Positions 1-64,000 of a stretch of DNA of 64,000 nt are shown piece after piece (position 1 is the stretch's first letter; every line of letters begins with the position of its first letter). Under the pieces are notes generated by a model, which made no database searches, had not been told where the DNA came from, and saw only the letters and a program-made list of their open reading frames with translations. A program made the position numbers and the translations under genes. Source of the stretch: a virus. Its lineage: Duplodnaviria; Caudoviricetes. The stretch spans positions 4,038 to 68,037 of IMG/VR virus record IMGVR_UViG_3300033121_001507. One strand, written 5' to 3'.

Positions 1-67
1 AGCTTCGCTTGCGCCACACATTTCAATCTGTAGGCACAAGCGATATGCCTTATCCAACAGAGGATGC

Positions 68-463
68 TTAGTGATGTCCATTGGCTTTCTCCTCGCGGAT
101 TTTCTTACGGAGGGCTTCCAGCTTCCGTTCCGAACTTCGAGACATTCTCGCGGCCTGGACCGCCGCTTTCTCAATCTGTTCGACCTGATCCAGTTTCTTG
201 CTCATCATAGAAACTTGGTTTTCCAGGATGGATACCTTTTCAAGAAGATATTCCTTGTCGTAGTGAAGGATTACCATCTCCTTGGTCCACTCGTTGAGAT
301 GTTCTTTTCCTTGTTCGTGCCTTCTGACAACATCTCCCATTGTGATTCGCATCAGCCACACCTTTCCTTCTTCGTAAGGAATCCCCGAGGCCCGTGCCAA
401 CTCGTTCATCACCTTGAAATAGGTGAGTCCCTGACATGTGTGCAAGTCCCATACCATTCCCAA
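68..463 (-). CDS. hypothetical protein with C-terminal coiled coil
   Basis: ORF co-oriented downstream of the primase; helical, charged C-terminus; start uncertain. Confidence 0.55.
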   Translation of the reverse strand: MGMVWDLHTCQGLTYFKVMNELARASGIPYEEGKVWLMRITMGDVVRRHEQGKEHLNEWTKEMVILHYDKEYLLEKVSILENQVSMMSKKLDQVEQIEKAAVQAARMSRSSERKLEALRKKIREEKANGHH

Positions 464-524
464 TCATGGGGTTTGCCATCGAGGCATGGATCAGAAGCGT
501 TACCCAAACAGAGCTCTATGAACA

Positions 525-2765
525 TTAGATGTCTGCCTCCCAATTGAAATTCGTGGGCCAGTTATTCGTTTCCACCCAATGAGCTCGGCATTCAGCCAGA
601 GAAGGAAGGGTAACGTATTCCCTACGTTCTCCCTGAACCATCTTACGCTGTGAATGCACCGGAGTGCGCTTTGACAAGAAGATCCCGAGTTCCGTTTCGG
701 ATGACCTTCCTCCCCGAGGTTCCTTGTGGTGCGTTGTGATATACTGGATGTAGTCCTCGTGGAAAGCGGTCTTTATGACCGATTCGGGCCAATCCGCGTT
801 CCCAAGCTGACCAGATCTCAGTTTCTCATACCACCACTGTTCCGTTACAGAGAACGAAAGCAAGGATACCTGACGCTTTGCCTCGGTCATTGGGGGATGG
901 CGTAGGCTGTGCCAGTCAATCTTATGGGCCAACAGATCATACAAGAAGGCTTGCTGACCTCCGCTGTAAAGCTCTTCGCGGAGTGGGCCGAAGTATTGGT
1001 CGGACTGGCGATGCTTAGAGCTCACATCTAACACGAGGACTCGGCGATCGTCCTTCTCTACTGGGATGGGCCACTCGTTGTTCGAGGCAATAATGATATG
1101 CAACGCAGATGCTTCCTCCACCATTTTCAGAAACTTGCGGTGGATGGGGATGGTATCTTCGGTGATCATTCCCTTCAATTTGCCTGCTGCTCGGGGATCA
1201 CCTCCCCATGTTGATTCATCGGCGAACACATACACCTTACCAGACAGATGCTCGTTGAACTCGGCAGTCAGCTGATTCGATCCCAAGATGTGGAGATACT
1301 GTTGTGGGTGAAACAGTTTTCCAACCATCTGATGGGCGAAGTGTCCCTTGCCAACGCCTTGTCCACCTCGGAGAACGATAGCACTCATGGCGTGTCGGCC
1401 AGGATATTGAACCATCGCTGCTAACCAATTGAACACCCAATCGAAGTATTCCTGAGAACCATCACAAATGATATCCTTCATGTGTTGTTTGTTGCGTTCC
1501 CAGGTTCCCTGAGTTGGCGCTACAGTATACCCGAGCCAACCGTTGTAATCCATTGGGCCGACTACGGCGGTGGATCCGGGCATTCCGTATACTAAGCGAT
1601 CATATGCACGGCCCTTGGGAGATTCCAGCCATAAGTCGGAGAGGGATTCCTTTGTCTCCTTCGTCCCGTTCTTGCCCGACTTACGCTGGATTACGACTTT
1701 CTCCTTCACTAACCTCCGACGAAATTCATCAAAGGGCCAGAGCTCAACAATGGATCCCGTGTTGTCGTTCTCCATGACAACAACTTTGTTCCCAATGGAG
1801 ATGATTGCGTATTTCTTATTGAGCTCCTCGATGACTTCATCGATAGCGAGGGTGTTCTGTACAAAACCGGGACGGTCCTGTTGGTTCCAACACCGACGCA
1901 GGTAGGTGTCGAGGACTTCAAATGGGATGGGAGGGTTACACTTGACTTCATTCTCAGCATGGCACGCGGCCAGTGCTGCGGACATCGAAAGTCCCCGAGC
2001 TTTCTGGCTCCGAAGCAAAGCGAAAAGCAGCCCGTGTCGATCGCCTTTCTTTACTTCATCGGGGACTACGAATTTGGTGTTGGTGTCTTCGACTGGAGGG
2101 GGAGGTAGATGGACAAGCAGGTCTCCTTCTGAATAGACATCCCCGTGTCCTGCTACCCAAAGAACAGGTCGCGGTGGATCATACTTGAAATTGAAAGAGC
2201 CTGGAATTCGAAGGACTCGAACCGGTTCCGATACGGATTCGTCCACCACATCCGCGACGGAGGAAGCCATCTGGCGCAGCAGCGTTTTCGCTGCTTTCAT
2301 CCCATCTGCCATTTGCAGTAGGAACGGTTGACTAATCAACCAGTAGGGATGAAGGCCACCACCGGATTCGATAGTGAATGACGGCTTAATGGGGAAGTTG
2401 TAGATTCGCTTTCGCGTCTCCTCTTCCCCAAGGTGCTTAAAGTCGGCGTCAACGAACAAAGCCGTCAACACCTGACAGTGAGCACCATCTCCTTTCTTTG
2501 TTCTGCGAGATTCCTCGGTGCGGAGGGCAACCCCGAAGAATGCCCCAAGTCGCCGTTTTTCGGTTTCTGTGAGGAAGATTTGAACATCAGTCTCGGAGAA
2601 TTCCCCGTCAACAACAGGGAGAAATCTACGAAGTTTGTTCGCGTCTGGATGGTCGAATGTTCGAAGCTCCAATACCCCTGTCTGACCAGCATAGAGCTTC
2701 TTAAAGAAGGAGATCGCGTCATTCATCGACTCGACCTCCACTCTCGGTGGGCGATCTTCAGCCAC
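525..2765 (-). CDS. primase-polymerase/SF3 helicase fusion (RepB-like primase, PriCT-1, DUF5906-like NTPase)
   Basis: FVDADFK and ESGGGLHPYW primase motifs; GDRHGLLF...CNPPIP PriCT-like helices; Walker A GGQGVGKG; Walker B VFADE. Confidence 0.88.
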   Translation of the reverse strand: MAEDRPPRVEVESMNDAISFFKKLYAGQTGVLELRTFDHPDANKLRRFLPVVDGEFSETDVQIFLTETEKRRLGAFFGVALRTEESRRTKKGDGAHCQVLTALFVDADFKHLGEEETRKRIYNFPIKPSFTIESGGGLHPYWLISQPFLLQMADGMKAAKTLLRQMASSVADVVDESVSEPVRVLRIPGSFNFKYDPPRPVLWVAGHGDVYSEGDLLVHLPPPPVEDTNTKFVVPDEVKKGDRHGLLFALLRSQKARGLSMSAALAACHAENEVKCNPPIPFEVLDTYLRRCWNQQDRPGFVQNTLAIDEVIEELNKKYAIISIGNKVVVMENDNTGSIVELWPFDEFRRRLVKEKVVIQRKSGKNGTKETKESLSDLWLESPKGRAYDRLVYGMPGSTAVVGPMDYNGWLGYTVAPTQGTWERNKQHMKDIICDGSQEYFDWVFNWLAAMVQYPGRHAMSAIVLRGGQGVGKGHFAHQMVGKLFHPQQYLHILGSNQLTAEFNEHLSGKVYVFADESTWGGDPRAAGKLKGMITEDTIPIHRKFLKMVEEASALHIIIASNNEWPIPVEKDDRRVLVLDVSSKHRQSDQYFGPLREELYSGGQQAFLYDLLAHKIDWHSLRHPPMTEAKRQVSLLSFSVTEQWWYEKLRSGQLGNADWPESVIKTAFHEDYIQYITTHHKEPRGGRSSETELGIFLSKRTPVHSQRKMVQGERREYVTLPSLAECRAHWVETNNWPTNFNWEADI

Positions 2766-2917
2766 TCACGAACGTCTGGTCGTCCCTCGAGGTGGAACAA
2801 CAGAACATACAATTTCCTGGAATTTCTGGGCCAACGGGGATCAGACTCAGCGAAGGATGCGCAGAAGCCAACCGCATCATTGCGGTGTCGCTGGCGCATC
2901 AGCCAGGCGTAGAACAT
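2723..2917 (-). CDS. YozE/SAM-like small protein
   Basis: MFYAWLM..RHRNDAVG...D.RWP resembles the YozE family pattern; lies just downstream of a leftward promoter. Confidence 0.6.
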   Translation of the reverse strand: MFYAWLMRQRHRNDAVGFCASFAESDPRWPRNSRKLYVLLFHLEGRPDVREWLKIAHREWRSSR

Positions 2918-3017
2918 GAGCGTCTCCAGAGGCGGAGAGAGTAGCTTCGGCTCCTCGCAAGTAGGTTGCTTGGATTTTCAGAGTGATCGGCTCACCGAAG
3001 CTCACAGTGAGGCTTAC

Positions 3018-3046
3018 AGTATACACCTAACAACCTGGAATGTAAA
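3018..3046 (-). promoter_or_regulatory. sigma70-like promoter for the leftward primase unit
   Basis: TTTACA-N17-TATACT on the minus strand. Confidence 0.75.
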
Positions 3047-3090
3047 GCAGAATGTTTAGATCAAGCATTAAATATGGAACGTAGATTTAC

Positions 3091-3119
3091 GTTATAGGAA
3101 CCCTAATCCGCAGTATACT
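3091..3119 (+). promoter_or_regulatory. sigma70-like early promoter, divergent from the previous one
   Basis: GTTATA-N17-TATACT; upstream TAGATTTACGTTA is shared with the promoters near 7505 and 63320. Confidence 0.65.
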
Positions 3120-3172
3120 AGTAGCTGTAAGGCCGTAGGGTTTGCGATTTACACCTTAGTAGGAGACGCACC

Positions 3173-3472
3173 GTGAACAAGTATCACAATCCGTTTCTGG
3201 TCAATCGACGGCATCAGGAGTTCGGGAAGCGAGTGCTCTATGCTGCTCGTCTCCATCGAGCTCAGAAGAGACCGGGTGTCTTTCGCTACACCATCTTGGG
3301 CAGGACCCGGCGTGAAGGATTCGCTGTTCACGCGATCTACGGATACCTCGACAGCGCCGACCGGGAACAGGGTATCAAGGACTTGATGAAGCAGGGATTC
3401 AACTCCTTTACCCGTTACAACGACTATCGTGGTCGTTACGCGGTGGCCGCAATGATCTTGGAGAGGAAGTAA
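3173..3472 (+). CDS. hypothetical early protein
   Basis: AGGAG RBS; first gene after the promoter. Confidence 0.7.
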   Translation: MNKYHNPFLVNRRHQEFGKRVLYAARLHRAQKRPGVFRYTILGRTRREGFAVHAIYGYLDSADREQGIKDLMKQGFNSFTRYNDYRGRYAVAAMILERK

Positions 3473-3474
3473 CC

Positions 3475-3781
3475 ATGCACGGTTACAAGATCGTCTTCAA
3501 CAAGAAGGCTGATGGTCAGCTGACTTATATCAGCTTCTCCAGGGGTATGTCCTGCGTGACCTATCCCGTGGGTAAACCAGCCGTTCCTAAGCCCGGTTGT
3601 GGCCCGTTGGCAGTGTTCTCTTCTCTCGATGCTGCGTGTCATTTCCTTGGTGTTGGTGAAGTGAACCTGGCACAGATCTACTCCATTTGGTTGTGTGAAT
3701 ACACTCCCTCGGGGGGAGACCTTCCTGTGGAACGACTTCGATAGCAAGGGAGATCTTCCCGAGGGAACTGTGCTAGCATGA
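3475..3781 (+). pseudogene. paralog 1 of the GYK/GPLAVF/CEYTP family, frameshifted at a G6 run (3711-3716)
   Basis: Annotated ORF ends at 3744; removing one G restores ETFLWNDFDSKGDLPEGTVLA*, matching the sister genes. Confidence 0.7.
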
Positions 3782-4122
3782 TGGGCTACAAGGTTGTTCG
3801 CATCAATTTCGACTACGATCTATCCTACAAGAGCATTAGCCAGATGGGATATGCCGAGGTATCCTATCATGAGAAGAAAGAGGCAGTTCCTGAACACGGA
3901 TGTGGTCCTCTGGCTGTGTTTGACTCTCTTGAGTCAGCCCAGAACTTCTGTAAACTGACCGGGCTTTGGCCAGATCATTACAGGATTTGGCTGTGCGAAT
4001 ACACCCCATCAGACCACAAGACTCTGTGGAACCGATTCGCTTCTTCTAACCTGTTTCCGCTAGGCACAGTCCTGGCGGATTCCGTGACCCTTCTCTCCGA
4101 GGTGACTCATGATTGGCTATAA
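3778..4122 (+). CDS. paralog 2 of the tandem family
   Basis: GYKVV, GCGPLAVF, IWLCEYTP, GTVLADSV motifs. Confidence 0.85.
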   Translation: MMGYKVVRINFDYDLSYKSISQMGYAEVSYHEKKEAVPEHGCGPLAVFDSLESAQNFCKLTGLWPDHYRIWLCEYTPSDHKTLWNRFASSNLFPLGTVLADSVTLLSEVTHDWL

Positions 4123-4450
4123 GATCGTTTCCATCCAGAACTGCTTTGGAACACCCTACTACGCCAGTTATTCCATGTATGGAGGTAGCCGTGTTTTTTA
4201 TGAGGTAGGGAAAGAGGCTAAACCCCATCCCGGATGTGGTCCGTTGGCGGTGTTCTCAACCCTTGAGCTCGCTTGCTCTTTTTCAGGGGCTAGATGCTAT
4301 CAGGCGTTCGGTGATTTGTTCGCCATTTGGAAGTGTGAATACACTCCATCTAAGGAAATTAGCGTATGGTCACATCACTCTGAAAAGTGGAATCTACCAG
4401 AGGGAACTGTGTTGGCAGATTCGGTTATTCTGCTGGAAAGGGTTCTGTGA
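4109..4450 (+). CDS. paralog 3 of the tandem family
   Basis: GYKIV, GCGPLAVF, IWKCEYTP, LPEGTVLADSV motifs. Confidence 0.85.
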   Translation: MIGYKIVSIQNCFGTPYYASYSMYGGSRVFYEVGKEAKPHPGCGPLAVFSTLELACSFSGARCYQAFGDLFAIWKCEYTPSKEISVWSHHSEKWNLPEGTVLADSVILLERVL

Positions 4451-4806
4451 TGATTGGCTACAAGATCGTTCGACCATACTCCCGAGAGTCCACACTCATG
4501 TTTCGGAGCTTGACTCAGAACGGGTTTAATGCAGTGATGTATCCTGTGGGTGAAAAAGCCTTTCCCCACGAAGGATGTGGGCCTCTTGCAGTCTTTGACG
4601 AGTTGGCGCACGTCTATCTTTACCTTCAAATTTTCAGAGTGTGGGGAGGATATGCCATCTGGAAGTGTGACTACACTCCAGCACAAGGGAACTATTTGTG
4701 GAACAAATACGAGACCAAGTATAATCTTCCTTTGGGAACTGTTCTGGCCAGCTCAGTGACTCTGCTTGAGCCGATTACAAAAATACCACACGGGAACACG
4801 TTTTAG
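4450..4806 (+). CDS. paralog 4 of the tandem family
   Basis: Start at the ATG overlapping the TGA of paralog 3; same four motifs. Confidence 0.85.
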   Translation: MIGYKIVRPYSRESTLMFRSLTQNGFNAVMYPVGEKAFPHEGCGPLAVFDELAHVYLYLQIFRVWGGYAIWKCDYTPAQGNYLWNKYETKYNLPLGTVLASSVTLLEPITKIPHGNTF

Positions 4807-4867
4807 CGGTATACTTACTGTGTAAGGCCGTGGGGTTTGTGATTTACACCTAACAAGGAGTGGCTCA

Positions 4868-5041
4868 GTGAAGTATACCCTCTTGCTCAGCATTACCCCA
4901 AACGACTTGATCTCCCTCTGGGACACGAAGGAAGAACGAGCCGTGGGAGCTCTCTCCGTGGAACGCTTCGTTGACCTGGAGCTCACTCCCCAACAGGTCG
5001 AGCAACTCGAACTCACCCCAATTGAACCCGAGGTGTTGTGA
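4868..5041 (+). CDS. small hypothetical protein
   Basis: AAGGAG RBS, GTG start, MKYTLLLSITPNDLISLW...; follows a leader repeated from 3113. Confidence 0.5.
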   Translation: MKYTLLLSITPNDLISLWDTKEERAVGALSVERFVDLELTPQQVEQLELTPIEPEVL

Positions 5042-5268
5042 TGGAGCCTCGCTTTGGCTTTTCCCGCACGACCATGCCTAGCAAGTGCCCGGACTGCGGA
5101 GCCAAGATGTCAGAAGTGAAGCGTGGTCCGCTCTTTGGAGACCCGATGGATCGTAGTTACAGGGAATGTGACTGCGGTGCTATGGTTGTTTGGTCATTTC
5201 CAAACGACTTCAAGCTTCGCCACGTTCTTCCGATCTTTGACCCGAACCTCAGTCTTGGAAAGGCATAG
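5038..5268 (+). CDS. small zinc-ribbon protein
   Basis: CPDC...CDC cysteine pairs. Confidence 0.65.
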   Translation: MMEPRFGFSRTTMPSKCPDCGAKMSEVKRGPLFGDPMDRSYRECDCGAMVVWSFPNDFKLRHVLPIFDPNLSLGKA

Positions 5269-5269
5269 T

Positions 5270-5608
5270 ATGGCTAAGGGATACAAGGTAGTGGAGGTAT
5301 ACGTCTCCAAAGAGCGAAGATCAGCCATCCGAGGTGAGTTGGTCTACAGGAAAGATGAAGCAACGACTGCCCCAGAACGGAAACCAATCTTCGTCTTCAC
5401 TACGGCCACCGACGCAGAATCGTTCCGGCTGCATATCTCGAATGAACAGGATAAGCACGAGATCTGGGAAGTGGACTACACACCTGAAGATGATCAAGTT
5501 GCTTTTGACTTCGTTGACTACTACCTGCATCCTCAGGATCTCCGCCATGCTCTTCCTCGTGGGACAGCCTTCGCCTCTTCCGTGATTCTGAGAACTCTTC
5601 TGGACTAA
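5270..5608 (+). CDS. paralog 5 (divergent)
   Basis: GYKVV, PIFVF, IWEVDYTP, LPRGTAFASSV. Confidence 0.8.
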   Translation: MAKGYKVVEVYVSKERRSAIRGELVYRKDEATTAPERKPIFVFTTATDAESFRLHISNEQDKHEIWEVDYTPEDDQVAFDFVDYYLHPQDLRHALPRGTAFASSVILRTLLD

Positions 5609-5618
5609 GGAGCATCCC

Positions 5619-5984
5619 GTGACCTACAAGCGTGGATTCAAGATCGTTCGTAGCTTGCCAGCCAACACTTCTGTCGACGATCCTCGTGTGTCAATGAGGA
5701 TGTATGCAGATGGCGGTAAGATCCTGGTGTACCAAAGGAACAAGGTCACCAGAGCTCCTTTCAAGCATCAGCCCATGATGGTGTTTGATTCGTTATCCTT
5801 GGCTAAACATCACAGGGATTCTCTTACCTACGAGGTCGAACTTTGGTCTTGTGAGTATCTACCCACCACATTCAGTTCTGCGTGGAAGCGTTGGTGGGGC
5901 AGCCTGTTGGATCACCTCTTCGTTCCTCCCTATGGGACAAAGGCCGCATTGGAAGTCATTCTTCGAGAAAGGATCGACGAATGA
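5619..5984 (+). CDS. paralog 6 (divergent)
   Basis: GFKIV, PMMVF, LWSCEYLP, PYGTKAA. Confidence 0.78.
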   Translation: MTYKRGFKIVRSLPANTSVDDPRVSMRMYADGGKILVYQRNKVTRAPFKHQPMMVFDSLSLAKHHRDSLTYEVELWSCEYLPTTFSSAWKRWWGSLLDHLFVPPYGTKAALEVILRERIDE

Positions 5985-6346
5985 AGGGATACAAGGTAGT
6001 CTACGACGCCACTTTCGACGACGACTTCAGTGGTCCTATTGGAATACAGTTCGTGAGCTATTCCCTGTCTGCTGATAAGGCAATCTATATTCCCGGAGAA
6101 AAAACAGTCCCCCGACCAGGAAATGGTCCACTAGCTGTTTTCGACACCTTTGAACATGCTCTTGCTTTCTTGGGGAAAACTACTTTGGACTACCCTGTTG
6201 CCATCTGGGAATGTGAGTGGACCCCTTCGGAACACTTTAGCCTGTGGTATAGAGTAATGGATTCCGTTTTCAACGGACCCATTACCTATCCTGAGGGAAC
6301 GTGTTTCGCTTCATCAGTTACTCTTACAAAGAGAGTGGATTGCTGA
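5981..6346 (+). CDS. paralog 7
   Basis: GYKVV, GNGPLAVF, IWECEWTP, YPEGTCFASSV. Confidence 0.85.
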   Translation: MKGYKVVYDATFDDDFSGPIGIQFVSYSLSADKAIYIPGEKTVPRPGNGPLAVFDTFEHALAFLGKTTLDYPVAIWECEWTPSEHFSLWYRVMDSVFNGPITYPEGTCFASSVTLTKRVDC

Positions 6347-6347
6347 T

Positions 6348-6503
6348 ATGGATAAAGACATAAAAGGATATGTCATTCTGGTTGCTCTTGTTGTTTCCTT
6401 CGTTCTTGGGATGTTTGCGATTGATGCCTGGATTGCCAGAGAAGGAATGATACGAGGGTACTGCCGCCATAACTCCGAATGGGCTCCTTGCGTAAAGGAT
6501 TAG
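6348..6503 (+). CDS. small membrane protein
   Basis: MDKDIKGYVILVALVVSFVLGMFAIDAW...RGYC; one TM helix; resembles 13378-13590. Confidence 0.55.
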   Translation: MDKDIKGYVILVALVVSFVLGMFAIDAWIAREGMIRGYCRHNSEWAPCVKD

Positions 6504-6505
6504 AT

Positions 6506-6904
6506 ATGAAAACTTCGAGTGAAAGCACCATCAAATTCCTTCATGCCTCTGGATTGAACTCCTATGATGATCTGACAGATCAAGAGAAGGAATGCTTCAA
6601 GGACACACTGGTTCGCTTTGATAGTCTTAGATACGTGAAGCCAGTGTACTCCACGGAACCAGCTTACACATTTGATACGATTCAGTTGGTTTATGCTGTG
6701 TTGATGCAGGTGTTTCCAAAAAACTTCAAAGAAGAAGGAGATAGAAACATCAAAGAGTCAGTAATCTTTTTCCTTTGTTCTACCATTGCCGACTTTGCTG
6801 ACCCAACAGACTCAATAGCTGTCTTGGCACAGTTGTTTCAGGCACGAGTTGACCACATGGCTGCGATGCACCCCGAGGTGACAGGCAATGAATCAATCAA
6901 CTAG
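6506..6904 (+). CDS. hypothetical protein
   Basis: Tightly packed ORF in the early operon. Confidence 0.6.
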   Translation: MKTSSESTIKFLHASGLNSYDDLTDQEKECFKDTLVRFDSLRYVKPVYSTEPAYTFDTIQLVYAVLMQVFPKNFKEEGDRNIKESVIFFLCSTIADFADPTDSIAVLAQLFQARVDHMAAMHPEVTGNESIN

Positions 6905-7202
6905 GGATGCGTTCCACCATTACTATCGGATAGCTCAGTCCCTCAACAGATCGTGTCCATCGGGGATTGCTATCTGTATGCTGAATCGACAGCGACACGG
7001 AGTAATCGACCGTTACGATTACTACACTCGCCCAAGCACCGGATTCAAACCAAAAGGGCACATCAAGTCCTTGGTAAATGAGCTACGTGCTAAGGAAATC
7101 AAGATGATTCAGAAGATCAGTGATGAAACGGCTAATCGCTGGTTGACTCATCATCTGAATGGTGGTAGCTTGGAGTCTTTGAGCCGACAGAGGAAACGAT
7201 GA
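6888..7202 (+). CDS. hypothetical protein
   Basis: Overlapping start and stop with neighbours. Confidence 0.6.
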   Translation: MNQSTRDAFHHYYRIAQSLNRSCPSGIAICMLNRQRHGVIDRYDYYTRPSTGFKPKGHIKSLVNELRAKEIKMIQKISDETANRWLTHHLNGGSLESLSRQRKR

Positions 7203-7498
7203 CTGACTATGTTGTAGGGGTAATTCTTGCTGTAGCGATCAGTTTGCTGCCTATTAAGGTTGCTCCATTGGTCATACAACAAGTTTCGTCACAGAAGACT
7301 CTTCCACATGCGGTGTCTGTTGAAGGAAAAGAACAGGTACAGCTCTACGAATATCAAGAGAATGGAAAGACATTCCTCGAGGTTCGTGTGATGTATGATG
7401 GCGTCAACAGAGGATCTTTGATCACTATTGATCCTACAGCTAGAACTGTCAAGATTCCCACAAGGCCTCCTGTGCGGTGGTCAATCTCTGGAAGATAG
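7199..7498 (+). CDS. hypothetical protein with N-terminal hydrophobic segment
   Basis: ATGA overlap; VVGVILAVAISLLPI. Confidence 0.6.
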   Translation: MTDYVVGVILAVAISLLPIKVAPLVIQQVSSQKTLPHAVSVEGKEQVQLYEYQENGKTFLEVRVMYDGVNRGSLITIDPTARTVKIPTRPPVRWSISGR

Positions 7499-7504
7499 AT
7501 TTAC

Positions 7505-7533
7505 GTTACAGGAACCCGTTACCGTGCTACTAT
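7505..7533 (+). promoter_or_regulatory. sigma70-like promoter
   Basis: GTTACA-N17-TACTAT; leader nearly identical to the one near 63351. Confidence 0.65.
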
Positions 7534-7565
7534 GTTTATAGCGCAAAGGGGCGCAGGGAGGCACA

Positions 7566-7928
7566 ATGATCCGATCACTGATTTGGTTCCTGAACAACGG
7601 TTGCACCCACACTCCTCGGAGCCTGAATACGCTTCGCCTCCATGAAGGTGGAGTTCCGTGTCGAGCGTGCAAGCGCAATCCATTCTGTCTGACGTGGCAA
7701 GTCATCGTCGACGATGCCAACTCCCGTAACAGGGCGTCTCACCTTCCGACTCAGGATGAATCGATCACTTTCATTCTCGAGCATCCGGTGTTCGAGGACA
7801 TCTGCAAGCGTGCGGGAGTTGAGGTCACTCGGCGGCAAGCGGCGAAGTTTTTCAGAAAGAGCGGTGCCGCGTGGTCCGAATTCGTTCGTTCCAACCTGAA
7901 GGAGCTGCGCTGTGAAGATCTCCGCTGA
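7566..7928 (+). CDS. hypothetical protein with a CxxC motif
   Basis: GGAGG RBS; CRAC. Confidence 0.7.
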   Translation: MIRSLIWFLNNGCTHTPRSLNTLRLHEGGVPCRACKRNPFCLTWQVIVDDANSRNRASHLPTQDESITFILEHPVFEDICKRAGVEVTRRQAAKFFRKSGAAWSEFVRSNLKELRCEDLR

Positions 7929-8121
7929 ATCTCGTGAAAAGCTGCTGTATGCAATCAAGCTTCAAGAGAGAATGTATGACCTGTCCTTTGGTGAGGTCAC
8001 TCTTGGTGACGTTCTGAAGATTGCAGACCTTCAGACAGAGGTGTTCAAGGCTCAGACCACTTTCATGTCCGAGATTGTCTCGACACTCAAAGAAGAGGAG
8101 CAGGGAGATGGGACTCGATAA
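7912..8121 (+). CDS. hypothetical protein
   Basis: Packed ORF. Confidence 0.55.
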   Translation: MKISAESREKLLYAIKLQERMYDLSFGEVTLGDVLKIADLQTEVFKAQTTFMSEIVSTLKEEEQGDGTR

Positions 8122-8488
8122 CGGTTTCGGCTACAAGGATCCTTTCCACAACAGGATCATCATCCCCTTCTGCCAGTTTGACCCGCCTTTGCGGCTGGTT
8201 CGGGGGTTGGTTATTTCTTTCGGTGATGAGGACAATCAACTCCAGTTCCGTGGTCGTCGATACGACTCTTTCATCCAGGAAGTGACTGGTCAGAGCCTCT
8301 ACCAGGTTGAAGTCCACAAGGACGTGGTGAAGGAGATGGCTCAGAAGCTCAACAAGTTGGCTGAAGATCAGGTCGCCCTCGACGTGGTTGGGCAAGCCCA
8401 CATGCTTGAGCTCTCTCAGTGCCAGGATCTCGTGCGGGTATTCGATGCGGCCGCGAAGAACGACTGCACCCTCTTCGGGTGGTGGTAG
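8108..8488 (+). CDS. hypothetical protein, tandem duplicate A
   Basis: MGLDN.FG...PPLRL...FRG..Y...VTG.SL...CTLFGWW; homologous to the next gene. Confidence 0.75.
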   Translation: MGLDNGFGYKDPFHNRIIIPFCQFDPPLRLVRGLVISFGDEDNQLQFRGRRYDSFIQEVTGQSLYQVEVHKDVVKEMAQKLNKLAEDQVALDVVGQAHMLELSQCQDLVRVFDAAAKNDCTLFGWW

Positions 8489-8490
8489 AC

Positions 8491-8871
8491 ATGGGACTTT
8501 ACAACTATTTCGGGCATAGAGACACCCACACTGGTCAGGTCTACTATCCTCATCACGAATTCTACCCTCCTCTGCGATTGTCCCGGAAACGACTCTTCTG
8601 TCTTGGTGGGAGAAAGAATCAGTTCCAGTTTTACGGAGATCGTTACAATTACTTTATTCTTCGAGTAACTGGTGAAAGTCTGGGACAAGAAAAAATCCCT
8701 AAGACAGTCGTAAAAGAGATGTCAAGGAAGCTCAACGCATTGGCAGCTGATCGTGTGGAAATGAGCGTAGTGGGCAGGGCATGTGGTCTTAAGTATGAAG
8801 AATGCTTGGACCTTGTCATGCTGTTTGATGTTGCTGCCAGCCTCGATTGTACCTTGTTTGGGTGCTACTGA
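8491..8871 (+). CDS. hypothetical protein, tandem duplicate B
   Basis: MGLYNYFG...PPLRL...VTGESL...CTLFGCY. Confidence 0.75.
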   Translation: MGLYNYFGHRDTHTGQVYYPHHEFYPPLRLSRKRLFCLGGRKNQFQFYGDRYNYFILRVTGESLGQEKIPKTVVKEMSRKLNALAADRVEMSVVGRACGLKYEECLDLVMLFDVAASLDCTLFGCY

Positions 8872-8872
8872 C

Positions 8873-18205: not shown

Positions 18206-19986
18206 ACCTACTGGATTTAGCTGAAGCTCCGGATCGCGCAAATATCTCTTGGAGGCCACAACCCCTAGAGCCTATTCCGTCAGGTGTAAAGACGATCTAC
18301 CTTGACACGGAAACGACAGGCTTAAAGTGGAGTCAAGGGCATAGGCCGATTGGAGCGTCCTTATACTGGCGTGGAATGCAAGGTCGTTACATACCTTGGG
18401 GACATCGAGCAGGTGGCAATCTCCCCGAGGAGCAAGTCAAGAGATGGATGCAGCAGGAACTTCGTGGAAAGAGAATCGTTAACATCAACACACGATTCGA
18501 TATCCACATGCTTAGAGAATGGGGAGTCGATCTTCGTAAGCAGAACAACACTGTTCACGACGTGGCGCACTACGCAGCGTTGCTGGACGATTCTCGTAAG
18601 CGGTTTTCCCTTGAGATACTTGGGCAAGACTACCTCGGGATGGGGAAGATCAAGGGGCTTGACAAGACCCGAATGGCTCTTTATCATGCTTCCGAGGTAA
18701 GTGACTATGCTGTAAGGGATGTCACCCTTGTAGCAGACCTCGACGATTTGTTTCGCAAGAAGATGATCGCTGAAGACCTTGAGAGAGTTGCTGCTCTCGA
18801 GGACAAGCTGATCTATACTGTGTGTTCGATGGAAGCCCGTGGTGCGTTGCTCGACTTGGAGCTCCTCGATCGTTGGATTCGCGAAACAGAAGTTATCGTC
18901 AATTCATCGATTAGGACTGTATCTCAGGAATGGGGCTTTCAATTCAGCCCAACTAAGACGCAGGATTGGGTGAGGGTGTTTAGGAAGTACAACCTCCCAA
19001 TCATCAACTTCACGGATAAAGGGGAACCAAGCTTCACCGACGATGTTCTAAAGAAGCATAAGGACAATCCCTTCATTGAACTAGCACGTAAGGCAAAGAA
19101 ACTGATGAGCCTTCGCTCTAAGTTTCTATTGGCTTATCGTAATGCCGTGGAAGAGGGAGGAATCCTTCGCTACTCTTTGAACCAGTTACGAGCAGATGAT
19201 AAAGGCACCGTAAGTGGCAGATTCTCAGCCACGGATGAAAACATCCAACAAGTAGCTGCTCCTAAGAAGCAGAAGGCAGCTTTGGACATGGATGATTTCA
19301 TCATTCGAAAGCTGTTCATTGCCCCAAAGAGAAGGCTGTTCTTCTGCTCAGACGCGATGCAGATTGAGTATCGGCTGTTTGCTGATTATGCTCGTAACAA
19401 GCGAGTATTGGCTGCTTACGCCGAGAATCCCCTAATGAGTTTTCATGTCATTGTGCATGATGACCTCAAGACATATCTTCCTGAATTACCTTACAGCCGA
19501 GCAAAGGATTGCAACTTTGCGAAGCTCTATGGTGCTGGAAAAGACAAGCTCGCTGCGATGCTTGCACTACCCTTAGAAGAAGCAGAGAAGGTTCTACAGA
19601 TCTATGACACGCGGTTCCCCGAAGTCAAGATCATGCTCAGGAAGGCTTCTCAGCTTGCTAAGAACCGCGGGTATGTTCACACACTCCTCGGGAGGAGAGC
19701 ACGCTTCACTGGAGAACAAGGGGTCCATAAGGCATTGAATCGCGTGATTCAGGGAACCGCGGCGGATATCATGAAGACGAAGCTCATCGAACTTGATGAG
19801 ACCTCTCCTGAAACCGGATTGGAGCTTGCTTGGACGGTTCACGACGAGGCAGACGGGTATGTTCCCGACGAAGAATCGGCTCGTAAGGTAGCAGATGTTC
19901 TTAACCGACAGTCCTTTCCTAACTTGAAGGTTCCAATCCTTTGGGAAACCGGAACGGGCGCTAATTGGGCGGAGGCTAAAGACTAA
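18202..19986 (+). CDS. polA: family A DNA polymerase with 3'-5' exonuclease
   Basis: ExoI DTETTGL; GTVSGRFS; motif A DAMQIEYR; motif B RAKDCNFAKLYG; motif C VHDE. Confidence 0.93.
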   Translation: MNLLDLAEAPDRANISWRPQPLEPIPSGVKTIYLDTETTGLKWSQGHRPIGASLYWRGMQGRYIPWGHRAGGNLPEEQVKRWMQQELRGKRIVNINTRFDIHMLREWGVDLRKQNNTVHDVAHYAALLDDSRKRFSLEILGQDYLGMGKIKGLDKTRMALYHASEVSDYAVRDVTLVADLDDLFRKKMIAEDLERVAALEDKLIYTVCSMEARGALLDLELLDRWIRETEVIVNSSIRTVSQEWGFQFSPTKTQDWVRVFRKYNLPIINFTDKGEPSFTDDVLKKHKDNPFIELARKAKKLMSLRSKFLLAYRNAVEEGGILRYSLNQLRADDKGTVSGRFSATDENIQQVAAPKKQKAALDMDDFIIRKLFIAPKRRLFFCSDAMQIEYRLFADYARNKRVLAAYAENPLMSFHVIVHDDLKTYLPELPYSRAKDCNFAKLYGAGKDKLAAMLALPLEEAEKVLQIYDTRFPEVKIMLRKASQLAKNRGYVHTLLGRRARFTGEQGVHKALNRVIQGTAADIMKTKLIELDETSPETGLELAWTVHDEADGYVPDEESARKVADVLNRQSFPNLKVPILWETGTGANWAEAKD

Positions 19987-20642
19987 TGAAAAGCTACACA
20001 CTGGAAGAGCGGACTGAGTTCTATAAGAAAGCATTCCCCGACTGGCCTCCTCCTCGGGTGGATGGACGTTGGTTGAGTGACCAGTGGTTTTTCGGCGTGG
20101 ATGGCAACTTCTCCCATGCTGGGATGACTGGATTGTTCATCCTCGGGAATGACTATCGAACTAAGGCAAGGGATTCTTCGGGGAAGCCGTTCTACGGAGC
20201 GTATCCACCTAACTACGTGGAACGAGTCATGGCGCTCTATCCTGATGCGGAAGACGTTTTGCACTTGTTCTCTGGTGCTATGCCTTATAGTCCGTCTTAT
20301 GTTCGATTTGGCAACAAGATCGAACCACCTCTTGGTATCTCGGATTTCGAGGGGGATGCTCACGCACTAGATCAATTCTACGCCAATAATAGATTTGATC
20401 TGGTGATGGCTGACCCACCTTACAGCCCCGACGATGCTAAGAAGTATGACATGCCTTACCTGAATCATTCCACAGTATTGGCACAGATCCACAAGGTAAT
20501 GAGGATTGGAGGAACTCTCGTTTGGCTGGACACCAAATGGCCGATGCACTCGAAAGACCAGTGGCAGACTTACGGGTTCATCGGAATTGTCCGTAGCACG
20601 AATCATCGTTATCGTATTGCCACTTTCATGAGGAAAGTATGA
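19986..20642 (+). CDS. putative amino (N6-adenine/N4-cytosine) DNA methyltransferase
   Basis: SAM-binding LHLFSG followed by catalytic DPPY. Confidence 0.72.
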   Translation: MKSYTLEERTEFYKKAFPDWPPPRVDGRWLSDQWFFGVDGNFSHAGMTGLFILGNDYRTKARDSSGKPFYGAYPPNYVERVMALYPDAEDVLHLFSGAMPYSPSYVRFGNKIEPPLGISDFEGDAHALDQFYANNRFDLVMADPPYSPDDAKKYDMPYLNHSTVLAQIHKVMRIGGTLVWLDTKWPMHSKDQWQTYGFIGIVRSTNHRYRIATFMRKV

Positions 20643-20899
20643 ACAATCCAATGCAGGAAGCCAGCAATCTTACTAAACTCGACCTCGAGAGAGAGGTAAT
20701 CTCTAAGGATCTCAAGAGGATTCGAGTTCAAATCATTTCCCCTGCAACATCTGTAGGAAAGCATTCCCCTTGTTTGGATGGAAGGGTGTATGCTTCCAAC
20801 GGCGAGGGACAACTCATCAACGTGGGTAAAGTAGTTCGAGGGAAGAAGGCTGTAAAGCAGTATAAGAAACTGAGGAGGTTGGCTCGTGGCACTAAATGA
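20639..20899 (+). CDS. basic hypothetical protein
   Basis: ATGA overlap. Confidence 0.55.
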   Translation: MNNPMQEASNLTKLDLEREVISKDLKRIRVQIISPATSVGKHSPCLDGRVYASNGEGQLINVGKVVRGKKAVKQYKKLRRLARGTK

Positions 20900-21293
20900 A
20901 ACCATTGTCAAGTCTCGTCTCATGGAACGCTTTCACTCCATGGCGGGAATTACAGCACAGCGGCATGAGGATAAACTCAGTTCAGGAGTTCCTGACATCT
21001 CCATTTCTCATCTTCAGAGAACCCTGTGGATTGAAGTGAAACTGGATAAAGGCAAAGGGTATGTGGAACGAGACGTTCAGGTAGCACATATTCTTCGTCT
21101 TGAACAGACAGGAATGGCTGTATATGCAATCTTCGACGCTGTAAAGAACACCATCACGGTTATCATGCCGTCAGCTAAACGTGATGGAAAACCCGGCATC
21201 ACCCTTCCGTGGGATTACTCACGAGCAGCCTTCTTGCTAGTGAAGATCATCTACGACACAGTTAAGGGAGGCATGTATGCCTATCCGCTCTGA
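20886..21293 (+). CDS. PD-(D/E)xK nuclease (VRR-NUC/Holliday junction resolvase-like)
   Basis: NE, GVPDI, WIEVK motifs. Confidence 0.8.
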   Translation: MALNETIVKSRLMERFHSMAGITAQRHEDKLSSGVPDISISHLQRTLWIEVKLDKGKGYVERDVQVAHILRLEQTGMAVYAIFDAVKNTITVIMPSAKRDGKPGITLPWDYSRAAFLLVKIIYDTVKGGMYAYPL

Positions 21294-21693
21294 TAGAAGT
21301 ATTCATGTTGGATTTCACACGACACCCGGTGTCGCCGAAGCCTTGTTTCATGAAGCGAAGAAGCAAGGGCTGTCGAAGTCCAATCTAATCCATCAAATCC
21401 TCGAGGATGAACTCATCTCTCGCCGAGGATATACCGTAGTCCCCTTCATCGATCCGCGCCTCGTTCCACTTCCGTTTGATCAGGAGAATGACAATGCCAA
21501 AGCTTGCGAAAGTTTCTCGGACCCTTCGTCGGAAGATCATCGAGAGAGCAATGAATCAGTGGGAGAAACGGTGTCAGGAGAAGGGGGATCAGATCTATCA
21601 TTCTCGTCACGAGGGGATCGGAGTGCTGGAGGAGGAGCTACTGGAGTTGAAGGAAGCGATCCGGAAGAAGGGGACGGAGGAGATGGAAGCTGA
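21277..21693 (+). CDS. ribbon-helix-helix-like DNA-binding protein; the C-terminal half overlaps the next gene
   Basis: IHVGFHTTPGVAEALFHEAKKQGLSKSNLIHQILED. Confidence 0.55.
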   Translation: MPIRSDRSIHVGFHTTPGVAEALFHEAKKQGLSKSNLIHQILEDELISRRGYTVVPFIDPRLVPLPFDQENDNAKACESFSDPSSEDHRESNESVGETVSGEGGSDLSFSSRGDRSAGGGATGVEGSDPEEGDGGDGS

Positions 21694-21763
21694 GGCGATG
21701 GATTGTATCGTTCCGTTGCTTCACCTGCTGGCCTCTATTGATACTGGAGGTATGAAGTGGTGA
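21488..21763 (+). CDS. MazG-like all-alpha NTP pyrophosphohydrolase
   Basis: SRHEGIGVLEEELLELKEAI...EAMD acidic motif; AGGAG RBS. Confidence 0.7.
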   Translation: MTMPKLAKVSRTLRRKIIERAMNQWEKRCQEKGDQIYHSRHEGIGVLEEELLELKEAIRKKGTEEMEAEAMDCIVPLLHLLASIDTGGMKW

Positions 21764-22374
21764 TCCCATTGAGGGGTGGACTTGCAATTTTCGACATGGA
21801 TGGGGTTATTGTGGATAGTATGCCCATTCTGACAGAAAACGCAATCAGCCTCATTCAAGCATACTTCGAGGTAGACTACAAACAAGCGGAAAAGGCGTAT
21901 CTGTCCTCGGTTGGCAGACCATTCTCTTTCCAGCTTAAAGAAGCCTTTCCAGGACACCCCAACCTGGAGAGAGCTATCGATAGCTATGAAACCTTGCATG
22001 AGCAAAGGGCTCATTCATTTCCAGTAGGCCGCAATACCCAATACTTGCTGGAAATTCTTAAGAGGCAGCACTACAAAACTGCCCTTGTGAGTAGCACCCG
22101 CCGTGAATTGATTCAGCGGCACATGCCACAGGTGATGGCACTCCCCTTCGACTTCATTGAAGGACAGAAGGATGGGTTTAACAAGAGGGATCAGGTGGAG
22201 TATGTAATCGCAGAGGCAGCTATCCCAGAATCTCTAGTGTGGATGTTTGGGGATACTCACCACGACGAACGGGTTGCTTTCTTTGCTGGAATCAACTTTA
22301 GAATGATCTCTCATCCAACATCCCTTTACCTGGAGGTATCAAGTGCCCTTGAACTCGACTTCTACGATAAATGA
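21757..22374 (+). CDS. HAD-family phosphatase
   Basis: FDMDGVIVDS, VSS, K, GDTHHD. Confidence 0.88.
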   Translation: MVIPLRGGLAIFDMDGVIVDSMPILTENAISLIQAYFEVDYKQAEKAYLSSVGRPFSFQLKEAFPGHPNLERAIDSYETLHEQRAHSFPVGRNTQYLLEILKRQHYKTALVSSTRRELIQRHMPQVMALPFDFIEGQKDGFNKRDQVEYVIAEAAIPESLVWMFGDTHHDERVAFFAGINFRMISHPTSLYLEVSSALELDFYDK

Positions 22375-23332
22375 AGCTAATCTGGATTTGTTCCATCAGT
22401 TCTGCCTTGCAGAGACTTCAACTGGTGGACCAGATCCTCAAATGGCAACGATCACCCAAATTGCTAAGGATAGCACTCCTGTTGAACAGGTTTGGTTGGC
22501 AGGTTGCTATGGGGCACATCACTGTATTCCATCTGCTGTTGCAGTATGGAATCGGTTTCGTCCTGAACAAATACTCAGTTCCAAGGGTCACAAGGAGCTG
22601 TGTGATTGGCTTCATTACTACTGGAAAGCTCTGCCAGTACGCCCTGAGATGAGGTCACATCGAATGATTGAGAAGCGTGCGGAATGCTTGAGTGATTTCG
22701 CACTGTACTCCTATAAAGAAATTTGGAAGCGAGGTAACACCTACCAGCAAGTCTGGGAAACTTCGATTGATAGTGTGGCTTACTATAATCGCTACATGGC
22801 AATCAAGTTTCTTGAGATGCTGAGACAGTCAGTGAGGCCTGACATTGTTCTTAAGGATCTGAGATCCAAGGGCGCGTGGTCTCCTCGGCGCACGATTGCT
22901 ATGATCTTCACAGATCATGCCAATGTGCTGTGTGACAAGGAAGACAATCGCAAGGAGACTCTTGCCCTCACAGAACGCCTTGGTGAAGAACTCTTGTGGT
23001 TGCTTGGAGATCGTGGTCTTCACATCTCTCACTTTCAGCTTCAGGTGATGCTTTGTGAATTCCGCGAGGCCACCGTCGGAGGTTACTATCCTGGTGCATC
23101 TCTCGATGAAGAGCTCGGCTATCTCACCATCATGGCAGACAACTTGAATGAACTGAGCTATAAGGATGAATGGCTCTTTAGTGAGGTAGCCACAAAAATC
23201 TACAATGCTCGGCAGGATCTGTTTCCCCATCAATATCTTGGAGAAATCAAAGGATGGATGGGGTTGCGTAAGGAATGCTTCCGCGAATTCAAAGGAGTAG
23301 CATCATGGCAAGACTTTCTGAAAACCGTGTAG
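22343..23332 (+). CDS. putative amino acid:DNA transferase (aGPT-Pplase2/ADDT-like)
   Basis: RPEMRSHR, HhH-like RYMAIKFLEML, MLCEFR...GGYYPG; context in the hmdU cluster; clade uncertain. Confidence 0.65.
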   Translation: MPLNSTSTINEANLDLFHQFCLAETSTGGPDPQMATITQIAKDSTPVEQVWLAGCYGAHHCIPSAVAVWNRFRPEQILSSKGHKELCDWLHYYWKALPVRPEMRSHRMIEKRAECLSDFALYSYKEIWKRGNTYQQVWETSIDSVAYYNRYMAIKFLEMLRQSVRPDIVLKDLRSKGAWSPRRTIAMIFTDHANVLCDKEDNRKETLALTERLGEELLWLLGDRGLHISHFQLQVMLCEFREATVGGYYPGASLDEELGYLTIMADNLNELSYKDEWLFSEVATKIYNARQDLFPHQYLGEIKGWMGLRKECFREFKGVASWQDFLKTV

Positions 23333-24093
23333 ATGATGTGGTTCGTAGGCAGGTGGTTCTGACCATCCCTACCAAAAGGAAACCTCCAGTATTGTCACTG
23401 GAGAGCTATGCTATCCCCGATGGATTGAGTTGTTTGATTATTGCTGATCCCTCCGTTCTTGAGGAGCATGTAACCTATTACAAAGATCAGCAGAGCATTC
23501 GAGTGGTATTGGGGGAAGTTGGGATGGCGGCACAGTGCGCCATGTGCTACATCTGGGCGGACTACTTCAACTTCCCTTACTACTTCCGCATTGATGATGA
23601 CCTCGCTCCAAAGACCTTTGTTCACAAAGAGGGATACTATCCCAACCTTGCTGAAGTCATCACCGAGGCTGAATCTTGTGCCCACGAGTGTAAGGTGTCG
23701 ATGGTTGGCTTTGCGAATACAAGCAACCGATTTTGGCTGAATGAAGGGTTCGGCAGAACCTGGGGTCTTGTCCACGGAGGAGGATTCCTCTGCATGAGTT
23801 CTCCGGATCCCTCGGAGTTTATCGACACAACTCTTGTGAGGGGAACAGATGTCTACATGACCTGTGCTCACCGTAAGAGGGATGGGGCTGTTGGTCGTGT
23901 TCGGTTCATCGGATTCGACAAGAAAAGTTCAACTGTTACGGCAGGGCAGACATCAATCAACGTGACTCAAGAACAGATTGATGCTTCCCGTGATAAGATT
24001 CTGGAGAAATTCCCAGGAATGGTCACGTGCAACGGGACTCGTAAGATCAACGGTGGTAAACACACAATCGCAAACTGGAGGATGAAGCGATGA
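23305..24093 (+). CDS. GT-A glycosyltransferase, TET/JBP-associated (TAGT/GREB1-like) type
   Basis: LTIPTKR, YFRIDDDL, GTDVYMTC; AAGGAG RBS. Confidence 0.68.
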   Translation: MARLSENRVDDVVRRQVVLTIPTKRKPPVLSLESYAIPDGLSCLIIADPSVLEEHVTYYKDQQSIRVVLGEVGMAAQCAMCYIWADYFNFPYYFRIDDDLAPKTFVHKEGYYPNLAEVITEAESCAHECKVSMVGFANTSNRFWLNEGFGRTWGLVHGGGFLCMSSPDPSEFIDTTLVRGTDVYMTCAHRKRDGAVGRVRFIGFDKKSSTVTAGQTSINVTQEQIDASRDKILEKFPGMVTCNGTRKINGGKHTIANWRMKR

Positions 24094-24689
24094 CTCCTTA
24101 TATGCTTACACACTCAGGGCGTAAGTTGGATTTGATAGATCCCGACTTGGCAGATATCCACATCAACGATATTGCTCATGGTCTTTCTCAGGTGAATCGT
24201 TTTTGTGGACAGACGGAAGAGCCAATCTCCGTGGCGCAACACTCAGTTCTCGTTGCTCGCTTGTGTGAACCATGTGGGCATAAGATCATTCTTCAAGCAC
24301 TTCTTCATGATGCGTCGGAGGCATACCTTGGGGATGTAACGAAATGGTTGAAAGAGGATCCTATCATGCGAGAATATCGTATCGCAGAACGGATCCTTCA
24401 AGGAGTGATCTACGATAAATTCAAGATAGATCCAGTTCTCGCGCGAGAAGTGAAAGAAGCTGATAAGTTGGCAGTTCGTTACGAAGCCGAACTGGGATAT
24501 AAAGACAAGTGGATGCCTCCGGAAGGATATCCTCTGTTGTCCAGAGAGGAAAAACTTCGTATTCGTGAAGTAGTAGGACTTCCCGAGTTCTGGAGTCCGC
24601 ACCGGTCTAAAGCTACTTTCCTGCAATACTGGGAAAAAGTTACAAACTACCCGGATTTGTTCCCTGACAGGCGTGGCTTTACAAACTAA
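24090..24689 (+). CDS. HD-domain 5'-deoxynucleotidase (YfbR/DatZ-like)
   Basis: IAHGLS..NRFCG, SVAQHS, LLHDASEAYLGD, EAD. Confidence 0.88.
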   Translation: MTPYMLTHSGRKLDLIDPDLADIHINDIAHGLSQVNRFCGQTEEPISVAQHSVLVARLCEPCGHKIILQALLHDASEAYLGDVTKWLKEDPIMREYRIAERILQGVIYDKFKIDPVLAREVKEADKLAVRYEAELGYKDKWMPPEGYPLLSREEKLRIREVVGLPEFWSPHRSKATFLQYWEKVTNYPDLFPDRRGFTN

Positions 24690-24706
24690 CCCGGTTGTGC
24701 TATACT
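24678..24706 (+). promoter_or_regulatory. sigma70-like promoter for the kinase-AADT-hydroxymethylase unit
   Basis: TTTACA-N17-TATACT with a TG extension. Confidence 0.78.
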
Positions 24707-24722
24707 GTATGTAGGGGGATCA

Positions 24723-25745
24723 ATGACAGCATCACGTCCAGCAGCGGTGAACATCCGAGGAACCAGTGGATCGGGAAAAAGCTATGCGATCCACCAGTTG
24801 ATCAAACTCTACCCTACAGTGGAAAAGGTTAACGTAAAGTGGAGGGATCAGCCAATCGGCTATCTGTGTTCCGCTCCAACTCTGCGACCTCTTTACATTG
24901 TTGGGCACTACGAAACAACCTGTGGAGGTTGTGACACTCTTGACTCAATCGATCAGGCTTACAAATATATCAATCAGCACATCGATGAGGGGCACCATGT
25001 TGTCTACGAGGGACTCGTGGTGCAAAGTGATGTCAATCGGTGCATTGAGCTTGGTAAGAAAGCTGATCGATCAGTAGTGTTCCTGTCAACACCAATCAGC
25101 ATTTGCTTGAATGATGTTGCCACCAGGAGAGATGAAAAGGGAAAAACATCCGTGTTCAACCCAAGGAACACGGTTATTAAGCATCAGTCATTCCCTCCTC
25201 AGAAAAGGAAGTTTGAGCGAGAGAAGGTTCCTTTCTACGAGTATGACCGGCAGCAAACCCTCCAATACTTGAAATTGAGTTTTGGTTTGGATTATAACCC
25301 GGTTCCTCCGGCTTATGTCTATCCGGAACTTACTGATTACTTCCATAATCAGATCATTCCTGTTTGGGTCAAGGCACTGATTGAAGTGGCCGCAGAAGGT
25401 TCACTCCAGGAAAGAGAAGTTCTGGCCATGAGGTTTAAGAGCACTATCAAGGATGTGCTTAAACAGCCCCACGACTTTAGCCTTGGTATTCTTCGCCAAC
25501 TCTACGAGAAGTATCCTGTCTATCAGGATAATCGCACAGTGATTGGATATACCCCAACGAACCTGCCCGGCCTTATGGGTGGAATCCGGGATGCTGCATG
25601 GCAGAAACGCCGCGAAGCTATGCGCGAAGGATACATCCAGAACACCGTACGAGCAGCCCGTGTCATGTGGGCGGATTGGGCCTACAGCAAAGCAATTGAT
25701 GCTGAAATCCACAACATCCTCAACATCATTGACGGAGCACTCTGA
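24723..25745 (+). CDS. P-loop 5-hmdU DNA kinase-like protein with a C-terminal domain of unknown function
   Basis: NIRGTSGSGKS, QPIGY, VGHYETTCGGCDT, VYEGL. Confidence 0.78.
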   Translation: MTASRPAAVNIRGTSGSGKSYAIHQLIKLYPTVEKVNVKWRDQPIGYLCSAPTLRPLYIVGHYETTCGGCDTLDSIDQAYKYINQHIDEGHHVVYEGLVVQSDVNRCIELGKKADRSVVFLSTPISICLNDVATRRDEKGKTSVFNPRNTVIKHQSFPPQKRKFEREKVPFYEYDRQQTLQYLKLSFGLDYNPVPPAYVYPELTDYFHNQIIPVWVKALIEVAAEGSLQEREVLAMRFKSTIKDVLKQPHDFSLGILRQLYEKYPVYQDNRTVIGYTPTNLPGLMGGIRDAAWQKRREAMREGYIQNTVRAARVMWADWAYSKAIDAEIHNILNIIDGAL

Positions 25746-26647
25746 TGCAGAACCTTGCTCACTACTTCAGCACAGCACAAGAGCGGTATAAGATCAAGTT
25801 GCGCCGCTTTGAAGATAAGAATCCTCCTCCATGGACGAGTGATCCTGTCTTCAAGGAATGGAGTTTCTGCAACGTGTTCCGCGAAGACGACGTCACCACG
25901 AAGTGGTTTCGGGAGAATATCCGGGATCATACAAAAGGGCTTCATGCAATTCGGGCGACAGTTACCTTCCGCTGGTTCAATCGTATCTCCACTGGAGAGA
26001 TTCTTAAGGATATCATCCTCGAGGATCGTTGGGATGCACAGGAAGTCCTTCGACGTTTGAAGGCTTTGCCACCTGATCAGCCAGTCTTCACGGGTGCTTA
26101 CATGATCAAGTCCTTCAACGGAAAACCCAAGACTGAAAGCATCATTCAGAACGTGGATGATGCCCTGAGGATGCTTCCCGAGCTCACCAAATCGTGGGGA
26201 CGATCACTTGAAGAAGCCACGATGGATCTCACCACTATCCCCTTTTTGGGGCCGTTCATGGGCTACGAGGTAGTTACTGACCTTCGTCACACTGATGTTC
26301 TTTGTAATGCTCAGGATATCATGACATGGGCGAACACTGGTCCTGGGTGCAAGCATGGCCTCGGGAGAATTTTCAACGGAAATCCCCGTGCGTTCACTGA
26401 TCCAGGAGCCCTGTCGGCAAACGCTCGTGCCTTCAAGATGCTCATGATGATGCGTGACATCGTGGACGCAAGTAGAGATGAATCCTACTGGCCGCTTGAT
26501 TATCCCAAGTGGGAAATGCGTGAGGCGGAACACTGGGCTTGTGAATACGACAAGTATTGTCGTGGAGCTAGCGGCGAGAAGCTGAAAAGGCGTTTCGTCC
26601 CACAGTCGAAAGAGGACATCTACGAGGTGAATAATGCACGTCATTAA
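25745..26647 (+). CDS. amino acid:DNA transferase, aGPT-Pplase1-like
   Basis: WTSDPVF, FCNVFREDD, FRWFN, GAYMI, MGYEVVTDL, GPG, EHWACEYDKY. Confidence 0.85.
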   Translation: MQNLAHYFSTAQERYKIKLRRFEDKNPPPWTSDPVFKEWSFCNVFREDDVTTKWFRENIRDHTKGLHAIRATVTFRWFNRISTGEILKDIILEDRWDAQEVLRRLKALPPDQPVFTGAYMIKSFNGKPKTESIIQNVDDALRMLPELTKSWGRSLEEATMDLTTIPFLGPFMGYEVVTDLRHTDVLCNAQDIMTWANTGPGCKHGLGRIFNGNPRAFTDPGALSANARAFKMLMMMRDIVDASRDESYWPLDYPKWEMREAEHWACEYDKYCRGASGEKLKRRFVPQSKEDIYEVNNARH

Positions 26648-27662
26648 GGTAAGAAATCCCCATGAAGGGCTTTACTGTGGTCTGAGTTACCTCAAAGACC
26701 ATGGAGTTACAAGGGGTTCCCGCAACGGAACTGTTCTTGTAAGTCCTGTTCCGGTGACAACTGTGTACGAATTCCCTGATGAGAGGATGGTGTTCTGGCC
26801 ATTACGGGACGCTAACCCATTCTTGCACATCTATGAAGCCCTGTGGATGCTTGCAGGTCGTGAGGACATTCAGTTCCTTAAGTCCTATGCCAAGAACATC
26901 GCCAACTACAGTGACAACGGCGTGACTTTGCATGGAGCCTATGGATATCGGTGGAGAACCCACTTTGGATTCGATCAGCTCTCTGTAATTGTTGATCGTC
27001 TGTCCAAGGATCCAACAGATCGTCGATGTGTTCTTCAGATGTGGAGTGCAACTGATGATCTTGGAAAGGAAGGCAAGGACTTTCCATGCAACACGATGGC
27101 AACCTTCCAGGTTGACACAGAAGGTCGATTGAATCTGACAGTGTTCTGTCGATCTAATGATATCATCTGGGGAACCTATGGCGCGAACGCTGTTCATTTC
27201 AGTGTTCTGTTGAGCTACATGGCCTGTTTGTTGGGAATTCCGGTAGGCACGTATACGCAAGTGAGTGTAAACTATCATGCGTATTTTGATGTCTACGAGA
27301 AAACAGTTCCCTTGCTTGATGAAAAGGTCACACAACCTTATCGCAAAGATGTATTCCCAACGAAGTTTCCCACATGCTCCACGGAGTTTAACACAAGGCT
27401 GCAAGATCTCCTAACCACTGTTGATCTTGGGTTCCTTCCGAGCTTTACCCGTTATACCCCCGACGGGACAAACCCTTTCCTTGACTGTGCTTATCACATC
27501 TTGAGGGCTTACAATATCTCAAGATACAAAGGAGCTGACGGTAAACTTCAGTATGAAGATGCTATTGGCTATCTTTCCATTTACGCAGACTACTCTAACG
27601 ACATGGTGACTGCTGCCCGTGAATGGTTGGAGCGTAGAAGGATCAAGGCAAATGGAGATTAA
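26634..27662 (+). CDS. dUMP hydroxymethylase (thymidylate synthase superfamily)
   Basis: DFPCN catalytic Cys; RSNDIIWGTYGAN with the dUMP-type Asn; NYHAY; hypermodification context. Confidence 0.82.
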   Translation: MHVIKVRNPHEGLYCGLSYLKDHGVTRGSRNGTVLVSPVPVTTVYEFPDERMVFWPLRDANPFLHIYEALWMLAGREDIQFLKSYAKNIANYSDNGVTLHGAYGYRWRTHFGFDQLSVIVDRLSKDPTDRRCVLQMWSATDDLGKEGKDFPCNTMATFQVDTEGRLNLTVFCRSNDIIWGTYGANAVHFSVLLSYMACLLGIPVGTYTQVSVNYHAYFDVYEKTVPLLDEKVTQPYRKDVFPTKFPTCSTEFNTRLQDLLTTVDLGFLPSFTRYTPDGTNPFLDCAYHILRAYNISRYKGADGKLQYEDAIGYLSIYADYSNDMVTAAREWLERRRIKANGD

Positions 27663-28191
27663 ATCAAAGCGTGAGTTCTTCACCAAGTGGAATCAGCTTC
27701 TCCTTGGGAACAAACCCCGAACCTACTCTTCTTTCAAAGAAGCATTTCTGTCGGAATGGGGATACTTCTCATTGAGAGAAATCAAAGCAGGAGGAGGTGC
27801 TTTTCAAATCTACCACCGGGTAGAGCTGAAAGCAGCCTGTAGTGAGTGGGATTTCCTAGGGAGAAAATACAGCATCGAGGAGGTCGTTCCAGGTCATCTT
27901 GCTCTGCTTCAAGGCGAGGTAATGAGAGGAACTTCCGGTTGGGAAGGTTACATCGGAATGGCGCATGGACTTCTGATGCGCGAGTCTAAGGCGCAAGGAT
28001 ACATCAAATCAGCGCGTGGGTTGAAAGTGATCTTGGCCTGTAGGACCTACATGGATCCGTCTTCTTTCGATGACATGATGGATCTATTCGAGCTTTACCC
28101 TGATGCAGTCATCGAATTCACTACCTACAAGCAAGACGTAGGGATCATTCCAAACCGCAACACCATCTTCTGGGAAGTGAGAAACTACTAA
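27652..28191 (+). CDS. hypothetical protein, possibly ATP-grasp-like
   Basis: FSLRE, YSIEE, LQGEV, VIEFTTY, IFWEVRNY; coupled to the hydroxymethylase. Confidence 0.6.
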   Translation: MEIKSKREFFTKWNQLLLGNKPRTYSSFKEAFLSEWGYFSLREIKAGGGAFQIYHRVELKAACSEWDFLGRKYSIEEVVPGHLALLQGEVMRGTSGWEGYIGMAHGLLMRESKAQGYIKSARGLKVILACRTYMDPSSFDDMMDLFELYPDAVIEFTTYKQDVGIIPNRNTIFWEVRNY

Positions 28192-28973
28192 TGAGGCTGC
28201 ATGAGCTTCTGAGCTTGAAACGCCCCTTGGTGATTGTTGATTTTGAGACGACTGGAATCCACGTAAACTTTGATCGCATCGTGCAGATTGGTGTCGTCAA
28301 AGTGAAGCCTTCGGGGGAGGTTACTACCTGGAAAACTCTTGTAGACCCGCAGATTCCAATTCCGAAGGAAGCATCCGACGTACACCACATCACCAATGAA
28401 GTTGTGAAAGGACAGCCAACCTTTAGGGAGATTGCTCCTAAATTCCTTGCTGGAATCGACGGTTGTGATTTCTGTGGCTACAACCTAGCACGATTCGACT
28501 TGAAACTCCTGGAAGTAGAAGTCAAGCGGGTTGGGTTGGAAGTTCCTACGAGCTCGAAAGTCGTAGATGTGTTCCGCATCTACCAGAAGATTCGTCCACG
28601 CAATCTTTCCGAATGTTATCGTGATCTCACTGGAAAAGACTTTCCTGATGCACACGATGCCCTCGCGGATTGCAAGGTGACACTGGAGTGCTTGGAAACA
28701 ATCTTGACAAAGCACTCCGAAGCCTATCCTTTGAATACTGTGGATGAGATCCACAAGGACATCTTCGAAACTCCCCCTCCGGGGGCATTGGATCCGGACA
28801 GCAGGATCATTTGGCGGAATGATCAGGCTATCATGAATTTTGGAGATCACTCCGGAAAACTCCTCAGTATGGTTCCAAAGAGCTACTGGTCCTTCATACT
28901 GAAGGCTAACTTCAACCCAACAGTGAAAGAAATCGCGAGGAACGCGATTAATGGAGTGTATCCCCGGAAATAA
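28191..28973 (+). CDS. DEDDh 3'-5' exonuclease (DnaQ-like)
   Basis: VDFETTG, GYNLARFD, AHDALAD; C-terminal FGDHSGK. Confidence 0.9.
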   Translation: MRLHELLSLKRPLVIVDFETTGIHVNFDRIVQIGVVKVKPSGEVTTWKTLVDPQIPIPKEASDVHHITNEVVKGQPTFREIAPKFLAGIDGCDFCGYNLARFDLKLLEVEVKRVGLEVPTSSKVVDVFRIYQKIRPRNLSECYRDLTGKDFPDAHDALADCKVTLECLETILTKHSEAYPLNTVDEIHKDIFETPPPGALDPDSRIIWRNDQAIMNFGDHSGKLLSMVPKSYWSFILKANFNPTVKEIARNAINGVYPRK

Positions 28974-29043
28974 AGTAGCACGCCGGAACGGGCCGTTACG
29001 TGCTATACTGTAAGTAGTAACACGGTAATCACACGAGGGTGTC

Positions 29044-30459
29044 ATGGACAAAAAACAACGTATCGTAGGTCTTGAGATTGAAAACATCAAGAGGGTGTCC
29101 GCTCTGTCTTTGGAGGTTGACAAGGACAAGCCAGTCATCACGATTGGTGGAAGGAACGGGCAGGGTAAGTCCTCTGTCATGGACGCCATCGCTTACAGCC
29201 TTGGTGGCAAGGCACTCATCCCCGAGGAACCTCTCAAGCATGGGGAAACTGAAGGTCATGTGACTGTTGTTCTTGATGACCTTCGCATCACTCGAAACTT
29301 CTATCGCCGTCCGCTGCCTTGTAACTGTGGATCGGAACCACACGACGGGGACTGTGACTCAAACAGGCTTGGTCCAACTCAAACCAATCTGTCAGTCACC
29401 AACAAGGATGGCTTGAAGTATCCATCGGCGCAGTCTCTTCTTGACCGTATTCGTTCCCGCTACACCCTGAATCCTATGGTGTTTGCCGAAGCGGATGAAA
29501 AGACCCAGGCTCAGGCACTTCGATCCCTTGTGGGGATTAACACTACCGAACTCGACGAGACCCGCAAGGCGCTGTATAACCAGCGGACTGATGAACGCAG
29601 GGAGCTCTCTCGCTTGAAGTCCTTGCTTACGTCGCAAAAGTATTACTCGGATGTTCCCTCGGAAGAGGTATCCACCGAGGAACTGCGCCGTGAGCTTCAG
29701 CTCGTTGAAGAAAAGCGTAAGGTTGCCGAGGGTATCGGAAACACGCTCCGCACGCTGTCCACACAGGTTGACAACCTGATTCGTGATCAGAAGCAGGATC
29801 AGGCATCTGTAACTTCCGACCTTGCCAAAATCGATGAGCTTACCGCCTCTATCGCAAAGCTTGAACAGCGCATCAAGGGCATGAACGAAGTCCTGGAGCA
29901 GCGCCGTGTCAAGATTGCGGAAGCCGAACAGGTGGTGTTTGATACTGCGGCAAAGCGAGATGCGGCACTTGCTGAGATCCCAAGCACCGCCGACATCACC
30001 AGTAAGATCACCGAGGCCACGGAGATCAACGAAAAGATCCGGGCGAACCGAGCCTACGCAAGCATCAAAAACTCGCTTGACAAGGTGTCGGATAAAGTCA
30101 ATGGGCTGACAGGGGACATCGCCAAGATTGACGAACAGAAGAAGGATCTCCTTCGCAACGCGAAGTTCCCGCTTCCCGAATTGGGAATTGATCCCGAAAC
30201 GGACATGGTGCTTTACAACGGGATTCCTTTCAGCCAGGCTTCCATGGCTGAACGGTGCCGGACCAGCGTGGCCCTCGGGTTGGAAAGCTATCCCGAACTC
30301 AACATCCTTCTGATCCCGAATGGTAACGTGTTCGACAAGGACACCTTGTCCATCATCTACGAGGAAGCCGAAAAGCGTAATGCCCAGATCTGGATGGAAT
30401 GGGTCACCGACAACAAACAGGAGGTCGTCCTCTACATCGAGGACGGTAAAGTGCTGTGA
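29044..30459 (+). CDS. SMC/Rad50-like ATPase with long coiled coil
   Basis: IENIKRV, Walker A GGRNGQGKSS, coiled coil, degenerate signature and Walker B; extended -10 TGCTATACT at 29001-29009. Confidence 0.82.
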   Translation: MDKKQRIVGLEIENIKRVSALSLEVDKDKPVITIGGRNGQGKSSVMDAIAYSLGGKALIPEEPLKHGETEGHVTVVLDDLRITRNFYRRPLPCNCGSEPHDGDCDSNRLGPTQTNLSVTNKDGLKYPSAQSLLDRIRSRYTLNPMVFAEADEKTQAQALRSLVGINTTELDETRKALYNQRTDERRELSRLKSLLTSQKYYSDVPSEEVSTEELRRELQLVEEKRKVAEGIGNTLRTLSTQVDNLIRDQKQDQASVTSDLAKIDELTASIAKLEQRIKGMNEVLEQRRVKIAEAEQVVFDTAAKRDAALAEIPSTADITSKITEATEINEKIRANRAYASIKNSLDKVSDKVNGLTGDIAKIDEQKKDLLRNAKFPLPELGIDPETDMVLYNGIPFSQASMAERCRTSVALGLESYPELNILLIPNGNVFDKDTLSIIYEEAEKRNAQIWMEWVTDNKQEVVLYIEDGKVL

Positions 30460-30692
30460 TGTCTGAAGCCTGTTTCGCCATTAAGGTTCTCACATTCACC
30501 GGATTCTTGTTCTTCAGTATCGTTCTGGTGATGTGGATAGCCGGTCAGATCATGCTGGCAAAGAAGTCCAAGCAGAAACGGGTATACACGGTTAAGGAAG
30601 GAAGCTGGTATGACCCCTCGGTGTGGGATGTTGGTCGGTGCCCACGGAATGACGAGATTGCTGTGCTTCGCCATAACGTAAAGATTCCTTAG
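30459..30692 (+). CDS. small membrane protein
   Basis: N-terminal TM helix. Confidence 0.55.
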   Translation: MSEACFAIKVLTFTGFLFFSIVLVMWIAGQIMLAKKSKQKRVYTVKEGSWYDPSVWDVGRCPRNDEIAVLRHNVKIP

Positions 30693-30700
30693 GAGGTCCT

Positions 30701-31003
30701 GTGAGTGTCTGCTCTGACGTTGTAACACACGAGTCCTACGAAGCTGCTATGACGGCTAAGTGGGGAATGGCGCAGCGCGGAGTAGACACCACTAAACTCC
30801 GTCCTGAGAAATGTTCAGTGTGCAACCACTGGCATCTTCGAAGGGTTGGTATCGAACCGGTGTCGTTCAGGAATAACCATTACTTTGAGTGCCGTGATTG
30901 TGGGCACGAGTGGATGGCTCCTATTGGTAGAAACTGCCCCAAGTGTGGTAGTGAGGTTATTCAAGACATGGGACCTCGCCACATTGGGTATATTCGAGCT
31001 TAA
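30701..31003 (+). CDS. zinc-finger protein
   Basis: CSVC...HWH, CRDC, CPKC. Confidence 0.7.
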   Translation: MSVCSDVVTHESYEAAMTAKWGMAQRGVDTTKLRPEKCSVCNHWHLRRVGIEPVSFRNNHYFECRDCGHEWMAPIGRNCPKCGSEVIQDMGPRHIGYIRA

Positions 31004-31133
31004 CGGGTCCACAGGCTCATATTGTGTGCGGGACAGAGTTCACACTAACTGCGGTACAGTCGGGTGTGGATTCGATGCCCGAGCTGGGAGTGACCTGAAA
31101 CGGGCGTAGACCGTTTCCCCGTTAATAACAGGA

Positions 31134-31382
31134 GTGGTGATGGCTAGAATCTTCAAAATGGCAACAATTCCACTGTCAGATGCTTTGACGATTTCGTCCA
31201 TGTCACAAACTGACAGATATCTCAAAGCAAAGAGTCTTGGTCTTCACACAACGGAAGCACTGATTGAATTGACTCTTCATACCCTGACAGAACAATGTCT
31301 CCAAAACGAGGAAGCTCGTAACGCTCAGGAGCAGATGTATCGAGATAGAGCAGAGGAGGTATCCAATGCACAGAATTCCTAG
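31134..31382 (+). CDS. hypothetical protein
   Basis: AGGAG RBS; start uncertain. Confidence 0.5.
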   Translation: MVMARIFKMATIPLSDALTISSMSQTDRYLKAKSLGLHTTEALIELTLHTLTEQCLQNEEARNAQEQMYRDRAEEVSNAQNS

Positions 31383-31662
31383 AGAATACGTAGTCTTCTT
31401 CGAAGGCATGGCAAAGGGTAACATTCCAAAAAACTTCAGCATCAGGTTGTGGGCTTATGATGTGATGGATGCGGCCTTATCCGCGGGAATCAAAGCCACC
31501 AACACCTACCCCGGCAATGATCACAAAATCGTGGATATTGCCCCTCCCATGGATTTGATTGCCGAATCAAGTTACAAAGCTAACAACCTGATTGATGCAA
31601 TCATGAGGACAGCAAAGGAGCATTCTGGTGACAGCAGCGGAAAAACTCCTTCTGGAAAATAG
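31366..31662 (+). CDS. hypothetical protein
   Basis: GGAGG RBS. Confidence 0.6.
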   Translation: MHRIPREYVVFFEGMAKGNIPKNFSIRLWAYDVMDAALSAGIKATNTYPGNDHKIVDIAPPMDLIAESSYKANNLIDAIMRTAKEHSGDSSGKTPSGK

Positions 31663-33232
31663 CCGTAGGACTCCATATAATCACCAGATTGTAGGGGTGA
31701 TGGAGTTGTTTGCGGATACAAACGAGGCTTCGGGCAGGGTCATCCCCAACTGTCTTGCTATCTTCGATGAGATGGGAGCAGGTAAGACAAAGCAGGTGAT
31801 TGATGCTGCCATGCTACTCTATATCGCTGGAAAGATCGACCGAGTAGTAGTGGTGTGCCCTGCCAGTGTAAGGAGTGTTTGGTACGATCCCGAGTATGGT
31901 CAGCTACGTGATCATATGTGGACCATGGTACCAGCCCTAGTAACTGAATACCACTCGAAGTTTCGCCAATGGCGTTGGGGGAAAGATACACCGAACAAGC
32001 TGAAATGGATCATTACGAATTACGACTATATTCGTAATGAAGATCATCTCAACTTTCTCAAGGCCCATGTTGGTAAGAAGACTTTGCTGGTGGTAGATGA
32101 ATCTAGTGCCATCAAGAGTCCTAAAGCTGCTCAGTCAAAAGCAGTCATGGCCTTGAGAATCAGGTGTGGTCGAGTTGTGATCCTCAACGGCACACCGACG
32201 AGTCAGGGTCCGGGAGACTTGTATTTCCAAGCGCAGGTCATGGATCCTAGGATCCTACAGTGCAAGACTTGGTTCAACTTCCGAGCGAGATACGGAGTCC
32301 TCGGGGGTTACATGGGTAAGCAGGTGGTGTCGTGGACCAACCTTGAAGATCTTCAGCGACGAATGGCACCCTATGTCCTTCGCCGTTTGAAAGAAGACTG
32401 CCTTGACTTGCCTGAGAAACTTCCTCCACAGGTAATCACTATTACTTTGAAGGAATCCACTTGGAAAATCTATGACAATATGCGGCAGGACATGGTTGCT
32501 TGGCTGAATACTTCCGAGGCAAGTATCGCCCAACAAGCGATCGTAAAAGCTATGCGGTTGTCCCAGATCACCTCGGGATTCCTCGGAGGTGTTGAGGATC
32601 TGAGAAAGAAGTTTGACGATGGAACTGATGCACCTGATTGGATGGAGCAGGATCCATTGTCAGATGATTGGGAAGACAAGATCTACTCGACGGACATGGT
32701 TCGCGAGATTGGAGATGAAAAGCTCACTGCGTTCATGAGTTGGTTTCATGACCGATTGTTCGTCGACCCTAACTTCAAGGTTTTGGTGTGGTGCCGATAT
32801 CGTCACGAAGTAGCGCGTGTCGTAGAAGCCCTAAAGACCAAGTATCACGAATTGGGAGTTGGTGAGATCCGAGGAGGGCAGAGCAGGGATGACAGGAACT
32901 TTGCACTACGATTGCTTGATCCTGTGTCGGCTCCTACGGGTCCAGCGGTAGTGGTAGGCACTCCGAAGTCTGGTTCCATGGGATTGAATTTGACAGCATC
33001 CCACACTGTCATCTACATGAGTAACGACTACTCCCTGATGACACGTCAGCAGTCGGAAGATAGAGTGCATCGTCCTCCTCAGAGGAATGTGGTAGAATAC
33101 TTCGATATGGTTGCAGTTGGTCCAAATGGGCAGAAGACCATTGACCACACAATCATCAAGGCTCTGAGGGACAAGTTCAATCTGGCGAAACTGACAACAA
33201 GTGCATGGGTAACGGAACTGACTGAAGAATGA
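31628..33232 (+). CDS. SNF2-like superfamily 2 helicase
   Basis: DEMGAGKT, VVDESS, LNGTP, LRRLK, GLNLT, QSEDRVHR. Confidence 0.9.
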   Translation: MTAAEKLLLENSRRTPYNHQIVGVMELFADTNEASGRVIPNCLAIFDEMGAGKTKQVIDAAMLLYIAGKIDRVVVVCPASVRSVWYDPEYGQLRDHMWTMVPALVTEYHSKFRQWRWGKDTPNKLKWIITNYDYIRNEDHLNFLKAHVGKKTLLVVDESSAIKSPKAAQSKAVMALRIRCGRVVILNGTPTSQGPGDLYFQAQVMDPRILQCKTWFNFRARYGVLGGYMGKQVVSWTNLEDLQRRMAPYVLRRLKEDCLDLPEKLPPQVITITLKESTWKIYDNMRQDMVAWLNTSEASIAQQAIVKAMRLSQITSGFLGGVEDLRKKFDDGTDAPDWMEQDPLSDDWEDKIYSTDMVREIGDEKLTAFMSWFHDRLFVDPNFKVLVWCRYRHEVARVVEALKTKYHELGVGEIRGGQSRDDRNFALRLLDPVSAPTGPAVVVGTPKSGSMGLNLTASHTVIYMSNDYSLMTRQQSEDRVHRPPQRNVVEYFDMVAVGPNGQKTIDHTIIKALRDKFNLAKLTTSAWVTELTEE

Positions 33233-33238
33233 TAACAC

Positions 33239-33267
33239 TTTACTTTCCAGCCCGTTACAGGTATACT
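33239..33267 (+). promoter_or_regulatory. sigma70-like promoter
   Basis: TTTACT-N17-TATACT. Confidence 0.75.
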
Positions 33268-33320
33268 GTAAGGGTAAAAGGTAAGGGTTAGCCCTCACCT
33301 AAACCAGTCCAACGGAGGAC

Positions 33321-33905
33321 ATGATGGCTCGTAAATACTCGAAGGAACTGCTGGCAACACTCTCACGAGATAGCTTCGTTGACCCATCGCGGCGCGCAGT
33401 AATCAATCATCTCCAGAACACATCCTTCTCCGGTCTGTCGAAGACCTCTGACATCGTTGACAAGTATGTCGAACTGCGTAAGAAGAAAGCAGTCATCGAC
33501 GCGAAGCTCAAGGATGTCAATCTTCTTCTAGAAGCCATTGGTGAGATGCTCATCAAACAGTATGAGGCGCAGGGTATTGACACAATGCGCCTCGTGTCGG
33601 GAGCGTCAGTGGCGGTAAACCCCGAACCAAAGGTTCGCGTCACGGATCCTGATGCCTGTCGTGAGTGGGCAAAGAAGGAAGGGTTGGAACGTCTGCTGAG
33701 TATTCCATGGCAGACACTCAATTCCATGGCAAAGGAACGGCTTCTCTCGGGAGACCCCTTCCCCGAGGGCACGGAGCTCAAGACGCGGGATAAGATTGTC
33801 TACCGCAAGCCCCGTGGTGCTTCGGACGTCGAGGAGTCTGATATTGATGACTTCTCTTACGAAGTTGAAAGGGAAGCGGAAGACACCGACGGATACGACA
33901 ACTGA
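33321..33905 (+). CDS. Gam/Gp157-like replication-associated protein
   Basis: Coiled coil followed by VTDPDACREWAKKEG...WQTLN..KERL; acidic tail; precedes the SSB. Confidence 0.55.
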   Translation: MMARKYSKELLATLSRDSFVDPSRRAVINHLQNTSFSGLSKTSDIVDKYVELRKKKAVIDAKLKDVNLLLEAIGEMLIKQYEAQGIDTMRLVSGASVAVNPEPKVRVTDPDACREWAKKEGLERLLSIPWQTLNSMAKERLLSGDPFPEGTELKTRDKIVYRKPRGASDVEESDIDDFSYEVEREAEDTDGYDN

Positions 33906-33916
33906 TTGGAGGACAG

Positions 33917-34177
33917 ATGAAAAGCCCAATTGCGATGGCAGCCAAATCGAAGAAGCCGACCAATGCTGACACGCACCGCGAAAAGTATCGTGTGGAGGTC
34001 AAGGATCTCAGCACCGCTGACCTCAAGAATCGGCTTCTCCACGTCGATGAACAGATCGAAGATACGACCGAGTTCATCGAAGAGACCATGCAGGTTCTCA
34101 AGGACGCCCGTAAGAAACTCGAAGTCTTGCGGCGACAGTCCGAAGTCCTTATCACCGAGTGTGATAAGCGTTCGTAA
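33917..34177 (+). CDS. coiled-coil hypothetical protein
   Basis: GGAGG RBS. Confidence 0.65.
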   Translation: MKSPIAMAAKSKKPTNADTHREKYRVEVKDLSTADLKNRLLHVDEQIEDTTEFIEETMQVLKDARKKLEVLRRQSEVLITECDKRS

Positions 34178-34205
34178 CACACAACCAACAAGGACCAGAG
34201 AAATC

Positions 34206-34961
34206 ATGACCGAAGAAAACAAGCTGATGACGATGGCGAACAACATGGCCCCGAGCTACATTGGGGATTCACTGGAGGGCACCGAGGACATTTCTCGCCA
34301 GGACCTCCAGGTTCCGTCCCTGAAACTCGCCCAGGCCATGTCTCCAGAAGTCACCGAGGGAGATGCGAAGTTCATCCCTGAACTGCGGCCCGGTAACTTC
34401 TTCAACACCGTGACGAAGGAAATCTACGGAAAGGCCATTCAGCGTGTGGCGATCCTTCGTGCTGATCCTCCTCGTTACGTGGAGTTTATTCCTCGGAGTG
34501 AGGGAGGTGGCGTGAAGGATCCGAACGTCCCTGCAAACGATCCACGCACTCAGTTCCGCACCGACCCGGCAACCGGCAAGCCCCTGCCACCGATTGCTAC
34601 CAAGTACTACGACTACGTTATCGTCAATCTGGATACGATGGAACCCATCCAGATGTCCCTGAAGGGAATGGCGTTGAAGTCAGCAAAGAACCTCAACGCA
34701 ATGATCAAGCTTTCCGGGAAAGCGATCTACGCGAAGGTCTACAGGGTGATGTCCATCGGGGACAAGAACTCGAAGGGTCCGTTCCACAACTGGTCGTTCA
34801 TCCCGAACGGTTGGGTTGGTGAGAATGAATACTTGGTGCTCAAGGAAATGTTCGCTTCCTTCAAGGATCGCGTGATCGAACATACCGACCTCGAGGAAGA
34901 GGAACACGACTCTGTGGATCCGGGAGACGGCGACACGTCGTTCGATACGTCCACCATGTAG
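34206..34961 (+). CDS. putative single-stranded DNA-binding protein
   Basis: EGTEDI...DL..P.LKLAQAMSPEV; aromatic beta core; strongly acidic C-tail. Confidence 0.65.
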   Translation: MTEENKLMTMANNMAPSYIGDSLEGTEDISRQDLQVPSLKLAQAMSPEVTEGDAKFIPELRPGNFFNTVTKEIYGKAIQRVAILRADPPRYVEFIPRSEGGGVKDPNVPANDPRTQFRTDPATGKPLPPIATKYYDYVIVNLDTMEPIQMSLKGMALKSAKNLNAMIKLSGKAIYAKVYRVMSIGDKNSKGPFHNWSFIPNGWVGENEYLVLKEMFASFKDRVIEHTDLEEEEHDSVDPGDGDTSFDTSTM

Positions 34962-34982
34962 TTCGCAAGAGCTGCACGAAGG

Positions 34983-35015
34983 GCCGAGTCGGGAAACTGA
35001 CTCGGCTCTTCTTTT
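34983..35015 (+). terminator. intrinsic terminator ending rightward transcription
   Basis: GCCGAGTC-gggaaact-GACTCGGC followed by TCTTCTTTT. Confidence 0.75.
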
Positions 35016-35202
35016 GTACACTCGAAAGATATCGTTTGATAACTGGAGAAAGGACCGGGTTGGTGGGTTGGGCGTGTGGCTACGCGCCCCGGCAACCGGC
35101 CCCGCTTGCCCGTGGTAGGGCGTACAGCCACGGGCAGCTAGTGTGTATGCGGCCCTATAGCGCGGCCCGTACAGGCCACGCTATAGGGTGTCCGTTCAGG
35201 GG

Positions 35203-35457
35203 TTACTTTGCGATTTCCTGCCGAGCGAGTTCTTCGACTTCCTTCCAAGGAGCCTGTGCCGCGACTTTTGCTGCCACGAGTTCCTCGGTAGTAATCTCAG
35301 GATCTTCTTCTGTCTTTGCCCGAGAAGCCATGATCACTGCCACGATGTTCTTCACCGCGGGAGCAATCTCCGTGAGAATGATTTTGATATCCTTCACCCG
35401 CACGAGAGATCCAACCACACTGTTGATGATTGTGTCGAGGGTCATCTTAATCCTCAC
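35203..35457 (-). CDS. hypothetical protein at the end of the lysis cluster
   Basis: ATGA-coupled to the upstream gene. Confidence 0.6.
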   Translation of the reverse strand: MRIKMTLDTIINSVVGSLVRVKDIKIILTEIAPAVKNIVAVIMASRAKTEEDPEITTEELVAAKVAAQAPWKEVEELARQEIAK

Positions 35458-36122
35458 AGAGTTGACGCCATACGAATGACGTTGATTGCGGCAGTGATAG
35501 TCGCACGAGCAGTCGTGTTAGGGATTGCCTGAGCATCCTGATCGATCTTGTCCAGCTGATTTGCGACACGCTGCATGAATGCCTGTGCCGTCTGTCCTTC
35601 AGACATGGACCACATGATATCAGTTCCAGACTGAACCACAAGGGACAAATCAAGGAGACCCTGCTGGATCAGCTTATGGGTGCCGTCGGGAATCTGACCC
35701 ATGTTGTGAAGGCTAATTTCGATCTTCTGAGCCTGAAGAGTCAGTTCTCCAGCCATCTTGATCTTCGTGCCGTAGTTGATCAAGTCAGCTTTCGTAATCG
35801 TCTTCACTTCCGGAAGCTTGACCGTGGTTTTCCCACAACCAATAACCAGAAGCGGAGAAACCACAAGAGCCAGGATCAGCAAGGTAGCCGTCGGAACCTG
35901 AGTCTTGTTTGTCTTCCCCGACGAAGGAAGCCATGACAGACCGAGCTTACCGCTAACCGCGAGGATCACGGTATACAGGAACCGGATCCGTGCAACAATC
36001 TCTGGGGACAATCCCAAAGAGGATGCATCCGCAGGAGAGAGATAGACGAAGCACTCAAGGACCGTTGCCAGAAGCGCACCGCCCCAGAACAGAATCTTCC
36101 ACAGCATAGAATCGCGAGTCAT
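35454..36122 (-). CDS. membrane protein: holin-like TM region plus internal lipobox-like segment
   Basis: Two N-terminal hydrophobic helices; LLILALVVSPLLVIGC; helical C-terminus. Confidence 0.6.
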   Translation of the reverse strand: MTRDSMLWKILFWGGALLATVLECFVYLSPADASSLGLSPEIVARIRFLYTVILAVSGKLGLSWLPSSGKTNKTQVPTATLLILALVVSPLLVIGCGKTTVKLPEVKTITKADLINYGTKIKMAGELTLQAQKIEISLHNMGQIPDGTHKLIQQGLLDLSLVVQSGTDIMWSMSEGQTAQAFMQRVANQLDKIDQDAQAIPNTTARATITAAINVIRMASTL

Positions 36123-36172
36123 GTGATCTCCTAGTGAATTACGGGTTTACACAGCAAACCATTATCGATTGG

Positions 36173-37753
36173 TCACCTCCCATGAACAAGAATGGACACA
36201 CCATCACCCTTGATTGAACCGGTCCAATCTTTGGGATCGAGTGTGTTCAGTGGATAATACTGTGCCGAAAATCCTCGTGTGCTAGTGGTGCCCAAATTAC
36301 CCCGAGGGTTAATGATGATCGTCCAGAATTCCCCATCACGCTGCGCTGTGAATGAGCGGACTACACCGTAATCCTTCTTCATTCCGTCACCAAGGATGCT
36401 CTGGTCAAAGCGGAATGGAGGCACAGGATTCGGGCTGTTCCAGTGGTTGTTAGCTCTGGTCCAGTTAGGAAGATCGTCGGGAAGCATGTTCTTGATGCGA
36501 GTGATCAAGTCCAAAGCTTCCGTATACTTGGGCTGTTCCCACAGGTTTGCAGGACGGAATCCGGCTGTCGGATGAGTGTATGCCCTTCCGTAGATTCCAG
36601 CGCCAGAGTGAGCCACGTAGGCCGCACATCCAGCAATCCATGTGGTGACAGCTTCCGTAGCGATCTTGGTAGGATCTTCTTCAACACGCACTGAAGAACC
36701 AATGCCGATAGGCTCATTGTTCTGACAAGCTTTGGGCATGTCCTCCAATTCCCAATAGCCCCAGATCTGTCGCATCGGGCGGAATCCGAAATCTCCATCT
36801 GCTCTATCCGTGTGCAAAGTTCCGATAGTAGCAGCGGATCCCGCATACAAAATTGGAAGTTCCTTCTCAGGAGTTCCAGAAAGTGCAACCTCAAATCCTA
36901 CCTCGGAGCGAACAAGGGCCGCGATGTCTCGAACGACACTCTGATCAGGGAGTTGCTGTTCGTTCGTGATTTCAACGAGCTGAACACCGTTAGCCACGGG
37001 CTTCAGGGCTTCGACCATCAAGTTGGCAGCGGACATCCACTGATTTCTCGAGGTATAGCACCCTCCAGCAAACAGAGTCCATTCTACCCGCATTCCGTAG
37101 GAGTTCACCAGCTTAGTTGACTGTTGGAGAATCTCCTTGTAGTTGGGCCAGTCTGGACGGATTTCTCTGTCAGTCCAAGATCCTCCACAGACTTCGGCAA
37201 AGGCTCGGACAAAATCAACACCATGTTCAGCCAGATACTTGACGTTGGCTTCGGTCCTGACAGGATCGTTCTTCACACCCCAAGGGAGCCAGAACAAGGT
37301 AGCACCCAAGCGAGGGCGCATTCCAAGCTCGTCGGAGTAGGTTCTGCCATTGAGTTTGACTCGACCATTGAACTCACGGTAAACTGTAGGAGGTGGAGCA
37401 ACAACTTCCGCATCCAAGGATACCGGAACGCTATTGGTTGAGCAGACTGGCAAGGTCGCTGTCGTGGAAAGATACCCACCTGCGGATACCGTGATGGTAT
37501 AGGATCCTTCCGGCAACGTAATGGTGCCGTTTCCTGCTTCGTCGGTGAGGAATGACCACGAGGTAGCGCCGGAGTAATCAATCCGCGCACCTGCGATTTT
37601 GCGGTCATTCGCGGGATCTCCGTAGAACACTGGCACCATGATGGCACAGGTCTTCGCCTGGACAACAGGCGTTGTGGGCGTCTGGATTGATCCAGGATTT
37701 GTGCTGGCGCACGCAGAAGCCAGTAGCGCGATTCCTACCAGAAAGCGTTTCAT
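36173..37753 (-). CDS. lipoprotein with beta-sandwich domain and putative clan GH-A glycoside hydrolase barrel
   Basis: Lipobox LASAC; YTITVSAGGY; GVDFVRAF; EITNE and NNEP candidate catalytic Glu. Confidence 0.65.
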   Translation of the reverse strand: MKRFLVGIALLASACASTNPGSIQTPTTPVVQAKTCAIMVPVFYGDPANDRKIAGARIDYSGATSWSFLTDEAGNGTITLPEGSYTITVSAGGYLSTTATLPVCSTNSVPVSLDAEVVAPPPTVYREFNGRVKLNGRTYSDELGMRPRLGATLFWLPWGVKNDPVRTEANVKYLAEHGVDFVRAFAEVCGGSWTDREIRPDWPNYKEILQQSTKLVNSYGMRVEWTLFAGGCYTSRNQWMSAANLMVEALKPVANGVQLVEITNEQQLPDQSVVRDIAALVRSEVGFEVALSGTPEKELPILYAGSAATIGTLHTDRADGDFGFRPMRQIWGYWELEDMPKACQNNEPIGIGSSVRVEEDPTKIATEAVTTWIAGCAAYVAHSGAGIYGRAYTHPTAGFRPANLWEQPKYTEALDLITRIKNMLPDDLPNWTRANNHWNSPNPVPPFRFDQSILGDGMKKDYGVVRSFTAQRDGEFWTIIINPRGNLGTTSTRGFSAQYYPLNTLDPKDWTGSIKGDGVSILVHGR

Positions 37754-37754
37754 G

Positions 37755-38174
37755 TCAAACCTCGATGTGTGGACGGTCCATCTTCTTCGGAGTCCAGTCC
37801 CCGCCCCAAACTAGACCTCCGATTATGTGAACGGCCTCCCCAAGGATCTGCCAAGGACCGTCCCATGTAACACGCCCCTTAACAACAAACACCAGATCGA
37901 CCGCGTGAAAATATCCATCACTTTGAATCTGGTGTTTACTCTTGTTCTTTACTCCGTCACAATATGTGACAATCTTTCCAGGAGTAGTTCTCCCTTGGGC
38001 ATAGAGGGTCTTCTGTCGATCGGTGGATCGAAGACCCTCGATGACCTTCATTACGTGGCCCTTCTTCCGCACATACTCGATGATCTGCGGAATCTTTTCT
38101 GCCAGCAAGGGATGAGCTCCTCGTAGGGGATCTAGTGTCTCAGCCATGACGGTGCATCCTTTAGCCAAGTCCAC
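37755..38174 (-). CDS. endolysin, M15-family peptidase
   Basis: EGLRSTDRQKTLYAQGRT, SKH, HAVD, WGGDW, DRPHIE. Confidence 0.9.
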   Translation of the reverse strand: MDLAKGCTVMAETLDPLRGAHPLLAEKIPQIIEYVRKKGHVMKVIEGLRSTDRQKTLYAQGRTTPGKIVTYCDGVKNKSKHQIQSDGYFHAVDLVFVVKGRVTWDGPWQILGEAVHIIGGLVWGGDWTPKKMDRPHIEV

Positions 38175-38641
38175 AAACCTTCGAAGAGTGCGATGATTCC
38201 AGCGATAGCTCCTGCGGAAATTGTGAATTTGGCAACTCGGTTTCGTTTCGTTGTAACTCCAGTGGCTTCTTCTACCACGGTGAGTCGTTCATTGTTCTTA
38301 GTGATAGAATCTGCTACATCATCGAGGGTATCCTCCACCGTGTTGATTCTGGCCGAGAGATTACGGACGACCGATGTGTGTTCGACACAATTCATTTCAC
38401 TAGTGCGCTCATCAATGCGAGCAACATCCTTTTCCAACTGGTTCACACGACCGTTGGTAAGGTCTTGTTTCGCCATGATGATCTTGGTCGTCTCCCGAAA
38501 CTCCATTCTCGTGGTATTTGATTCTTGAATGATTGCTTCACGAAGATCACTCATCATTCTAAGAATCATTTCAGTCTGAGAGTCCATACGTTTGGGCGCT
38601 CCTGAATTCGTCTCCGACGGGATCGTAGCTTCGGGAGACAT
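38132..38641 (-). CDS. coiled-coil protein with C-terminal TM (holin/lysis accessory candidate)
   Basis: LTNGRVNQLE coiled coil; AIAGIIALFEGLW; adjacent to the endolysin. Confidence 0.6.
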   Translation of the reverse strand: MSPEATIPSETNSGAPKRMDSQTEMILRMMSDLREAIIQESNTTRMEFRETTKIIMAKQDLTNGRVNQLEKDVARIDERTSEMNCVEHTSVVRNLSARINTVEDTLDDVADSITKNNERLTVVEEATGVTTKRNRVAKFTISAGAIAGIIALFEGLWTWLKDAPSWLRH

Positions 38642-38667
38642 AGGTTATCCTTCCTGGAACCTAACCA

Positions 38668-40482
38668 TTACCGAGGATAAGAGAAAGATACTCCCAACAC
38701 CTGAGCCGTTGCTGCAAGATTATCACTTGCATGGGCGCCATCCCGATAGATATCAATAGCCATGATATCTCCGCGAGCACAACCTGTTACGTCGAGGGTA
38801 ATAGTAGCCGACCGAACCACATTGGCGGAAGCATGAGCAGCAGAGGTCACAGTGGCAGCGGACCCAAATGCGGTGGTCATCAAGTCTCCTGTGGATGAAC
38901 AAGCGGTTTTAGCTTGCCAAACAGCAGATAGACCAGCATTTGAAACATTTGCTGTCCAATAGATGGTAGCCTTGAATGAAGTAGCCCAAGCACTCTGGTT
39001 AGCTGCCGAAGTCGTGTCAGGGATGAGAATGGTTGTTTGGATATGGTTAACTGAAGCATCCAGGAAAGCAGCCGCACACTTCTGTGATGTGCTGGATGCA
39101 ATCATTCCAAAAGTAGGAAGACCAGATCCAAACCCATTCCATTCCCATTGAAAACTTTGTCCACAGGTATTGTTGGCATACCCATAGGCCATCGGACGAT
39201 AATCAGTGATGGCTTGAACAGATGACTGAACGTAGTCGAGGCGCACCGCAGCATCCGATGAACAGGTAGTCGCCACGCCGCCCGTGCTTGTCACAGGAGA
39301 TCCACTGCATCCAGCCGTACTGGCTCCGATGTAGTAAGCCGAGGCGTGGGCCTTCGATGCACCCGTGGCGGAGCCGAAGTACGCGTCCGTCACGTCGGCG
39401 TTACCGATCACGGCGGTGTTGTCGCCCGCGCCACTCGTGTACGCCCCAATCACGATCTCGTTGGTCGAGGTCGAGTTCTTACTGCCGTTGTTGGCCCCAA
39501 TGAAAACGCTGTGCTCGCATCCGGTCAGGTACGTGGGATATCCAGAGGAGGTGGTCGTGGCGGACCACGCGCCGAACGCCGAGCACTCCGACCCCCCAGT
39601 GACGTCGCCCATCGAGTCGTCTCCGAAGGCGGCGTGGTAGTGGCCCCACTTGTTCTCGAACATCGACCACGCGCCGAAGGCCGAGTTTCCCATGCCGGTG
39701 CGGTTCTTGGTGAGAGCCGCTGCGCCTACGGCAGTACTTTCGTAACAGGTCACACAGTCTTCAAGCGCGCTCTGTCCGAATGCGCTGCTCCACCAGCCGT
39801 CGTAACTTTCACTCAAACGCCACTTCAGTGCGTGGAGTCCGACACCGATACTCTGGCCAGCGCCATTAGAGGCGATGCCGTGTGTACTCGCGGCATCGCC
39901 TCTAACTTCAATGGCGGTGCCAAGCGCCGTCACTCCTGCGAGCACGGGAGTCGTATTCGGGGACACCTTGTAGACGGACACCGCTTCGCACACGCCAGCG
40001 AAGGTGTTCGCCTCAGGGACGACCGCGAATGTGACCGCAGCCGTAGCTGCGGCTTCATAGATAAAACTGGCGAAGTACTGCAGCGAGCCGTACTGCGACG
40101 AGGCCCCAACGGGCCACAGCGAGCCGTTCAGCGTCACACCATCAGCCTTGACGAAGAACGCTCCTGCTGAAGGCTCGCAGTAGGTCCGCACAAGGATGAC
40201 GTCGCCGGAGGTGACGTTGATCGCCTGCGACAGCGTGCCGGTGGACCCGGCCGTCTTGGTCACGCGCCCGCTGCCCCATGCCCAGCCAGTGCCGAGTGTC
40301 CAGCCGTTTGCGTTGTCGAGAAAATCCCCGTTCGTGTCAAGGCGTGTCAGACTAGCAGAAGTCTGTGGAACACGAAATGGATTTGTGGCTGACCCTACTG
40401 GTGCTTTTGAGTTCTTGACCTGAGCAAAGCACTGAGCAGTGAACAGAAAGCTCAAGAGGAGAACAAGAACCACTTTTTTCAT
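38668..40482 (-). CDS. tail fibre/adhesin-like protein with an N-terminal signal peptide
   Basis: MKKVVLVLLLSFLFTAQCFA; carbohydrate-binding-like NGDF domain; YadA-like AVG/AFG repeats. Confidence 0.65.
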   Translation of the reverse strand: MKKVVLVLLLSFLFTAQCFAQVKNSKAPVGSATNPFRVPQTSASLTRLDTNGDFLDNANGWTLGTGWAWGSGRVTKTAGSTGTLSQAINVTSGDVILVRTYCEPSAGAFFVKADGVTLNGSLWPVGASSQYGSLQYFASFIYEAAATAAVTFAVVPEANTFAGVCEAVSVYKVSPNTTPVLAGVTALGTAIEVRGDAASTHGIASNGAGQSIGVGLHALKWRLSESYDGWWSSAFGQSALEDCVTCYESTAVGAAALTKNRTGMGNSAFGAWSMFENKWGHYHAAFGDDSMGDVTGGSECSAFGAWSATTTSSGYPTYLTGCEHSVFIGANNGSKNSTSTNEIVIGAYTSGAGDNTAVIGNADVTDAYFGSATGASKAHASAYYIGASTAGCSGSPVTSTGGVATTCSSDAAVRLDYVQSSVQAITDYRPMAYGYANNTCGQSFQWEWNGFGSGLPTFGMIASSTSQKCAAAFLDASVNHIQTTILIPDTTSAANQSAWATSFKATIYWTANVSNAGLSAVWQAKTACSSTGDLMTTAFGSAATVTSAAHASANVVRSATITLDVTGCARGDIMAIDIYRDGAHASDNLAATAQVLGVSFSYPR

Positions 40483-40862
40483 GAGGTCACCCACAGTCTA
40501 ACGATTCCAGCCGTGGAAATTCCAGCGTTTGCTACAACTACATCAATGGAAAACTCAGGGTCAAGGACCAGGGGAGGATCAAACGTAACAAGTCGAAGAT
40601 CCGTATTAGAGAGATCATCCCCAAGATTAGCATCGTCTACCGTGGTAAGTGCTACTCCCTCGGAGTCAACCAAGGATACATCGTATCCAAGGGAAGGAGA
40701 GTCATCTGCATCAGGAATAAACTTTACCTGTCGTAGAAAACCATAGATTGACTGAGGGTGTCCACTAACAGCACCAGAGGCATCGCTCGTCCAAGCAAAG
40801 TCATAGCGAGTAACACCTGGTAGAACCTCTTTCTTTGTGGTAAATACGACTGATCCAGGCAT
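40479..40862 (-). CDS. beta-rich virion accessory protein
   Basis: Position in the tail module; ATGA coupling. Confidence 0.6.
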   Translation of the reverse strand: MPGSVVFTTKKEVLPGVTRYDFAWTSDASGAVSGHPQSIYGFLRQVKFIPDADDSPSLGYDVSLVDSEGVALTTVDDANLGDDLSNTDLRLVTFDPPLVLDPEFSIDVVVANAGISTAGIVRLWVTS

Positions 40863-40869
40863 AGGTTCC

Positions 40870-41472
40870 TCAATTCTTTTTGCACACCAACAGTTGGATG
40901 TAAGGAGCATTTGTCCCTGCAACACTCCCAGAATTGTTGACAGTGGTGCCAACAGTGATGCCAGTGGTGGAACTTCCTGTTGTAGGAACTCCATCAACAA
41001 GATCGTAACTGCCTGTGGAAGAAGTAGCATCTCCGCTTGCTGAAACTCCTCCTGTGTGAGTGTGGCCTGGATCAGTGACAGTAGATGTAGCGGTGTGGTT
41101 GTGTTGACCAACAGCCCGGTTCTCTTGATCGGTAAGAGCAGTTCCAACAGAGGCACTCAGTGTGCCGCTTCCTGGCATCCCCACAAGATATCTGCCACGG
41201 GCCGCAGTGAGCTCAGTCCATCCTGTAGGGCAAGAAGACAACTGAAAGAAGGCAACCTGCCCGGTAGGGGCACTCGCTCCAGACAGAGTGTCCACTTGCT
41301 CTTTCAGATAGAGCATGTTGTCCCTGATATGGGTGTTGAGCATAGTAGCGGTAACTACTTCCTCCGCACCCCACGACTTCGGAGTAGTCCACGAGGTGGC
41401 GGAAAGAATAGCTACATACCCAAGCAGAATTCCGAACATTACCCCAAGAATAGATTTCACTGTGCTTCTCAT
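40870..41472 (-). CDS. tail collar-like fibre protein with N-terminal hydrophobic leader
   Basis: WTTPKSW anchor; GQVAFF..CPTGW..ARGRYLVG collar motif; T/G-rich repeats; PYIQLLVCKK. Confidence 0.75.
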   Translation of the reverse strand: MRSTVKSILGVMFGILLGYVAILSATSWTTPKSWGAEEVVTATMLNTHIRDNMLYLKEQVDTLSGASAPTGQVAFFQLSSCPTGWTELTAARGRYLVGMPGSGTLSASVGTALTDQENRAVGQHNHTATSTVTDPGHTHTGGVSASGDATSSTGSYDLVDGVPTTGSSTTGITVGTTVNNSGSVAGTNAPYIQLLVCKKN

Positions 41473-41479
41473 GTGGTCC

Positions 41480-44400
41480 TCACGCACCCAAGCGGGTATT
41501 CACACCGAGTTTGGACTTATTCAGAATCCACTTCTCCGAGGGAGTAGGAGCCAGCCACAAGGTAACGAAGAAGATTCGTCCTTCTCCAAACTCCCACTTG
41601 ATCCCATTGACAAAGCACACCTGATCGATTCCAGTTACAGTCTCTTGAACATACACTGTATCACCAATGTCGAGCAAGAGAACTTGACCAATCAAGTCGG
41701 TGGTTTGTGACGCAAAGAAGCTTACTGTTTCCACCAATAGATGTTCAGAGAGGTATTGAGTTGCTAGAGTATTGGCAGTTCCCTGAGCAACCGAGGGATC
41801 ATCCTGGAACGGCATCCTGATTTCGGTCGATCGGCGACCCGTCCCAGTCACCGCCTGAACTTTAACCTCGGCGAGTGTGTAGATTCCGTCTCCGCGAACC
41901 TCACACTTCGTTCTGTAAGCCGACAGAGTTCCGTGGTTATTGGTAAAGGTCAGGTAAACACAGTCAGCCCAAGCCTCCATGACTACTGAAACACTCGCAG
42001 ACAGATTCGTGCCAGAGCCATCTGCCGCGCTGTTGCAGGTATAGTCTGTTCCTGCAACAGGAGACACGACATTCATGGCAGCGATACGAGTATCTCGTTG
42101 TGCGGGATCAGTGTAATCAAGGATGATTGTCTCTGATGCTCCAGGAGCCAATGGTGTTGGAGGAACCGAAGATTCAATTGCAACTGCTCCAGCCATGGAC
42201 GCACGAGGAACAACATACCGTGGAGTGTAAGAGATGATGATTCTATCGAAAGTAACATCCTTCGTTGGGCGTGTTGTCGTTTTCGTTTTAGTGTCAGGAA
42301 GCGAAATGGATGCAGCAGGGGTAGTCTCCCTATGTGTTCTCGGTTCATAGGTCACTGTCTGCCCATCAGTTGCATCTCGCTTGGTATACTGATAACCAAA
42401 CGACGACAAGCAAAGATCCTGGAAGCCTGTTAGAAGATTACCTGACAAAGTATCCATGGCGTAAGGATATGTATCTGGCCCTACTCCAATGGATCTATTG
42501 ACAGGAGCAATGGTAGATGCATCCAACAAGGCTGTAGCGATTTCATCTTCCGTCTTGTTCAACTGAACAGCCACGTCGGGAGGGGCATATGCAAGAATGT
42601 TCTGATAATCGAGAACGGTACAGAACACTCGCTTCGCGTTGACCATTCCTGGTTCAGGAATTGCATCATCCAACCAACCCATCCAACGAGTAACTACACT
42701 TCCTTCAAAACCAGCCGAAAGACGAATTCGGATGTTCGAATTCCAACCAGGTCTAGTGTTTAGGTGATTCAAAGAATAGTAACCAACCAGACCACCACTG
42801 TTTCCCTCATCATTTCGCAAGGTAAAGGACAGAGTCCCTGATTCCGCAACACGCTGATCAATAGCAAGACCTCGAATTCCATACTCAAGGTTGATTGATC
42901 CCATGTATACGTCGGAGGTGATGTCAGTCCACCCACCCCCCACTCCATTCAACTCAGCTTCAATCCACTTATTAAAGGATATCTCGTAGGAATCCAAATA
43001 AATAGAGAGAAAGCTGTCCCCGCTAGATGAAAGAAGGGTTTCGGAGTCGGCTAAAGCTATTCCGGATGACAGAGTGTCAAGATCTGTTAGAGCTAACAGA
43101 GTCTCGGAGTCTGACACGGAAGTAACAAACGACCAACCAGATCCAGGCGTTGTTACACTTTGATTATTAGTGCTATAGTAGGCGAGCCATGTGTCGCTCG
43201 GTGTGGCTACACAATGTTGCACACTGAGGTAATTCGCAGCCACCGTCCCGCCGCCATCTTTCACGAAGGTATAGGTTGCAGTGGACGAACTATCCAGTGT
43301 AATCAGATTACCCGATGTGCCATTGACATCGAACGTTCCGAAGTGCGTCGTCGTGCCTGCTGTGAACTTGAACGTACGAGGACCGTTCGTCGCGTAGAAC
43401 CGGGTGAACGTGTTCGACCCTGTGATGGTCCATCCGCCGGTATCGCCAGACCCGGTGAACTCAACGTTGTTGTAAGTCTTGCCCCCACCAGCGAACGTTT
43501 TTGCGCTTGCCCCTCCGCCAGACAGTACGATTTTGCCGGTGTGTGCGGAGACGGTAGCCCCGGACGCGATATTGACCAGCGTGCCAGACGCGTTCGAGTT
43601 AGACAGCGTGCCACTACCAATGGACAGCGTCGCTCCGGTCGAAAAGTAAATTATGCCTGAACATGACAGGTCGAACCCGTTCAGGTCGAAACTAGCCGGG
43701 TTTGCGCTATCGCCGATCGATGTAATCGACGTACTGCACCCAAGCCGGAACGTGGTTCCGGTGCCGTGGCCGCGCAGACCCCAGTTTATGGATGCCGGAC
43801 TCGGGACTGTCCACACAAGCGTACCGCGTTTATCGGCGTACTGGCACACGCCGGTCCCTCCGAGCGTGCTCCCGCTCGGCATCGTGACGTTTCCATAGAA
43901 CGACTGGCCGATTCCTCCGTTCACGTTCGACAGCGTGAAAGCGTAGGACGAACCAGACCCGTCAATCGCGCAGATCTGCCGAGCGTACAGGGACACGGTC
44001 TTCCCGGTCCCCGTAAACGAATAGGCATTGAATACCGCAGTGTCGTGCGTGAGCGGAACCGACGCACCACTCCCAGTTCCATCACTGTTGGCCGTCCAAT
44101 GTGACGTATCGTACCAGCTTCCAGAATCACCGACCCAGTAACGGTTTTTCGGCGTACTCCACGACCACGACCCCGAGTTACCGGCTGCGTCTCCAATCTC
44201 CGTGCCCGACCATGTAGCCGCACCTGCGGCCGCGATGTCCGTGAAGTTCGCGTATGACAGGGCGACCGCGGCGGCCGTGATCGTCCGAGACGTGCCAGTG
44301 CCAGAACTGAACACGCGGAGACGGTACCGGTTCGACCCGGCGATCGTGAGCGTTCCACCAGTCAGAGAGAATGACGCTCCGATCTGAAGCGAGGCGTTGT

Positions 44401-44983
44401 ATCCAGATGTTCCACTGAACTCCACGTCCCCATTGAAGGCCCACGACCCAGACAGAACCGTCGTGCCCCCAGAGACGGTGACCGTGATCTTGTTTCCGTT
44501 CTGGTCGAGCGTCCCTGCCGAATACGAGATCGTGCCGCCGCTGGCCGACAGGGCGAGCGGGGCCGTCAGCTGAAACGTTCCGCCAGAACCGTTCAGCGCG
44601 AACGTCGAGGACAGCATGGCCACGCCGTTCGTATTGATGGTGACCGTGCCAGAGGTGGCCCGGAACGTGAGCACGCCCGTGTAGGTCCACGTGATCCCGG
44701 ATGTTCCATCGGTGAGCGCCATGGACCCGTAGATATTGAGAGCTGAGCTTCCAGCGAAGGTGACCTTGTTACTCGCCCCCGGCCCGGCCATGTCGAGGCT
44801 CAGGCAATTCGCAGTAGCATTGACCGTTGCGGTGTAGGCCGCGTTCGACGCGCTAGATAGGTTGGTGAAGTACACATCGTCGGACGACGTCGGCACAGCC
44901 GCACCAGAAGACCCACCGTCAGTCGTGGACCAATGGGCCGTGTCGTTCCAGTTGCCAGTACCACCAACCCAGTACCGAGCCAT
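41480..44983 (-). CDS. large tail protein: beta-solenoid N-terminal half fused to a tail-tip/hub-like C-terminal half
   Basis: YWVG..G.W.DT.HW twice; G/S/T-rich; SDSETLL linker repeat; follows the tape measure gene. Confidence 0.75.
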   Translation of the reverse strand: MARYWVGGTGNWNDTAHWSTTDGGSSGAAVPTSSDDVYFTNLSSASNAAYTATVNATANCLSLDMAGPGASNKVTFAGSSALNIYGSMALTDGTSGITWTYTGVLTFRATSGTVTINTNGVAMLSSTFALNGSGGTFQLTAPLALSASGGTISYSAGTLDQNGNKITVTVSGGTTVLSGSWAFNGDVEFSGTSGYNASLQIGASFSLTGGTLTIAGSNRYRLRVFSSGTGTSRTITAAAVALSYANFTDIAAAGAATWSGTEIGDAAGNSGSWSWSTPKNRYWVGDSGSWYDTSHWTANSDGTGSGASVPLTHDTAVFNAYSFTGTGKTVSLYARQICAIDGSGSSYAFTLSNVNGGIGQSFYGNVTMPSGSTLGGTGVCQYADKRGTLVWTVPSPASINWGLRGHGTGTTFRLGCSTSITSIGDSANPASFDLNGFDLSCSGIIYFSTGATLSIGSGTLSNSNASGTLVNIASGATVSAHTGKIVLSGGGASAKTFAGGGKTYNNVEFTGSGDTGGWTITGSNTFTRFYATNGPRTFKFTAGTTTHFGTFDVNGTSGNLITLDSSSTATYTFVKDGGGTVAANYLSVQHCVATPSDTWLAYYSTNNQSVTTPGSGWSFVTSVSDSETLLALTDLDTLSSGIALADSETLLSSSGDSFLSIYLDSYEISFNKWIEAELNGVGGGWTDITSDVYMGSINLEYGIRGLAIDQRVAESGTLSFTLRNDEGNSGGLVGYYSLNHLNTRPGWNSNIRIRLSAGFEGSVVTRWMGWLDDAIPEPGMVNAKRVFCTVLDYQNILAYAPPDVAVQLNKTEDEIATALLDASTIAPVNRSIGVGPDTYPYAMDTLSGNLLTGFQDLCLSSFGYQYTKRDATDGQTVTYEPRTHRETTPAASISLPDTKTKTTTRPTKDVTFDRIIISYTPRYVVPRASMAGAVAIESSVPPTPLAPGASETIILDYTDPAQRDTRIAAMNVVSPVAGTDYTCNSAADGSGTNLSASVSVVMEAWADCVYLTFTNNHGTLSAYRTKCEVRGDGIYTLAEVKVQAVTGTGRRSTEIRMPFQDDPSVAQGTANTLATQYLSEHLLVETVSFFASQTTDLIGQVLLLDIGDTVYVQETVTGIDQVCFVNGIKWEFGEGRIFFVTLWLAPTPSEKWILNKSKLGVNTRLGA

Positions 44984-44986
44984 ATG

Positions 44987-45352
44987 TCACACCGTGAGGG
45001 TTAGAGTAAGAACTCGAACATTTCCAGAAACTTTCGTTCCAAGGCTAACTACCTTTCGACGGAGCATGTCTCCACCACTTGCAGCGTTAAATACCCCTAC
45101 TTCAGTCCAGTCGAAATTTCCAACGGACGAGCCAAAGGTAGCTTGAATCGTAATGACATTATCAACTCTCGTGATCGAATCTACCAATACCCGAACTTTG
45201 TTAGAAACTGCCTGAAGATCCGTTTGGGCAGCATCAAAAGCAGTAGAACTATCCCCAACACCCACATAGGTGTTAGCAGTAGTAAAAGTCGTGATGCTTT
45301 CACCCATTAGGGCTTTGGCAAATAGAGTAGCTCCAACAGTAGTGAGTCCCAT
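44987..45352 (-). CDS. minor tail protein
   Basis: VGVGDS, ATF...NFDWTEVGVFNAASGG pattern common in phage tail proteins. Confidence 0.7.
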   Translation of the reverse strand: MGLTTVGATLFAKALMGESITTFTTANTYVGVGDSSTAFDAAQTDLQAVSNKVRVLVDSITRVDNVITIQATFGSSVGNFDWTEVGVFNAASGGDMLRRKVVSLGTKVSGNVRVLTLTLTV

Positions 45353-48300
45353 TATCCTCTCCTTCGAGCATTGAGAGAAAGCATGTCCTTAAAGATCCTC
45401 TGCATCTGTCTAGGCATATTATCGATTGAAGCCTTAACCGCCTGAGTATCAGTGCGAAGATCCTTAATGGACTGATTCGTGCTGTTCTGCTGATTAGCCA
45501 AATCCCTATTCTCCATGATGGACAGCACTCGCTCACCAGGAGTCAGCATCGCAGGAACAGTGTCCGTTCCAATTGGATTGAATGAGGGAAGAGAACTTCC
45601 ACCACCAGCCCATCTCTGCGGAACAGTTCCTCCCTGAGAAAACCCATAGGGATCCTTGTAGTTGGGCATCTGAGGAGGATCAGGCCAGTCAGACCACGGA
45701 GCAGGAACTTCAAGGTCCATGCCCTGAACCTGATCTTCCAAACCACCCGTTCCGACAAACGCTTTAATCAGCTCATCAAGCTTACTAATGAGCTGATCAA
45801 ACATCTGTGTGAGATCCTTCGCGAAGGTCAATTTGCTCAGATCTGAAAGTTTCTTGCCATTCTCGTCGGTGAGCATACCAGCATCAAGCATGGCCTGAAC
45901 GATTGGCTGCATTCCAGCAGGAAGTTCAGTCCCGTACTTCAATGCCTGTTTAACCAAATCTGCGACTTTTTCACCCATTCCGCCAGCAGTGAGTGTGTAT
46001 TCTCCAGTCTTGTCTTTCATCAACCCGAGGATTACATTGACATCCGCACCCGCCGCAGTAAGAGTATTCCAGTCGGCAACGATCTGGTTACTTGCTTCCG
46101 TAATCTGGAGAGCTTTGACTTTCGGGCCAAGTTCGTCAAGTTTCAGCCCATAACGACCAGCAGCCTCGGTGATATCAGACAACGACGGCATCGTGTCTTC
46201 CTTCAACCCAAGCATCTGTCGGGCTACATCCTCAGTAACCAAGCCCATTCTGATAAACTTCTCAAGAACAGGCTGCATCGCCACAGGGATCTGTGTGCCG
46301 CTAGTAAGGGCTGACTGCAAAAAGTCGTTAAGAGAATCCTTTGAAGACGTAATCGCGTCGTCGGACTGAGAGAACTGCAAGAACAGATTCTCAATTGCGA
46401 CCGGAACCTGTTCTCCGGCCAGCATAGCACTCTTCGCAAGATCAACCAAAGAGTTACTCATCTTCACGATGACTTTTGAAGGATCAGCCCCAAACTGCAT
46501 GAGGCTAGTCCAGTCATCAAGCAATCCTGTTGTGGTCTCAGACAGACTCAGCTTCTGGAAATCCTCTCCGAGGTCAAGTAAGGTGAGACCATACTTCTCC
46601 ATCGCTTCAGTGGCAGTTGTCCACCGAGCAATCTGATCAGTCAGTGAGGCAGTAATGACCTTAGATCCATACGCTGTAGATGTAGAGATCTGGTTGTAGA
46701 TCGTCTCAAGATTAGTTCCAAAGCGAGACATGACTGTGTTGAATAGTTCCGTGGAACCAACACTCTCCTGAAGAGACGTAACAGTCTTCTTCGCTTCGGT
46801 CCTTGCAGCTTCCAGAGCCTTCTTTGCGTTAGACCCTGCCTTGAACAATCCAGTCAAGCCACCAATGACCCCTCCAACTGCGGCACCCCAAGGTCCAGCA
46901 ATTTGAGCACCAGCAGCCATCCCTGTAGCCGCTCCACTCAACGCATTTGCTGTCTTGTTTGAGTAATTGGTCGCTTGATCAAGAGCACCAACAGCAGTGA
47001 TCAGACCGGAAGCCATTCGAGCCAAACCGGTGATGGTCTTCTCGGTATTAATTCCAATCTGTTGTTGACCTTCCTTGAACTGTTTTCCTGCCTCGGTGGC
47101 AACATCAAGGTTACCGATGATGCTACCAGTAATCTTCATTAAACCACCCAAAGGACCAGCACTATCGGACAGCTTATCAATAGCAGTATGAAGCTGTTTG
47201 ATTCCCTTGGAGAAGCTCAGAGTCTTTTCTTCGGCTTCTTCAATATCGGACCGGTACTGTGCCAGAGTCTCTCCAACCAATCCAACGGTGTTGCCAAACA
47301 GATCTTTGATCTCAACACCAATCGTTGCAGGAAGACCCTTCCACAACCCCTCGGTAGCATAAGCCGTTGACACCCACTTCTGGTTGTAACGATCCCATTC
47401 TTCTGACAACATCCCAATAGCTTTCACCCCCTCGATGGGTGTGAGCTTTGCATCTTTCTGGAACAACAAGAATGCCTGATCTCCCACACGCACTTGATCA
47501 AGCAGGGTGCGTGTAGAGAAAGCGTTCATTCTTGACTGAGTTTCTTTCAGAGCTGAAATATTCTCCTGCTGTTGGAGGTAGAGAGCCTTTAGATTGGACG
47601 GAAGTTTTTCAACCTCAACACCCAACTCTTCCAGCTTATCTACTACTCTACCAATGATGACAGGGGACTTCTGCATAGTAGAGTCAAGTCCACCATACAC
47701 AAGACTCAGCTTGGAATATTCTTCAGCAAGGTTCTTTCCTACAATCTCCTCGCGAAGGGATTCGAGTTCCTTATTGAGTTTCTTTTGAGCGTCGGTAGCC
47801 GCACCAACCTCTCCTTGATATTCCGCAAGAGCATCCTTGGCACCAGGAAGACCAGAACCACCAATCACTCCCAAAGCTTCATTCGTACCAACAACACTCA
47901 ACTGAAGTTTGGTAAGTTCTGCATCTACTGGTTTCGCGGCCTCCCCAACACTAATCAAAGCAGGAGCTACTTTAGGATTCGGACCCTGCCAACTGTTCAT
48001 TTCAAGGACTTTATCCCACAGAGAGGAAAGCTTGTCCTTGACCCATCCGATGGTTTTATTCAGGACTTCCCAAGCAGTAGCCACTCCAGGAATAAGAAGA
48101 AGAGCTTCTCCTACTTTCTTACCTACACCGATGAGGGTAAGAAAAATGTTGTAGGCCCCATCAAGAAGATCCTTTAGGGCACCCCACACAGCCTTAGCTT
48201 TTTCAACGATCCCAAGCGAGTCAACGAAGCGACCAATCCACGAGGATACTGCGTTGTAGAGTTCCTTGAACTTGTTAGTTACTGTCTCCACAACATTGAG

Positions 48301-50010
48301 AGATTCCCACCACTTGGAGATAGCTTGCCAGTTCGAGGAGAAGATATCTCCAATCTTACCAATGACTCCAGCAAAGAAGTTCCATACAGCATTTCCAAGA
48401 ATCTGAGCAACCGAGGACACTACGGTAAAGAAGAAATCAGCGTAGCGCCAGACCTTTGAAAAAGCTGTAGAAAGACCTTCAATCCATCCCTGAAACACAG
48501 GCCACACCTTAGCGGCAATCGCCAAAGTGACCTTCTTGATGGGTTCCCAGAAATACCAAACTGCCGCCCCCAATGCGGCAAATCCGGCAATAAGCCAACC
48601 CACAGGACTCATGATGGCGAGCAGAATGGCAAGGAAGCTATCACCACAAGCAACTCCTGCCAAAATGGTCACTACCACGTCGGAAATCACACCGGAAACC
48701 AAGGCAAAACCACCAAGAATGAGCTTTCCAACGGTCATGAAAGCTGTCCCGATGGCTCCCACGGCGGAGATGGTCTGACCGATGATGATCAGTACTGGAG
48801 ACAGAACGGCGATGCTAACAGCAATCCCTACAATCCAAGACTTCGTGGATTGGTCAAGTTCTCCAAACTTCTTGATGAGACCCTCAACTTTAGTGACCAG
48901 TGGATCAATGTCCTTCATCACGTCTCTAAACGTGGTGGACAAATGATTACCAATCTCGATTGCAGCCACCTGGATACGAGCTTTCAACTGATCCCAAGTG
49001 AAAGCCTGAGTAGTTGCCGCAATCTCGGCTGATTCAGCAAATCTTCCTTCGGCCTTAGAGAGATCATCGAGAACCTTCAAGTAAGTCTCTTCTTGTCCTG
49101 TCGTGCCAATGACGTTTCGAAGTGCCTGAATACGCCCGAACACGGCTGCAAGACCCTCATGGTTCTCACCAAACTTCTTGGTGAGAGACGTCAAGGTCGC
49201 AGCGAGACCGTTATTCTTGATAGAATCTCGAAGGTCACTCAGAGTCAATCCGAGGGAAGCGAGTGCTTGCCGCTGCTTTGCAGTAGGCTTCTGCATCGCG
49301 GTCAACACACCACTCAGGGTCACAACAGCATCAGCAGCCGGAGCTCCCAGTTTGGTAAATGTTGCGATGTTGGCACCAACTTCCTCGAAGGAAACACCGA
49401 GCATAGATGCCATAGGAACAACGTCGGCAAGGCGGGGAGCAAGTTCCTTTGCTTCCGCACCACCCAACCGGATTGTTTCCAACAGCACGTCGGCGGCATG
49501 AGCAGCAGAGATGTTAGCAGGTCCGTAAGAGTTCAACGTAGCGGTCAAGGCACGGGCGACAGAGTTCGTGTCACCAAGTCCGATCATTGTGCCTTTGGCT
49601 GCTACTTCAAGAACCTCCATCGCGATCTTGGTGTCTCCCATTGTCGAGGAGACCGTATACATACCTTCGGCAAGAGCTTGAGGTCCAACGCCGGTAGCTG
49701 GTGCAAGTTCAAGAACCTTCTTACGAACACCTTCCAGTTCGTCTTTGGTAACACCAGCGAGGCTTACCCACCGGGTTGATACTTGCTCAAAGTCCTTCGA
49801 GGCGGTCCACGTAGCCGCCCCGAAGGATGTGATAGCCGCAGAGATGGGCAGCAGGTCAACCCCAAGTCGGGTAACATTTCGACCAATCTTCTCAAAAGAG
49901 TCGGAAGCTTCATACACCTTTGTCATCGCTTTCGACATAGATGCAGTGAAGTTATCCTCCAGTTCGAGGTAAGTGGTCAGTGACCCGAGTGCGAGGTCAA
50001 GTGCGCTCAT
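45352..50010 (-). CDS. tape measure protein
   Basis: 1552 aa, helical and Ala-rich, TP901-like core, follows the tail chaperones. Confidence 0.92.
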   Translation of the reverse strand: MSALDLALGSLTTYLELEDNFTASMSKAMTKVYEASDSFEKIGRNVTRLGVDLLPISAAITSFGAATWTASKDFEQVSTRWVSLAGVTKDELEGVRKKVLELAPATGVGPQALAEGMYTVSSTMGDTKIAMEVLEVAAKGTMIGLGDTNSVARALTATLNSYGPANISAAHAADVLLETIRLGGAEAKELAPRLADVVPMASMLGVSFEEVGANIATFTKLGAPAADAVVTLSGVLTAMQKPTAKQRQALASLGLTLSDLRDSIKNNGLAATLTSLTKKFGENHEGLAAVFGRIQALRNVIGTTGQEETYLKVLDDLSKAEGRFAESAEIAATTQAFTWDQLKARIQVAAIEIGNHLSTTFRDVMKDIDPLVTKVEGLIKKFGELDQSTKSWIVGIAVSIAVLSPVLIIIGQTISAVGAIGTAFMTVGKLILGGFALVSGVISDVVVTILAGVACGDSFLAILLAIMSPVGWLIAGFAALGAAVWYFWEPIKKVTLAIAAKVWPVFQGWIEGLSTAFSKVWRYADFFFTVVSSVAQILGNAVWNFFAGVIGKIGDIFSSNWQAISKWWESLNVVETVTNKFKELYNAVSSWIGRFVDSLGIVEKAKAVWGALKDLLDGAYNIFLTLIGVGKKVGEALLLIPGVATAWEVLNKTIGWVKDKLSSLWDKVLEMNSWQGPNPKVAPALISVGEAAKPVDAELTKLQLSVVGTNEALGVIGGSGLPGAKDALAEYQGEVGAATDAQKKLNKELESLREEIVGKNLAEEYSKLSLVYGGLDSTMQKSPVIIGRVVDKLEELGVEVEKLPSNLKALYLQQQENISALKETQSRMNAFSTRTLLDQVRVGDQAFLLFQKDAKLTPIEGVKAIGMLSEEWDRYNQKWVSTAYATEGLWKGLPATIGVEIKDLFGNTVGLVGETLAQYRSDIEEAEEKTLSFSKGIKQLHTAIDKLSDSAGPLGGLMKITGSIIGNLDVATEAGKQFKEGQQQIGINTEKTITGLARMASGLITAVGALDQATNYSNKTANALSGAATGMAAGAQIAGPWGAAVGGVIGGLTGLFKAGSNAKKALEAARTEAKKTVTSLQESVGSTELFNTVMSRFGTNLETIYNQISTSTAYGSKVITASLTDQIARWTTATEAMEKYGLTLLDLGEDFQKLSLSETTTGLLDDWTSLMQFGADPSKVIVKMSNSLVDLAKSAMLAGEQVPVAIENLFLQFSQSDDAITSSKDSLNDFLQSALTSGTQIPVAMQPVLEKFIRMGLVTEDVARQMLGLKEDTMPSLSDITEAAGRYGLKLDELGPKVKALQITEASNQIVADWNTLTAAGADVNVILGLMKDKTGEYTLTAGGMGEKVADLVKQALKYGTELPAGMQPIVQAMLDAGMLTDENGKKLSDLSKLTFAKDLTQMFDQLISKLDELIKAFVGTGGLEDQVQGMDLEVPAPWSDWPDPPQMPNYKDPYGFSQGGTVPQRWAGGGSSLPSFNPIGTDTVPAMLTPGERVLSIMENRDLANQQNSTNQSIKDLRTDTQAVKASIDNMPRQMQRIFKDMLSLNARRRG

Positions 50011-50345
50011 TTAGCCTCCGCAAACATAGCAGCATACATCTGAGCGATCATCTTCTGCTCTTGCCAAGTCTGCTTTTTGGCGTTTTCTCTTGACTTGAGC
50101 ATACAATCTTCCAGTGTAACTGCCTTTGTTTTCTTTGGGTCTCTATTCAAGTTGATAAGAGTCTGCACGATGTGTGCAAAGTTCATATCAGCACGAACTT
50201 GCCCAAAGGGTTCGAGCTTGAAGTATTCATACCATTCAATCAGTTCTTCGTAAGAAATCTCACGAAGCATCCGACGAACACTGACATATCCAAGCTCGAT
50301 GGCCAGCTGATGAGCGAAGCGCCGAGTCGGGCTTCGCTTTAGTCG
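50007..50345 (-). CDS. tail assembly chaperone GT extension (-1 frameshift product)
   Basis: Open -1 frame from the slippery site reads RLKRSPTRRFAHQLAIELGY...ELIEWYEYFKLEPFG. Confidence 0.8.
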   Translation of the reverse strand, partial: RLKRSPTRRFAHQLAIELGYVSVRRMLREISYEELIEWYEYFKLEPFGQVRADMNFAHIVQTLINLNRDPKKTKAVTLEDCMLKSRENAKKQTWQEQKMIAQMYAAMFAEAK

Positions 50346-50680
50346 TTTCCCAGTTTCTTCGCGGCTTCCTTGGACAAGCCGTTGAGTTCCAGGATCTTAG
50401 TGACCACTTTGTTGATGGTCCCAGAGTCCTTCTTGCCCAAGGCAGTCAGCATCTTATCGCTACCGATGCGATTGCCTTCTCCATCAACGATACTCTTGAC
50501 AATCAGACGAAGACCAGCGGTTTTCTTCGCCGGGCCTTCATTCGCTTCCACGAAGTCAAGCATGTCGTTCGCAGAGATCGTGCCAATACGCAGAGTGCCA
50601 CCCCACGCCTCAACTTCATCATACTGGACGTCGGGAGCTGCTTCGATCTCTTCAATGGAAAGATACTTCTTTTCAGCCAC
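50339..50680 (-). CDS. tail assembly chaperone (gpG-like)
   Basis: Between the tail tube and TMP genes; ends in the slippery G GGA AAC. Confidence 0.85.
   Translation of the reverse strand: MAEKKYLSIEEIEAAPDVQYDEVEAWGGTLRIGTISANDMLDFVEANEGPAKKTAGLRLIVKSIVDGEGNRIGSDKMLTALGKKDSGTINKVVTKILELNGLSKEAAKKLGND
50345..50351 (-). other. programmed -1 ribosomal frameshift site GGGAAAC
   Basis: X XXY YYZ heptamer at the end of gpG; shifted frame joins ORF 50007-50270. Confidence 0.8.
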
Positions 50681-50700
50681 TGTCCTTCTCCTTCAGAGAA

Positions 50701-50722
50701 GGCGGGTGCCGAAGCACCCGCC
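50701..50722 (-). terminator. hairpin after the tail tube gene (partial terminator or stabiliser)
   Basis: GGCGGGTGC-TTCG-GCACCCGCC with a weak U tract. Confidence 0.55.
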
Positions 50723-50743
50723 CATTGACCAACCGACCAACCA

Positions 50744-51148
50744 TTACGGAGTGAACGTCGTTCCGCCCGTGGGACGAATCGTGACATCCGCAGTCAGTTC
50801 ACCATCCACGGGAGCCTTGGGAGCGAAGTTGGTGAGATAACCGGAGAACAGCCACGTTGCTCCGTCGGGGAACTGAAGGGTGTAGGCATCACGAGTGCCA
50901 TCGATGTAAGCCTTCAGGAGACCAGACACTTTTCCGTGGGTAGCTTCCCCAGAGAGAAGCATGTTGATGGTGAACGAGAGCTCACCCTTACGCCGAATGC
51001 CAATGACGTAACCATCGTCACTGTCATTCTGAGGCGTAACCTCGAAGGAGTTTCGTGTCAACGCCGGAGGCGTGATGTCACGAATTTCGCCAACTGCGGT
51101 TCCATTCCGCAGGACGAGTGTGCCGTGTGCTGAGATAGCGTTGCTCAT
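50744..51148 (-). CDS. major tail (tube) protein
   Basis: GEIRDITPPALTR, GELSFTIN, FPDGATWLFSGY, ADVTIRPTG. Confidence 0.88.
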   Translation of the reverse strand: MSNAISAHGTLVLRNGTAVGEIRDITPPALTRNSFEVTPQNDSDDGYVIGIRRKGELSFTINMLLSGEATHGKVSGLLKAYIDGTRDAYTLQFPDGATWLFSGYLTNFAPKAPVDGELTADVTIRPTGGTTFTP

Positions 51149-51156
51149 CAGAGCTC

Positions 51157-51561
51157 CTATGCTGAGCGAATGTTGCAGTGAATGTTGAACGCCACTTTAG
51201 GACGTCCAGTTTCGTCCGCTCCGAGGTCAAACGGTTCCTGGATGGGAACAATCCTCAGAAAATACACTCCGCTCAAAAGTGTATTGCGAACTTCAGAGAG
51301 AGCATTGTACGCATTTCTTGCCATCGTCATTGCCGCCAGATAAGTCTTTGCACGGCATACAACCTGAAATGTAGGATTTCGAATTCCAGGTCGCACGCCG
51401 TTGTGGGTGAACTGAGGAGCTGATCCCCCTGTGTCCAGGATTGACAAGTAAGGCCCATCTCCAGAAGGAAGAGTAACTTTCAACCCAATGAAGATAGACT
51501 GAGCTTGCACACCCACCGATTTTGACTCAAGGTAAGCTGCAACTGCTTCGGAGTCAAGCAT
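51157..51561 (-). CDS. tail terminator
   Basis: PTFQVVCRA, AYNAL, PFDLGADETGRPKVAFN; synteny. Confidence 0.75.
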   Translation of the reverse strand: MLDSEAVAAYLESKSVGVQAQSIFIGLKVTLPSGDGPYLSILDTGGSAPQFTHNGVRPGIRNPTFQVVCRAKTYLAAMTMARNAYNALSEVRNTLLSGVYFLRIVPIQEPFDLGADETGRPKVAFNIHCNIRSA

Positions 51562-51562
51562 G

Positions 51563-51940
51563 TCATCCTCCTGCGTTCACACGGCGGAGAATTCGCCGGA
51601 GCATGTAAGGCTTTGACTCATTCAAAACAGACTCCAAGAACTTAGCTTGCCCGTGAGGATGATGAACTTCGAGATTCTCATGGACATACACCGCATAGTC
51701 CACTTCCTCGTTCCCAAACGTAATCGCCACAGCAATCCGTTTAGGATTTCTATCAACCACCACAACACGGCCAGACTTTTTCAGAGCCTTCGTATCCCAA
51801 GGAGTGCGCTTCTTCGCTTCTCGAAGTTCGATTCTAGCTTCTGCGACAATTGCCTTGACAACTTCCTTTGGGCGAGTCTTCGCAACAGAACGAAGTCTAG
51901 CCGAAATAGAAGCGTCTGCAACAGTCCGCATAACCAGCAT
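51563..51940 (-). CDS. HK97 gp10-like neck protein
   Basis: TPWDTKALKKSG, YAVYVHE, GQAKFLE. Confidence 0.8.
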   Translation of the reverse strand: MLVMRTVADASISARLRSVAKTRPKEVVKAIVAEARIELREAKKRTPWDTKALKKSGRVVVVDRNPKRIAVAITFGNEEVDYAVYVHENLEVHHPHGQAKFLESVLNESKPYMLRRILRRVNAGG

Positions 51941-53079
51941 TACAGATCTCCAAGAACATCCAAATACCTACGACCGATGTTTCTCCAGTTGTAGGCTGGA
52001 GAGGACGCGCATTCCAAGGCTTTGTTTGCGTAGTTTTTCAGACAGTCGGGACGCTCATACGCAAAGTTCAAAAAGCGAATAGCTTGCTCTTTATTTGGAA
52101 GACCACCGATTGCATTGATTCCGTTAGGGGTGCAAGCAAAATGGTCACAATCCACAGAAAAAGCATGCTCAGAAAACAGATCTCCAAGAGCAGCCCACTT
52201 AGGAAGAATCTGAGGAACACCACAAGCCATTCCTTCCAGTGTCGTAAGACCAAACCCTTCCCCCTGAGTGGTAGTCATCATCACATCGAAAGCGTTATAC
52301 GTGTGGCGGAGATGCTCCTCGGGAGCACCACTTCCAAGAGGAGGAATACACTGGATGAGCCTCTTCTGAAGCCCATAATACTTCATCAGCTGAGGAATAT
52401 CACAGGACTCTTCCCCGGTTGGTGAAGCATGGAGATAGAGATAGGCGTCCCTCACAGGTGACGTAGACTTTACCCATTCGGCAAAATACATCACCATCAG
52501 ATCAAGGCGCTTTCTCGGCTGATTGCGATTGATGTTCCCTACAATGAACTTGTCGTGAAGTTTCTCTGGAAGCCCCAACATCTGACGTGCTGCGATTCTA
52601 TCCTCGGGGTAGTAGATACTACGATCCACTCCGAGAGGAATCACGGCTGCTGGTTTGGTGTATCCACCCTCTCGTGCTTCATTACGACCGAATTCTGTCC
52701 AGAAGATGGCCAGATCGAGCTCGTTAAGAGCCGTGCCCCGGCAGTTCTTACCATCAACAGCCACGATCCCCACAACCTTAGTATCGGTTCCACGAACAAC
52801 CTTGTTGAGATACTCAGGAAAGTTCCAGGGATCGTTCTGAATGACGATTACGTCGTATTCCTTGGATTTGGTGAAATCCGTAACACGGTTCACCCCAAAC
52901 AGATCTCCACCGGGCCAGCAAGGATAGATCTTGTAAGGATAATCATGTGGATCCCCTTGGTAGTTCAACCCAAGAACATCCACTTCGTAGTGCTTGTGAA
53001 GAGTATCAAGGATGTAATGGGTTGCACGAGCGAACCCACTTGATACTACTGCGTCTCCGATCCAAAGCATTTTCCTCAT
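51940..53079 (-). CDS. GT-B glycosyltransferase (GT4-like)
   Basis: SGFAR, NRNQPRKR, EGFGLTTLEGMACGVP. Confidence 0.9.
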   Translation of the reverse strand: MRKMLWIGDAVVSSGFARATHYILDTLHKHYEVDVLGLNYQGDPHDYPYKIYPCWPGGDLFGVNRVTDFTKSKEYDVIVIQNDPWNFPEYLNKVVRGTDTKVVGIVAVDGKNCRGTALNELDLAIFWTEFGRNEAREGGYTKPAAVIPLGVDRSIYYPEDRIAARQMLGLPEKLHDKFIVGNINRNQPRKRLDLMVMYFAEWVKSTSPVRDAYLYLHASPTGEESCDIPQLMKYYGLQKRLIQCIPPLGSGAPEEHLRHTYNAFDVMMTTTQGEGFGLTTLEGMACGVPQILPKWAALGDLFSEHAFSVDCDHFACTPNGINAIGGLPNKEQAIRFLNFAYERPDCLKNYANKALECASSPAYNWRNIGRRYLDVLGDL

Positions 53080-53088
53080 ACAGGCTCC

Positions 53089-53772
53089 TTATGGATGGTA
53101 TACACGCTGGTGGGAATCAAGCCACAGCGAGAAACCATGTTCTCTGATGCTTTTTCCAAGCCCCCTTACACAGTCCAATGGACCGAAACGAGCAACACGG
53201 GCCACCCGATTGCTCATGACAATGCAAGAACCGGCCGAATCAAGAGTAACAAACCTTTCACCGTTCAGAGCAGGGTGATAAGGCCGGTATGGATCAAACT
53301 GAACACCGTCTTTAACGTGACCCCAGATGTCATAGAAACGATTGCTTGGTGTCATGCTCATTGGAGCTACAGCATCCAAGCCACGTTCCAGAACATCTTC
53401 GAGAAGCTCAATCATCGTAGCAGCAGACCAAACGAGATCCGACTCTACGTAGATGAAAGCATCTTCGTCTGTCACCTGAGTAATTGTACCGTTAGAGCAC
53501 CAAGACAGAGCTTTCCATCGCTCAGGGACATCTACACTCCCCCAAGCAGGACCACCATGCTGTCTCTTGATGAGTTTGCCATCGAAGTCTCCGTCGATGA
53601 AATACTTAGCAAGAGAATTCCAGGTGTTGTCCGAGCTATCCCCTTCTACGAGGTAGAGGGAAAGCCCAATGCCTTTAGGATCGAAAACACTCCTCATCTC
53701 CTCAATCTGCGTGAAATACCGATCGAGGTAGGACGTAGAGTTTCTAAAGATGCTTCCAACAGCGATTCTCAT
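53089..53772 (-). CDS. GT-A glycosyltransferase
   Basis: VGSIFRN, EGDSSDNT, YVESDLVW, SAGSCIVM. Confidence 0.75.
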   Translation of the reverse strand: MRIAVGSIFRNSTSYLDRYFTQIEEMRSVFDPKGIGLSLYLVEGDSSDNTWNSLAKYFIDGDFDGKLIKRQHGGPAWGSVDVPERWKALSWCSNGTITQVTDEDAFIYVESDLVWSAATMIELLEDVLERGLDAVAPMSMTPSNRFYDIWGHVKDGVQFDPYRPYHPALNGERFVTLDSAGSCIVMSNRVARVARFGPLDCVRGLGKSIREHGFSLWLDSHQRVYHP

Positions 53773-54437
53773 TCGAACAACCTTGTCCAAATGACATAGG
53801 CTTCAAATGCGTTATAGAAGCTCATCGAAGACCTACCTGCTTTATAACTGATAGGAACTTCTTTGATCCTCAAGCCACGGTCTGCCGCAATCTTCAGAAT
53901 TTCGATCTGACGAGCATGCATCTTTGCTCTGTAATCGACACATGCGATATCCTGCAAAGCTTGTCGAGTATAGCATCGATACCCGCTTGTCCAATCGGTT
54001 CCAATGTGCCCAATCAAAGCACAGTTACAGAGATGAGCAGCCCATCTGCTGAGGGTCTTTCTCCAGGGTCTTCCCTCGTAGACTGATTCAGGAAGGAATC
54101 GGCTACCCACTACGAGGTCGGTAGTATCATCCATAGCATCAAGAATCGTTTTAAGATCCCTGACAGAATGAGACCCGCCAGCGTCAAGAGTAACCACTCT
54201 ATCAGCTCCCGAATCAAGAGCGAAACCCCAAGCAATAACCTGTCCGAGAGCGATACTGGCAATTCCAACATCGTAAGCTTCAGCTCCTGCTTCCTTAGCC
54301 TTGTAAAGAGTGTCATCGGAGCTACGTGCATCCGTTACTACGACCTTCTGGACAAGCCCAGAGTTCAACAGGTCTTTGACCAAACTGCCGATTGAAGATT
54401 CTTCATTACGAGTAGTAATGCAAGCCACGGTCTTCAT
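53769..54437 (-). CDS. GT2 glycosyltransferase (polyprenol-phosphate glycosyl synthase-like)
   Basis: TRNEESSI, DARSSDDT, LDAGGSH, LVVGSRF, DWTSGYRCY, EVPISY. Confidence 0.85.
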   Translation of the reverse strand: MKTVACITTRNEESSIGSLVKDLLNSGLVQKVVVTDARSSDDTLYKAKEAGAEAYDVGIASIALGQVIAWGFALDSGADRVVTLDAGGSHSVRDLKTILDAMDDTTDLVVGSRFLPESVYEGRPWRKTLSRWAAHLCNCALIGHIGTDWTSGYRCYTRQALQDIACVDYRAKMHARQIEILKIAADRGLRIKEVPISYKAGRSSMSFYNAFEAYVIWTRLFE

Positions 54438-54832
54438 CGGATGAACCACCCAAGGTTAACGGCGTAGTAGTAAGGATGATCCGTTGTCGGGTCACCCAAT
54501 CCATCAACACTCAAGATCGGACCAGTTGTGCCATCGGGAAGAACGAGTTTATCCCTTGTATCCAAAGGCTCAATTCTACCCGCCGCCCCATTTTCCTCGA
54601 ACGGTTCCAAAAAATAGATGATCGCTCTCACGAGCTGAAGTTGCCCACTACCACTTGGAAACTGCTTGGTCTTATACTCGACGATCGCTTTCCGTGTGAC
54701 AGCGGTCCCATAGGTCATCGCGCCTTCTACATCCGAGGAAACCCAAGGATAGTGAACAACATCACACTGAGCAGACTGTGTGAGTTTGTTCGCTACCTTT
54801 AGGCCCGTTTGGATGAGCTTAGCGATGTTCAT
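54434..54832 (-). CDS. head closure protein
   Basis: Synteny after the adaptor; beta-rich. Confidence 0.65.
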   Translation of the reverse strand: MNIAKLIQTGLKVANKLTQSAQCDVVHYPWVSSDVEGAMTYGTAVTRKAIVEYKTKQFPSGSGQLQLVRAIIYFLEPFEENGAAGRIEPLDTRDKLVLPDGTTGPILSVDGLGDPTTDHPYYYAVNLGWFIR

Positions 54833-55338
54833 TAGAATGCCTTGAATGGGATCACGGTTGAACTCTTAGCAATCCACGACTCAGGAAGAAGATCAATCAC
54901 TGCATCAGGAAGTGCCTTTCTAACCACAGCTTCCTTGAATTTCAGCTCAACCGGCCCTGCTTTCAACTGAGTCAGCCCATTGGCTTCAACATCGTTGTCA
55001 AGGGACCGATCTTCCGTAAGAAGCTGCCTAGCAAACTCCGCAGTCGCATCTTTAAGCGCCTGTGGAATAATAGTGCTAGAAATTCCATAACCGTTTCGGG
55101 TCAACATCCCTGAACGCGGCCACGCCAATGCTTGAGTCTCTCCAGAAGCTGCTCCCGTCCAAGTCACGAGAGAGTCAAGCAATCGCGTCGCCATGACCAG
55201 AGCACGCTCCTTATCCCCGTCACTAACTGTCCATGCATCGGCGTGAAGACGAGCTTCGTGGTAAGCATCAGCTTCCGCACGAGTCGCATAGCTATTAGCG
55301 TCCGAAGCACCGGCAGTTGCGACGAGGATAAGGGCCAT
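54832..55338 (-). CDS. head-tail adaptor (DnaT-like family)
   Basis: ANSYAT..EADAY, ALVMATRLLD, QALAWPR, LKAGPVELKF. Confidence 0.8.
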   Translation of the reverse strand: MALILVATAGASDANSYATRAEADAYHEARLHADAWTVSDGDKERALVMATRLLDSLVTWTGAASGETQALAWPRSGMLTRNGYGISSTIIPQALKDATAEFARQLLTEDRSLDNDVEANGLTQLKAGPVELKFKEAVVRKALPDAVIDLLPESWIAKSSTVIPFKAF

Positions 55339-55347
55339 GATGAACCT

Positions 55348-55608
55348 CTACACGACCGTGATCTGATCCTTCCAGGCTTTCACCTGATTGGGAGTCAGCT
55401 CAAGCTGAGTTCCGGGTGCCACACGAATGTATTTTCCACTCGCATCCCGATACCCGAACTTCGCACTGTTCATGACACAGGTGATAGTAGTCTTGGAGGG
55501 CTTCTCGGCTTCTTTCTTCGCAGCTTCGACTTTCACTTTGTCGGCTGCGAGGGCTGCCTGAGCCGCTGCAAGCTGTTCATCACTGACCGAAGGAGTTTTC
55601 TCAGCCAT
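55348..55608 (-). CDS. small head-associated hypothetical protein
   Basis: Directly after the capsid gene. Confidence 0.65.
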   Translation of the reverse strand: MAEKTPSVSDEQLAAAQAALAADKVKVEAAKKEAEKPSKTTITCVMNSAKFGYRDASGKYIRVAPGTQLELTPNQVKAWKDQITVV

Positions 55609-55670
55609 TGCAGTATCCTAGGGTTGGCCGTTGTTACGCTCTCATCCACGAGGGAACCAACCCGGAAAAC

Positions 55671-56681
55671 TTACGACATGTGAACGAGTCCCGAACGACC
55701 ATCCACGTCCGACCGAATCAGCGGAACCTGAATCGTGAAGGACTTGAAGTTGATACGGAACCCGCCCATCACATCCCACTGGATGTTCTGGAGAGCTTCA
55801 CCAGTCACCCACTGAACGACGTCGGGAGTGGGCTGGATGAGGAGCATCTGGTCAGAGGTCATCTGATCCGCAACCGTGATGCGTTCGAGACCATCGATCT
55901 GCATCAGACGCTCACGAATCGTCATGTCACCAGTGGACTTGTAGTCTTCCGACAGCTTCGTCGAGAAGTTGGTCGGGACATACAGCCAATAGGGACCATA
56001 CATACGATCCGCTTCGGCCATCGCCATCATCGACAGAACGTCGTCGAGGCAGTTCGCGCCGGTCTTCGCAGCAGCCGACCACGCACCGTTCGTCCCGAAC
56101 GAGTCGAGATTACGGTGAGGGTGGGTGAGGTAGCCGTAGATCGGAAGACCACCAAAGGTCTTCGAGCCGGAGAACAGAATCTGTTCCAGCAGTTCAGCGA
56201 TCTTACGACCAGCAACTTCGACCTGGAGCGTATCCAGAGCCTGACCCTTCTCACGGGAAGCAGCCAGATGCCGCAGGTTCAGGAAGAAGTCCTTGAACAC
56301 GATGGGCAGCGGGAGCTGCGCCAGATCGTATTCGAGTCGATCGTTCTCCGTCGAGCCGAGGCCGTCGAGAGAGATCGACGCATCACCCATGTCGGTGATC
56401 TTGTCGTATTCCAGAACGGTCTTAGCCAGACCGTTGGAAATCGTCCTGGTCAGACCCGCCGCAATCAGGTCACGAACACCACGAAGGCGCTTCGCCGCAG
56501 CCTGGACGAGCACGTTGTCGAACTCGATCCATTCTTCCTTGCGAAGCGTATCCAGAGTGCGAAGAACAGCCGGAGAGATCTTCTGACCCGACTGAAGCGC
56601 ACGGAGAAGCTGTTCACCGGCCCACTTCCCCGAGCTTCCGCCGAAGAAGTTTTTGCCAGTTGCCACCTGAACGTCATTCAT
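55671..56681 (-). CDS. major capsid protein (HK97 fold)
   Basis: Synteny; DFFLNLRHL, IYGYLTHP, YGPYWLYVP. Confidence 0.85.
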   Translation of the reverse strand: MNDVQVATGKNFFGGSSGKWAGEQLLRALQSGQKISPAVLRTLDTLRKEEWIEFDNVLVQAAAKRLRGVRDLIAAGLTRTISNGLAKTVLEYDKITDMGDASISLDGLGSTENDRLEYDLAQLPLPIVFKDFFLNLRHLAASREKGQALDTLQVEVAGRKIAELLEQILFSGSKTFGGLPIYGYLTHPHRNLDSFGTNGAWSAAAKTGANCLDDVLSMMAMAEADRMYGPYWLYVPTNFSTKLSEDYKSTGDMTIRERLMQIDGLERITVADQMTSDQMLLIQPTPDVVQWVTGEALQNIQWDVMGGFRINFKSFTIQVPLIRSDVDGRSGLVHMS

Positions 56682-56715
56682 TTTGAGCTCCTGTTACTCG
56701 TCGTCGTTGAGACGG

Positions 56716-57168
56716 TTAGGGCATCACTTCGACGCGGATGTATGCGTCAGAAGGACCTGCCGAGTTGTTAACTGCTTCGAGGGCACGAGCAATGATCACG
56801 CCGGAGTTGAGAATCCGCAGCGTGCCGTTGCCAGCCGATTCGAGGCGAGCGTTGGCCGAGATGTTCTGACCCGAAGCGATGATGGCGAGAACATGCTGAC
56901 CAGGAACACACACCGCAACCTTCACCTGATCGCCAATCGCGTAAGCAGCCGAACCAGCGCGATTCTTGTAGGTGTCGTCGATGCCGCGGCCGAGCTCTTC
57001 ACGCTCAACCGCGAAAGCACGAGGGCACGCCCCACCAGCCGTCGCGTGCTTCGCAATAGCCGTAACACCATCGACCAGATGTCCCGGCTTGATTTCTTCA
57101 CTGGCGGCACCCTCTTCGTTGTAATAGGGTTCGCCAAGAAGCATGATCGTCCGCTTGTTGCTTGCCAT
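56716..57168 (-). CDS. capsid decoration protein
   Basis: Between the protease and capsid genes; IKPGHLV, GTLR, ALEAV, YIRVEV. Confidence 0.7.
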   Translation of the reverse strand: MASNKRTIMLLGEPYYNEEGAASEEIKPGHLVDGVTAIAKHATAGGACPRAFAVEREELGRGIDDTYKNRAGSAAYAIGDQVKVAVCVPGQHVLAIIASGQNISANARLESAGNGTLRILNSGVIIARALEAVNNSAGPSDAYIRVEVMP

Positions 57169-57198
57169 GTAACTACTCCTTCGTCGACTATTCGACGG

Positions 57199-58617
57199 TT
57201 ACTTGGTGAACTGAGTGGACAGAGCCGGAGCTTCCGGAATGCTGTCCTTGTCTTCCGAACCATCACGCGACAGACCGCGGGTGGTGAAGTCGGCCTTGCT
57301 AGAGATCTTCGCAAGGTTCTGGAGCTTCTTCAGCTCAGACAGTGAACGGGTCTTGAGCTCGTCGGGCGTGAACTCCTTCTGGCTCGCAGTCAGAGCAGTC
57401 ACGATGCTGTCAATCTCATCCTGCTCGGCCTTACGCGCGCGAGCAACAAGCTGACGAGTAGCTTCGGGAGCGAGAGCCAGAGCCTCTTCCTCGGTGAGCT
57501 GCTTCGCTTCAGTAGAAGCGGGAGCCACGGGAGTTTCCGCCGCCTTTTCGGTAGGCTGCGAAAGAGCTTCCAGAGCCTCCATGCTAAGAGCCTCCAGACC
57601 GGCCCGATCCGCGTCCGAGAACTTGTTCTTCGGGCACGCAATCAGAGCAGAAACGAGCTGCTTCTTGTCCATTGATGGTTCCTCGGTGGTTGGTGGCGTG
57701 CATCCACAGGAAGAGCCTTCGGCAGCGACGGTTTTGTATTCCATCACCTGCTGGACTTCTTCCGTCGACTCCCCCAGCGTGACCACGCCTTTATCATCAA
57801 CGCTGAAGTCTCTACGCAAGAGCTTGAAGTTACCATCCGGAGCGACAGCATAAACGACTTTGGAATCGCTCTGGAAAACGTCCTGGACACCTACGAAGGC
57901 AGGTTCCGTGGAAAAGAGTGCTTTATCCAGGGAATAGTAGATGTCCGAGTCGCTCGCGCCTTCGTTCTTACGAAAACCGAGCTTTTCCATGAAAAACTCA
58001 CGGATAGTTTTCTTAGCCACTTCTTGTTTCCCTTCTGCGAGTCGCGGGGCTCCACAGCCCATCTTGTTACTACATGCCCCAATATATCCTACTGGAAGCA
58101 TAGCGAGATGATCAGGAACCACCTCGCGCCATTCGCCGAAGTATTCCTTACCTTCGTAGAACCCGTGGACCTCTTCGACGCCAATCATGGCACCAACGGA
58201 TACCTCGATAGGAACTCCTGACAGAGCACGATTGATCACCGAAACAGCATCAGGCCCAACAGCCTCGGCTTTTTCAGGATCAAGCCATGCTTCCATCAGC
58301 AGTTTGGTGCCCTCAATGTGTGTATTGAACACCAAACCAAACGACTGCGCCTCAAGGACGGTAGGTTCGTTGGCGGACCCATTCGCTACATCCAAGGAGG
58401 GGTGTCGGGGAAGGACAGGACGACCATTCCATCCCTGAGGCGCATGCTGCAGTGACTCAATAGTCACTAATTCTGGATTTTCACTGTTGCTGGCATGAAC
58501 AACACCCTGCACGAGTGCGACAACCGGAACAACAATGTGATCCTTGGAGTTGAACGTAGCGTGCCGGATGTTCAACCCCGAAGAACTGGCTTTCAACAGG
58601 CGAAAAGTCTGAATCAT
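57199..58617 (-). CDS. capsid maturation protease (DUF2213-like) with scaffold C-terminus
   Basis: WNGRPV..RHP, EVSVG, DHLAML..GAC; helical acidic C-terminal half. Confidence 0.82.
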   Translation of the reverse strand: MIQTFRLLKASSSGLNIRHATFNSKDHIVVPVVALVQGVVHASNSENPELVTIESLQHAPQGWNGRPVLPRHPSLDVANGSANEPTVLEAQSFGLVFNTHIEGTKLLMEAWLDPEKAEAVGPDAVSVINRALSGVPIEVSVGAMIGVEEVHGFYEGKEYFGEWREVVPDHLAMLPVGYIGACSNKMGCGAPRLAEGKQEVAKKTIREFFMEKLGFRKNEGASDSDIYYSLDKALFSTEPAFVGVQDVFQSDSKVVYAVAPDGNFKLLRRDFSVDDKGVVTLGESTEEVQQVMEYKTVAAEGSSCGCTPPTTEEPSMDKKQLVSALIACPKNKFSDADRAGLEALSMEALEALSQPTEKAAETPVAPASTEAKQLTEEEALALAPEATRQLVARARKAEQDEIDSIVTALTASQKEFTPDELKTRSLSELKKLQNLAKISSKADFTTRGLSRDGSEDKDSIPEAPALSTQFTK

Positions 58618-60038
58618 ACCCCATCCTTCTCACGTTTGAACCCAGGATCGTCTTTTGAGTTCACTTTGGGGTTTTTATTCTGATTTTTCTGGTTTTTGGG
58701 GTCCGTTGGATCCCCATTGGAGTCCGCATTGTCTCCGTTTTGGTCCGCATTTGGGTCAATTACGAACTCGCGCATCTTCTCAACGAGCTCTTTTTCCCTC
58801 TTATACTGCTCCTCGGACAGGACATCCAGCCCGAGAACCACCGTCCGAATCTCGTCGGAGGTGACCACAATGCGACCCATAACGGAGTTCAACCGACTCC
58901 ATTTCTCTGCGATTTCGGCCTTTTTCGCCGCTGGCAGGTTCAAAATCTGCGGCCACACGCACCTATAGTCCTTGGGCTGCGGCAGCACGCCAATTTCGAT
59001 CATTCTGTCAACGAAAACGCGAACTACATAGGGTTCGGCCCACTCCGTGCGGCGTGTTTCGACTCGCTCATCCCAGTTGTTTTTGTCCTGAGATGACCCC
59101 AATTCGCCCCGTTCGCTGCCCAACAGGATCCGTTTTGGGATACCCGTGGTCGAACTAATGAGCGAAATTACCGCATCAGCGGGTCCGCTGAAGTTCGCAA
59201 CATCCGAACCGAGAGAGTTTACCGTCGTTCCCTGCGTCCGAAGCACCCGACGAAGGCCGTGTTCGTATTCTTCGACCTCTTTCTCGAAAGCTTCTTCATC
59301 CTCGGTGCCAAGCTCGATTTCTTTGTCGATATCGACCTGGATTCCCTGATCGGCTCGCTTCCAGAACGCTTCGGCTCCACCACCTACCACCTTGACGAGA
59401 TCATCGAGGTTGTTCCACACGCCCTTGAGTCGTGGGGTTCCTCGGAGATCATCATCCAAGATGTCATCGGCTACGTGAATCACGCGAGAATAATGAACCT
59501 TTACCGTCCGGTTCCTATCCAACCGCGCCACGTTGTAGTAGAGGGGAAGCCCGTATCGTTCGGAAGTCGTGTCGTAGTCGATATCACCGATGGACGCTTC
59601 GCTCTCTCCTCGGATTGTGAGGAAACGAATATCGTCCATCGTGGCGTTCTTCAGAGGTGATTCAGGTGCTCCAGGCCCACCAATGATGATTACGCTGTAA
59701 TCTCCCACACCAGCGAGGATATCAGCTCGGCTGAAGGTCGCCCAAACATTGAGTTTCTTGTTGAGCTCCATCCACGCTTCTTCGAACTTGGTCACTACGA
59801 GCGGATTTGGATCCTCGATGATGTCTCCACCGCCCCTCCAAGTCGCCTTGGGCAGTGCTCGAACGATAGCGGACGCCATGCCATCGCGTTCTGCACGAAC
59901 ACGATAGTCCGCGGCCGTCAGATGTTTCTTGTAACCGAGGGCCTGATAGAAATCGCGTCGTCCGCCGAATGTCAACCCGAGTTTTTCACTCAGGTCGATA
60001 CGTTTGGCAAGCACCGACATCAGGGACCGGAAGTTCAT
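58614..60038 (-). CDS. portal protein (DUF1073-like)
   Basis: Follows the terminase; YGLPLYY, VHYSRVIH, GIPKRILLG. Confidence 0.88.
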   Translation of the reverse strand: MNFRSLMSVLAKRIDLSEKLGLTFGGRRDFYQALGYKKHLTAADYRVRAERDGMASAIVRALPKATWRGGGDIIEDPNPLVVTKFEEAWMELNKKLNVWATFSRADILAGVGDYSVIIIGGPGAPESPLKNATMDDIRFLTIRGESEASIGDIDYDTTSERYGLPLYYNVARLDRNRTVKVHYSRVIHVADDILDDDLRGTPRLKGVWNNLDDLVKVVGGGAEAFWKRADQGIQVDIDKEIELGTEDEEAFEKEVEEYEHGLRRVLRTQGTTVNSLGSDVANFSGPADAVISLISSTTGIPKRILLGSERGELGSSQDKNNWDERVETRRTEWAEPYVVRVFVDRMIEIGVLPQPKDYRCVWPQILNLPAAKKAEIAEKWSRLNSVMGRIVVTSDEIRTVVLGLDVLSEEQYKREKELVEKMREFVIDPNADQNGDNADSNGDPTDPKNQKNQNKNPKVNSKDDPGFKREKDGV

Positions 60039-61582
60039 GCAGCGACCCTCCTGTTACGGAACCTACTGCCCCAGGTCGCGCGACGGAATTTGGGTTTGGG
60101 CTTCTGTGCGAAGGACAACATGAGTGAATCCGCCCTATTAGGGGACGGCACGCCACGTTTCTTCGCTTCTTCTTTGGATTCGATTTGGATCTTGCCTGTA
60201 CTGGTTCGCTTGAAGCGAATACTGGCAAGCTCGGCCGCTAGTTCGTCGTCGTTTTCGTCGATGTCGATGTTTCCTGACTCGAATAACTCGCGCACCATCC
60301 ACCACAATTCGGCGCGTCGATTGACGAACTTCTCAGTATCCTCGGCACCGGCACCAACATTGATGCCAAAGAACGGCAACTTCTGTTCCTGTGCACGATG
60401 CACCACGCCAGCCCCAATACCGATGACGTCCACTTTCACGGCTTCGGTTTGATGCTGTCTATGGAACCCGATCGCACGACCACATGTGGCCATCGTATCA
60501 GGATTGCGATCCGACCCAACGATGCGAACTCGGCGTCCCTTGCGATGCGCGTGCGTGCTGCTATCGCCACCACCACCGACGTCCACCCCGAGCTCCGACG
60601 GCCCCTCGTCATCATCGAAGCATGCTCGCTGAGCACGCTTGATCCACGGCATGGGAATCAACCCACCGCCGTCGGGTAGCTCAGGAAACTCGCCGAGGAT
60701 TTTGCTCTTCCAGAGCGGATTGACGTCGATGCCCGTGGCTCCCTCGGGAGGCACCACCCGACGACCCTGCTCGACGTCGCATTCATTACCCGATCGGTCG
60801 ACCCACCTCCACGACGGAGCCCATTTCTTCCGTTTCTCTTCGACATACACTTTGCCGATGAGATTGTGGGCCACGTAAGGAGGGCATTCCTCCCCTGTGA
60901 AGTTCGGTGTGTCGAACGCACTGATGCTGTGAACCGTCCACCCCGTCCCGGGAAAACTTGCCTCGTAATACTCTCCGGTTGGGTCATCGGGGTTGCTGAT
61001 CATCAGCGCCTTGCCGAAGTCGTTGGCAATGAGTGAGTCAGCAGCTTCATGGAGGAGGCCGCGGATCCCGTTGGCCTCGTCGAAGATATAGAGAACCCGC
61101 TTCGCGTGAATCCCCTGAAACGCCGTGGGATCATACTCATCGGGTTTACGACCAAATGCTACAAGTTCTTCATTTCCCTGAGGAGTGACCATGAACCATT
61201 CGGTTTGGTTCACGCGCCCCCGGAGCTTCCCTCGGGCATGAACACGTCCAATCTCACGCCACAGGATGGCTCGAACCTGAGCTCCCGATGGTGCGGACGT
61301 TACGACGAATGCTTCCCCGACCGGCCAGATGTCAAGCCACCAAGCGGCGATTTCTGCGGCGATGAACGACTTGCCGATTTCGTGGCAAGACATGACCAGA
61401 GTCTTGCGGTTGTCTCGCACCGACTCCATGATCTCCACCTGTTTGGACCAGAGGTGATCACCGAGTCGTTCTTTTGCCCAAAGACGAGGATCCGCGCGAT
61501 AGCGACGACGACGCATCTCTGCCTCGATGGCAGATAGCTCCTGTGTCGCGCGAACTGTGATTTCCTCAATCTCGGGAAGCAT
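60035..61582 (-). CDS. terL: terminase large subunit
   Basis: Walker A-like SCHEIGKS, Walker B IFDEA, ISNP, nuclease GVDVG and NRADS. Confidence 0.92.
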   Translation of the reverse strand: MLPEIEEITVRATQELSAIEAEMRRRRYRADPRLWAKERLGDHLWSKQVEIMESVRDNRKTLVMSCHEIGKSFIAAEIAAWWLDIWPVGEAFVVTSAPSGAQVRAILWREIGRVHARGKLRGRVNQTEWFMVTPQGNEELVAFGRKPDEYDPTAFQGIHAKRVLYIFDEANGIRGLLHEAADSLIANDFGKALMISNPDDPTGEYYEASFPGTGWTVHSISAFDTPNFTGEECPPYVAHNLIGKVYVEEKRKKWAPSWRWVDRSGNECDVEQGRRVVPPEGATGIDVNPLWKSKILGEFPELPDGGGLIPMPWIKRAQRACFDDDEGPSELGVDVGGGGDSSTHAHRKGRRVRIVGSDRNPDTMATCGRAIGFHRQHQTEAVKVDVIGIGAGVVHRAQEQKLPFFGINVGAGAEDTEKFVNRRAELWWMVRELFESGNIDIDENDDELAAELASIRFKRTSTGKIQIESKEEAKKRGVPSPNRADSLMLSFAQKPKPKFRRATWGSRFRNRRVAA

Positions 61583-61599
61583 AGTTCAATTCCACCATC

Positions 61600-61628
61600 A
61601 GTATACACTATTTTCATTTCCTTGTCAA
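61600..61628 (-). promoter_or_regulatory. near-consensus sigma70 promoter for the morphogenesis operon
   Basis: TTGACA-N17-TATACT. Confidence 0.85.
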
Positions 61629-61917
61629 GAACTATTTTTGACTGAACATGTGTGATTCGGAAAAACTCACGGGAAAATTTGGAAGGGAACACGGGTGGAG
61701 TGGATTTGGGATTCGAGAGAGGATCACAGAAATACGGGACGCGGAATTCGCGGGGGACCGCGAGTGTAAAAATTACCGTGTAAAATTTACATTGTTGCTT
61801 GTCAAGGTTTTGACAGGGCACGGCAAAGCCCGTGCCATTGGGGTTGGCACGGGCCTTGCTACAGGTGGGTAGTACGGCCCGTGGCTACAGTTTTGTAACC
61901 ACGGGCCGCGTGTCGTG

Positions 61918-62421
61918 CTACTTGCGCCCCTTGCCCTTGCCCTTGCCCTTGCCCGTGTCCGTCGTGGCAAGTTCGGCGTCCGGGCCGATGCCGTAGGCGT
62001 CCGGCAGGGCCGCGTGTTCGTCCGGGTCAACGGTAATGGTCGCGGGGGCCGCCTGTTCGACCGTGGGGGCCGCCGTGGTTGCCGCCGGGATACCCGACAG
62101 GCGCGGACGGCGGACACGTTCTTGCCAACCACCAGCCTTGACGGCGGCAACCAGTGCCGCGAAGTGGGCACGGGCTTCGGTCTCAGTCTGGGCGGTGTAG
62201 GCGCACGTCAGCGTGGTACCGTCGGCCGTCTGGATGGTGGGCACCTGGTACTGCCGTGCGGCCCCCGGGTTGCCCTTGCCGTGCTTGTCGCTGTCGTCGT
62301 GCCGCGCAAGGCCCACGTTGTAACCGCGCTTGCCGCTGTCCAAGTGCACCGTCAGTTTGGTGTACACCGCCGTACCCTGTTGCGCGTCCGTCTGGCCCAC
62401 TGTCACGAACTTGTCAGTCAT
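61918..62421 (-). CDS. hypothetical protein with atypical composition and a KG-repeat tail
   Basis: Candidate promoter TTGCAA-N16-TAACAT at 62471-62498; GGGGTAGG RBS; ends GKGKGKGKGRK. Confidence 0.7.
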   Translation of the reverse strand: MTDKFVTVGQTDAQQGTAVYTKLTVHLDSGKRGYNVGLARHDDSDKHGKGNPGAARQYQVPTIQTADGTTLTCAYTAQTETEARAHFAALVAAVKAGGWQERVRRPRLSGIPAATTAAPTVEQAAPATITVDPDEHAALPDAYGIGPDAELATTDTGKGKGKGKGRK

Positions 62422-62570
62422 AACCTACCCCTTGTTTGTAAGTAAGCCCTTTTGCTTACTTACAAACCCTATGTTACCACGGGCAAGGCGGTTTGCAACA
62501 ACAAAGTAAAGGTTTTTTGCAAAATTCTTTTTGCTAAGACTGGTTACAGTTTTGTAACTTTTGGGGTTTC

Positions 62571-62780
62571 TGGCCCTTAGTTTGCAACCGGCTGGCCGCT
62601 TACACTTTTGTAACCGGCCCGGCCGCTTACACTTTCGTAATTACCCGCACATGGCCCTTAGTTTGCAACCGGCTGGCCGCTTACACTTTTGTAACCGGCC
62701 CGGCCGCTTACACTTTCGTAATTACCCGCACATGGCCCTTAGTTTGCAACCGGCTGGCCGCTTACACTTTTGTAACCGGC
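62571..62780. repeat. 81-bp tandem repeat, about 2.6 exact copies
   Basis: Units start at 62571, 62652 and 62733; internal TTAC-N6-GTAA dyads. Confidence 0.9.
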
Positions 62781-63031
62781 ACCAACCTTGCAAGCAACCG
62801 CTGGTACGCGGTTTGCAACCGGCCAACCTGGCACGCGGTTTGCAACCGGCCTGTCAAATTTTTGACGCCCGCCTGTCAAATTTCTGACGGGTGGCGCGTC
62901 AAATTTTTGACACCTTCGGTTTTCGGGTTTTCGGGTCTTCCCCGGATCTTTTCACACATTTTCAGACATGATGTATGAAAAAACGAAAATCCTTTCATCC
63001 TTAAATCCGTTCTTCTGGGATCCTGGGCGAC

Positions 63032-63120
63032 CCGCTCGGACATTTCAGAGAGTTCCCAGGAGGTCGGCGGCTCCGCTCGGACATTTCATAGGACATGGGC
63101 CGATCCGCTCGGACATTTCA
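63032..63120. repeat. three direct repeats of CCGCTCGGACATTTCA
   Basis: Copies at 63032, 63073 and 63105. Confidence 0.85.
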
Positions 63121-63319
63121 GGTGTTCCGTCGGGTGGATATACGACCGCTCGCCGGAGTATAGAATGATAAAACGATAATGGTGTGCTCGCCACGGGCCG
63201 CTTCACTCAACGATCATGGCAAAAAACGATAATCGGTTGGTGGGATAATCGTTTAATCGTTTTATCCTATAATCAACGACTCAAACGAGAAATGAGGATA
63301 GATATGAGTGTAGATTTAC

Positions 63320-63348
63320 GTTACAGGACCGCAAAGGTGTAGTAGTAT
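63320..63348 (+). promoter_or_regulatory. sigma70-like promoter
   Basis: GTTACA-N17-TAGTAT; near copy of the 7505 promoter and leader. Confidence 0.6.
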
Positions 63349-63384
63349 GTACGTAGCGCAAAGGGGCGCAAGGAGGCAGAGCAA

Positions 63385-63651
63385 ATGCGTAAACTGTGGT
63401 TCGCTCTCAAGGACACCAAGGATTACCTCGCCTATCGGCTTCGCTACGGCCGCGAGGAATTCCGCTACGAGCACATCTACCTCGGTGCTTCGTGGTTCGG
63501 GTTCGTGGTCAACACGGTCTTGGAGGCCTACCGCGTGTTCGTCTGCTCCTACTTCGGACACAAGCTCCGCGAAGAGAACGCCGACGCCGAAAACGGGTGC
63601 AGTGACATCTACTGCTCGCGCTGCGGTTATTCCGACACCATCTGGTTCTAG
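63385..63651 (+). CDS. hypothetical protein
   Basis: AAGGAGG RBS; CSRC; GHKL. Confidence 0.7.
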   Translation: MRKLWFALKDTKDYLAYRLRYGREEFRYEHIYLGASWFGFVVNTVLEAYRVFVCSYFGHKLREENADAENGCSDIYCSRCGYSDTIWF

Positions 63652-63659
63652 GAGGGCAC

Positions 63660-63767
63660 ATGAGCTTCGGCGACATCGTGTTGGTGCTCGGCGTCGTGGT
63701 CGCAATCTGTGGCGTCATGGAGGTGGTGGACAAGGTCGTGGGGTTCCTGTTCCGGGTCGCTGAGTAG
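63660..63767 (+). CDS. small single-TM peptide
   Basis: AGGAGG RBS; MSFGDIVLVLGVVVAICGVMEVVDK. Confidence 0.55.
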   Translation: MSFGDIVLVLGVVVAICGVMEVVDKVVGFLFRVAE

Positions 63768-64000
63768 GTCTGGTAATGGCTGACTTTACATCGGCCATTC
63801 GCCGATCGGAGATTATCCTTTTGTCTCTGATGTGTCGGTCGGTGGGATAAAACGATAATCGGTGACGAGTCGCTGACAAATGGCGGACATATCGGGGACA
63901 TATCTCCGATGGAAATACATACCATATTCGTTTTATCGCTGACTGGTGAGCGAGCGGTAGGATGAAAACGTTGCGACAGCGAGCGAAAAAACGATAATCG

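Follow-up and report, generated by a model that had tools for sequence, protein, structure and literature searches.

The window analysed here, a stretch of 64,000 nucleotides, belongs to the 68,037-bp record of an uncultured phage with an estimated completeness of 87%. All genes at 21488-28191 lie on the plus strand, are co-directional and tightly packed, and several have overlapping ends (Table 1). Every gene that an initial annotation had named from the sequence was found there by profile, structure and homologue searches. Its central idea, a thymidine hypermodification cluster based on 5-hydroxymethyl-dU (hmdU), is borne out by the presence together of a thymidylate synthase (TS) homologue, a kinase, a member of the amino acid:DNA transferase (AADT) superfamily and a TAGT-like glycosyltransferase (GT). 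The annotation had recognised no radical SAM, PLP (PALP) or GNAT acetyltransferase gene, and none was found in a search of all 68,037 bp in which the positive controls matched. Without the tailoring enzymes known from M6, ViI and PaMx11, the cluster should lead to a final base that differs from the described ones, as had been supposed. The last gene of the run encodes a conserved protein that none of Pfam, PHROG, NCBIfam and Atlas could assign; homologues 36-45% identical to it lie directly 3' of the TS gene in the related loci L003/L011 and L010.

Table 1. Genes of the putative thymidine hypermodification operon
Product	Position	Strand	Basis
MazG-like NTP pyrophosphohydrolase, 91 aa	21488..21763	+	Pfam MazG, below cut-off
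HAD-IA phosphatase	21757..22374	+	HAD_2, 1.1e-17
Divergent AADT / aGPT-Pplase clade-2 superfamily enzyme, (Q)VxLC(E) type	22343..23332	+	Fold, homologues
TAGT-like GT-A glycosyltransferase, 262 aa	23305..24093	+	Fold, invariant DDD
HD-domain deoxyribonucleoside 5'-monophosphate phosphatase	24090..24689	+	phrog_318, 1.6e-44
P-loop 5-hmdU DNA kinase with orphan C-terminal extension	24723..25745	+	Walker A, PaMx11 gp49 homology
Clade-1 aGPT-Pplase (5-HMUDK helical domain protein)	25745..26647	+	PF18723 (HMUDK_hel), 1.6e-39
Thymidylate-synthase-family enzyme, predicted dUMP hydroxymethylase	26634..27662	+	PF00303, 4.2e-26; phrog_5131, 5e-106
Conserved protein, about 180-190 aa	27619..28191	+	Homologues in related loci

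The TS homologue shows both the PCN cysteine and the uracil-type GAN asparagine, scores far under the NCBIfam ThyA equivalog cut-offs, and finds its best phage matches exclusively among hmdU phages (PaMx11/Ab18, M6/YuA-like, ViI-like and SPO1-like). It is predicted to be a dUMP hydroxymethylase, and hydroxymethyl-dUMP as its product is suggested by these relatives and by the presence of an hmdU kinase. The HD phosphatase matches Pfam HD_3 weakly and has homologues in nearly all related loci. The MazG-like protein scores under the Pfam MazG cut-off (E 0.0031, 18.2 bits), and displays the acidic EExxE...E..D helix pattern; the related loci contain no homologue of it. It is a candidate cleaner of the dTTP/dUTP pool. 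Tet_JBP (PF12851) found no match in the record, nor did it in the control genomes. In the kinase, the Walker A motif (GTSGSGKS) belongs to a P-loop domain spanning residues 1-184, and phrog_800 matches this N-terminal part; the orphan C-terminal extension (residues 185-340) gave no match in the searches. The N-terminal half is 40.7% identical to PaMx11 gp49, which is listed as a 5-hmdU DNA kinase (PMC8989533). We take the protein to be a probable 5-hmdU DNA kinase whose PF18723 helical partner is encoded by the next gene.

The AADT-like protein is recognized mainly through its fold. It scores 21.2 bits against PF18724 (cut-off 26.2), and 55 of its 71 homologues match that profile at E<0.01, the best at 6e-11. 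Its AF2 model (pLDDT 95) matches PaMx11 gp46 (8z2m) in VIA with a Z of 17.3 and an rmsd of 3.1 over 245 residues; the next matches are DNA glycosylases at Z of 10 or less, and the top BFVD matches are AADT-domain proteins (TM 0.66-0.71). According to the model, the protein has the helical, HhH-glycosylase-like fold of PaMx11 gp46, as the annotation had anticipated for this gene. Cys238 aligns with the catalytic Cys247 of gp46 in both hhalign and MAFFT, and is invariant in 71 of 71 homologues and in 145 of 145 clade members. The pocket residues D24, E96, K159, Y257 and D262 of YuA correspond to D31, E102, K155, Y249 and E257, of which the last four are well conserved among the 145 clade members (residue roles from PMC11472151 and PMC13458397). 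The residue after the cysteine is E or N here, as opposed to K in the glycine enzymes, G in the diamine enzymes and W in ViI. In this protein, Glu takes the position of the Lys that binds the carboxylate beside the cysteine (E239 for K248), so the donor is probably not glycine; the pocket comparison, which relies on alignments at about 13-18% identity, argues against glycine only.

The enzymes of this clade are always paired with a phosphatase, an association that is new here. A C-terminal DSPc domain is fused to the AADT-like protein in 14 of the 16 long clade members, and a DSP gene directly follows the AADT-like gene in all 15 distant loci (L025-L040) and in L013. In the window and in six other lineages, an HAD gene lies directly upstream instead, here with an overlap of 32 nt. 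The HAD protein keeps its DxD and GDxxxD motifs, and its nearest solved relatives, all weak, are a phosphorylated-carbohydrate phosphatase and the mannitol-1-phosphate phosphatase MtlD. The enzyme had been read as one of the nucleotidases flanking the cluster, and it could be an ordinary nucleotidase, but the comparative data tie it to the AADT-like gene instead. We therefore propose it as the partner phosphatase of the pathway.

The glycosyltransferase gene starts at 23305, as annotated, preceded by AAGGAG and overlapping the AADT-like gene by 28 nt. Its AF2 model (pLDDT 91.6) retrieves the GT-A enzymes RmlT, TarS, TarP and SpsA from the PDB in Foldseek (E about 1e-6) and phage glycosyltransferases, including TET-associated ones, from BFVD (TM 0.6-0.69). 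D97-D98-D99 is invariant in 41 homologues. The structure search and the invariant motif thus agree with the annotated fold, and we model the protein as a GT-A enzyme with a DxD motif. Pfam TAGT (PF20691) matches 20 of the 41 homologues, the best at 3.5e-5, and the window protein itself gives no match at E<=1. The label of a base-J-type glycosyltransferase, given earlier, holds at the level of family and fold and carries no further as a claim about the acceptor. For a 5-hydroxymethylpyrimidine acceptor in DNA it is the operon context that speaks.

The closest described arrangement is that of PaMx11, which makes 5-AcNmdU with gp46 (AADT/PUGT), gp47 (FAD lyase), gp48 (acetyltransferase), gp49 (kinase), gp50 (helical protein), gp51 (TS) and gp52 (HD). 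The order AADT, FAD, acetyltransferase, kinase, helical, TS, HD corresponds in the window to AADT-like, GT, HD, kinase, helical, TS. The two clusters share the succession of transferase, tailoring slot, kinase, helical protein and TS, with identities of 41% for the kinase, 43% for the helical protein and 46% for the TS homologue (gp51), as well as the fold and catalytic cysteine of the transferase. They differ in that the tailoring slot of the window holds a GT rather than the FAD and acetyltransferase genes, and in that its transferase has no detectable sequence similarity to gp46. Of the two clusters, that of the window alone has a coupled HAD phosphatase and an orphan C-terminal domain on the kinase. 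M6/YuA transfers glycine and then uses radical SAM and PLP enzymes to reach 5-NedU, ViI transfers serine followed by a PLP enzyme to give 5-NeOmdU, and PhiW-14 and SH-Ab 15599 have putrescine and diaminopropane pathways. Their common logic runs from hmdU to 5-PmdU, whose phosphate a small nucleophile then displaces in a cysteine-dependent step (PMC8989533, PMC13458397). Compared with these four systems, the window is without PLP, radical SAM and acetyltransferase genes and has a phosphatase and a GT added. The nearest cultured-phage relatives of the AADT-like protein are the AADTs of the actinophage ParB/T-dioxygenase/AADT/kinase systems (Tonitrus, LittleMunchkin; tblastn E 1e-5 to 1e-4; PMC13229309, PMC11955845). 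They share the acidic residue after the catalytic cysteine, but keep ETxLC, form hmU by oxidation of T and have no GT or HAD beside the AADT gene.

We propose that the operon directs thymidine hypermodification from hmdU to a glycosylated thymidine adduct, with the kinase, the AADT-like enzyme, the phosphatase and the GT acting in this order, and we put the probability of this reading at roughly 40%. hmdU would be synthesized ahead of replication and built into DNA, where the kinase would convert it to 5-phosphomethyl-dU (5-PmdU). Cys238 of the AADT-like enzyme would then attack C6, the phosphate would leave, and a small nucleophile, maybe hydroxyl-bearing and perhaps phosphorylated, would join the C5 methylene. 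The partner phosphatase, the HAD here and the DSP in relatives, would either remove a phosphate from the adduct or supply the donor. Finally, the GT, which occupies the gene slot of the PaMx11 and M6 tailoring enzymes, would put a sugar onto the exposed hydroxyl. The sugar is expected to come from a host nucleotide sugar, as no phage nucleotide-sugar genes were found in the record. In kinetoplastids, base J is synthesized by the JBP1/2 hydroxylase and JGT. JGT and the T2/T6 beta-glucosyl-HMC alpha-glucosyltransferase are, like the GT of the window, GT-A/TAGT-type enzymes, and place a sugar at a 5-hydroxymethylpyrimidine-derived position in DNA, as proposed here. Unlike in base J synthesis, the hmdU of the window would be made before replication by the TS homologue, and the acceptor may be the adduct rather than hmdU. 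A more specific version of the pathway, which we regard as doubtful, is that this AADT-like clade takes a phosphorylated, hydroxyl-bearing donor such as O-phosphoserine, a polyol phosphate or a sugar phosphate, that the phosphatase unmasks the DNA-bound hydroxyl and that the GT O-glycosylates it.

Alternatively, hmdU might meet two parallel fates. The GT would glycosylate some of it directly, in a base-J-like manner, and the kinase and the AADT-like enzyme would turn the rest into an unglycosylated adduct, so that the DNA would contain two thymine derivatives. Known members of the TAGT family do act on 5-hydroxymethylpyrimidines in DNA, among them JGT and the phage TET-associated GTs (PMC8256090). 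In addition, PhiJL001, L011/L012, L015 and a complete 64.3-kb contig (L019) have a GT, either of the family found in the window or a canonical TAGT, together with the clade-1 protein and the TS homologue, and lack both the P-loop kinase and the AADT-like gene (positive control 2.5e-108). The GT can thus presumably act beyond AADT products, most simply on hmdU. In L015 and L019 it is followed by a sugar epimerase/dehydratase and a GT1 gene, as in glycan-building DNA pathways. PhiJL001, an Alphaproteobacteria phage (Keylargovirus), resembles the window in having a TS homologue (gp24), a clade-1 protein (gp19), an HD protein (gp23) and a TAGT-type GT (gp22; 2.7e-53) in one operon and in coming from the same, Mesyanzhinovviridae-like, neighbourhood of phage families, and differs in missing the kinase and the AADT-like gene. 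Its GT is a canonical TAGT, marginally similar to that of the window (E 0.009). L011 has a GT of the window family beside a canonical TAGT, so there it may be a second-step enzyme.

The gene order is harder to reconcile with parallel fates. The arrangement HAD, AADT-like, (tailoring enzyme), GT is repeated among uncultured phages, and no cultured phage has it. AADT-like and GT genes adjoin in the window and in L005, L010 and L022, and in other loci the insertion of GFO_IDH_MocA, radical SAM-SPASM or DSP genes falls at precisely this junction. Among GT-family members from contigs of 4 kb or more, about two thirds have an AADT-like member on a contig of equal length, which points to co-occurrence; this was checked directly in at least eight loci. 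Parallel fates would leave unexplained both this order and the position of the GT in the tailoring slot, and they would set the GT and the kinase in competition for the same hydroxyl. Such a division of hmdU is therefore somewhat unlikely, though a serious alternative to sequential modification.

A different doubt concerns the AADT-like protein itself. Q234 and V235 stand in place of the Glu-Thr metal ligands before the cysteine, so that its activity or mechanism may differ. The two ligands are present in all seven characterised or actinophage enzymes compared, and their mutation abolished the activity of the 15599, M6 and ViI enzymes (PMC13458397). In the close family (A2), Q234 is invariant and V235 nearly so (Gly in P0109 and in 4 of 56 members parsed). 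The protein might then be no group transferase but a 5-PmdU-processing, DNA-binding or inactive one, with the GT as the sole hypermodifier and the HAD, HD and MazG-like proteins as plain nucleotide-pool enzymes. Its score under the PF18724 cut-off and the fact that the family profile found no PDB sequence fit this idea. We nevertheless consider it quite unlikely, given the complete conservation of the catalytic cysteine, the well-conserved pocket and the constant linkage of the AADT-like gene to the kinase and TS genes in the related loci. Moreover, the position four residues before the cysteine alternates between E (68) and Q (66) in the otherwise conserved wider clade, which suggests tolerance and not decay.

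The initial annotation had gone in the opposite direction, with both the clade-1 and the divergent gene as amino acid:DNA transferases that would create two amino-acid adducts, plus a sugar. The clade-1 family does have an invariant C266-E267 and, four residues upstream of the cysteine, an invariant E262, reminiscent of an AADT active site, and in the larger relatives L006-L008 the AADT-like gene is present as two paralogues whose pocket residues differ. However, the window has a single AADT-like gene, itself atypical, and the clade-1 protein (1607 homologues at E<=1e-20, some labelled clade 1 by JGI) belongs to PF18723, which is the "5-hmdU DNA kinase, helical domain" in Pfam and forms one polypeptide with the P-loop domain in proteins of the phrog_800 type. 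Members of this clade are not known to act as transferases. The clade-1 protein also occurs in GT clusters with neither kinase nor AADT; on a side reading, it may present hmdU in general, to a kinase in some systems and to a GT in others. In M6 lysates, the kinase gp54 and the clade-2 enzyme gp51 alone gave N-alpha-GlyT, and gp52, gp53 and gp55 were dispensable (PMC8989533). Two transferases in this operon are thus very unlikely. Finally, although its best PDB matches include wall-teichoic-acid enzymes and the virion genes of the phage include a GT2 and a GT4 type, it is scarcely credible that the GT modifies a protein or cell-envelope polymer like TarS, TarP or RmlT, since in every relative it lies inside an hmdU operon with overlapping genes, the viral proteins closest to it in structure are TET-associated and HMC glucosyltransferases, and half of its family matches Pfam TAGT.

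The product predicted by the sequential pathway, a glycosylated thymidine adduct, has not yet been described. If the clade does use a phosphorylated, hydroxyl-bearing donor, the phage would carry a "glyco-amino-acid" or glyco-polyol thymidine, made by a three-step logic of activation, substitution and unmasking that is undescribed for any DNA base.

The virus record is linear, 68,037 bp long and estimated to be 87% complete; the window covers its bases 4038-68037. Its early and replication genes lie on the plus strand at ~3.7-35.5 kb, and the virion genes lie beyond, on the minus strand. Between a family-A DNA polymerase gene (18154-19986) on one side and genes for an RNase_T-type exonuclease, an SbcC-like ATPase and an SNF2 helicase on the other, bases 21488-28191 hold a single series of densely spaced genes, several of which overlap. 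The operon is confirmed as an observation: every gene on the list of the initial annotation was found, and the start first read for the glycosyltransferase (GT) gene follows a ribosome-binding site. Promoter and terminator scans gave chance-level results. Bases 21000-29000 had no megablast match in 50,697 phage records, nor did the GT have one by tblastn in phage records, so no cultured relative serves as a guide.

Genes of the hypermodification operon (AADT, amino acid:DNA transferase; TS, thymidylate synthase; hmdU, 5-hydroxymethyl-dU)
Feature	Coordinates	Strand	Evidence
MazG-like ORF, 91 aa	21488-21763	+	weak Pfam match, E 0.0031
HAD	21757-22374	+	HAD_2 1.1e-17; catalytic motifs intact
AADT-like, 329 aa	22343-23332	+	PF18724 match below threshold
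GT, 262 aa	23305-24093	+	DDD motif; AAGGAG ribosome-binding site; no Pfam or PHROG match
HD dNMP phosphatase	24090-24689	+	phrog_318 1.6e-44
P-loop protein, 340 aa	24723-25745	+	5-hmdU DNA kinase by homology
Clade-1 protein	25745-26647	+	PF18723 HMUDK_hel 1.6e-39
TS homologue	26634-27662	+	PF00303 4e-26; phrog_5131 5e-106
Conserved gene, ~180-190 aa	27619-28191	+	homologues in related loci

A 138-aa ORF (21277-21693) overlaps the MazG-like ORF in a different frame. Its first 67 residues are similar to an RHH (Antitox_RHH) gene of 68 aa in the relatives, and its tail, which forms the overlap, is low-complexity Gly/Ser/Asp, so the end of the RHH gene is uncertain. At the other end of the operon, Pfam, PHROG, NCBIfam and Atlas searches assigned no product to the conserved last gene. 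Its homologue always directly follows the TS gene in the window, L003/L011 and L010 (36-45% identity; L numbers denote the loci of homologues compared), and it may be part of the hmdU supply module.

Our data suggest that the cluster is a variant of the known hmdU hypermodification, in which an AADT-clade enzyme of atypical type is joined by an obligate phosphatase partner and by a GT resembling TAGT, the Pfam family that includes the base J-type GT. The predicted product is a sugar-bearing thymine derivative. The TS homologue shares 44-46% identity with its counterparts in PaMx11, Ab18-like phages and PhiJL001, finds further matches in M6/YuA-like, ViI-like and SPO1-like phages, all hmdU users, and scores far under every NCBIfam ThyA cut-off. 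A Tet_JBP search of the record gave no match, and neither did its control. The N-terminal 184 residues of the P-loop protein are 40.7% identical to PaMx11 gp49, listed as a 5-hmdU DNA kinase (PMC8989533). The kinases of the relatives have ~190 aa, whereas that of the window carries a C-terminal extension of 156 residues (25275-25745), which matches nothing in Pfam, any locus or Atlas and is not similar to the helical clade-1 protein. In L010, two tandem P-loop kinase genes (10019-11028) take the place of the kinase with its orphan tail.

The initial reading as an hmdU cluster with an AADT-superfamily gene and a TAGT-like GT is supported, but its two amino acid:DNA transferases are not. The second of these, the former aGPT-Pplase clade 1, corresponds to the Pfam family "5-hmdU DNA kinase, helical domain", leaving the window with one AADT-like gene. 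The clade-1 protein has 1607 relatives at E<=1e-20, and its family keeps an invariant Cys-Glu pair, so the protein may have a catalytic role; our literature search found no transferase activity for this clade. In M6, the kinase and the clade-2 enzyme are sufficient (PMC8989533). The clade-1 gene also adjoins TAGT-type GT genes in L001 (PhiJL001 gp19-gp24), L011/L012, L015 and L019, all without a P-loop 5-hmdU DNA kinase and two of them complete genomes. Therefore, "kinase domain" may be too narrow a name for it. Two paralogous AADT-like genes with differing pockets do exist in L006-L008, relatives of 138-161 kb, and the window lacks the second copy. That copy has the pocket residues CN..Q and VAP, and one of these relatives has a NUMOD3 homing-endonuclease-like gene between the paralogues. 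A 316-aa gene in L003 was considered as AADT-like and rejected.

The AADT-like gene has 75 homologues, and 55 of the 71 scanned match PF18724. Searches of PDB sequences with its family, by profile and by sequence, found nothing. In structure, its model (pLDDT 95) matches the PaMx11 gp46 crystal structure with Z 17.3 and rmsd 3.1 over 245 residues; DNA glycosylases follow far lower, and the BFVD matches are AADT-domain proteins. Residues were compared in a MAFFT alignment with YuA gp10, PaMx11 gp46, PhiW-14 gp109, the 15599 enzyme, ViI gp247 and two actinophage enzymes. Aligning family profiles with single sequences by hhalign (PaMx11 gp46, PhiJL001 gp22) gave non-significant statistics, and the gp46 alignment was taken for residue register only, which is the same in MAFFT. 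Cys238 of the window protein aligns with the catalytic Cys247 of gp46, and the YuA pocket residues D24, E96, K159, Y257 and D262 correspond to D31, E102, K155, Y249 and E257 (roles of the catalytic and pocket residues in PMC11472151, PMC13458397). The Glu-Thr metal site ahead of the Cys, essential in the 15599 enzyme (PMC13458397), is Gln-Val in the window protein. Directly after the Cys stands Glu, where glycine transferases have Lys, diamine transferases have Gly and the ViI enzyme has Trp. Among 1.84 billion representatives, a profile search retrieved 679 AADT-clade clusters at E<=1e-3; in the best 145 of these the Cys is invariant, position C-4 reads E in 68, Q in 66 and A in 9, and E, D or N occupies position C+1 in 139. 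These comparisons set the gene apart from canonical AADTs, in a clade of the AADT superfamily that is both large and distinct, and make glycine an unlikely donor.

Members of this clade travel with a phosphatase. Of the top matches, 16 are 440 aa or longer, and 14 of these carry a dual-specificity phosphatase (DSPc) domain at the C-terminus. A free-standing DSP gene directly follows the AADT-like gene in 15 of 15 distant loci (L025-L040) and in L013, and in the sub-family of the window HAD directly precedes it in 7 lineages. P0268, P0287, P0301, P0305, P0306, P0316 and P0388 are among the individual AADT-like proteins that are fused to or followed by DSPc. Our literature search turned up no description of this architecture. 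The occurrence of two unrelated phosphatase folds in one position, together with the fusions, argues that dephosphorylation would belong to the pathway of the clade. HAD had been taken for a flanking nucleotidase; the recurrence of a phosphatase with the AADT-like clade across relatives argues instead for a pathway role. We favor a phosphatase that would act on a phosphorylated adduct or donor, since a tethered phosphatase stripping phosphorylated hmdU (5-PmdU) would reverse the kinase step.

On contigs of the GT and AADT-like homologues, a cassette recurs that consists of HAD, AADT-like, optionally a second AADT-like and a tailoring enzyme, and GT. It adjoins HD, kinase, clade-1 and TS genes, and in L010 the gene order is exactly that of the window. 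The gap between AADT-like and GT genes, which corresponds to the tailoring slot of PaMx11, holds a GFO_IDH_MocA oxidoreductase in L006, L008, L009 and L017, a radical SAM-SPASM protein in L013 and L023, and a DSP phosphatase in L013. Searches for radical SAM, PALP and GNAT genes found none in the 68-kb record, extending to the whole record the earlier remark that no PLP decarboxylase, radical SAM enzyme or acetyltransferase is recognized in the cluster. By tblastn against phage records, the AADT-like and GT pair occurs in no cultured phage.

The GT has 40 homologues (35-62% identity), none named, in a collection of 5.8 billion proteins; with its own cluster the family counts 41, all uncultured, and D97-D98-D99 is invariant. 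Its AF2 model (pLDDT 91.6) has a GT-A fold. In the PDB the model comes closest to RmlT, TarS, TarP, SpsA and GnT-I (E ~1e-6 to 1e-5), and its best viral matches are phage GTs (TM 0.6-0.69), including several "TET-associated glycosyltransferase" proteins and one beta-glucosyl-HMC alpha-glucosyltransferase. Profile and sequence searches of the PDB gave nothing useful (one chance match, E 1.6). Pfam TAGT is matched weakly by 20 of the 41 family members (best 3.5e-5), and PhiJL001 gp22, a canonical TAGT, is only marginally similar to the window GT. The fold, the viral matches and the weak Pfam matches make this GT a divergent sister of TAGT. Complex prediction with the clade-1 protein scored 0.00, which bears neither way on binding. 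Bases 23518-23748, within the GT gene, are identical to a single 231-nt contig in one wastewater metatranscriptome, too little for habitat or expression. Elsewhere, among head-tail genes on the minus strand (51940-54449), an unassigned 233-aa gene lies between a GT4 gene (379 aa; Glyco_trans_1_4, PF20706 GT4-conflict) and a GT2 gene (226 aa); the two GTs could glycosylate virion proteins or extend a DNA glycan begun by the operon GT.

For the order of steps we tentatively propose, at a probability of about 0.4, that the kinase would phosphorylate hmdU, the AADT-like enzyme would substitute it, the HAD or DSP partner would remove a phosphate from the adduct or donor, and the sugar would probably be added last. 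No epimerase, NTP_transferase or GFO genes were found across the 68-kb record, so the GT would be expected to use a host nucleotide sugar. Alternatively, the GT may glycosylate hmdU itself, giving a base-J-like product beside a separate kinase/AADT adduct. PhiJL001 (a complete genome), the complete 64.3-kb contig behind L019, L011/L012 and L015 have a GT, the clade-1 protein and TS, and searches found in them no P-loop kinase and, with a positive control at 2.5e-108, no AADT-like gene. Such GTs can therefore operate where no AADT product is made, hmdU itself being the simplest acceptor, which makes direct glycosylation a serious rival, somewhat less probable than the sequential order.

Thymidine hypermodification shields phage DNA against restriction and other nucleases and is a source of new DNA-modifying enzymes. 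To our knowledge, all characterized AADT pathways end in an amine-type side chain, and we know of none with a GT or a dedicated phosphatase. The operon and its relatives outline a testable branch with altered metal and donor residues, a phosphatase attached in every case and a sugar that probably comes last. If borne out, the branch would provide sugar-bearing thymine derivatives of a new class, together with new enzymes for site-directed DNA derivatization, and would give the "flanking nucleotidases" of such clusters roles in the pathway.

What the first reader, a model, noticed from the sequence alone, without database searches (positions are those of the whole stretch)
51940..54437. Three glycosyltransferases inside the head-tail connector genes: candidate virion glycosylation system
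Seen: GT2, GT-A and GT4 genes sit between head closure and the gp10-like neck gene, co-oriented and tightly coupled (ATGA/TAATG overlaps at three of the four junctions), so they should be late-expressed. Established: some mycobacteriophages glycosylate capsid and tail tube proteins using phage glycosyltransferase sets. Inference: these enzymes build an oligosaccharide on virion proteins, and the S/T-rich tail proteins are plausible acceptors. No GtrA-like flippase or multi-TM transferase is seen, which argues against O-antigen conversion.
Basis: partly seen in the sequence, partly recalled or inferred. Interest (0 to 1): 0.75.

Follow-up and report, generated by a model that had tools for sequence, protein, structure and literature searches.

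The report
Phage sugar-transferase trio among neck genes
An uncultured 68-kb tailed phage has three soluble sugar-adding enzymes wedged between its head-closing and neck genes; one of them sits there in every relative checked, so the phage probably sugar-coats its own particle, though this is unproven.

Summary
Three co-oriented glycosyltransferase genes lie between the head-closure-position gene and the Neck1 gene: GT2 at 53769-54437, an unassigned GT-A at 53089-53772, and GT4 at 51940-53079. Overlaps are ATGA, ATGA and TAATG, plus one 9-nt gap with AAGGAG.

I tested DNA as the target.
- The GT4 is present in all 23 distinct related loci that cover the Hc–Neck1 interval.
- It is present in all 14 near-complete relatives, and 9 of those have no detectable hydroxymethyl-pyrimidine or DNA-GT gene.
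- The GT2 and GT-A recur, usually with a GT4, beside virion genes in unrelated phages of 35-69% GC, none with ThyS or the kinase.
- In relatives the island grows to 7.8 kb, adding aminotransferase, acetyltransferase, radical-SAM and methyltransferase genes.

Virion-protein glycosylation is therefore the best reading (about 0.55), analogous but not orthologous to Corndog gp35-38. It is unproven, and the acceptor is unknown. The GT2 resembles polyprenyl-phosphate sugar synthases, which keeps a host-envelope reading alive.

This scan has noted the same GT4 family in three other genomes, and similar cassettes in many more.

The parts
53769..54437 (-). GTa: 222-aa soluble GT2 (DPM1/GtrB/GpgS-like catalytic domain, DAGGSH motif, no TM helix)
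   Evidence: PF00535 at 3.5e-7, above cut-off; phrog_841. PDB: DPMS 5mlz at 2e-6. AF2 pLDDT 92.6; Foldseek hits GpgS, DPMS, ArnC and GtrB at TMq 0.7-0.79. Close homologs are all 215-240 aa. ATGA overlap with the upstream gene.
53089..53772 (-). GTb: 227-aa GT-A-fold glycosyltransferase of an unnamed family (EGDSxD and ESD motifs invariant)
   Evidence: No Pfam, PHROG, NCBIfam or PDB sequence hit. Alignment A2 invariants. AF2 pLDDT 96. Foldseek: COLGALT1 TMq 0.76, mimivirus R699, LH3, Mnn9; giant-virus GTs in BFVD at TMq up to 0.84. No relative in 50,697 deposited phage records.
51940..53079 (-). GTc: 379-aa GT4 (GT-B, retaining type) with invariant EX7E. Core gene of the lineage.
   Evidence: PF13692, PF00534 and PF20706 above cut-off; phrog_2170 at 2e-36. 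Full-length match to chlorovirus B736L (3oy2) at 2.7e-13. E274, E282, R185, K190 and R191 invariant in 24 sequences. Present in 23 of 23 distinct relatives covering the interval.
54434..54832 (-). 132-aa gene in the head-closure (Hc1) position; upstream boundary of the island
   Evidence: No HMM hit. Homologs sit after Ad1 in relatives. Weak structural lead to PF10665 Minor_capsid_1, TM 0.61-0.68.
54832..55338 (-). Head-tail adaptor Ad1
   Evidence: phrog_477 at 3.4e-35; PF20557 at 2e-31.
51563..51940 (-). Neck1 / tail-completion (HK97 gp10-like) gene; downstream boundary, TAATG overlap with GTc
   Evidence: phrog_5 at 1.4e-7; junction read.
51157..51561 (-). Tail terminator
   Evidence: PF12691 at 9.6e-15.
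50744..51148 (-). Tail tube protein. Candidate acceptor: conserved R-P-S/T-G just before a short variable C-terminal tail.
   Evidence: PF16461 at 6.5e-11; phrog_158. Alignment A1 and C-terminal listing. The acceptor role is inference only.
55671..56681 (-). Major capsid protein. Candidate acceptor: conserved R/N-S-G 6-9 residues from the C-terminus.
   Evidence: DUF6260, Linocin_M18, phrog_771 and phrog_264. C-terminal listing. The acceptor role is inference only.
61600..61628 (-). Promoter-like site (TTGACA-17-TATACT, 11/12) upstream of the large terminase; probable start of the late operon that contains the island
   Evidence: No terminator-like site on the minus strand inside 51940-54437.

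Best explanation
The three genes form a late-expressed, cytoplasmic glycosylation cassette that puts a short glycan on one or more virion proteins during assembly.

Shown:
- Three intact, soluble glycosyltransferases with conserved catalytic motifs are translationally coupled to the connector genes.
- The GT4 (GTc) is a core gene of this siphovirus lineage and always lies inside the connector/tail block.
- The accessory part of the island varies from nothing to about 6.5 kb of extra GTs and sugar-tailoring enzymes.
- The GTa-GTb pair, usually with a GTc-like GT4, recurs as a cassette beside head, neck and tail genes in unrelated phages.

Inferred:
- GTc, the conserved enzyme, recognises a conserved phage acceptor and adds the first sugar from a host NDP-sugar. 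Its nearest solved relative binds GDP-mannose.
- GTa and GTb extend or branch the glycan.
- Likely acceptors are the exposed C-terminal ends of the capsid and tail-tube subunits, as in mycobacteriophages, or the fibres.
- The coat would protect or mask the particle or alter its adhesion. Its variability between relatives suggests diversifying selection, as at O-antigen loci.
For: 1. Anatomy: ATGA/ATGA/TAATG coupling inside the late operon, with no internal terminator-like site.
2. GTc lies between Hc132 and Neck1 in 23 of 23 distinct related loci that cover the interval, which ranges from 1.29 kb (GTc alone) to 7.8 kb. In one sub-lineage it moved but stayed between tail terminator and tail tube.
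3. EX7E and the phosphate-binding R/K residues are invariant in 24 GTc sequences. The ExD and GD motifs are invariant in 16 GTb sequences.
4. Relatives add DegT aminotransferase, hexapeptide acetyltransferase, radical-SAM/B12 enzymes, methyltransferases and more GTs at the same spot. That is a glycan-building island.
5. Decoupling from DNA modification. Of 14 relatives at least 90% complete, all with GTc, only 3 have ThyS plus the 5-hmdU kinase, 3 have TAGT (one has both), and 9 have none of ThyS, kinase, TAGT, Tet_JBP or a p272-like gene. The same island type (DegT + Hexapep + GTb + GT-B + GTc) occurs in genomes with three different DNA-modification states.
6. GTa homologs occur in 37 viral loci of 35-69% GC: 12 are adjacent to GTb and most have a GTc-like GT4. 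Recognisable neighbours are Neck1 x6, major head x5, adaptors x5, protease x4 and tail terminator x2, with no replication genes among the 25 families listed. Example L210: GT4-GTa-GTb-Neck1-terminator. None of 13 such records has ThyS or the kinase.
7. Cultured phages with the GTc family also place it in the structural block: phiPsal1 (capsid-GT4-GT2-neck), Mae-JY09 (capsid-GT4-adaptor), S-CBS4 (portal-GT4-GalT-MTase-protease).
8. Precedent: Corndog gp35-38 lie between portal and protease (PMC4351075). They are reported to glycosylate capsid and tail tube (Freeman 2023, as summarised in PMC11600133 and PMC12363180).
9. The DNA operon has its own TAGT-like GT at 23275-24093.
Against: - No direct evidence of any glycosylated protein, and the acceptor is unknown.
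- GTa's nearest families make polyprenyl-phosphate sugars (DPMS, ArnC, GtrB, AglJ, PpgS) or glycosylate phosphoglycerate. That does not fit direct protein glycosylation well.
- GTc has cellular homologs at 36-43% identity in Verrucomicrobia polysaccharide-type loci, so the family does not specify a protein acceptor.
- No detectable orthology to the proven mycobacteriophage enzymes.
- No poly-Ser/Thr C-terminal tails on the capsid or tube proteins.
- Synteny within one lineage is inherited, so it is not 23 independent observations.
- The Tet_JBP search had a silent control, so a divergent dioxygenase could have been missed.
- The B736L function is itself unknown (PMC9614988).
Confidence: 0.55

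Rival explanations
1. Host-envelope remodelling. GTa makes a polyprenyl-phosphate sugar, and GTb/GTc act on lipid-linked or wall-polymer precursors at the inner face of the membrane. Host flippases and transferases then display an altered surface glycan, for example to stop progeny re-adsorbing to debris or to exclude other phages.
For: GTa's best sequence and fold matches include DPMS, ArnC, GtrB, AglJ and PpgS. Short TM-less synthases of this type exist. GTc has cellular homologs in polysaccharide-type loci. The lineage includes prophage-like copies on Mb-sized Acidobacteriota contigs. Cytoplasmic prophage GTs that alter wall polymers need no phage flippase; TarP is cited in the Pyle et al. 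preprint.
Against: The genes sit inside the late morphogenesis operon with translational coupling, not as a moron with its own promoter. A late operon is silent in a lysogen and is active only shortly before lysis. There is no GtrA, GtrC or other multi-TM partner. All NCBIfam scores are far below the equivalog cut-offs (59 against 325 bits). Soluble GpgS matches GTa equally well. Across unrelated phages the cassette keeps its place beside virion genes.
Confidence: 0.17
2. DNA glycan extension. The TAGT-like enzyme of the hypermodification operon puts a first sugar on 5-hmdU, and the three late GTs lengthen it before packaging.
For: The phage has the 5-hmdU kinase, a ThyS-like gene and a TAGT-like GT. 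Phage GT-A and GT-B enzymes build mono- to trisaccharides on DNA, and some such clusters lie near structural genes (Pyle et al. preprint).
Against: GTc, GTb and GTa all occur in complete genomes with no ThyS, kinase, TAGT or Tet_JBP. They lie about 26 kb from the modification operon and on the opposite strand. None resembles TAGT.
Confidence: 0.06
3. Other soluble acceptor. The enzymes glycosylate a small molecule or a host or defence factor, such as a nucleotide signal or a metabolite, as a late counter-defence or metabolic takeover function. Their position among structural genes would then only provide timing.
For: GTc passes the Pfam 'GT4 in conflict systems' model (29.2 against 26 bits). 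GTa's fold equals that of GpgS, a small-molecule GT. PHROG files these families under 'moron, auxiliary metabolic gene and host takeover'.
Against: No PADLOC match. The PF20706 hit covers only the generic C-terminal Rossmann domain. A hypervariable island of sugar-tailoring enzymes fits a displayed glycan better than a single small-molecule product. The position beside neck, tube and capsid genes is kept even after relocation.
Confidence: 0.12

Closest known systems
Cluster O mycobacteriophage Corndog gp35-38 (O-methyltransferase plus three GTs); Che8 gp108-110 (virion glycosylation, Freeman et al. 2023)
   Same: A phage-encoded set of about three soluble GTs, with a methyltransferase in Corndog and in relatives of this phage. 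The set is embedded in the virion structural operon, is not itself a virion component, and has hypothesised or proven targets on capsid and tail tube (PMC4351075, PMC11600133, PMC12363180).
   Different: No detectable orthology: hhalign and BLASTP found nothing beyond a 37-column ExD-motif match between GTb and gp37. The position differs (head closure to Neck1, not portal to protease). The host phylum is probably different (Acidobacteriota-linked). A GT4 is the conserved core here, whereas small GT-A enzymes (gp38/gp110) are the essential ones there. No biochemical proof exists here.
Chlorovirus NY-2A B736L / PBCV-1 A546L (PDB 3OY2/3OY7), and the autonomous capsid glycosylation of giant viruses
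   Same: Closest solved relative of GTc over its full length (E 2.7e-13). It is a virus-encoded cytoplasmic GT-B enzyme in a virus that glycosylates its own capsid protein. GTb's nearest viral folds are also giant-virus GTs.
   Different: The acceptor and the real donor of B736L are unknown, and the NY-2A capsid glycan lacks mannose (PMC9614988). It comes from a eukaryotic virus, and the similarity is remote.
GT4-containing cassettes in the structural modules of Pontimonas phage phiPsal1, Microcystis phage Mae-JY09 and Synechococcus phage S-CBS4
   Same: Same GT4 family (PHROG 2170; 26-32% identity), placed between capsid or portal and connector genes, with a second GT and/or a methyltransferase.
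   Different: These are annotated only as glycosyltransferases and have no functional study. They lack the GTb family.
Gtr-type O-antigen conversion (GtrA/GtrB/GtrC) of temperate enterobacterial phages
   Same: The GTa catalytic domain matches the GtrB-like PHROG 841 (2.5e-8) and the GtrB fold.
   Different: No TM helices in GTa, and no GtrA flippase or GtrC. The genes lie in the late operon and not beside the attachment site.
Phage DNA sugar hypermodification (T4 alpha/beta-GT; TAGT/JGT-type; 5hmC glycan BGCs of Pyle et al.)
   Same: Phage GT-A and GT-B enzymes acting in series. This phage does carry such a pathway elsewhere, with a TAGT-like gene at 23275-24093.
   Different: The three island GTs are found in genomes without any hydroxymethyl-pyrimidine pathway, and they lie apart from the modification operon.

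Membership tests
CAZy/Pfam GT2 (GTa) | Match to Glycos_transf_2 above the curated cut-off | tested here: met
   PF00535: 30.8 bits against a 23.3 cut-off.
CAZy/Pfam GT2 (GTa) | GT-A fold with a conserved acidic metal/nucleotide motif | tested here: met
   AF2 pLDDT 92.6; Foldseek TMq 0.7-0.79 to DPMS, GpgS and ArnC. D36, D41 and D85 (DAGGSH) are invariant or nearly so in 24 sequences.
Polyprenyl-phosphate glycosyltransferases (GtrB/DPMS/ArnC/AglJ/PpgS) | Score above the equivalog cut-off, or presence of the interface/TM helices that bind the lipid | tested here: not met
   Best NCBIfam score is 59 bits against a 325 cut-off. GTa is 222 aa with no hydrophobic segment. All close homologs are 215-240 aa. 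Activity on a lipid phosphate cannot be excluded.
CAZy/Pfam GT4 (GTc) | Glycos_transf_1-type C-terminal domain above cut-off, and the EX7E motif | tested here: met
   PF13692: 31.4 against 27. PF00534: 26.4 against 26.4. E274 and E282 are invariant. Full-length alignment to the GT-B structure 3oy2.
GT-A superfamily (GTb); no named family | GT-A Rossmann-like fold with a DxD-type motif | tested here: met
   pLDDT 96; Foldseek E 3e-11 and TMq 0.76 to COLGALT1. E110-x-D112 and G44-D45 are invariant. No Pfam or NCBIfam family matches. One homolog gives a sub-threshold CAP59_mtransfer hit.
Mycobacteriophage-type virion glycosylation system | Phage GT set encoded within or next to the virion structural operon | tested here: met
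Mycobacteriophage-type virion glycosylation system | Homology to the proven enzymes (Corndog gp36-38 / Che8 gp110) | tested here: not met
   hhalign and BLASTP found no significant similarity, only a 37-column ExD region at probability 76%. Che8 was not compared.
Mycobacteriophage-type virion glycosylation system | Glycans covalently attached to capsid and tail-tube subunits | not testable with these tools
   Needs virions or recombinant proteins plus glycan staining and mass spectrometry.
Mycobacteriophage-type virion glycosylation system | Recognisable C-terminal acceptor region on capsid and tube proteins | tested here: inconclusive
   No Ser/Thr-rich tails. There is only a conserved R-P-S/T-G (tube) and R/N-S-G (capsid) near the C-termini.
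Gtr-type O-antigen conversion | GtrA flippase and a GtrC-type multi-TM transferase accompanying GtrB | tested here: not met
   No such ORF in the window. The only small 3-segment ORF (63316-63705) has no GtrA match.
Phage DNA sugar hypermodification | Co-occurrence with a hydroxymethyl-pyrimidine-producing enzyme (ThyS-type or 5mYOX/TET) | tested here: not met
   9 of 14 near-complete GTc-bearing relatives and 13 of 13 GTa-bearing records lack ThyS and the kinase. TAGT, Tet_JBP and p272 were searched only among the GTc-bearing relatives, and the same 9 lack those too. The Tet_JBP control was silent.

The most novel reading that the evidence does not exclude
Self-glycosylation of the virion is an obligatory, ancestral trait of a large lineage of soil and freshwater siphoviruses, some integrated in Acidobacteriota. 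A GT4 acts as a core morphogenetic gene, and a hypervariable glycan island beside it behaves like a phage counterpart of an O-antigen locus. The GT4/GT2/GT-A trio is a mobile virion-glycan cassette exchanged among phages of hosts with 35-69% GC. If so, sugar coats on phage particles would be common in nature and under diversifying selection for reasons unrelated to animal antibodies, such as masking capsid or tail proteins from bacterial sensors, resisting proteases, or tuning adhesion to host glycans and soil matrices.
Probability: 0.35. Interest if true: 0.8.

Novelty: new variant of a known kind. Interest (0 to 1): 0.5.

Why it matters
Glycosylated phage particles have been shown experimentally only for a few actinobacteriophages. 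In this case a glycosyltransferase is a fixed part of the head-tail gene block in every relative examined, and an adjacent island of sugar-building genes changes from phage to phage. The same enzyme trio also turns up beside virion genes in unrelated phages. If confirmed, virion glycosylation would be a widespread and evolving property of environmental phages. That would bear on how phages are recognised by hosts and defences, on particle stability, and on engineering of phage surfaces. The case also shows that a phage can carry two separate sugar-transfer systems, one for its DNA and one probably for its particle, which need to be told apart when annotating phage glycosyltransferases.

Tried and rejected
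- DNA as the target. This looked serious once the 5-hmdU kinase, ThyS and TAGT-like genes were found. I rejected it as the general function because of decoupling across complete genomes. TAGT turned up in two relatives without ThyS (G001, G005), so 'no DNA pathway' holds for 9 of the 14 near-complete genomes, not 11.
- Orthology with Corndog gp36-38: none found.
- GtrA-like flippase: the only candidate ORF (63316-63705) has no family match.
- Defence or anti-defence families: no PADLOC hit.
- Poly-Ser/Thr acceptor tails, a lead from earlier scan notes on Firmicutes phages: absent here.
- A pattern scan of viral contigs with GTb alone found nothing. Its relatives were recovered only through neighbouring genes.
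- A megablast of the module against deposited phages found nothing.
A profile scan of viral contigs replaced it.
- The primary paper on virion glycosylation (PMC10527164) is not held. I used it only through papers that summarise it.
- Fold similarity of GTb to protein-modifying GTs (COLGALT1, LH3, ppGalNAcT), and of GTc and GTb to giant-virus GTs, is treated as a lead. It is not evidence for a protein acceptor.


Full report
**What is there.** The window is 64 kb of a 68,037-bp IMG/VR virus record that is linear and 87% complete by CheckV. A minus-strand late block runs in this order: large terminase (60035-61582), portal, a PHROG-760 protein, a 150-aa protein, major capsid protein (55671-56681), an 86-aa protein, Ad1 adaptor (54832-55338), a 132-aa gene in the head-closure position (54434-54832), three glycosyltransferases, Neck1/tail completion (51563-51940), tail terminator, tail tube, chaperones and a 1552-aa tape measure.
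- ATGA overlap at 54437-54434.
- ATGA overlap at 53772-53769.
- A 9-nt spacer with AAGGAG before the ATG at 53079.
- TAATG overlap at 51940.

A strong promoter-like site (TTGACA-17-TATACT) lies just upstream of the terminase. No terminator-like hairpin on the coding strand falls inside the island. Late co-expression is therefore plausible but inferred.

**The three enzymes.**
- GTa (222 aa) passes Pfam GT2 and matches the GtrB-like PHROG. Its model (pLDDT 92.6) superposes equally well on soluble glucosyl-3-phosphoglycerate synthases and on the catalytic domains of DPMS, ArnC and GtrB. NCBIfam gives only sub-threshold hits to AglJ, PpgS and dolichyl-phosphate hexose transferase. It has no hydrophobic segment, and all its close homologs are 215-240 aa.
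- GTb (227 aa) matches no curated family and no deposited phage. With 15 homologs it folds at pLDDT 96 into a GT-A domain with invariant EGDSxD and ExD motifs. Its nearest solved folds are collagen galactosyltransferase COLGALT1, mimivirus R699, LH3 and Mnn9. Its nearest viral folds are giant-virus GTs.
- GTc (379 aa) is a GT4 with invariant EX7E and R/K residues. Its best solved relative over its full length is chlorovirus B736L, whose acceptor is unknown (PMC9614988).

The plus-strand early region holds a 5-hmdU DNA kinase (25745-26647, 1.6e-39), a thymidylate-synthase homolog (26634-27662), a HAD phosphatase and a weak amino-acid:DNA-transferase hit. I checked this: the 272-aa product of 23275-24093 falls with TET-associated glycosyltransferase (TAGT) clusters in the ESM Atlas (score 0.98, 217/256 features). 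DNA glycosylation in this phage is thus real enough to be a serious alternative target. Published work shows that serial phage GTs can build oligosaccharides on DNA.

**Comparative test within the lineage.** Scans with GTc and with a tail-tube profile returned about 100 related viral loci. Mapping the window's proteins onto them gave these results:
- Every locus that covers the region upstream of Neck1 carries GTc.
- Among 23 distinct loci that span Hc132 to Neck1, 23 have it. The interval ranges from 1.29 kb (GTc alone) to 7.8 kb.
- In one sub-lineage GTc sits between the tail terminator and the tail tube instead.
- The extra genes are glycan-building genes: DegT aminotransferase, hexapeptide acetyltransferase, radical-SAM/SPASM and B12-radical-SAM enzymes, SAM methyltransferases, GT2s, a second GT-B and a GT4 fusion.

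**Whole-record searches for DNA-modification genes.** Of 14 relatives at least 90% complete, all with GTc:
- Three have ThyS plus the kinase.
- Three have TAGT; one of these has both.
- Nine have none of ThyS, kinase, TAGT, Tet_JBP or a p272-like gene.

The same island type (DegT + acetyltransferase + GTb + GT-B + GTc) occurs in a genome with TAGT only, in one with nothing, and in one with ThyS plus kinase. The Tet_JBP search had a silent control, so that single negative is weak.

**The trio beyond the lineage.** GTa has only two homologs inside the lineage (L090/L201 and L195, both with GTb and GTc). A profile scan found 37 viral loci of 35-69% GC. Local HMMs show GTb directly after GTa in 12 of them and a GTc-like GT4 in most. 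A PHROG census of the three ORFs on each side (144 ORFs) lists glycosyltransferases, methyltransferases, an epimerase and an aminotransferase. The remaining recognisable neighbours are virion genes: Neck1 x6, major head x5, adaptors x5, protease x4, terminator x2 and fibre x2. No replication function appears among the 25 families listed. In L210 (37% GC) the order is GT4-GTa-GTb-Neck1-tail terminator. None of 13 such records, four of them complete, has ThyS or the kinase. Cultured phages with the GTc family repeat the pattern: phiPsal1, Mae-JY09 and S-CBS4 keep it within the capsid-to-neck or portal-to-protease block. TJE1 has it just upstream of the small terminase with sugar-nucleotide genes. 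S-EIVl has it near a primase.

**Interpretation.** The association with virion morphogenesis genes is old and was kept through relocations. It also recurs in unrelated phages, and it is independent of DNA modification. The only experimentally studied analogue is the O-methyltransferase plus three GTs between portal and protease in Corndog. That set was detected in infected cells but not in virions (PMC4351075), and it is reported to glycosylate capsid and tail tube (Freeman 2023, via PMC11600133 and PMC12363180). I therefore rate virion-protein glycosylation at about 0.55. GTc, being universal, is the natural candidate for the step that recognises the conserved phage acceptor, and the variable genes would tailor the glycan. 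This is inference.

**What remains open.**
- The enzymes are not orthologs of the Corndog ones, so this is the same kind of system built from other parts.
- No acceptor can be named. Capsid and tube proteins lack Ser/Thr-rich tails and show only a conserved R-P-S/T-G (tube) and R/N-S-G (capsid) a few residues from their C-termini. The fibres' Ser/Thr richness is unremarkable.
- GTa's kinship with polyprenyl-phosphate sugar synthases keeps a host-envelope reading alive (0.17). So does the existence of cellular GTc homologs in Verrucomicrobia next to a pyruvyl transferase and another GT4.
- The absence of GtrA/GtrC excludes only the Gtr mechanism.

**Host.** Copies of the whole module with GTc next to Neck1 lie on Mb-sized contigs of Acidobacteriota MAGs, three of them in one Vicinamibacterales MAG. 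The lineage therefore probably infects Acidobacteriota and includes temperate members. The window's own host is not established.

**Novelty.** This scan has already noted the same GT4 family in three other genomes and several hundred GT cassettes in phage structural modules. The theme is recurrent, and this window is one more case. What this case adds:
- The demonstration that the GT4 is a core gene of a large lineage.
- The recurrence of GT2/GT-A/GT4 as a cassette.
- The explicit exclusion of the DNA target in a phage that also modifies its DNA.

I class it as a new variant of a known kind, of moderate interest.

**Limits.**
- The primary Freeman paper is not held.
- Not every ORF of the window was scanned against Pfam, so 'no sugar-nucleotide synthesis gene in this phage' holds only for the roughly 50 ORFs tested.

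Noticed in passing
window 21757-28191 (+): Thymidine-hypermodification operon: HAD phosphatase, weak amino-acid:DNA-transferase hit, a 272-aa TAGT/base-J-type glycosyltransferase (23275-24093), an HD-like protein, a P-loop protein, the 5-hmdU DNA kinase helical domain and a ThyS homolog. It is a separate sugar-transfer system from the island studied here.
   Followed up: partly
L036, L043, L051-L064, L069-L075 (e.g. L056:9971-10402); L045 and L072 carry two paralogs: In many relatives the tail-tube gene (59-65% identical to the window's) is not after the tail terminator. It lies between the PHROG-760 gene and the decoration/capsid genes, or between Ad1 and the head-closure gene. The terminator is then followed directly by the chaperone genes. 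This is an unusual displacement of a normally fixed gene.
   Followed up: partly
G001 (L007 record) 9731-10333 and G005 (L019 record) 65256-65888: Two relatives without ThyS or the 5-hmdU kinase carry strong TAGT matches (1e-40, 3e-44). This suggests a different DNA-glycosylation route whose hydroxylating enzyme was not detected.
   Followed up: no
L111, L112, L113 (one Vicinamibacterales MAG; contigs of 1.0-1.8 Mb); L114, L115: Three near-identical copies of the structural module sit in one Acidobacteriota genome, and further copies sit in two others. These are probably prophages of this lineage and the best host clue.
   Followed up: partly
L019:11202-13445 and L019:5896-7512; L065: Island variants with a 747-aa protein whose C-terminal part is a GT4, a B12-binding radical-SAM enzyme, a class I methyltransferase and a 409-aa GT2. 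This predicts C-methylated or otherwise unusual sugars.
   Followed up: no
window 63316-63705 (-): A 129-aa ORF with three hydrophobic segments and no family match. Whether it is a real gene is uncertain, because other ORFs overlap it.
   Followed up: partly
L133:6894-12196 (Prosthecobacter fluviatilis): Cellular homologs of GTc (36-40% identity) are common in Verrucomicrobia. Here one sits beside another GT4, a Ser/Thr kinase and a polysaccharide pyruvyl transferase, so the phage enzyme probably derives from cellular glycan synthesis genes.
   Followed up: partly
window 38668-40494 and 40870-41487 (-): Two tail-region proteins begin with a hydrophobic segment, as an earlier scan note said (signal-peptide-like). 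This would matter if any glycosylation happened outside the cytoplasm.
   Followed up: no
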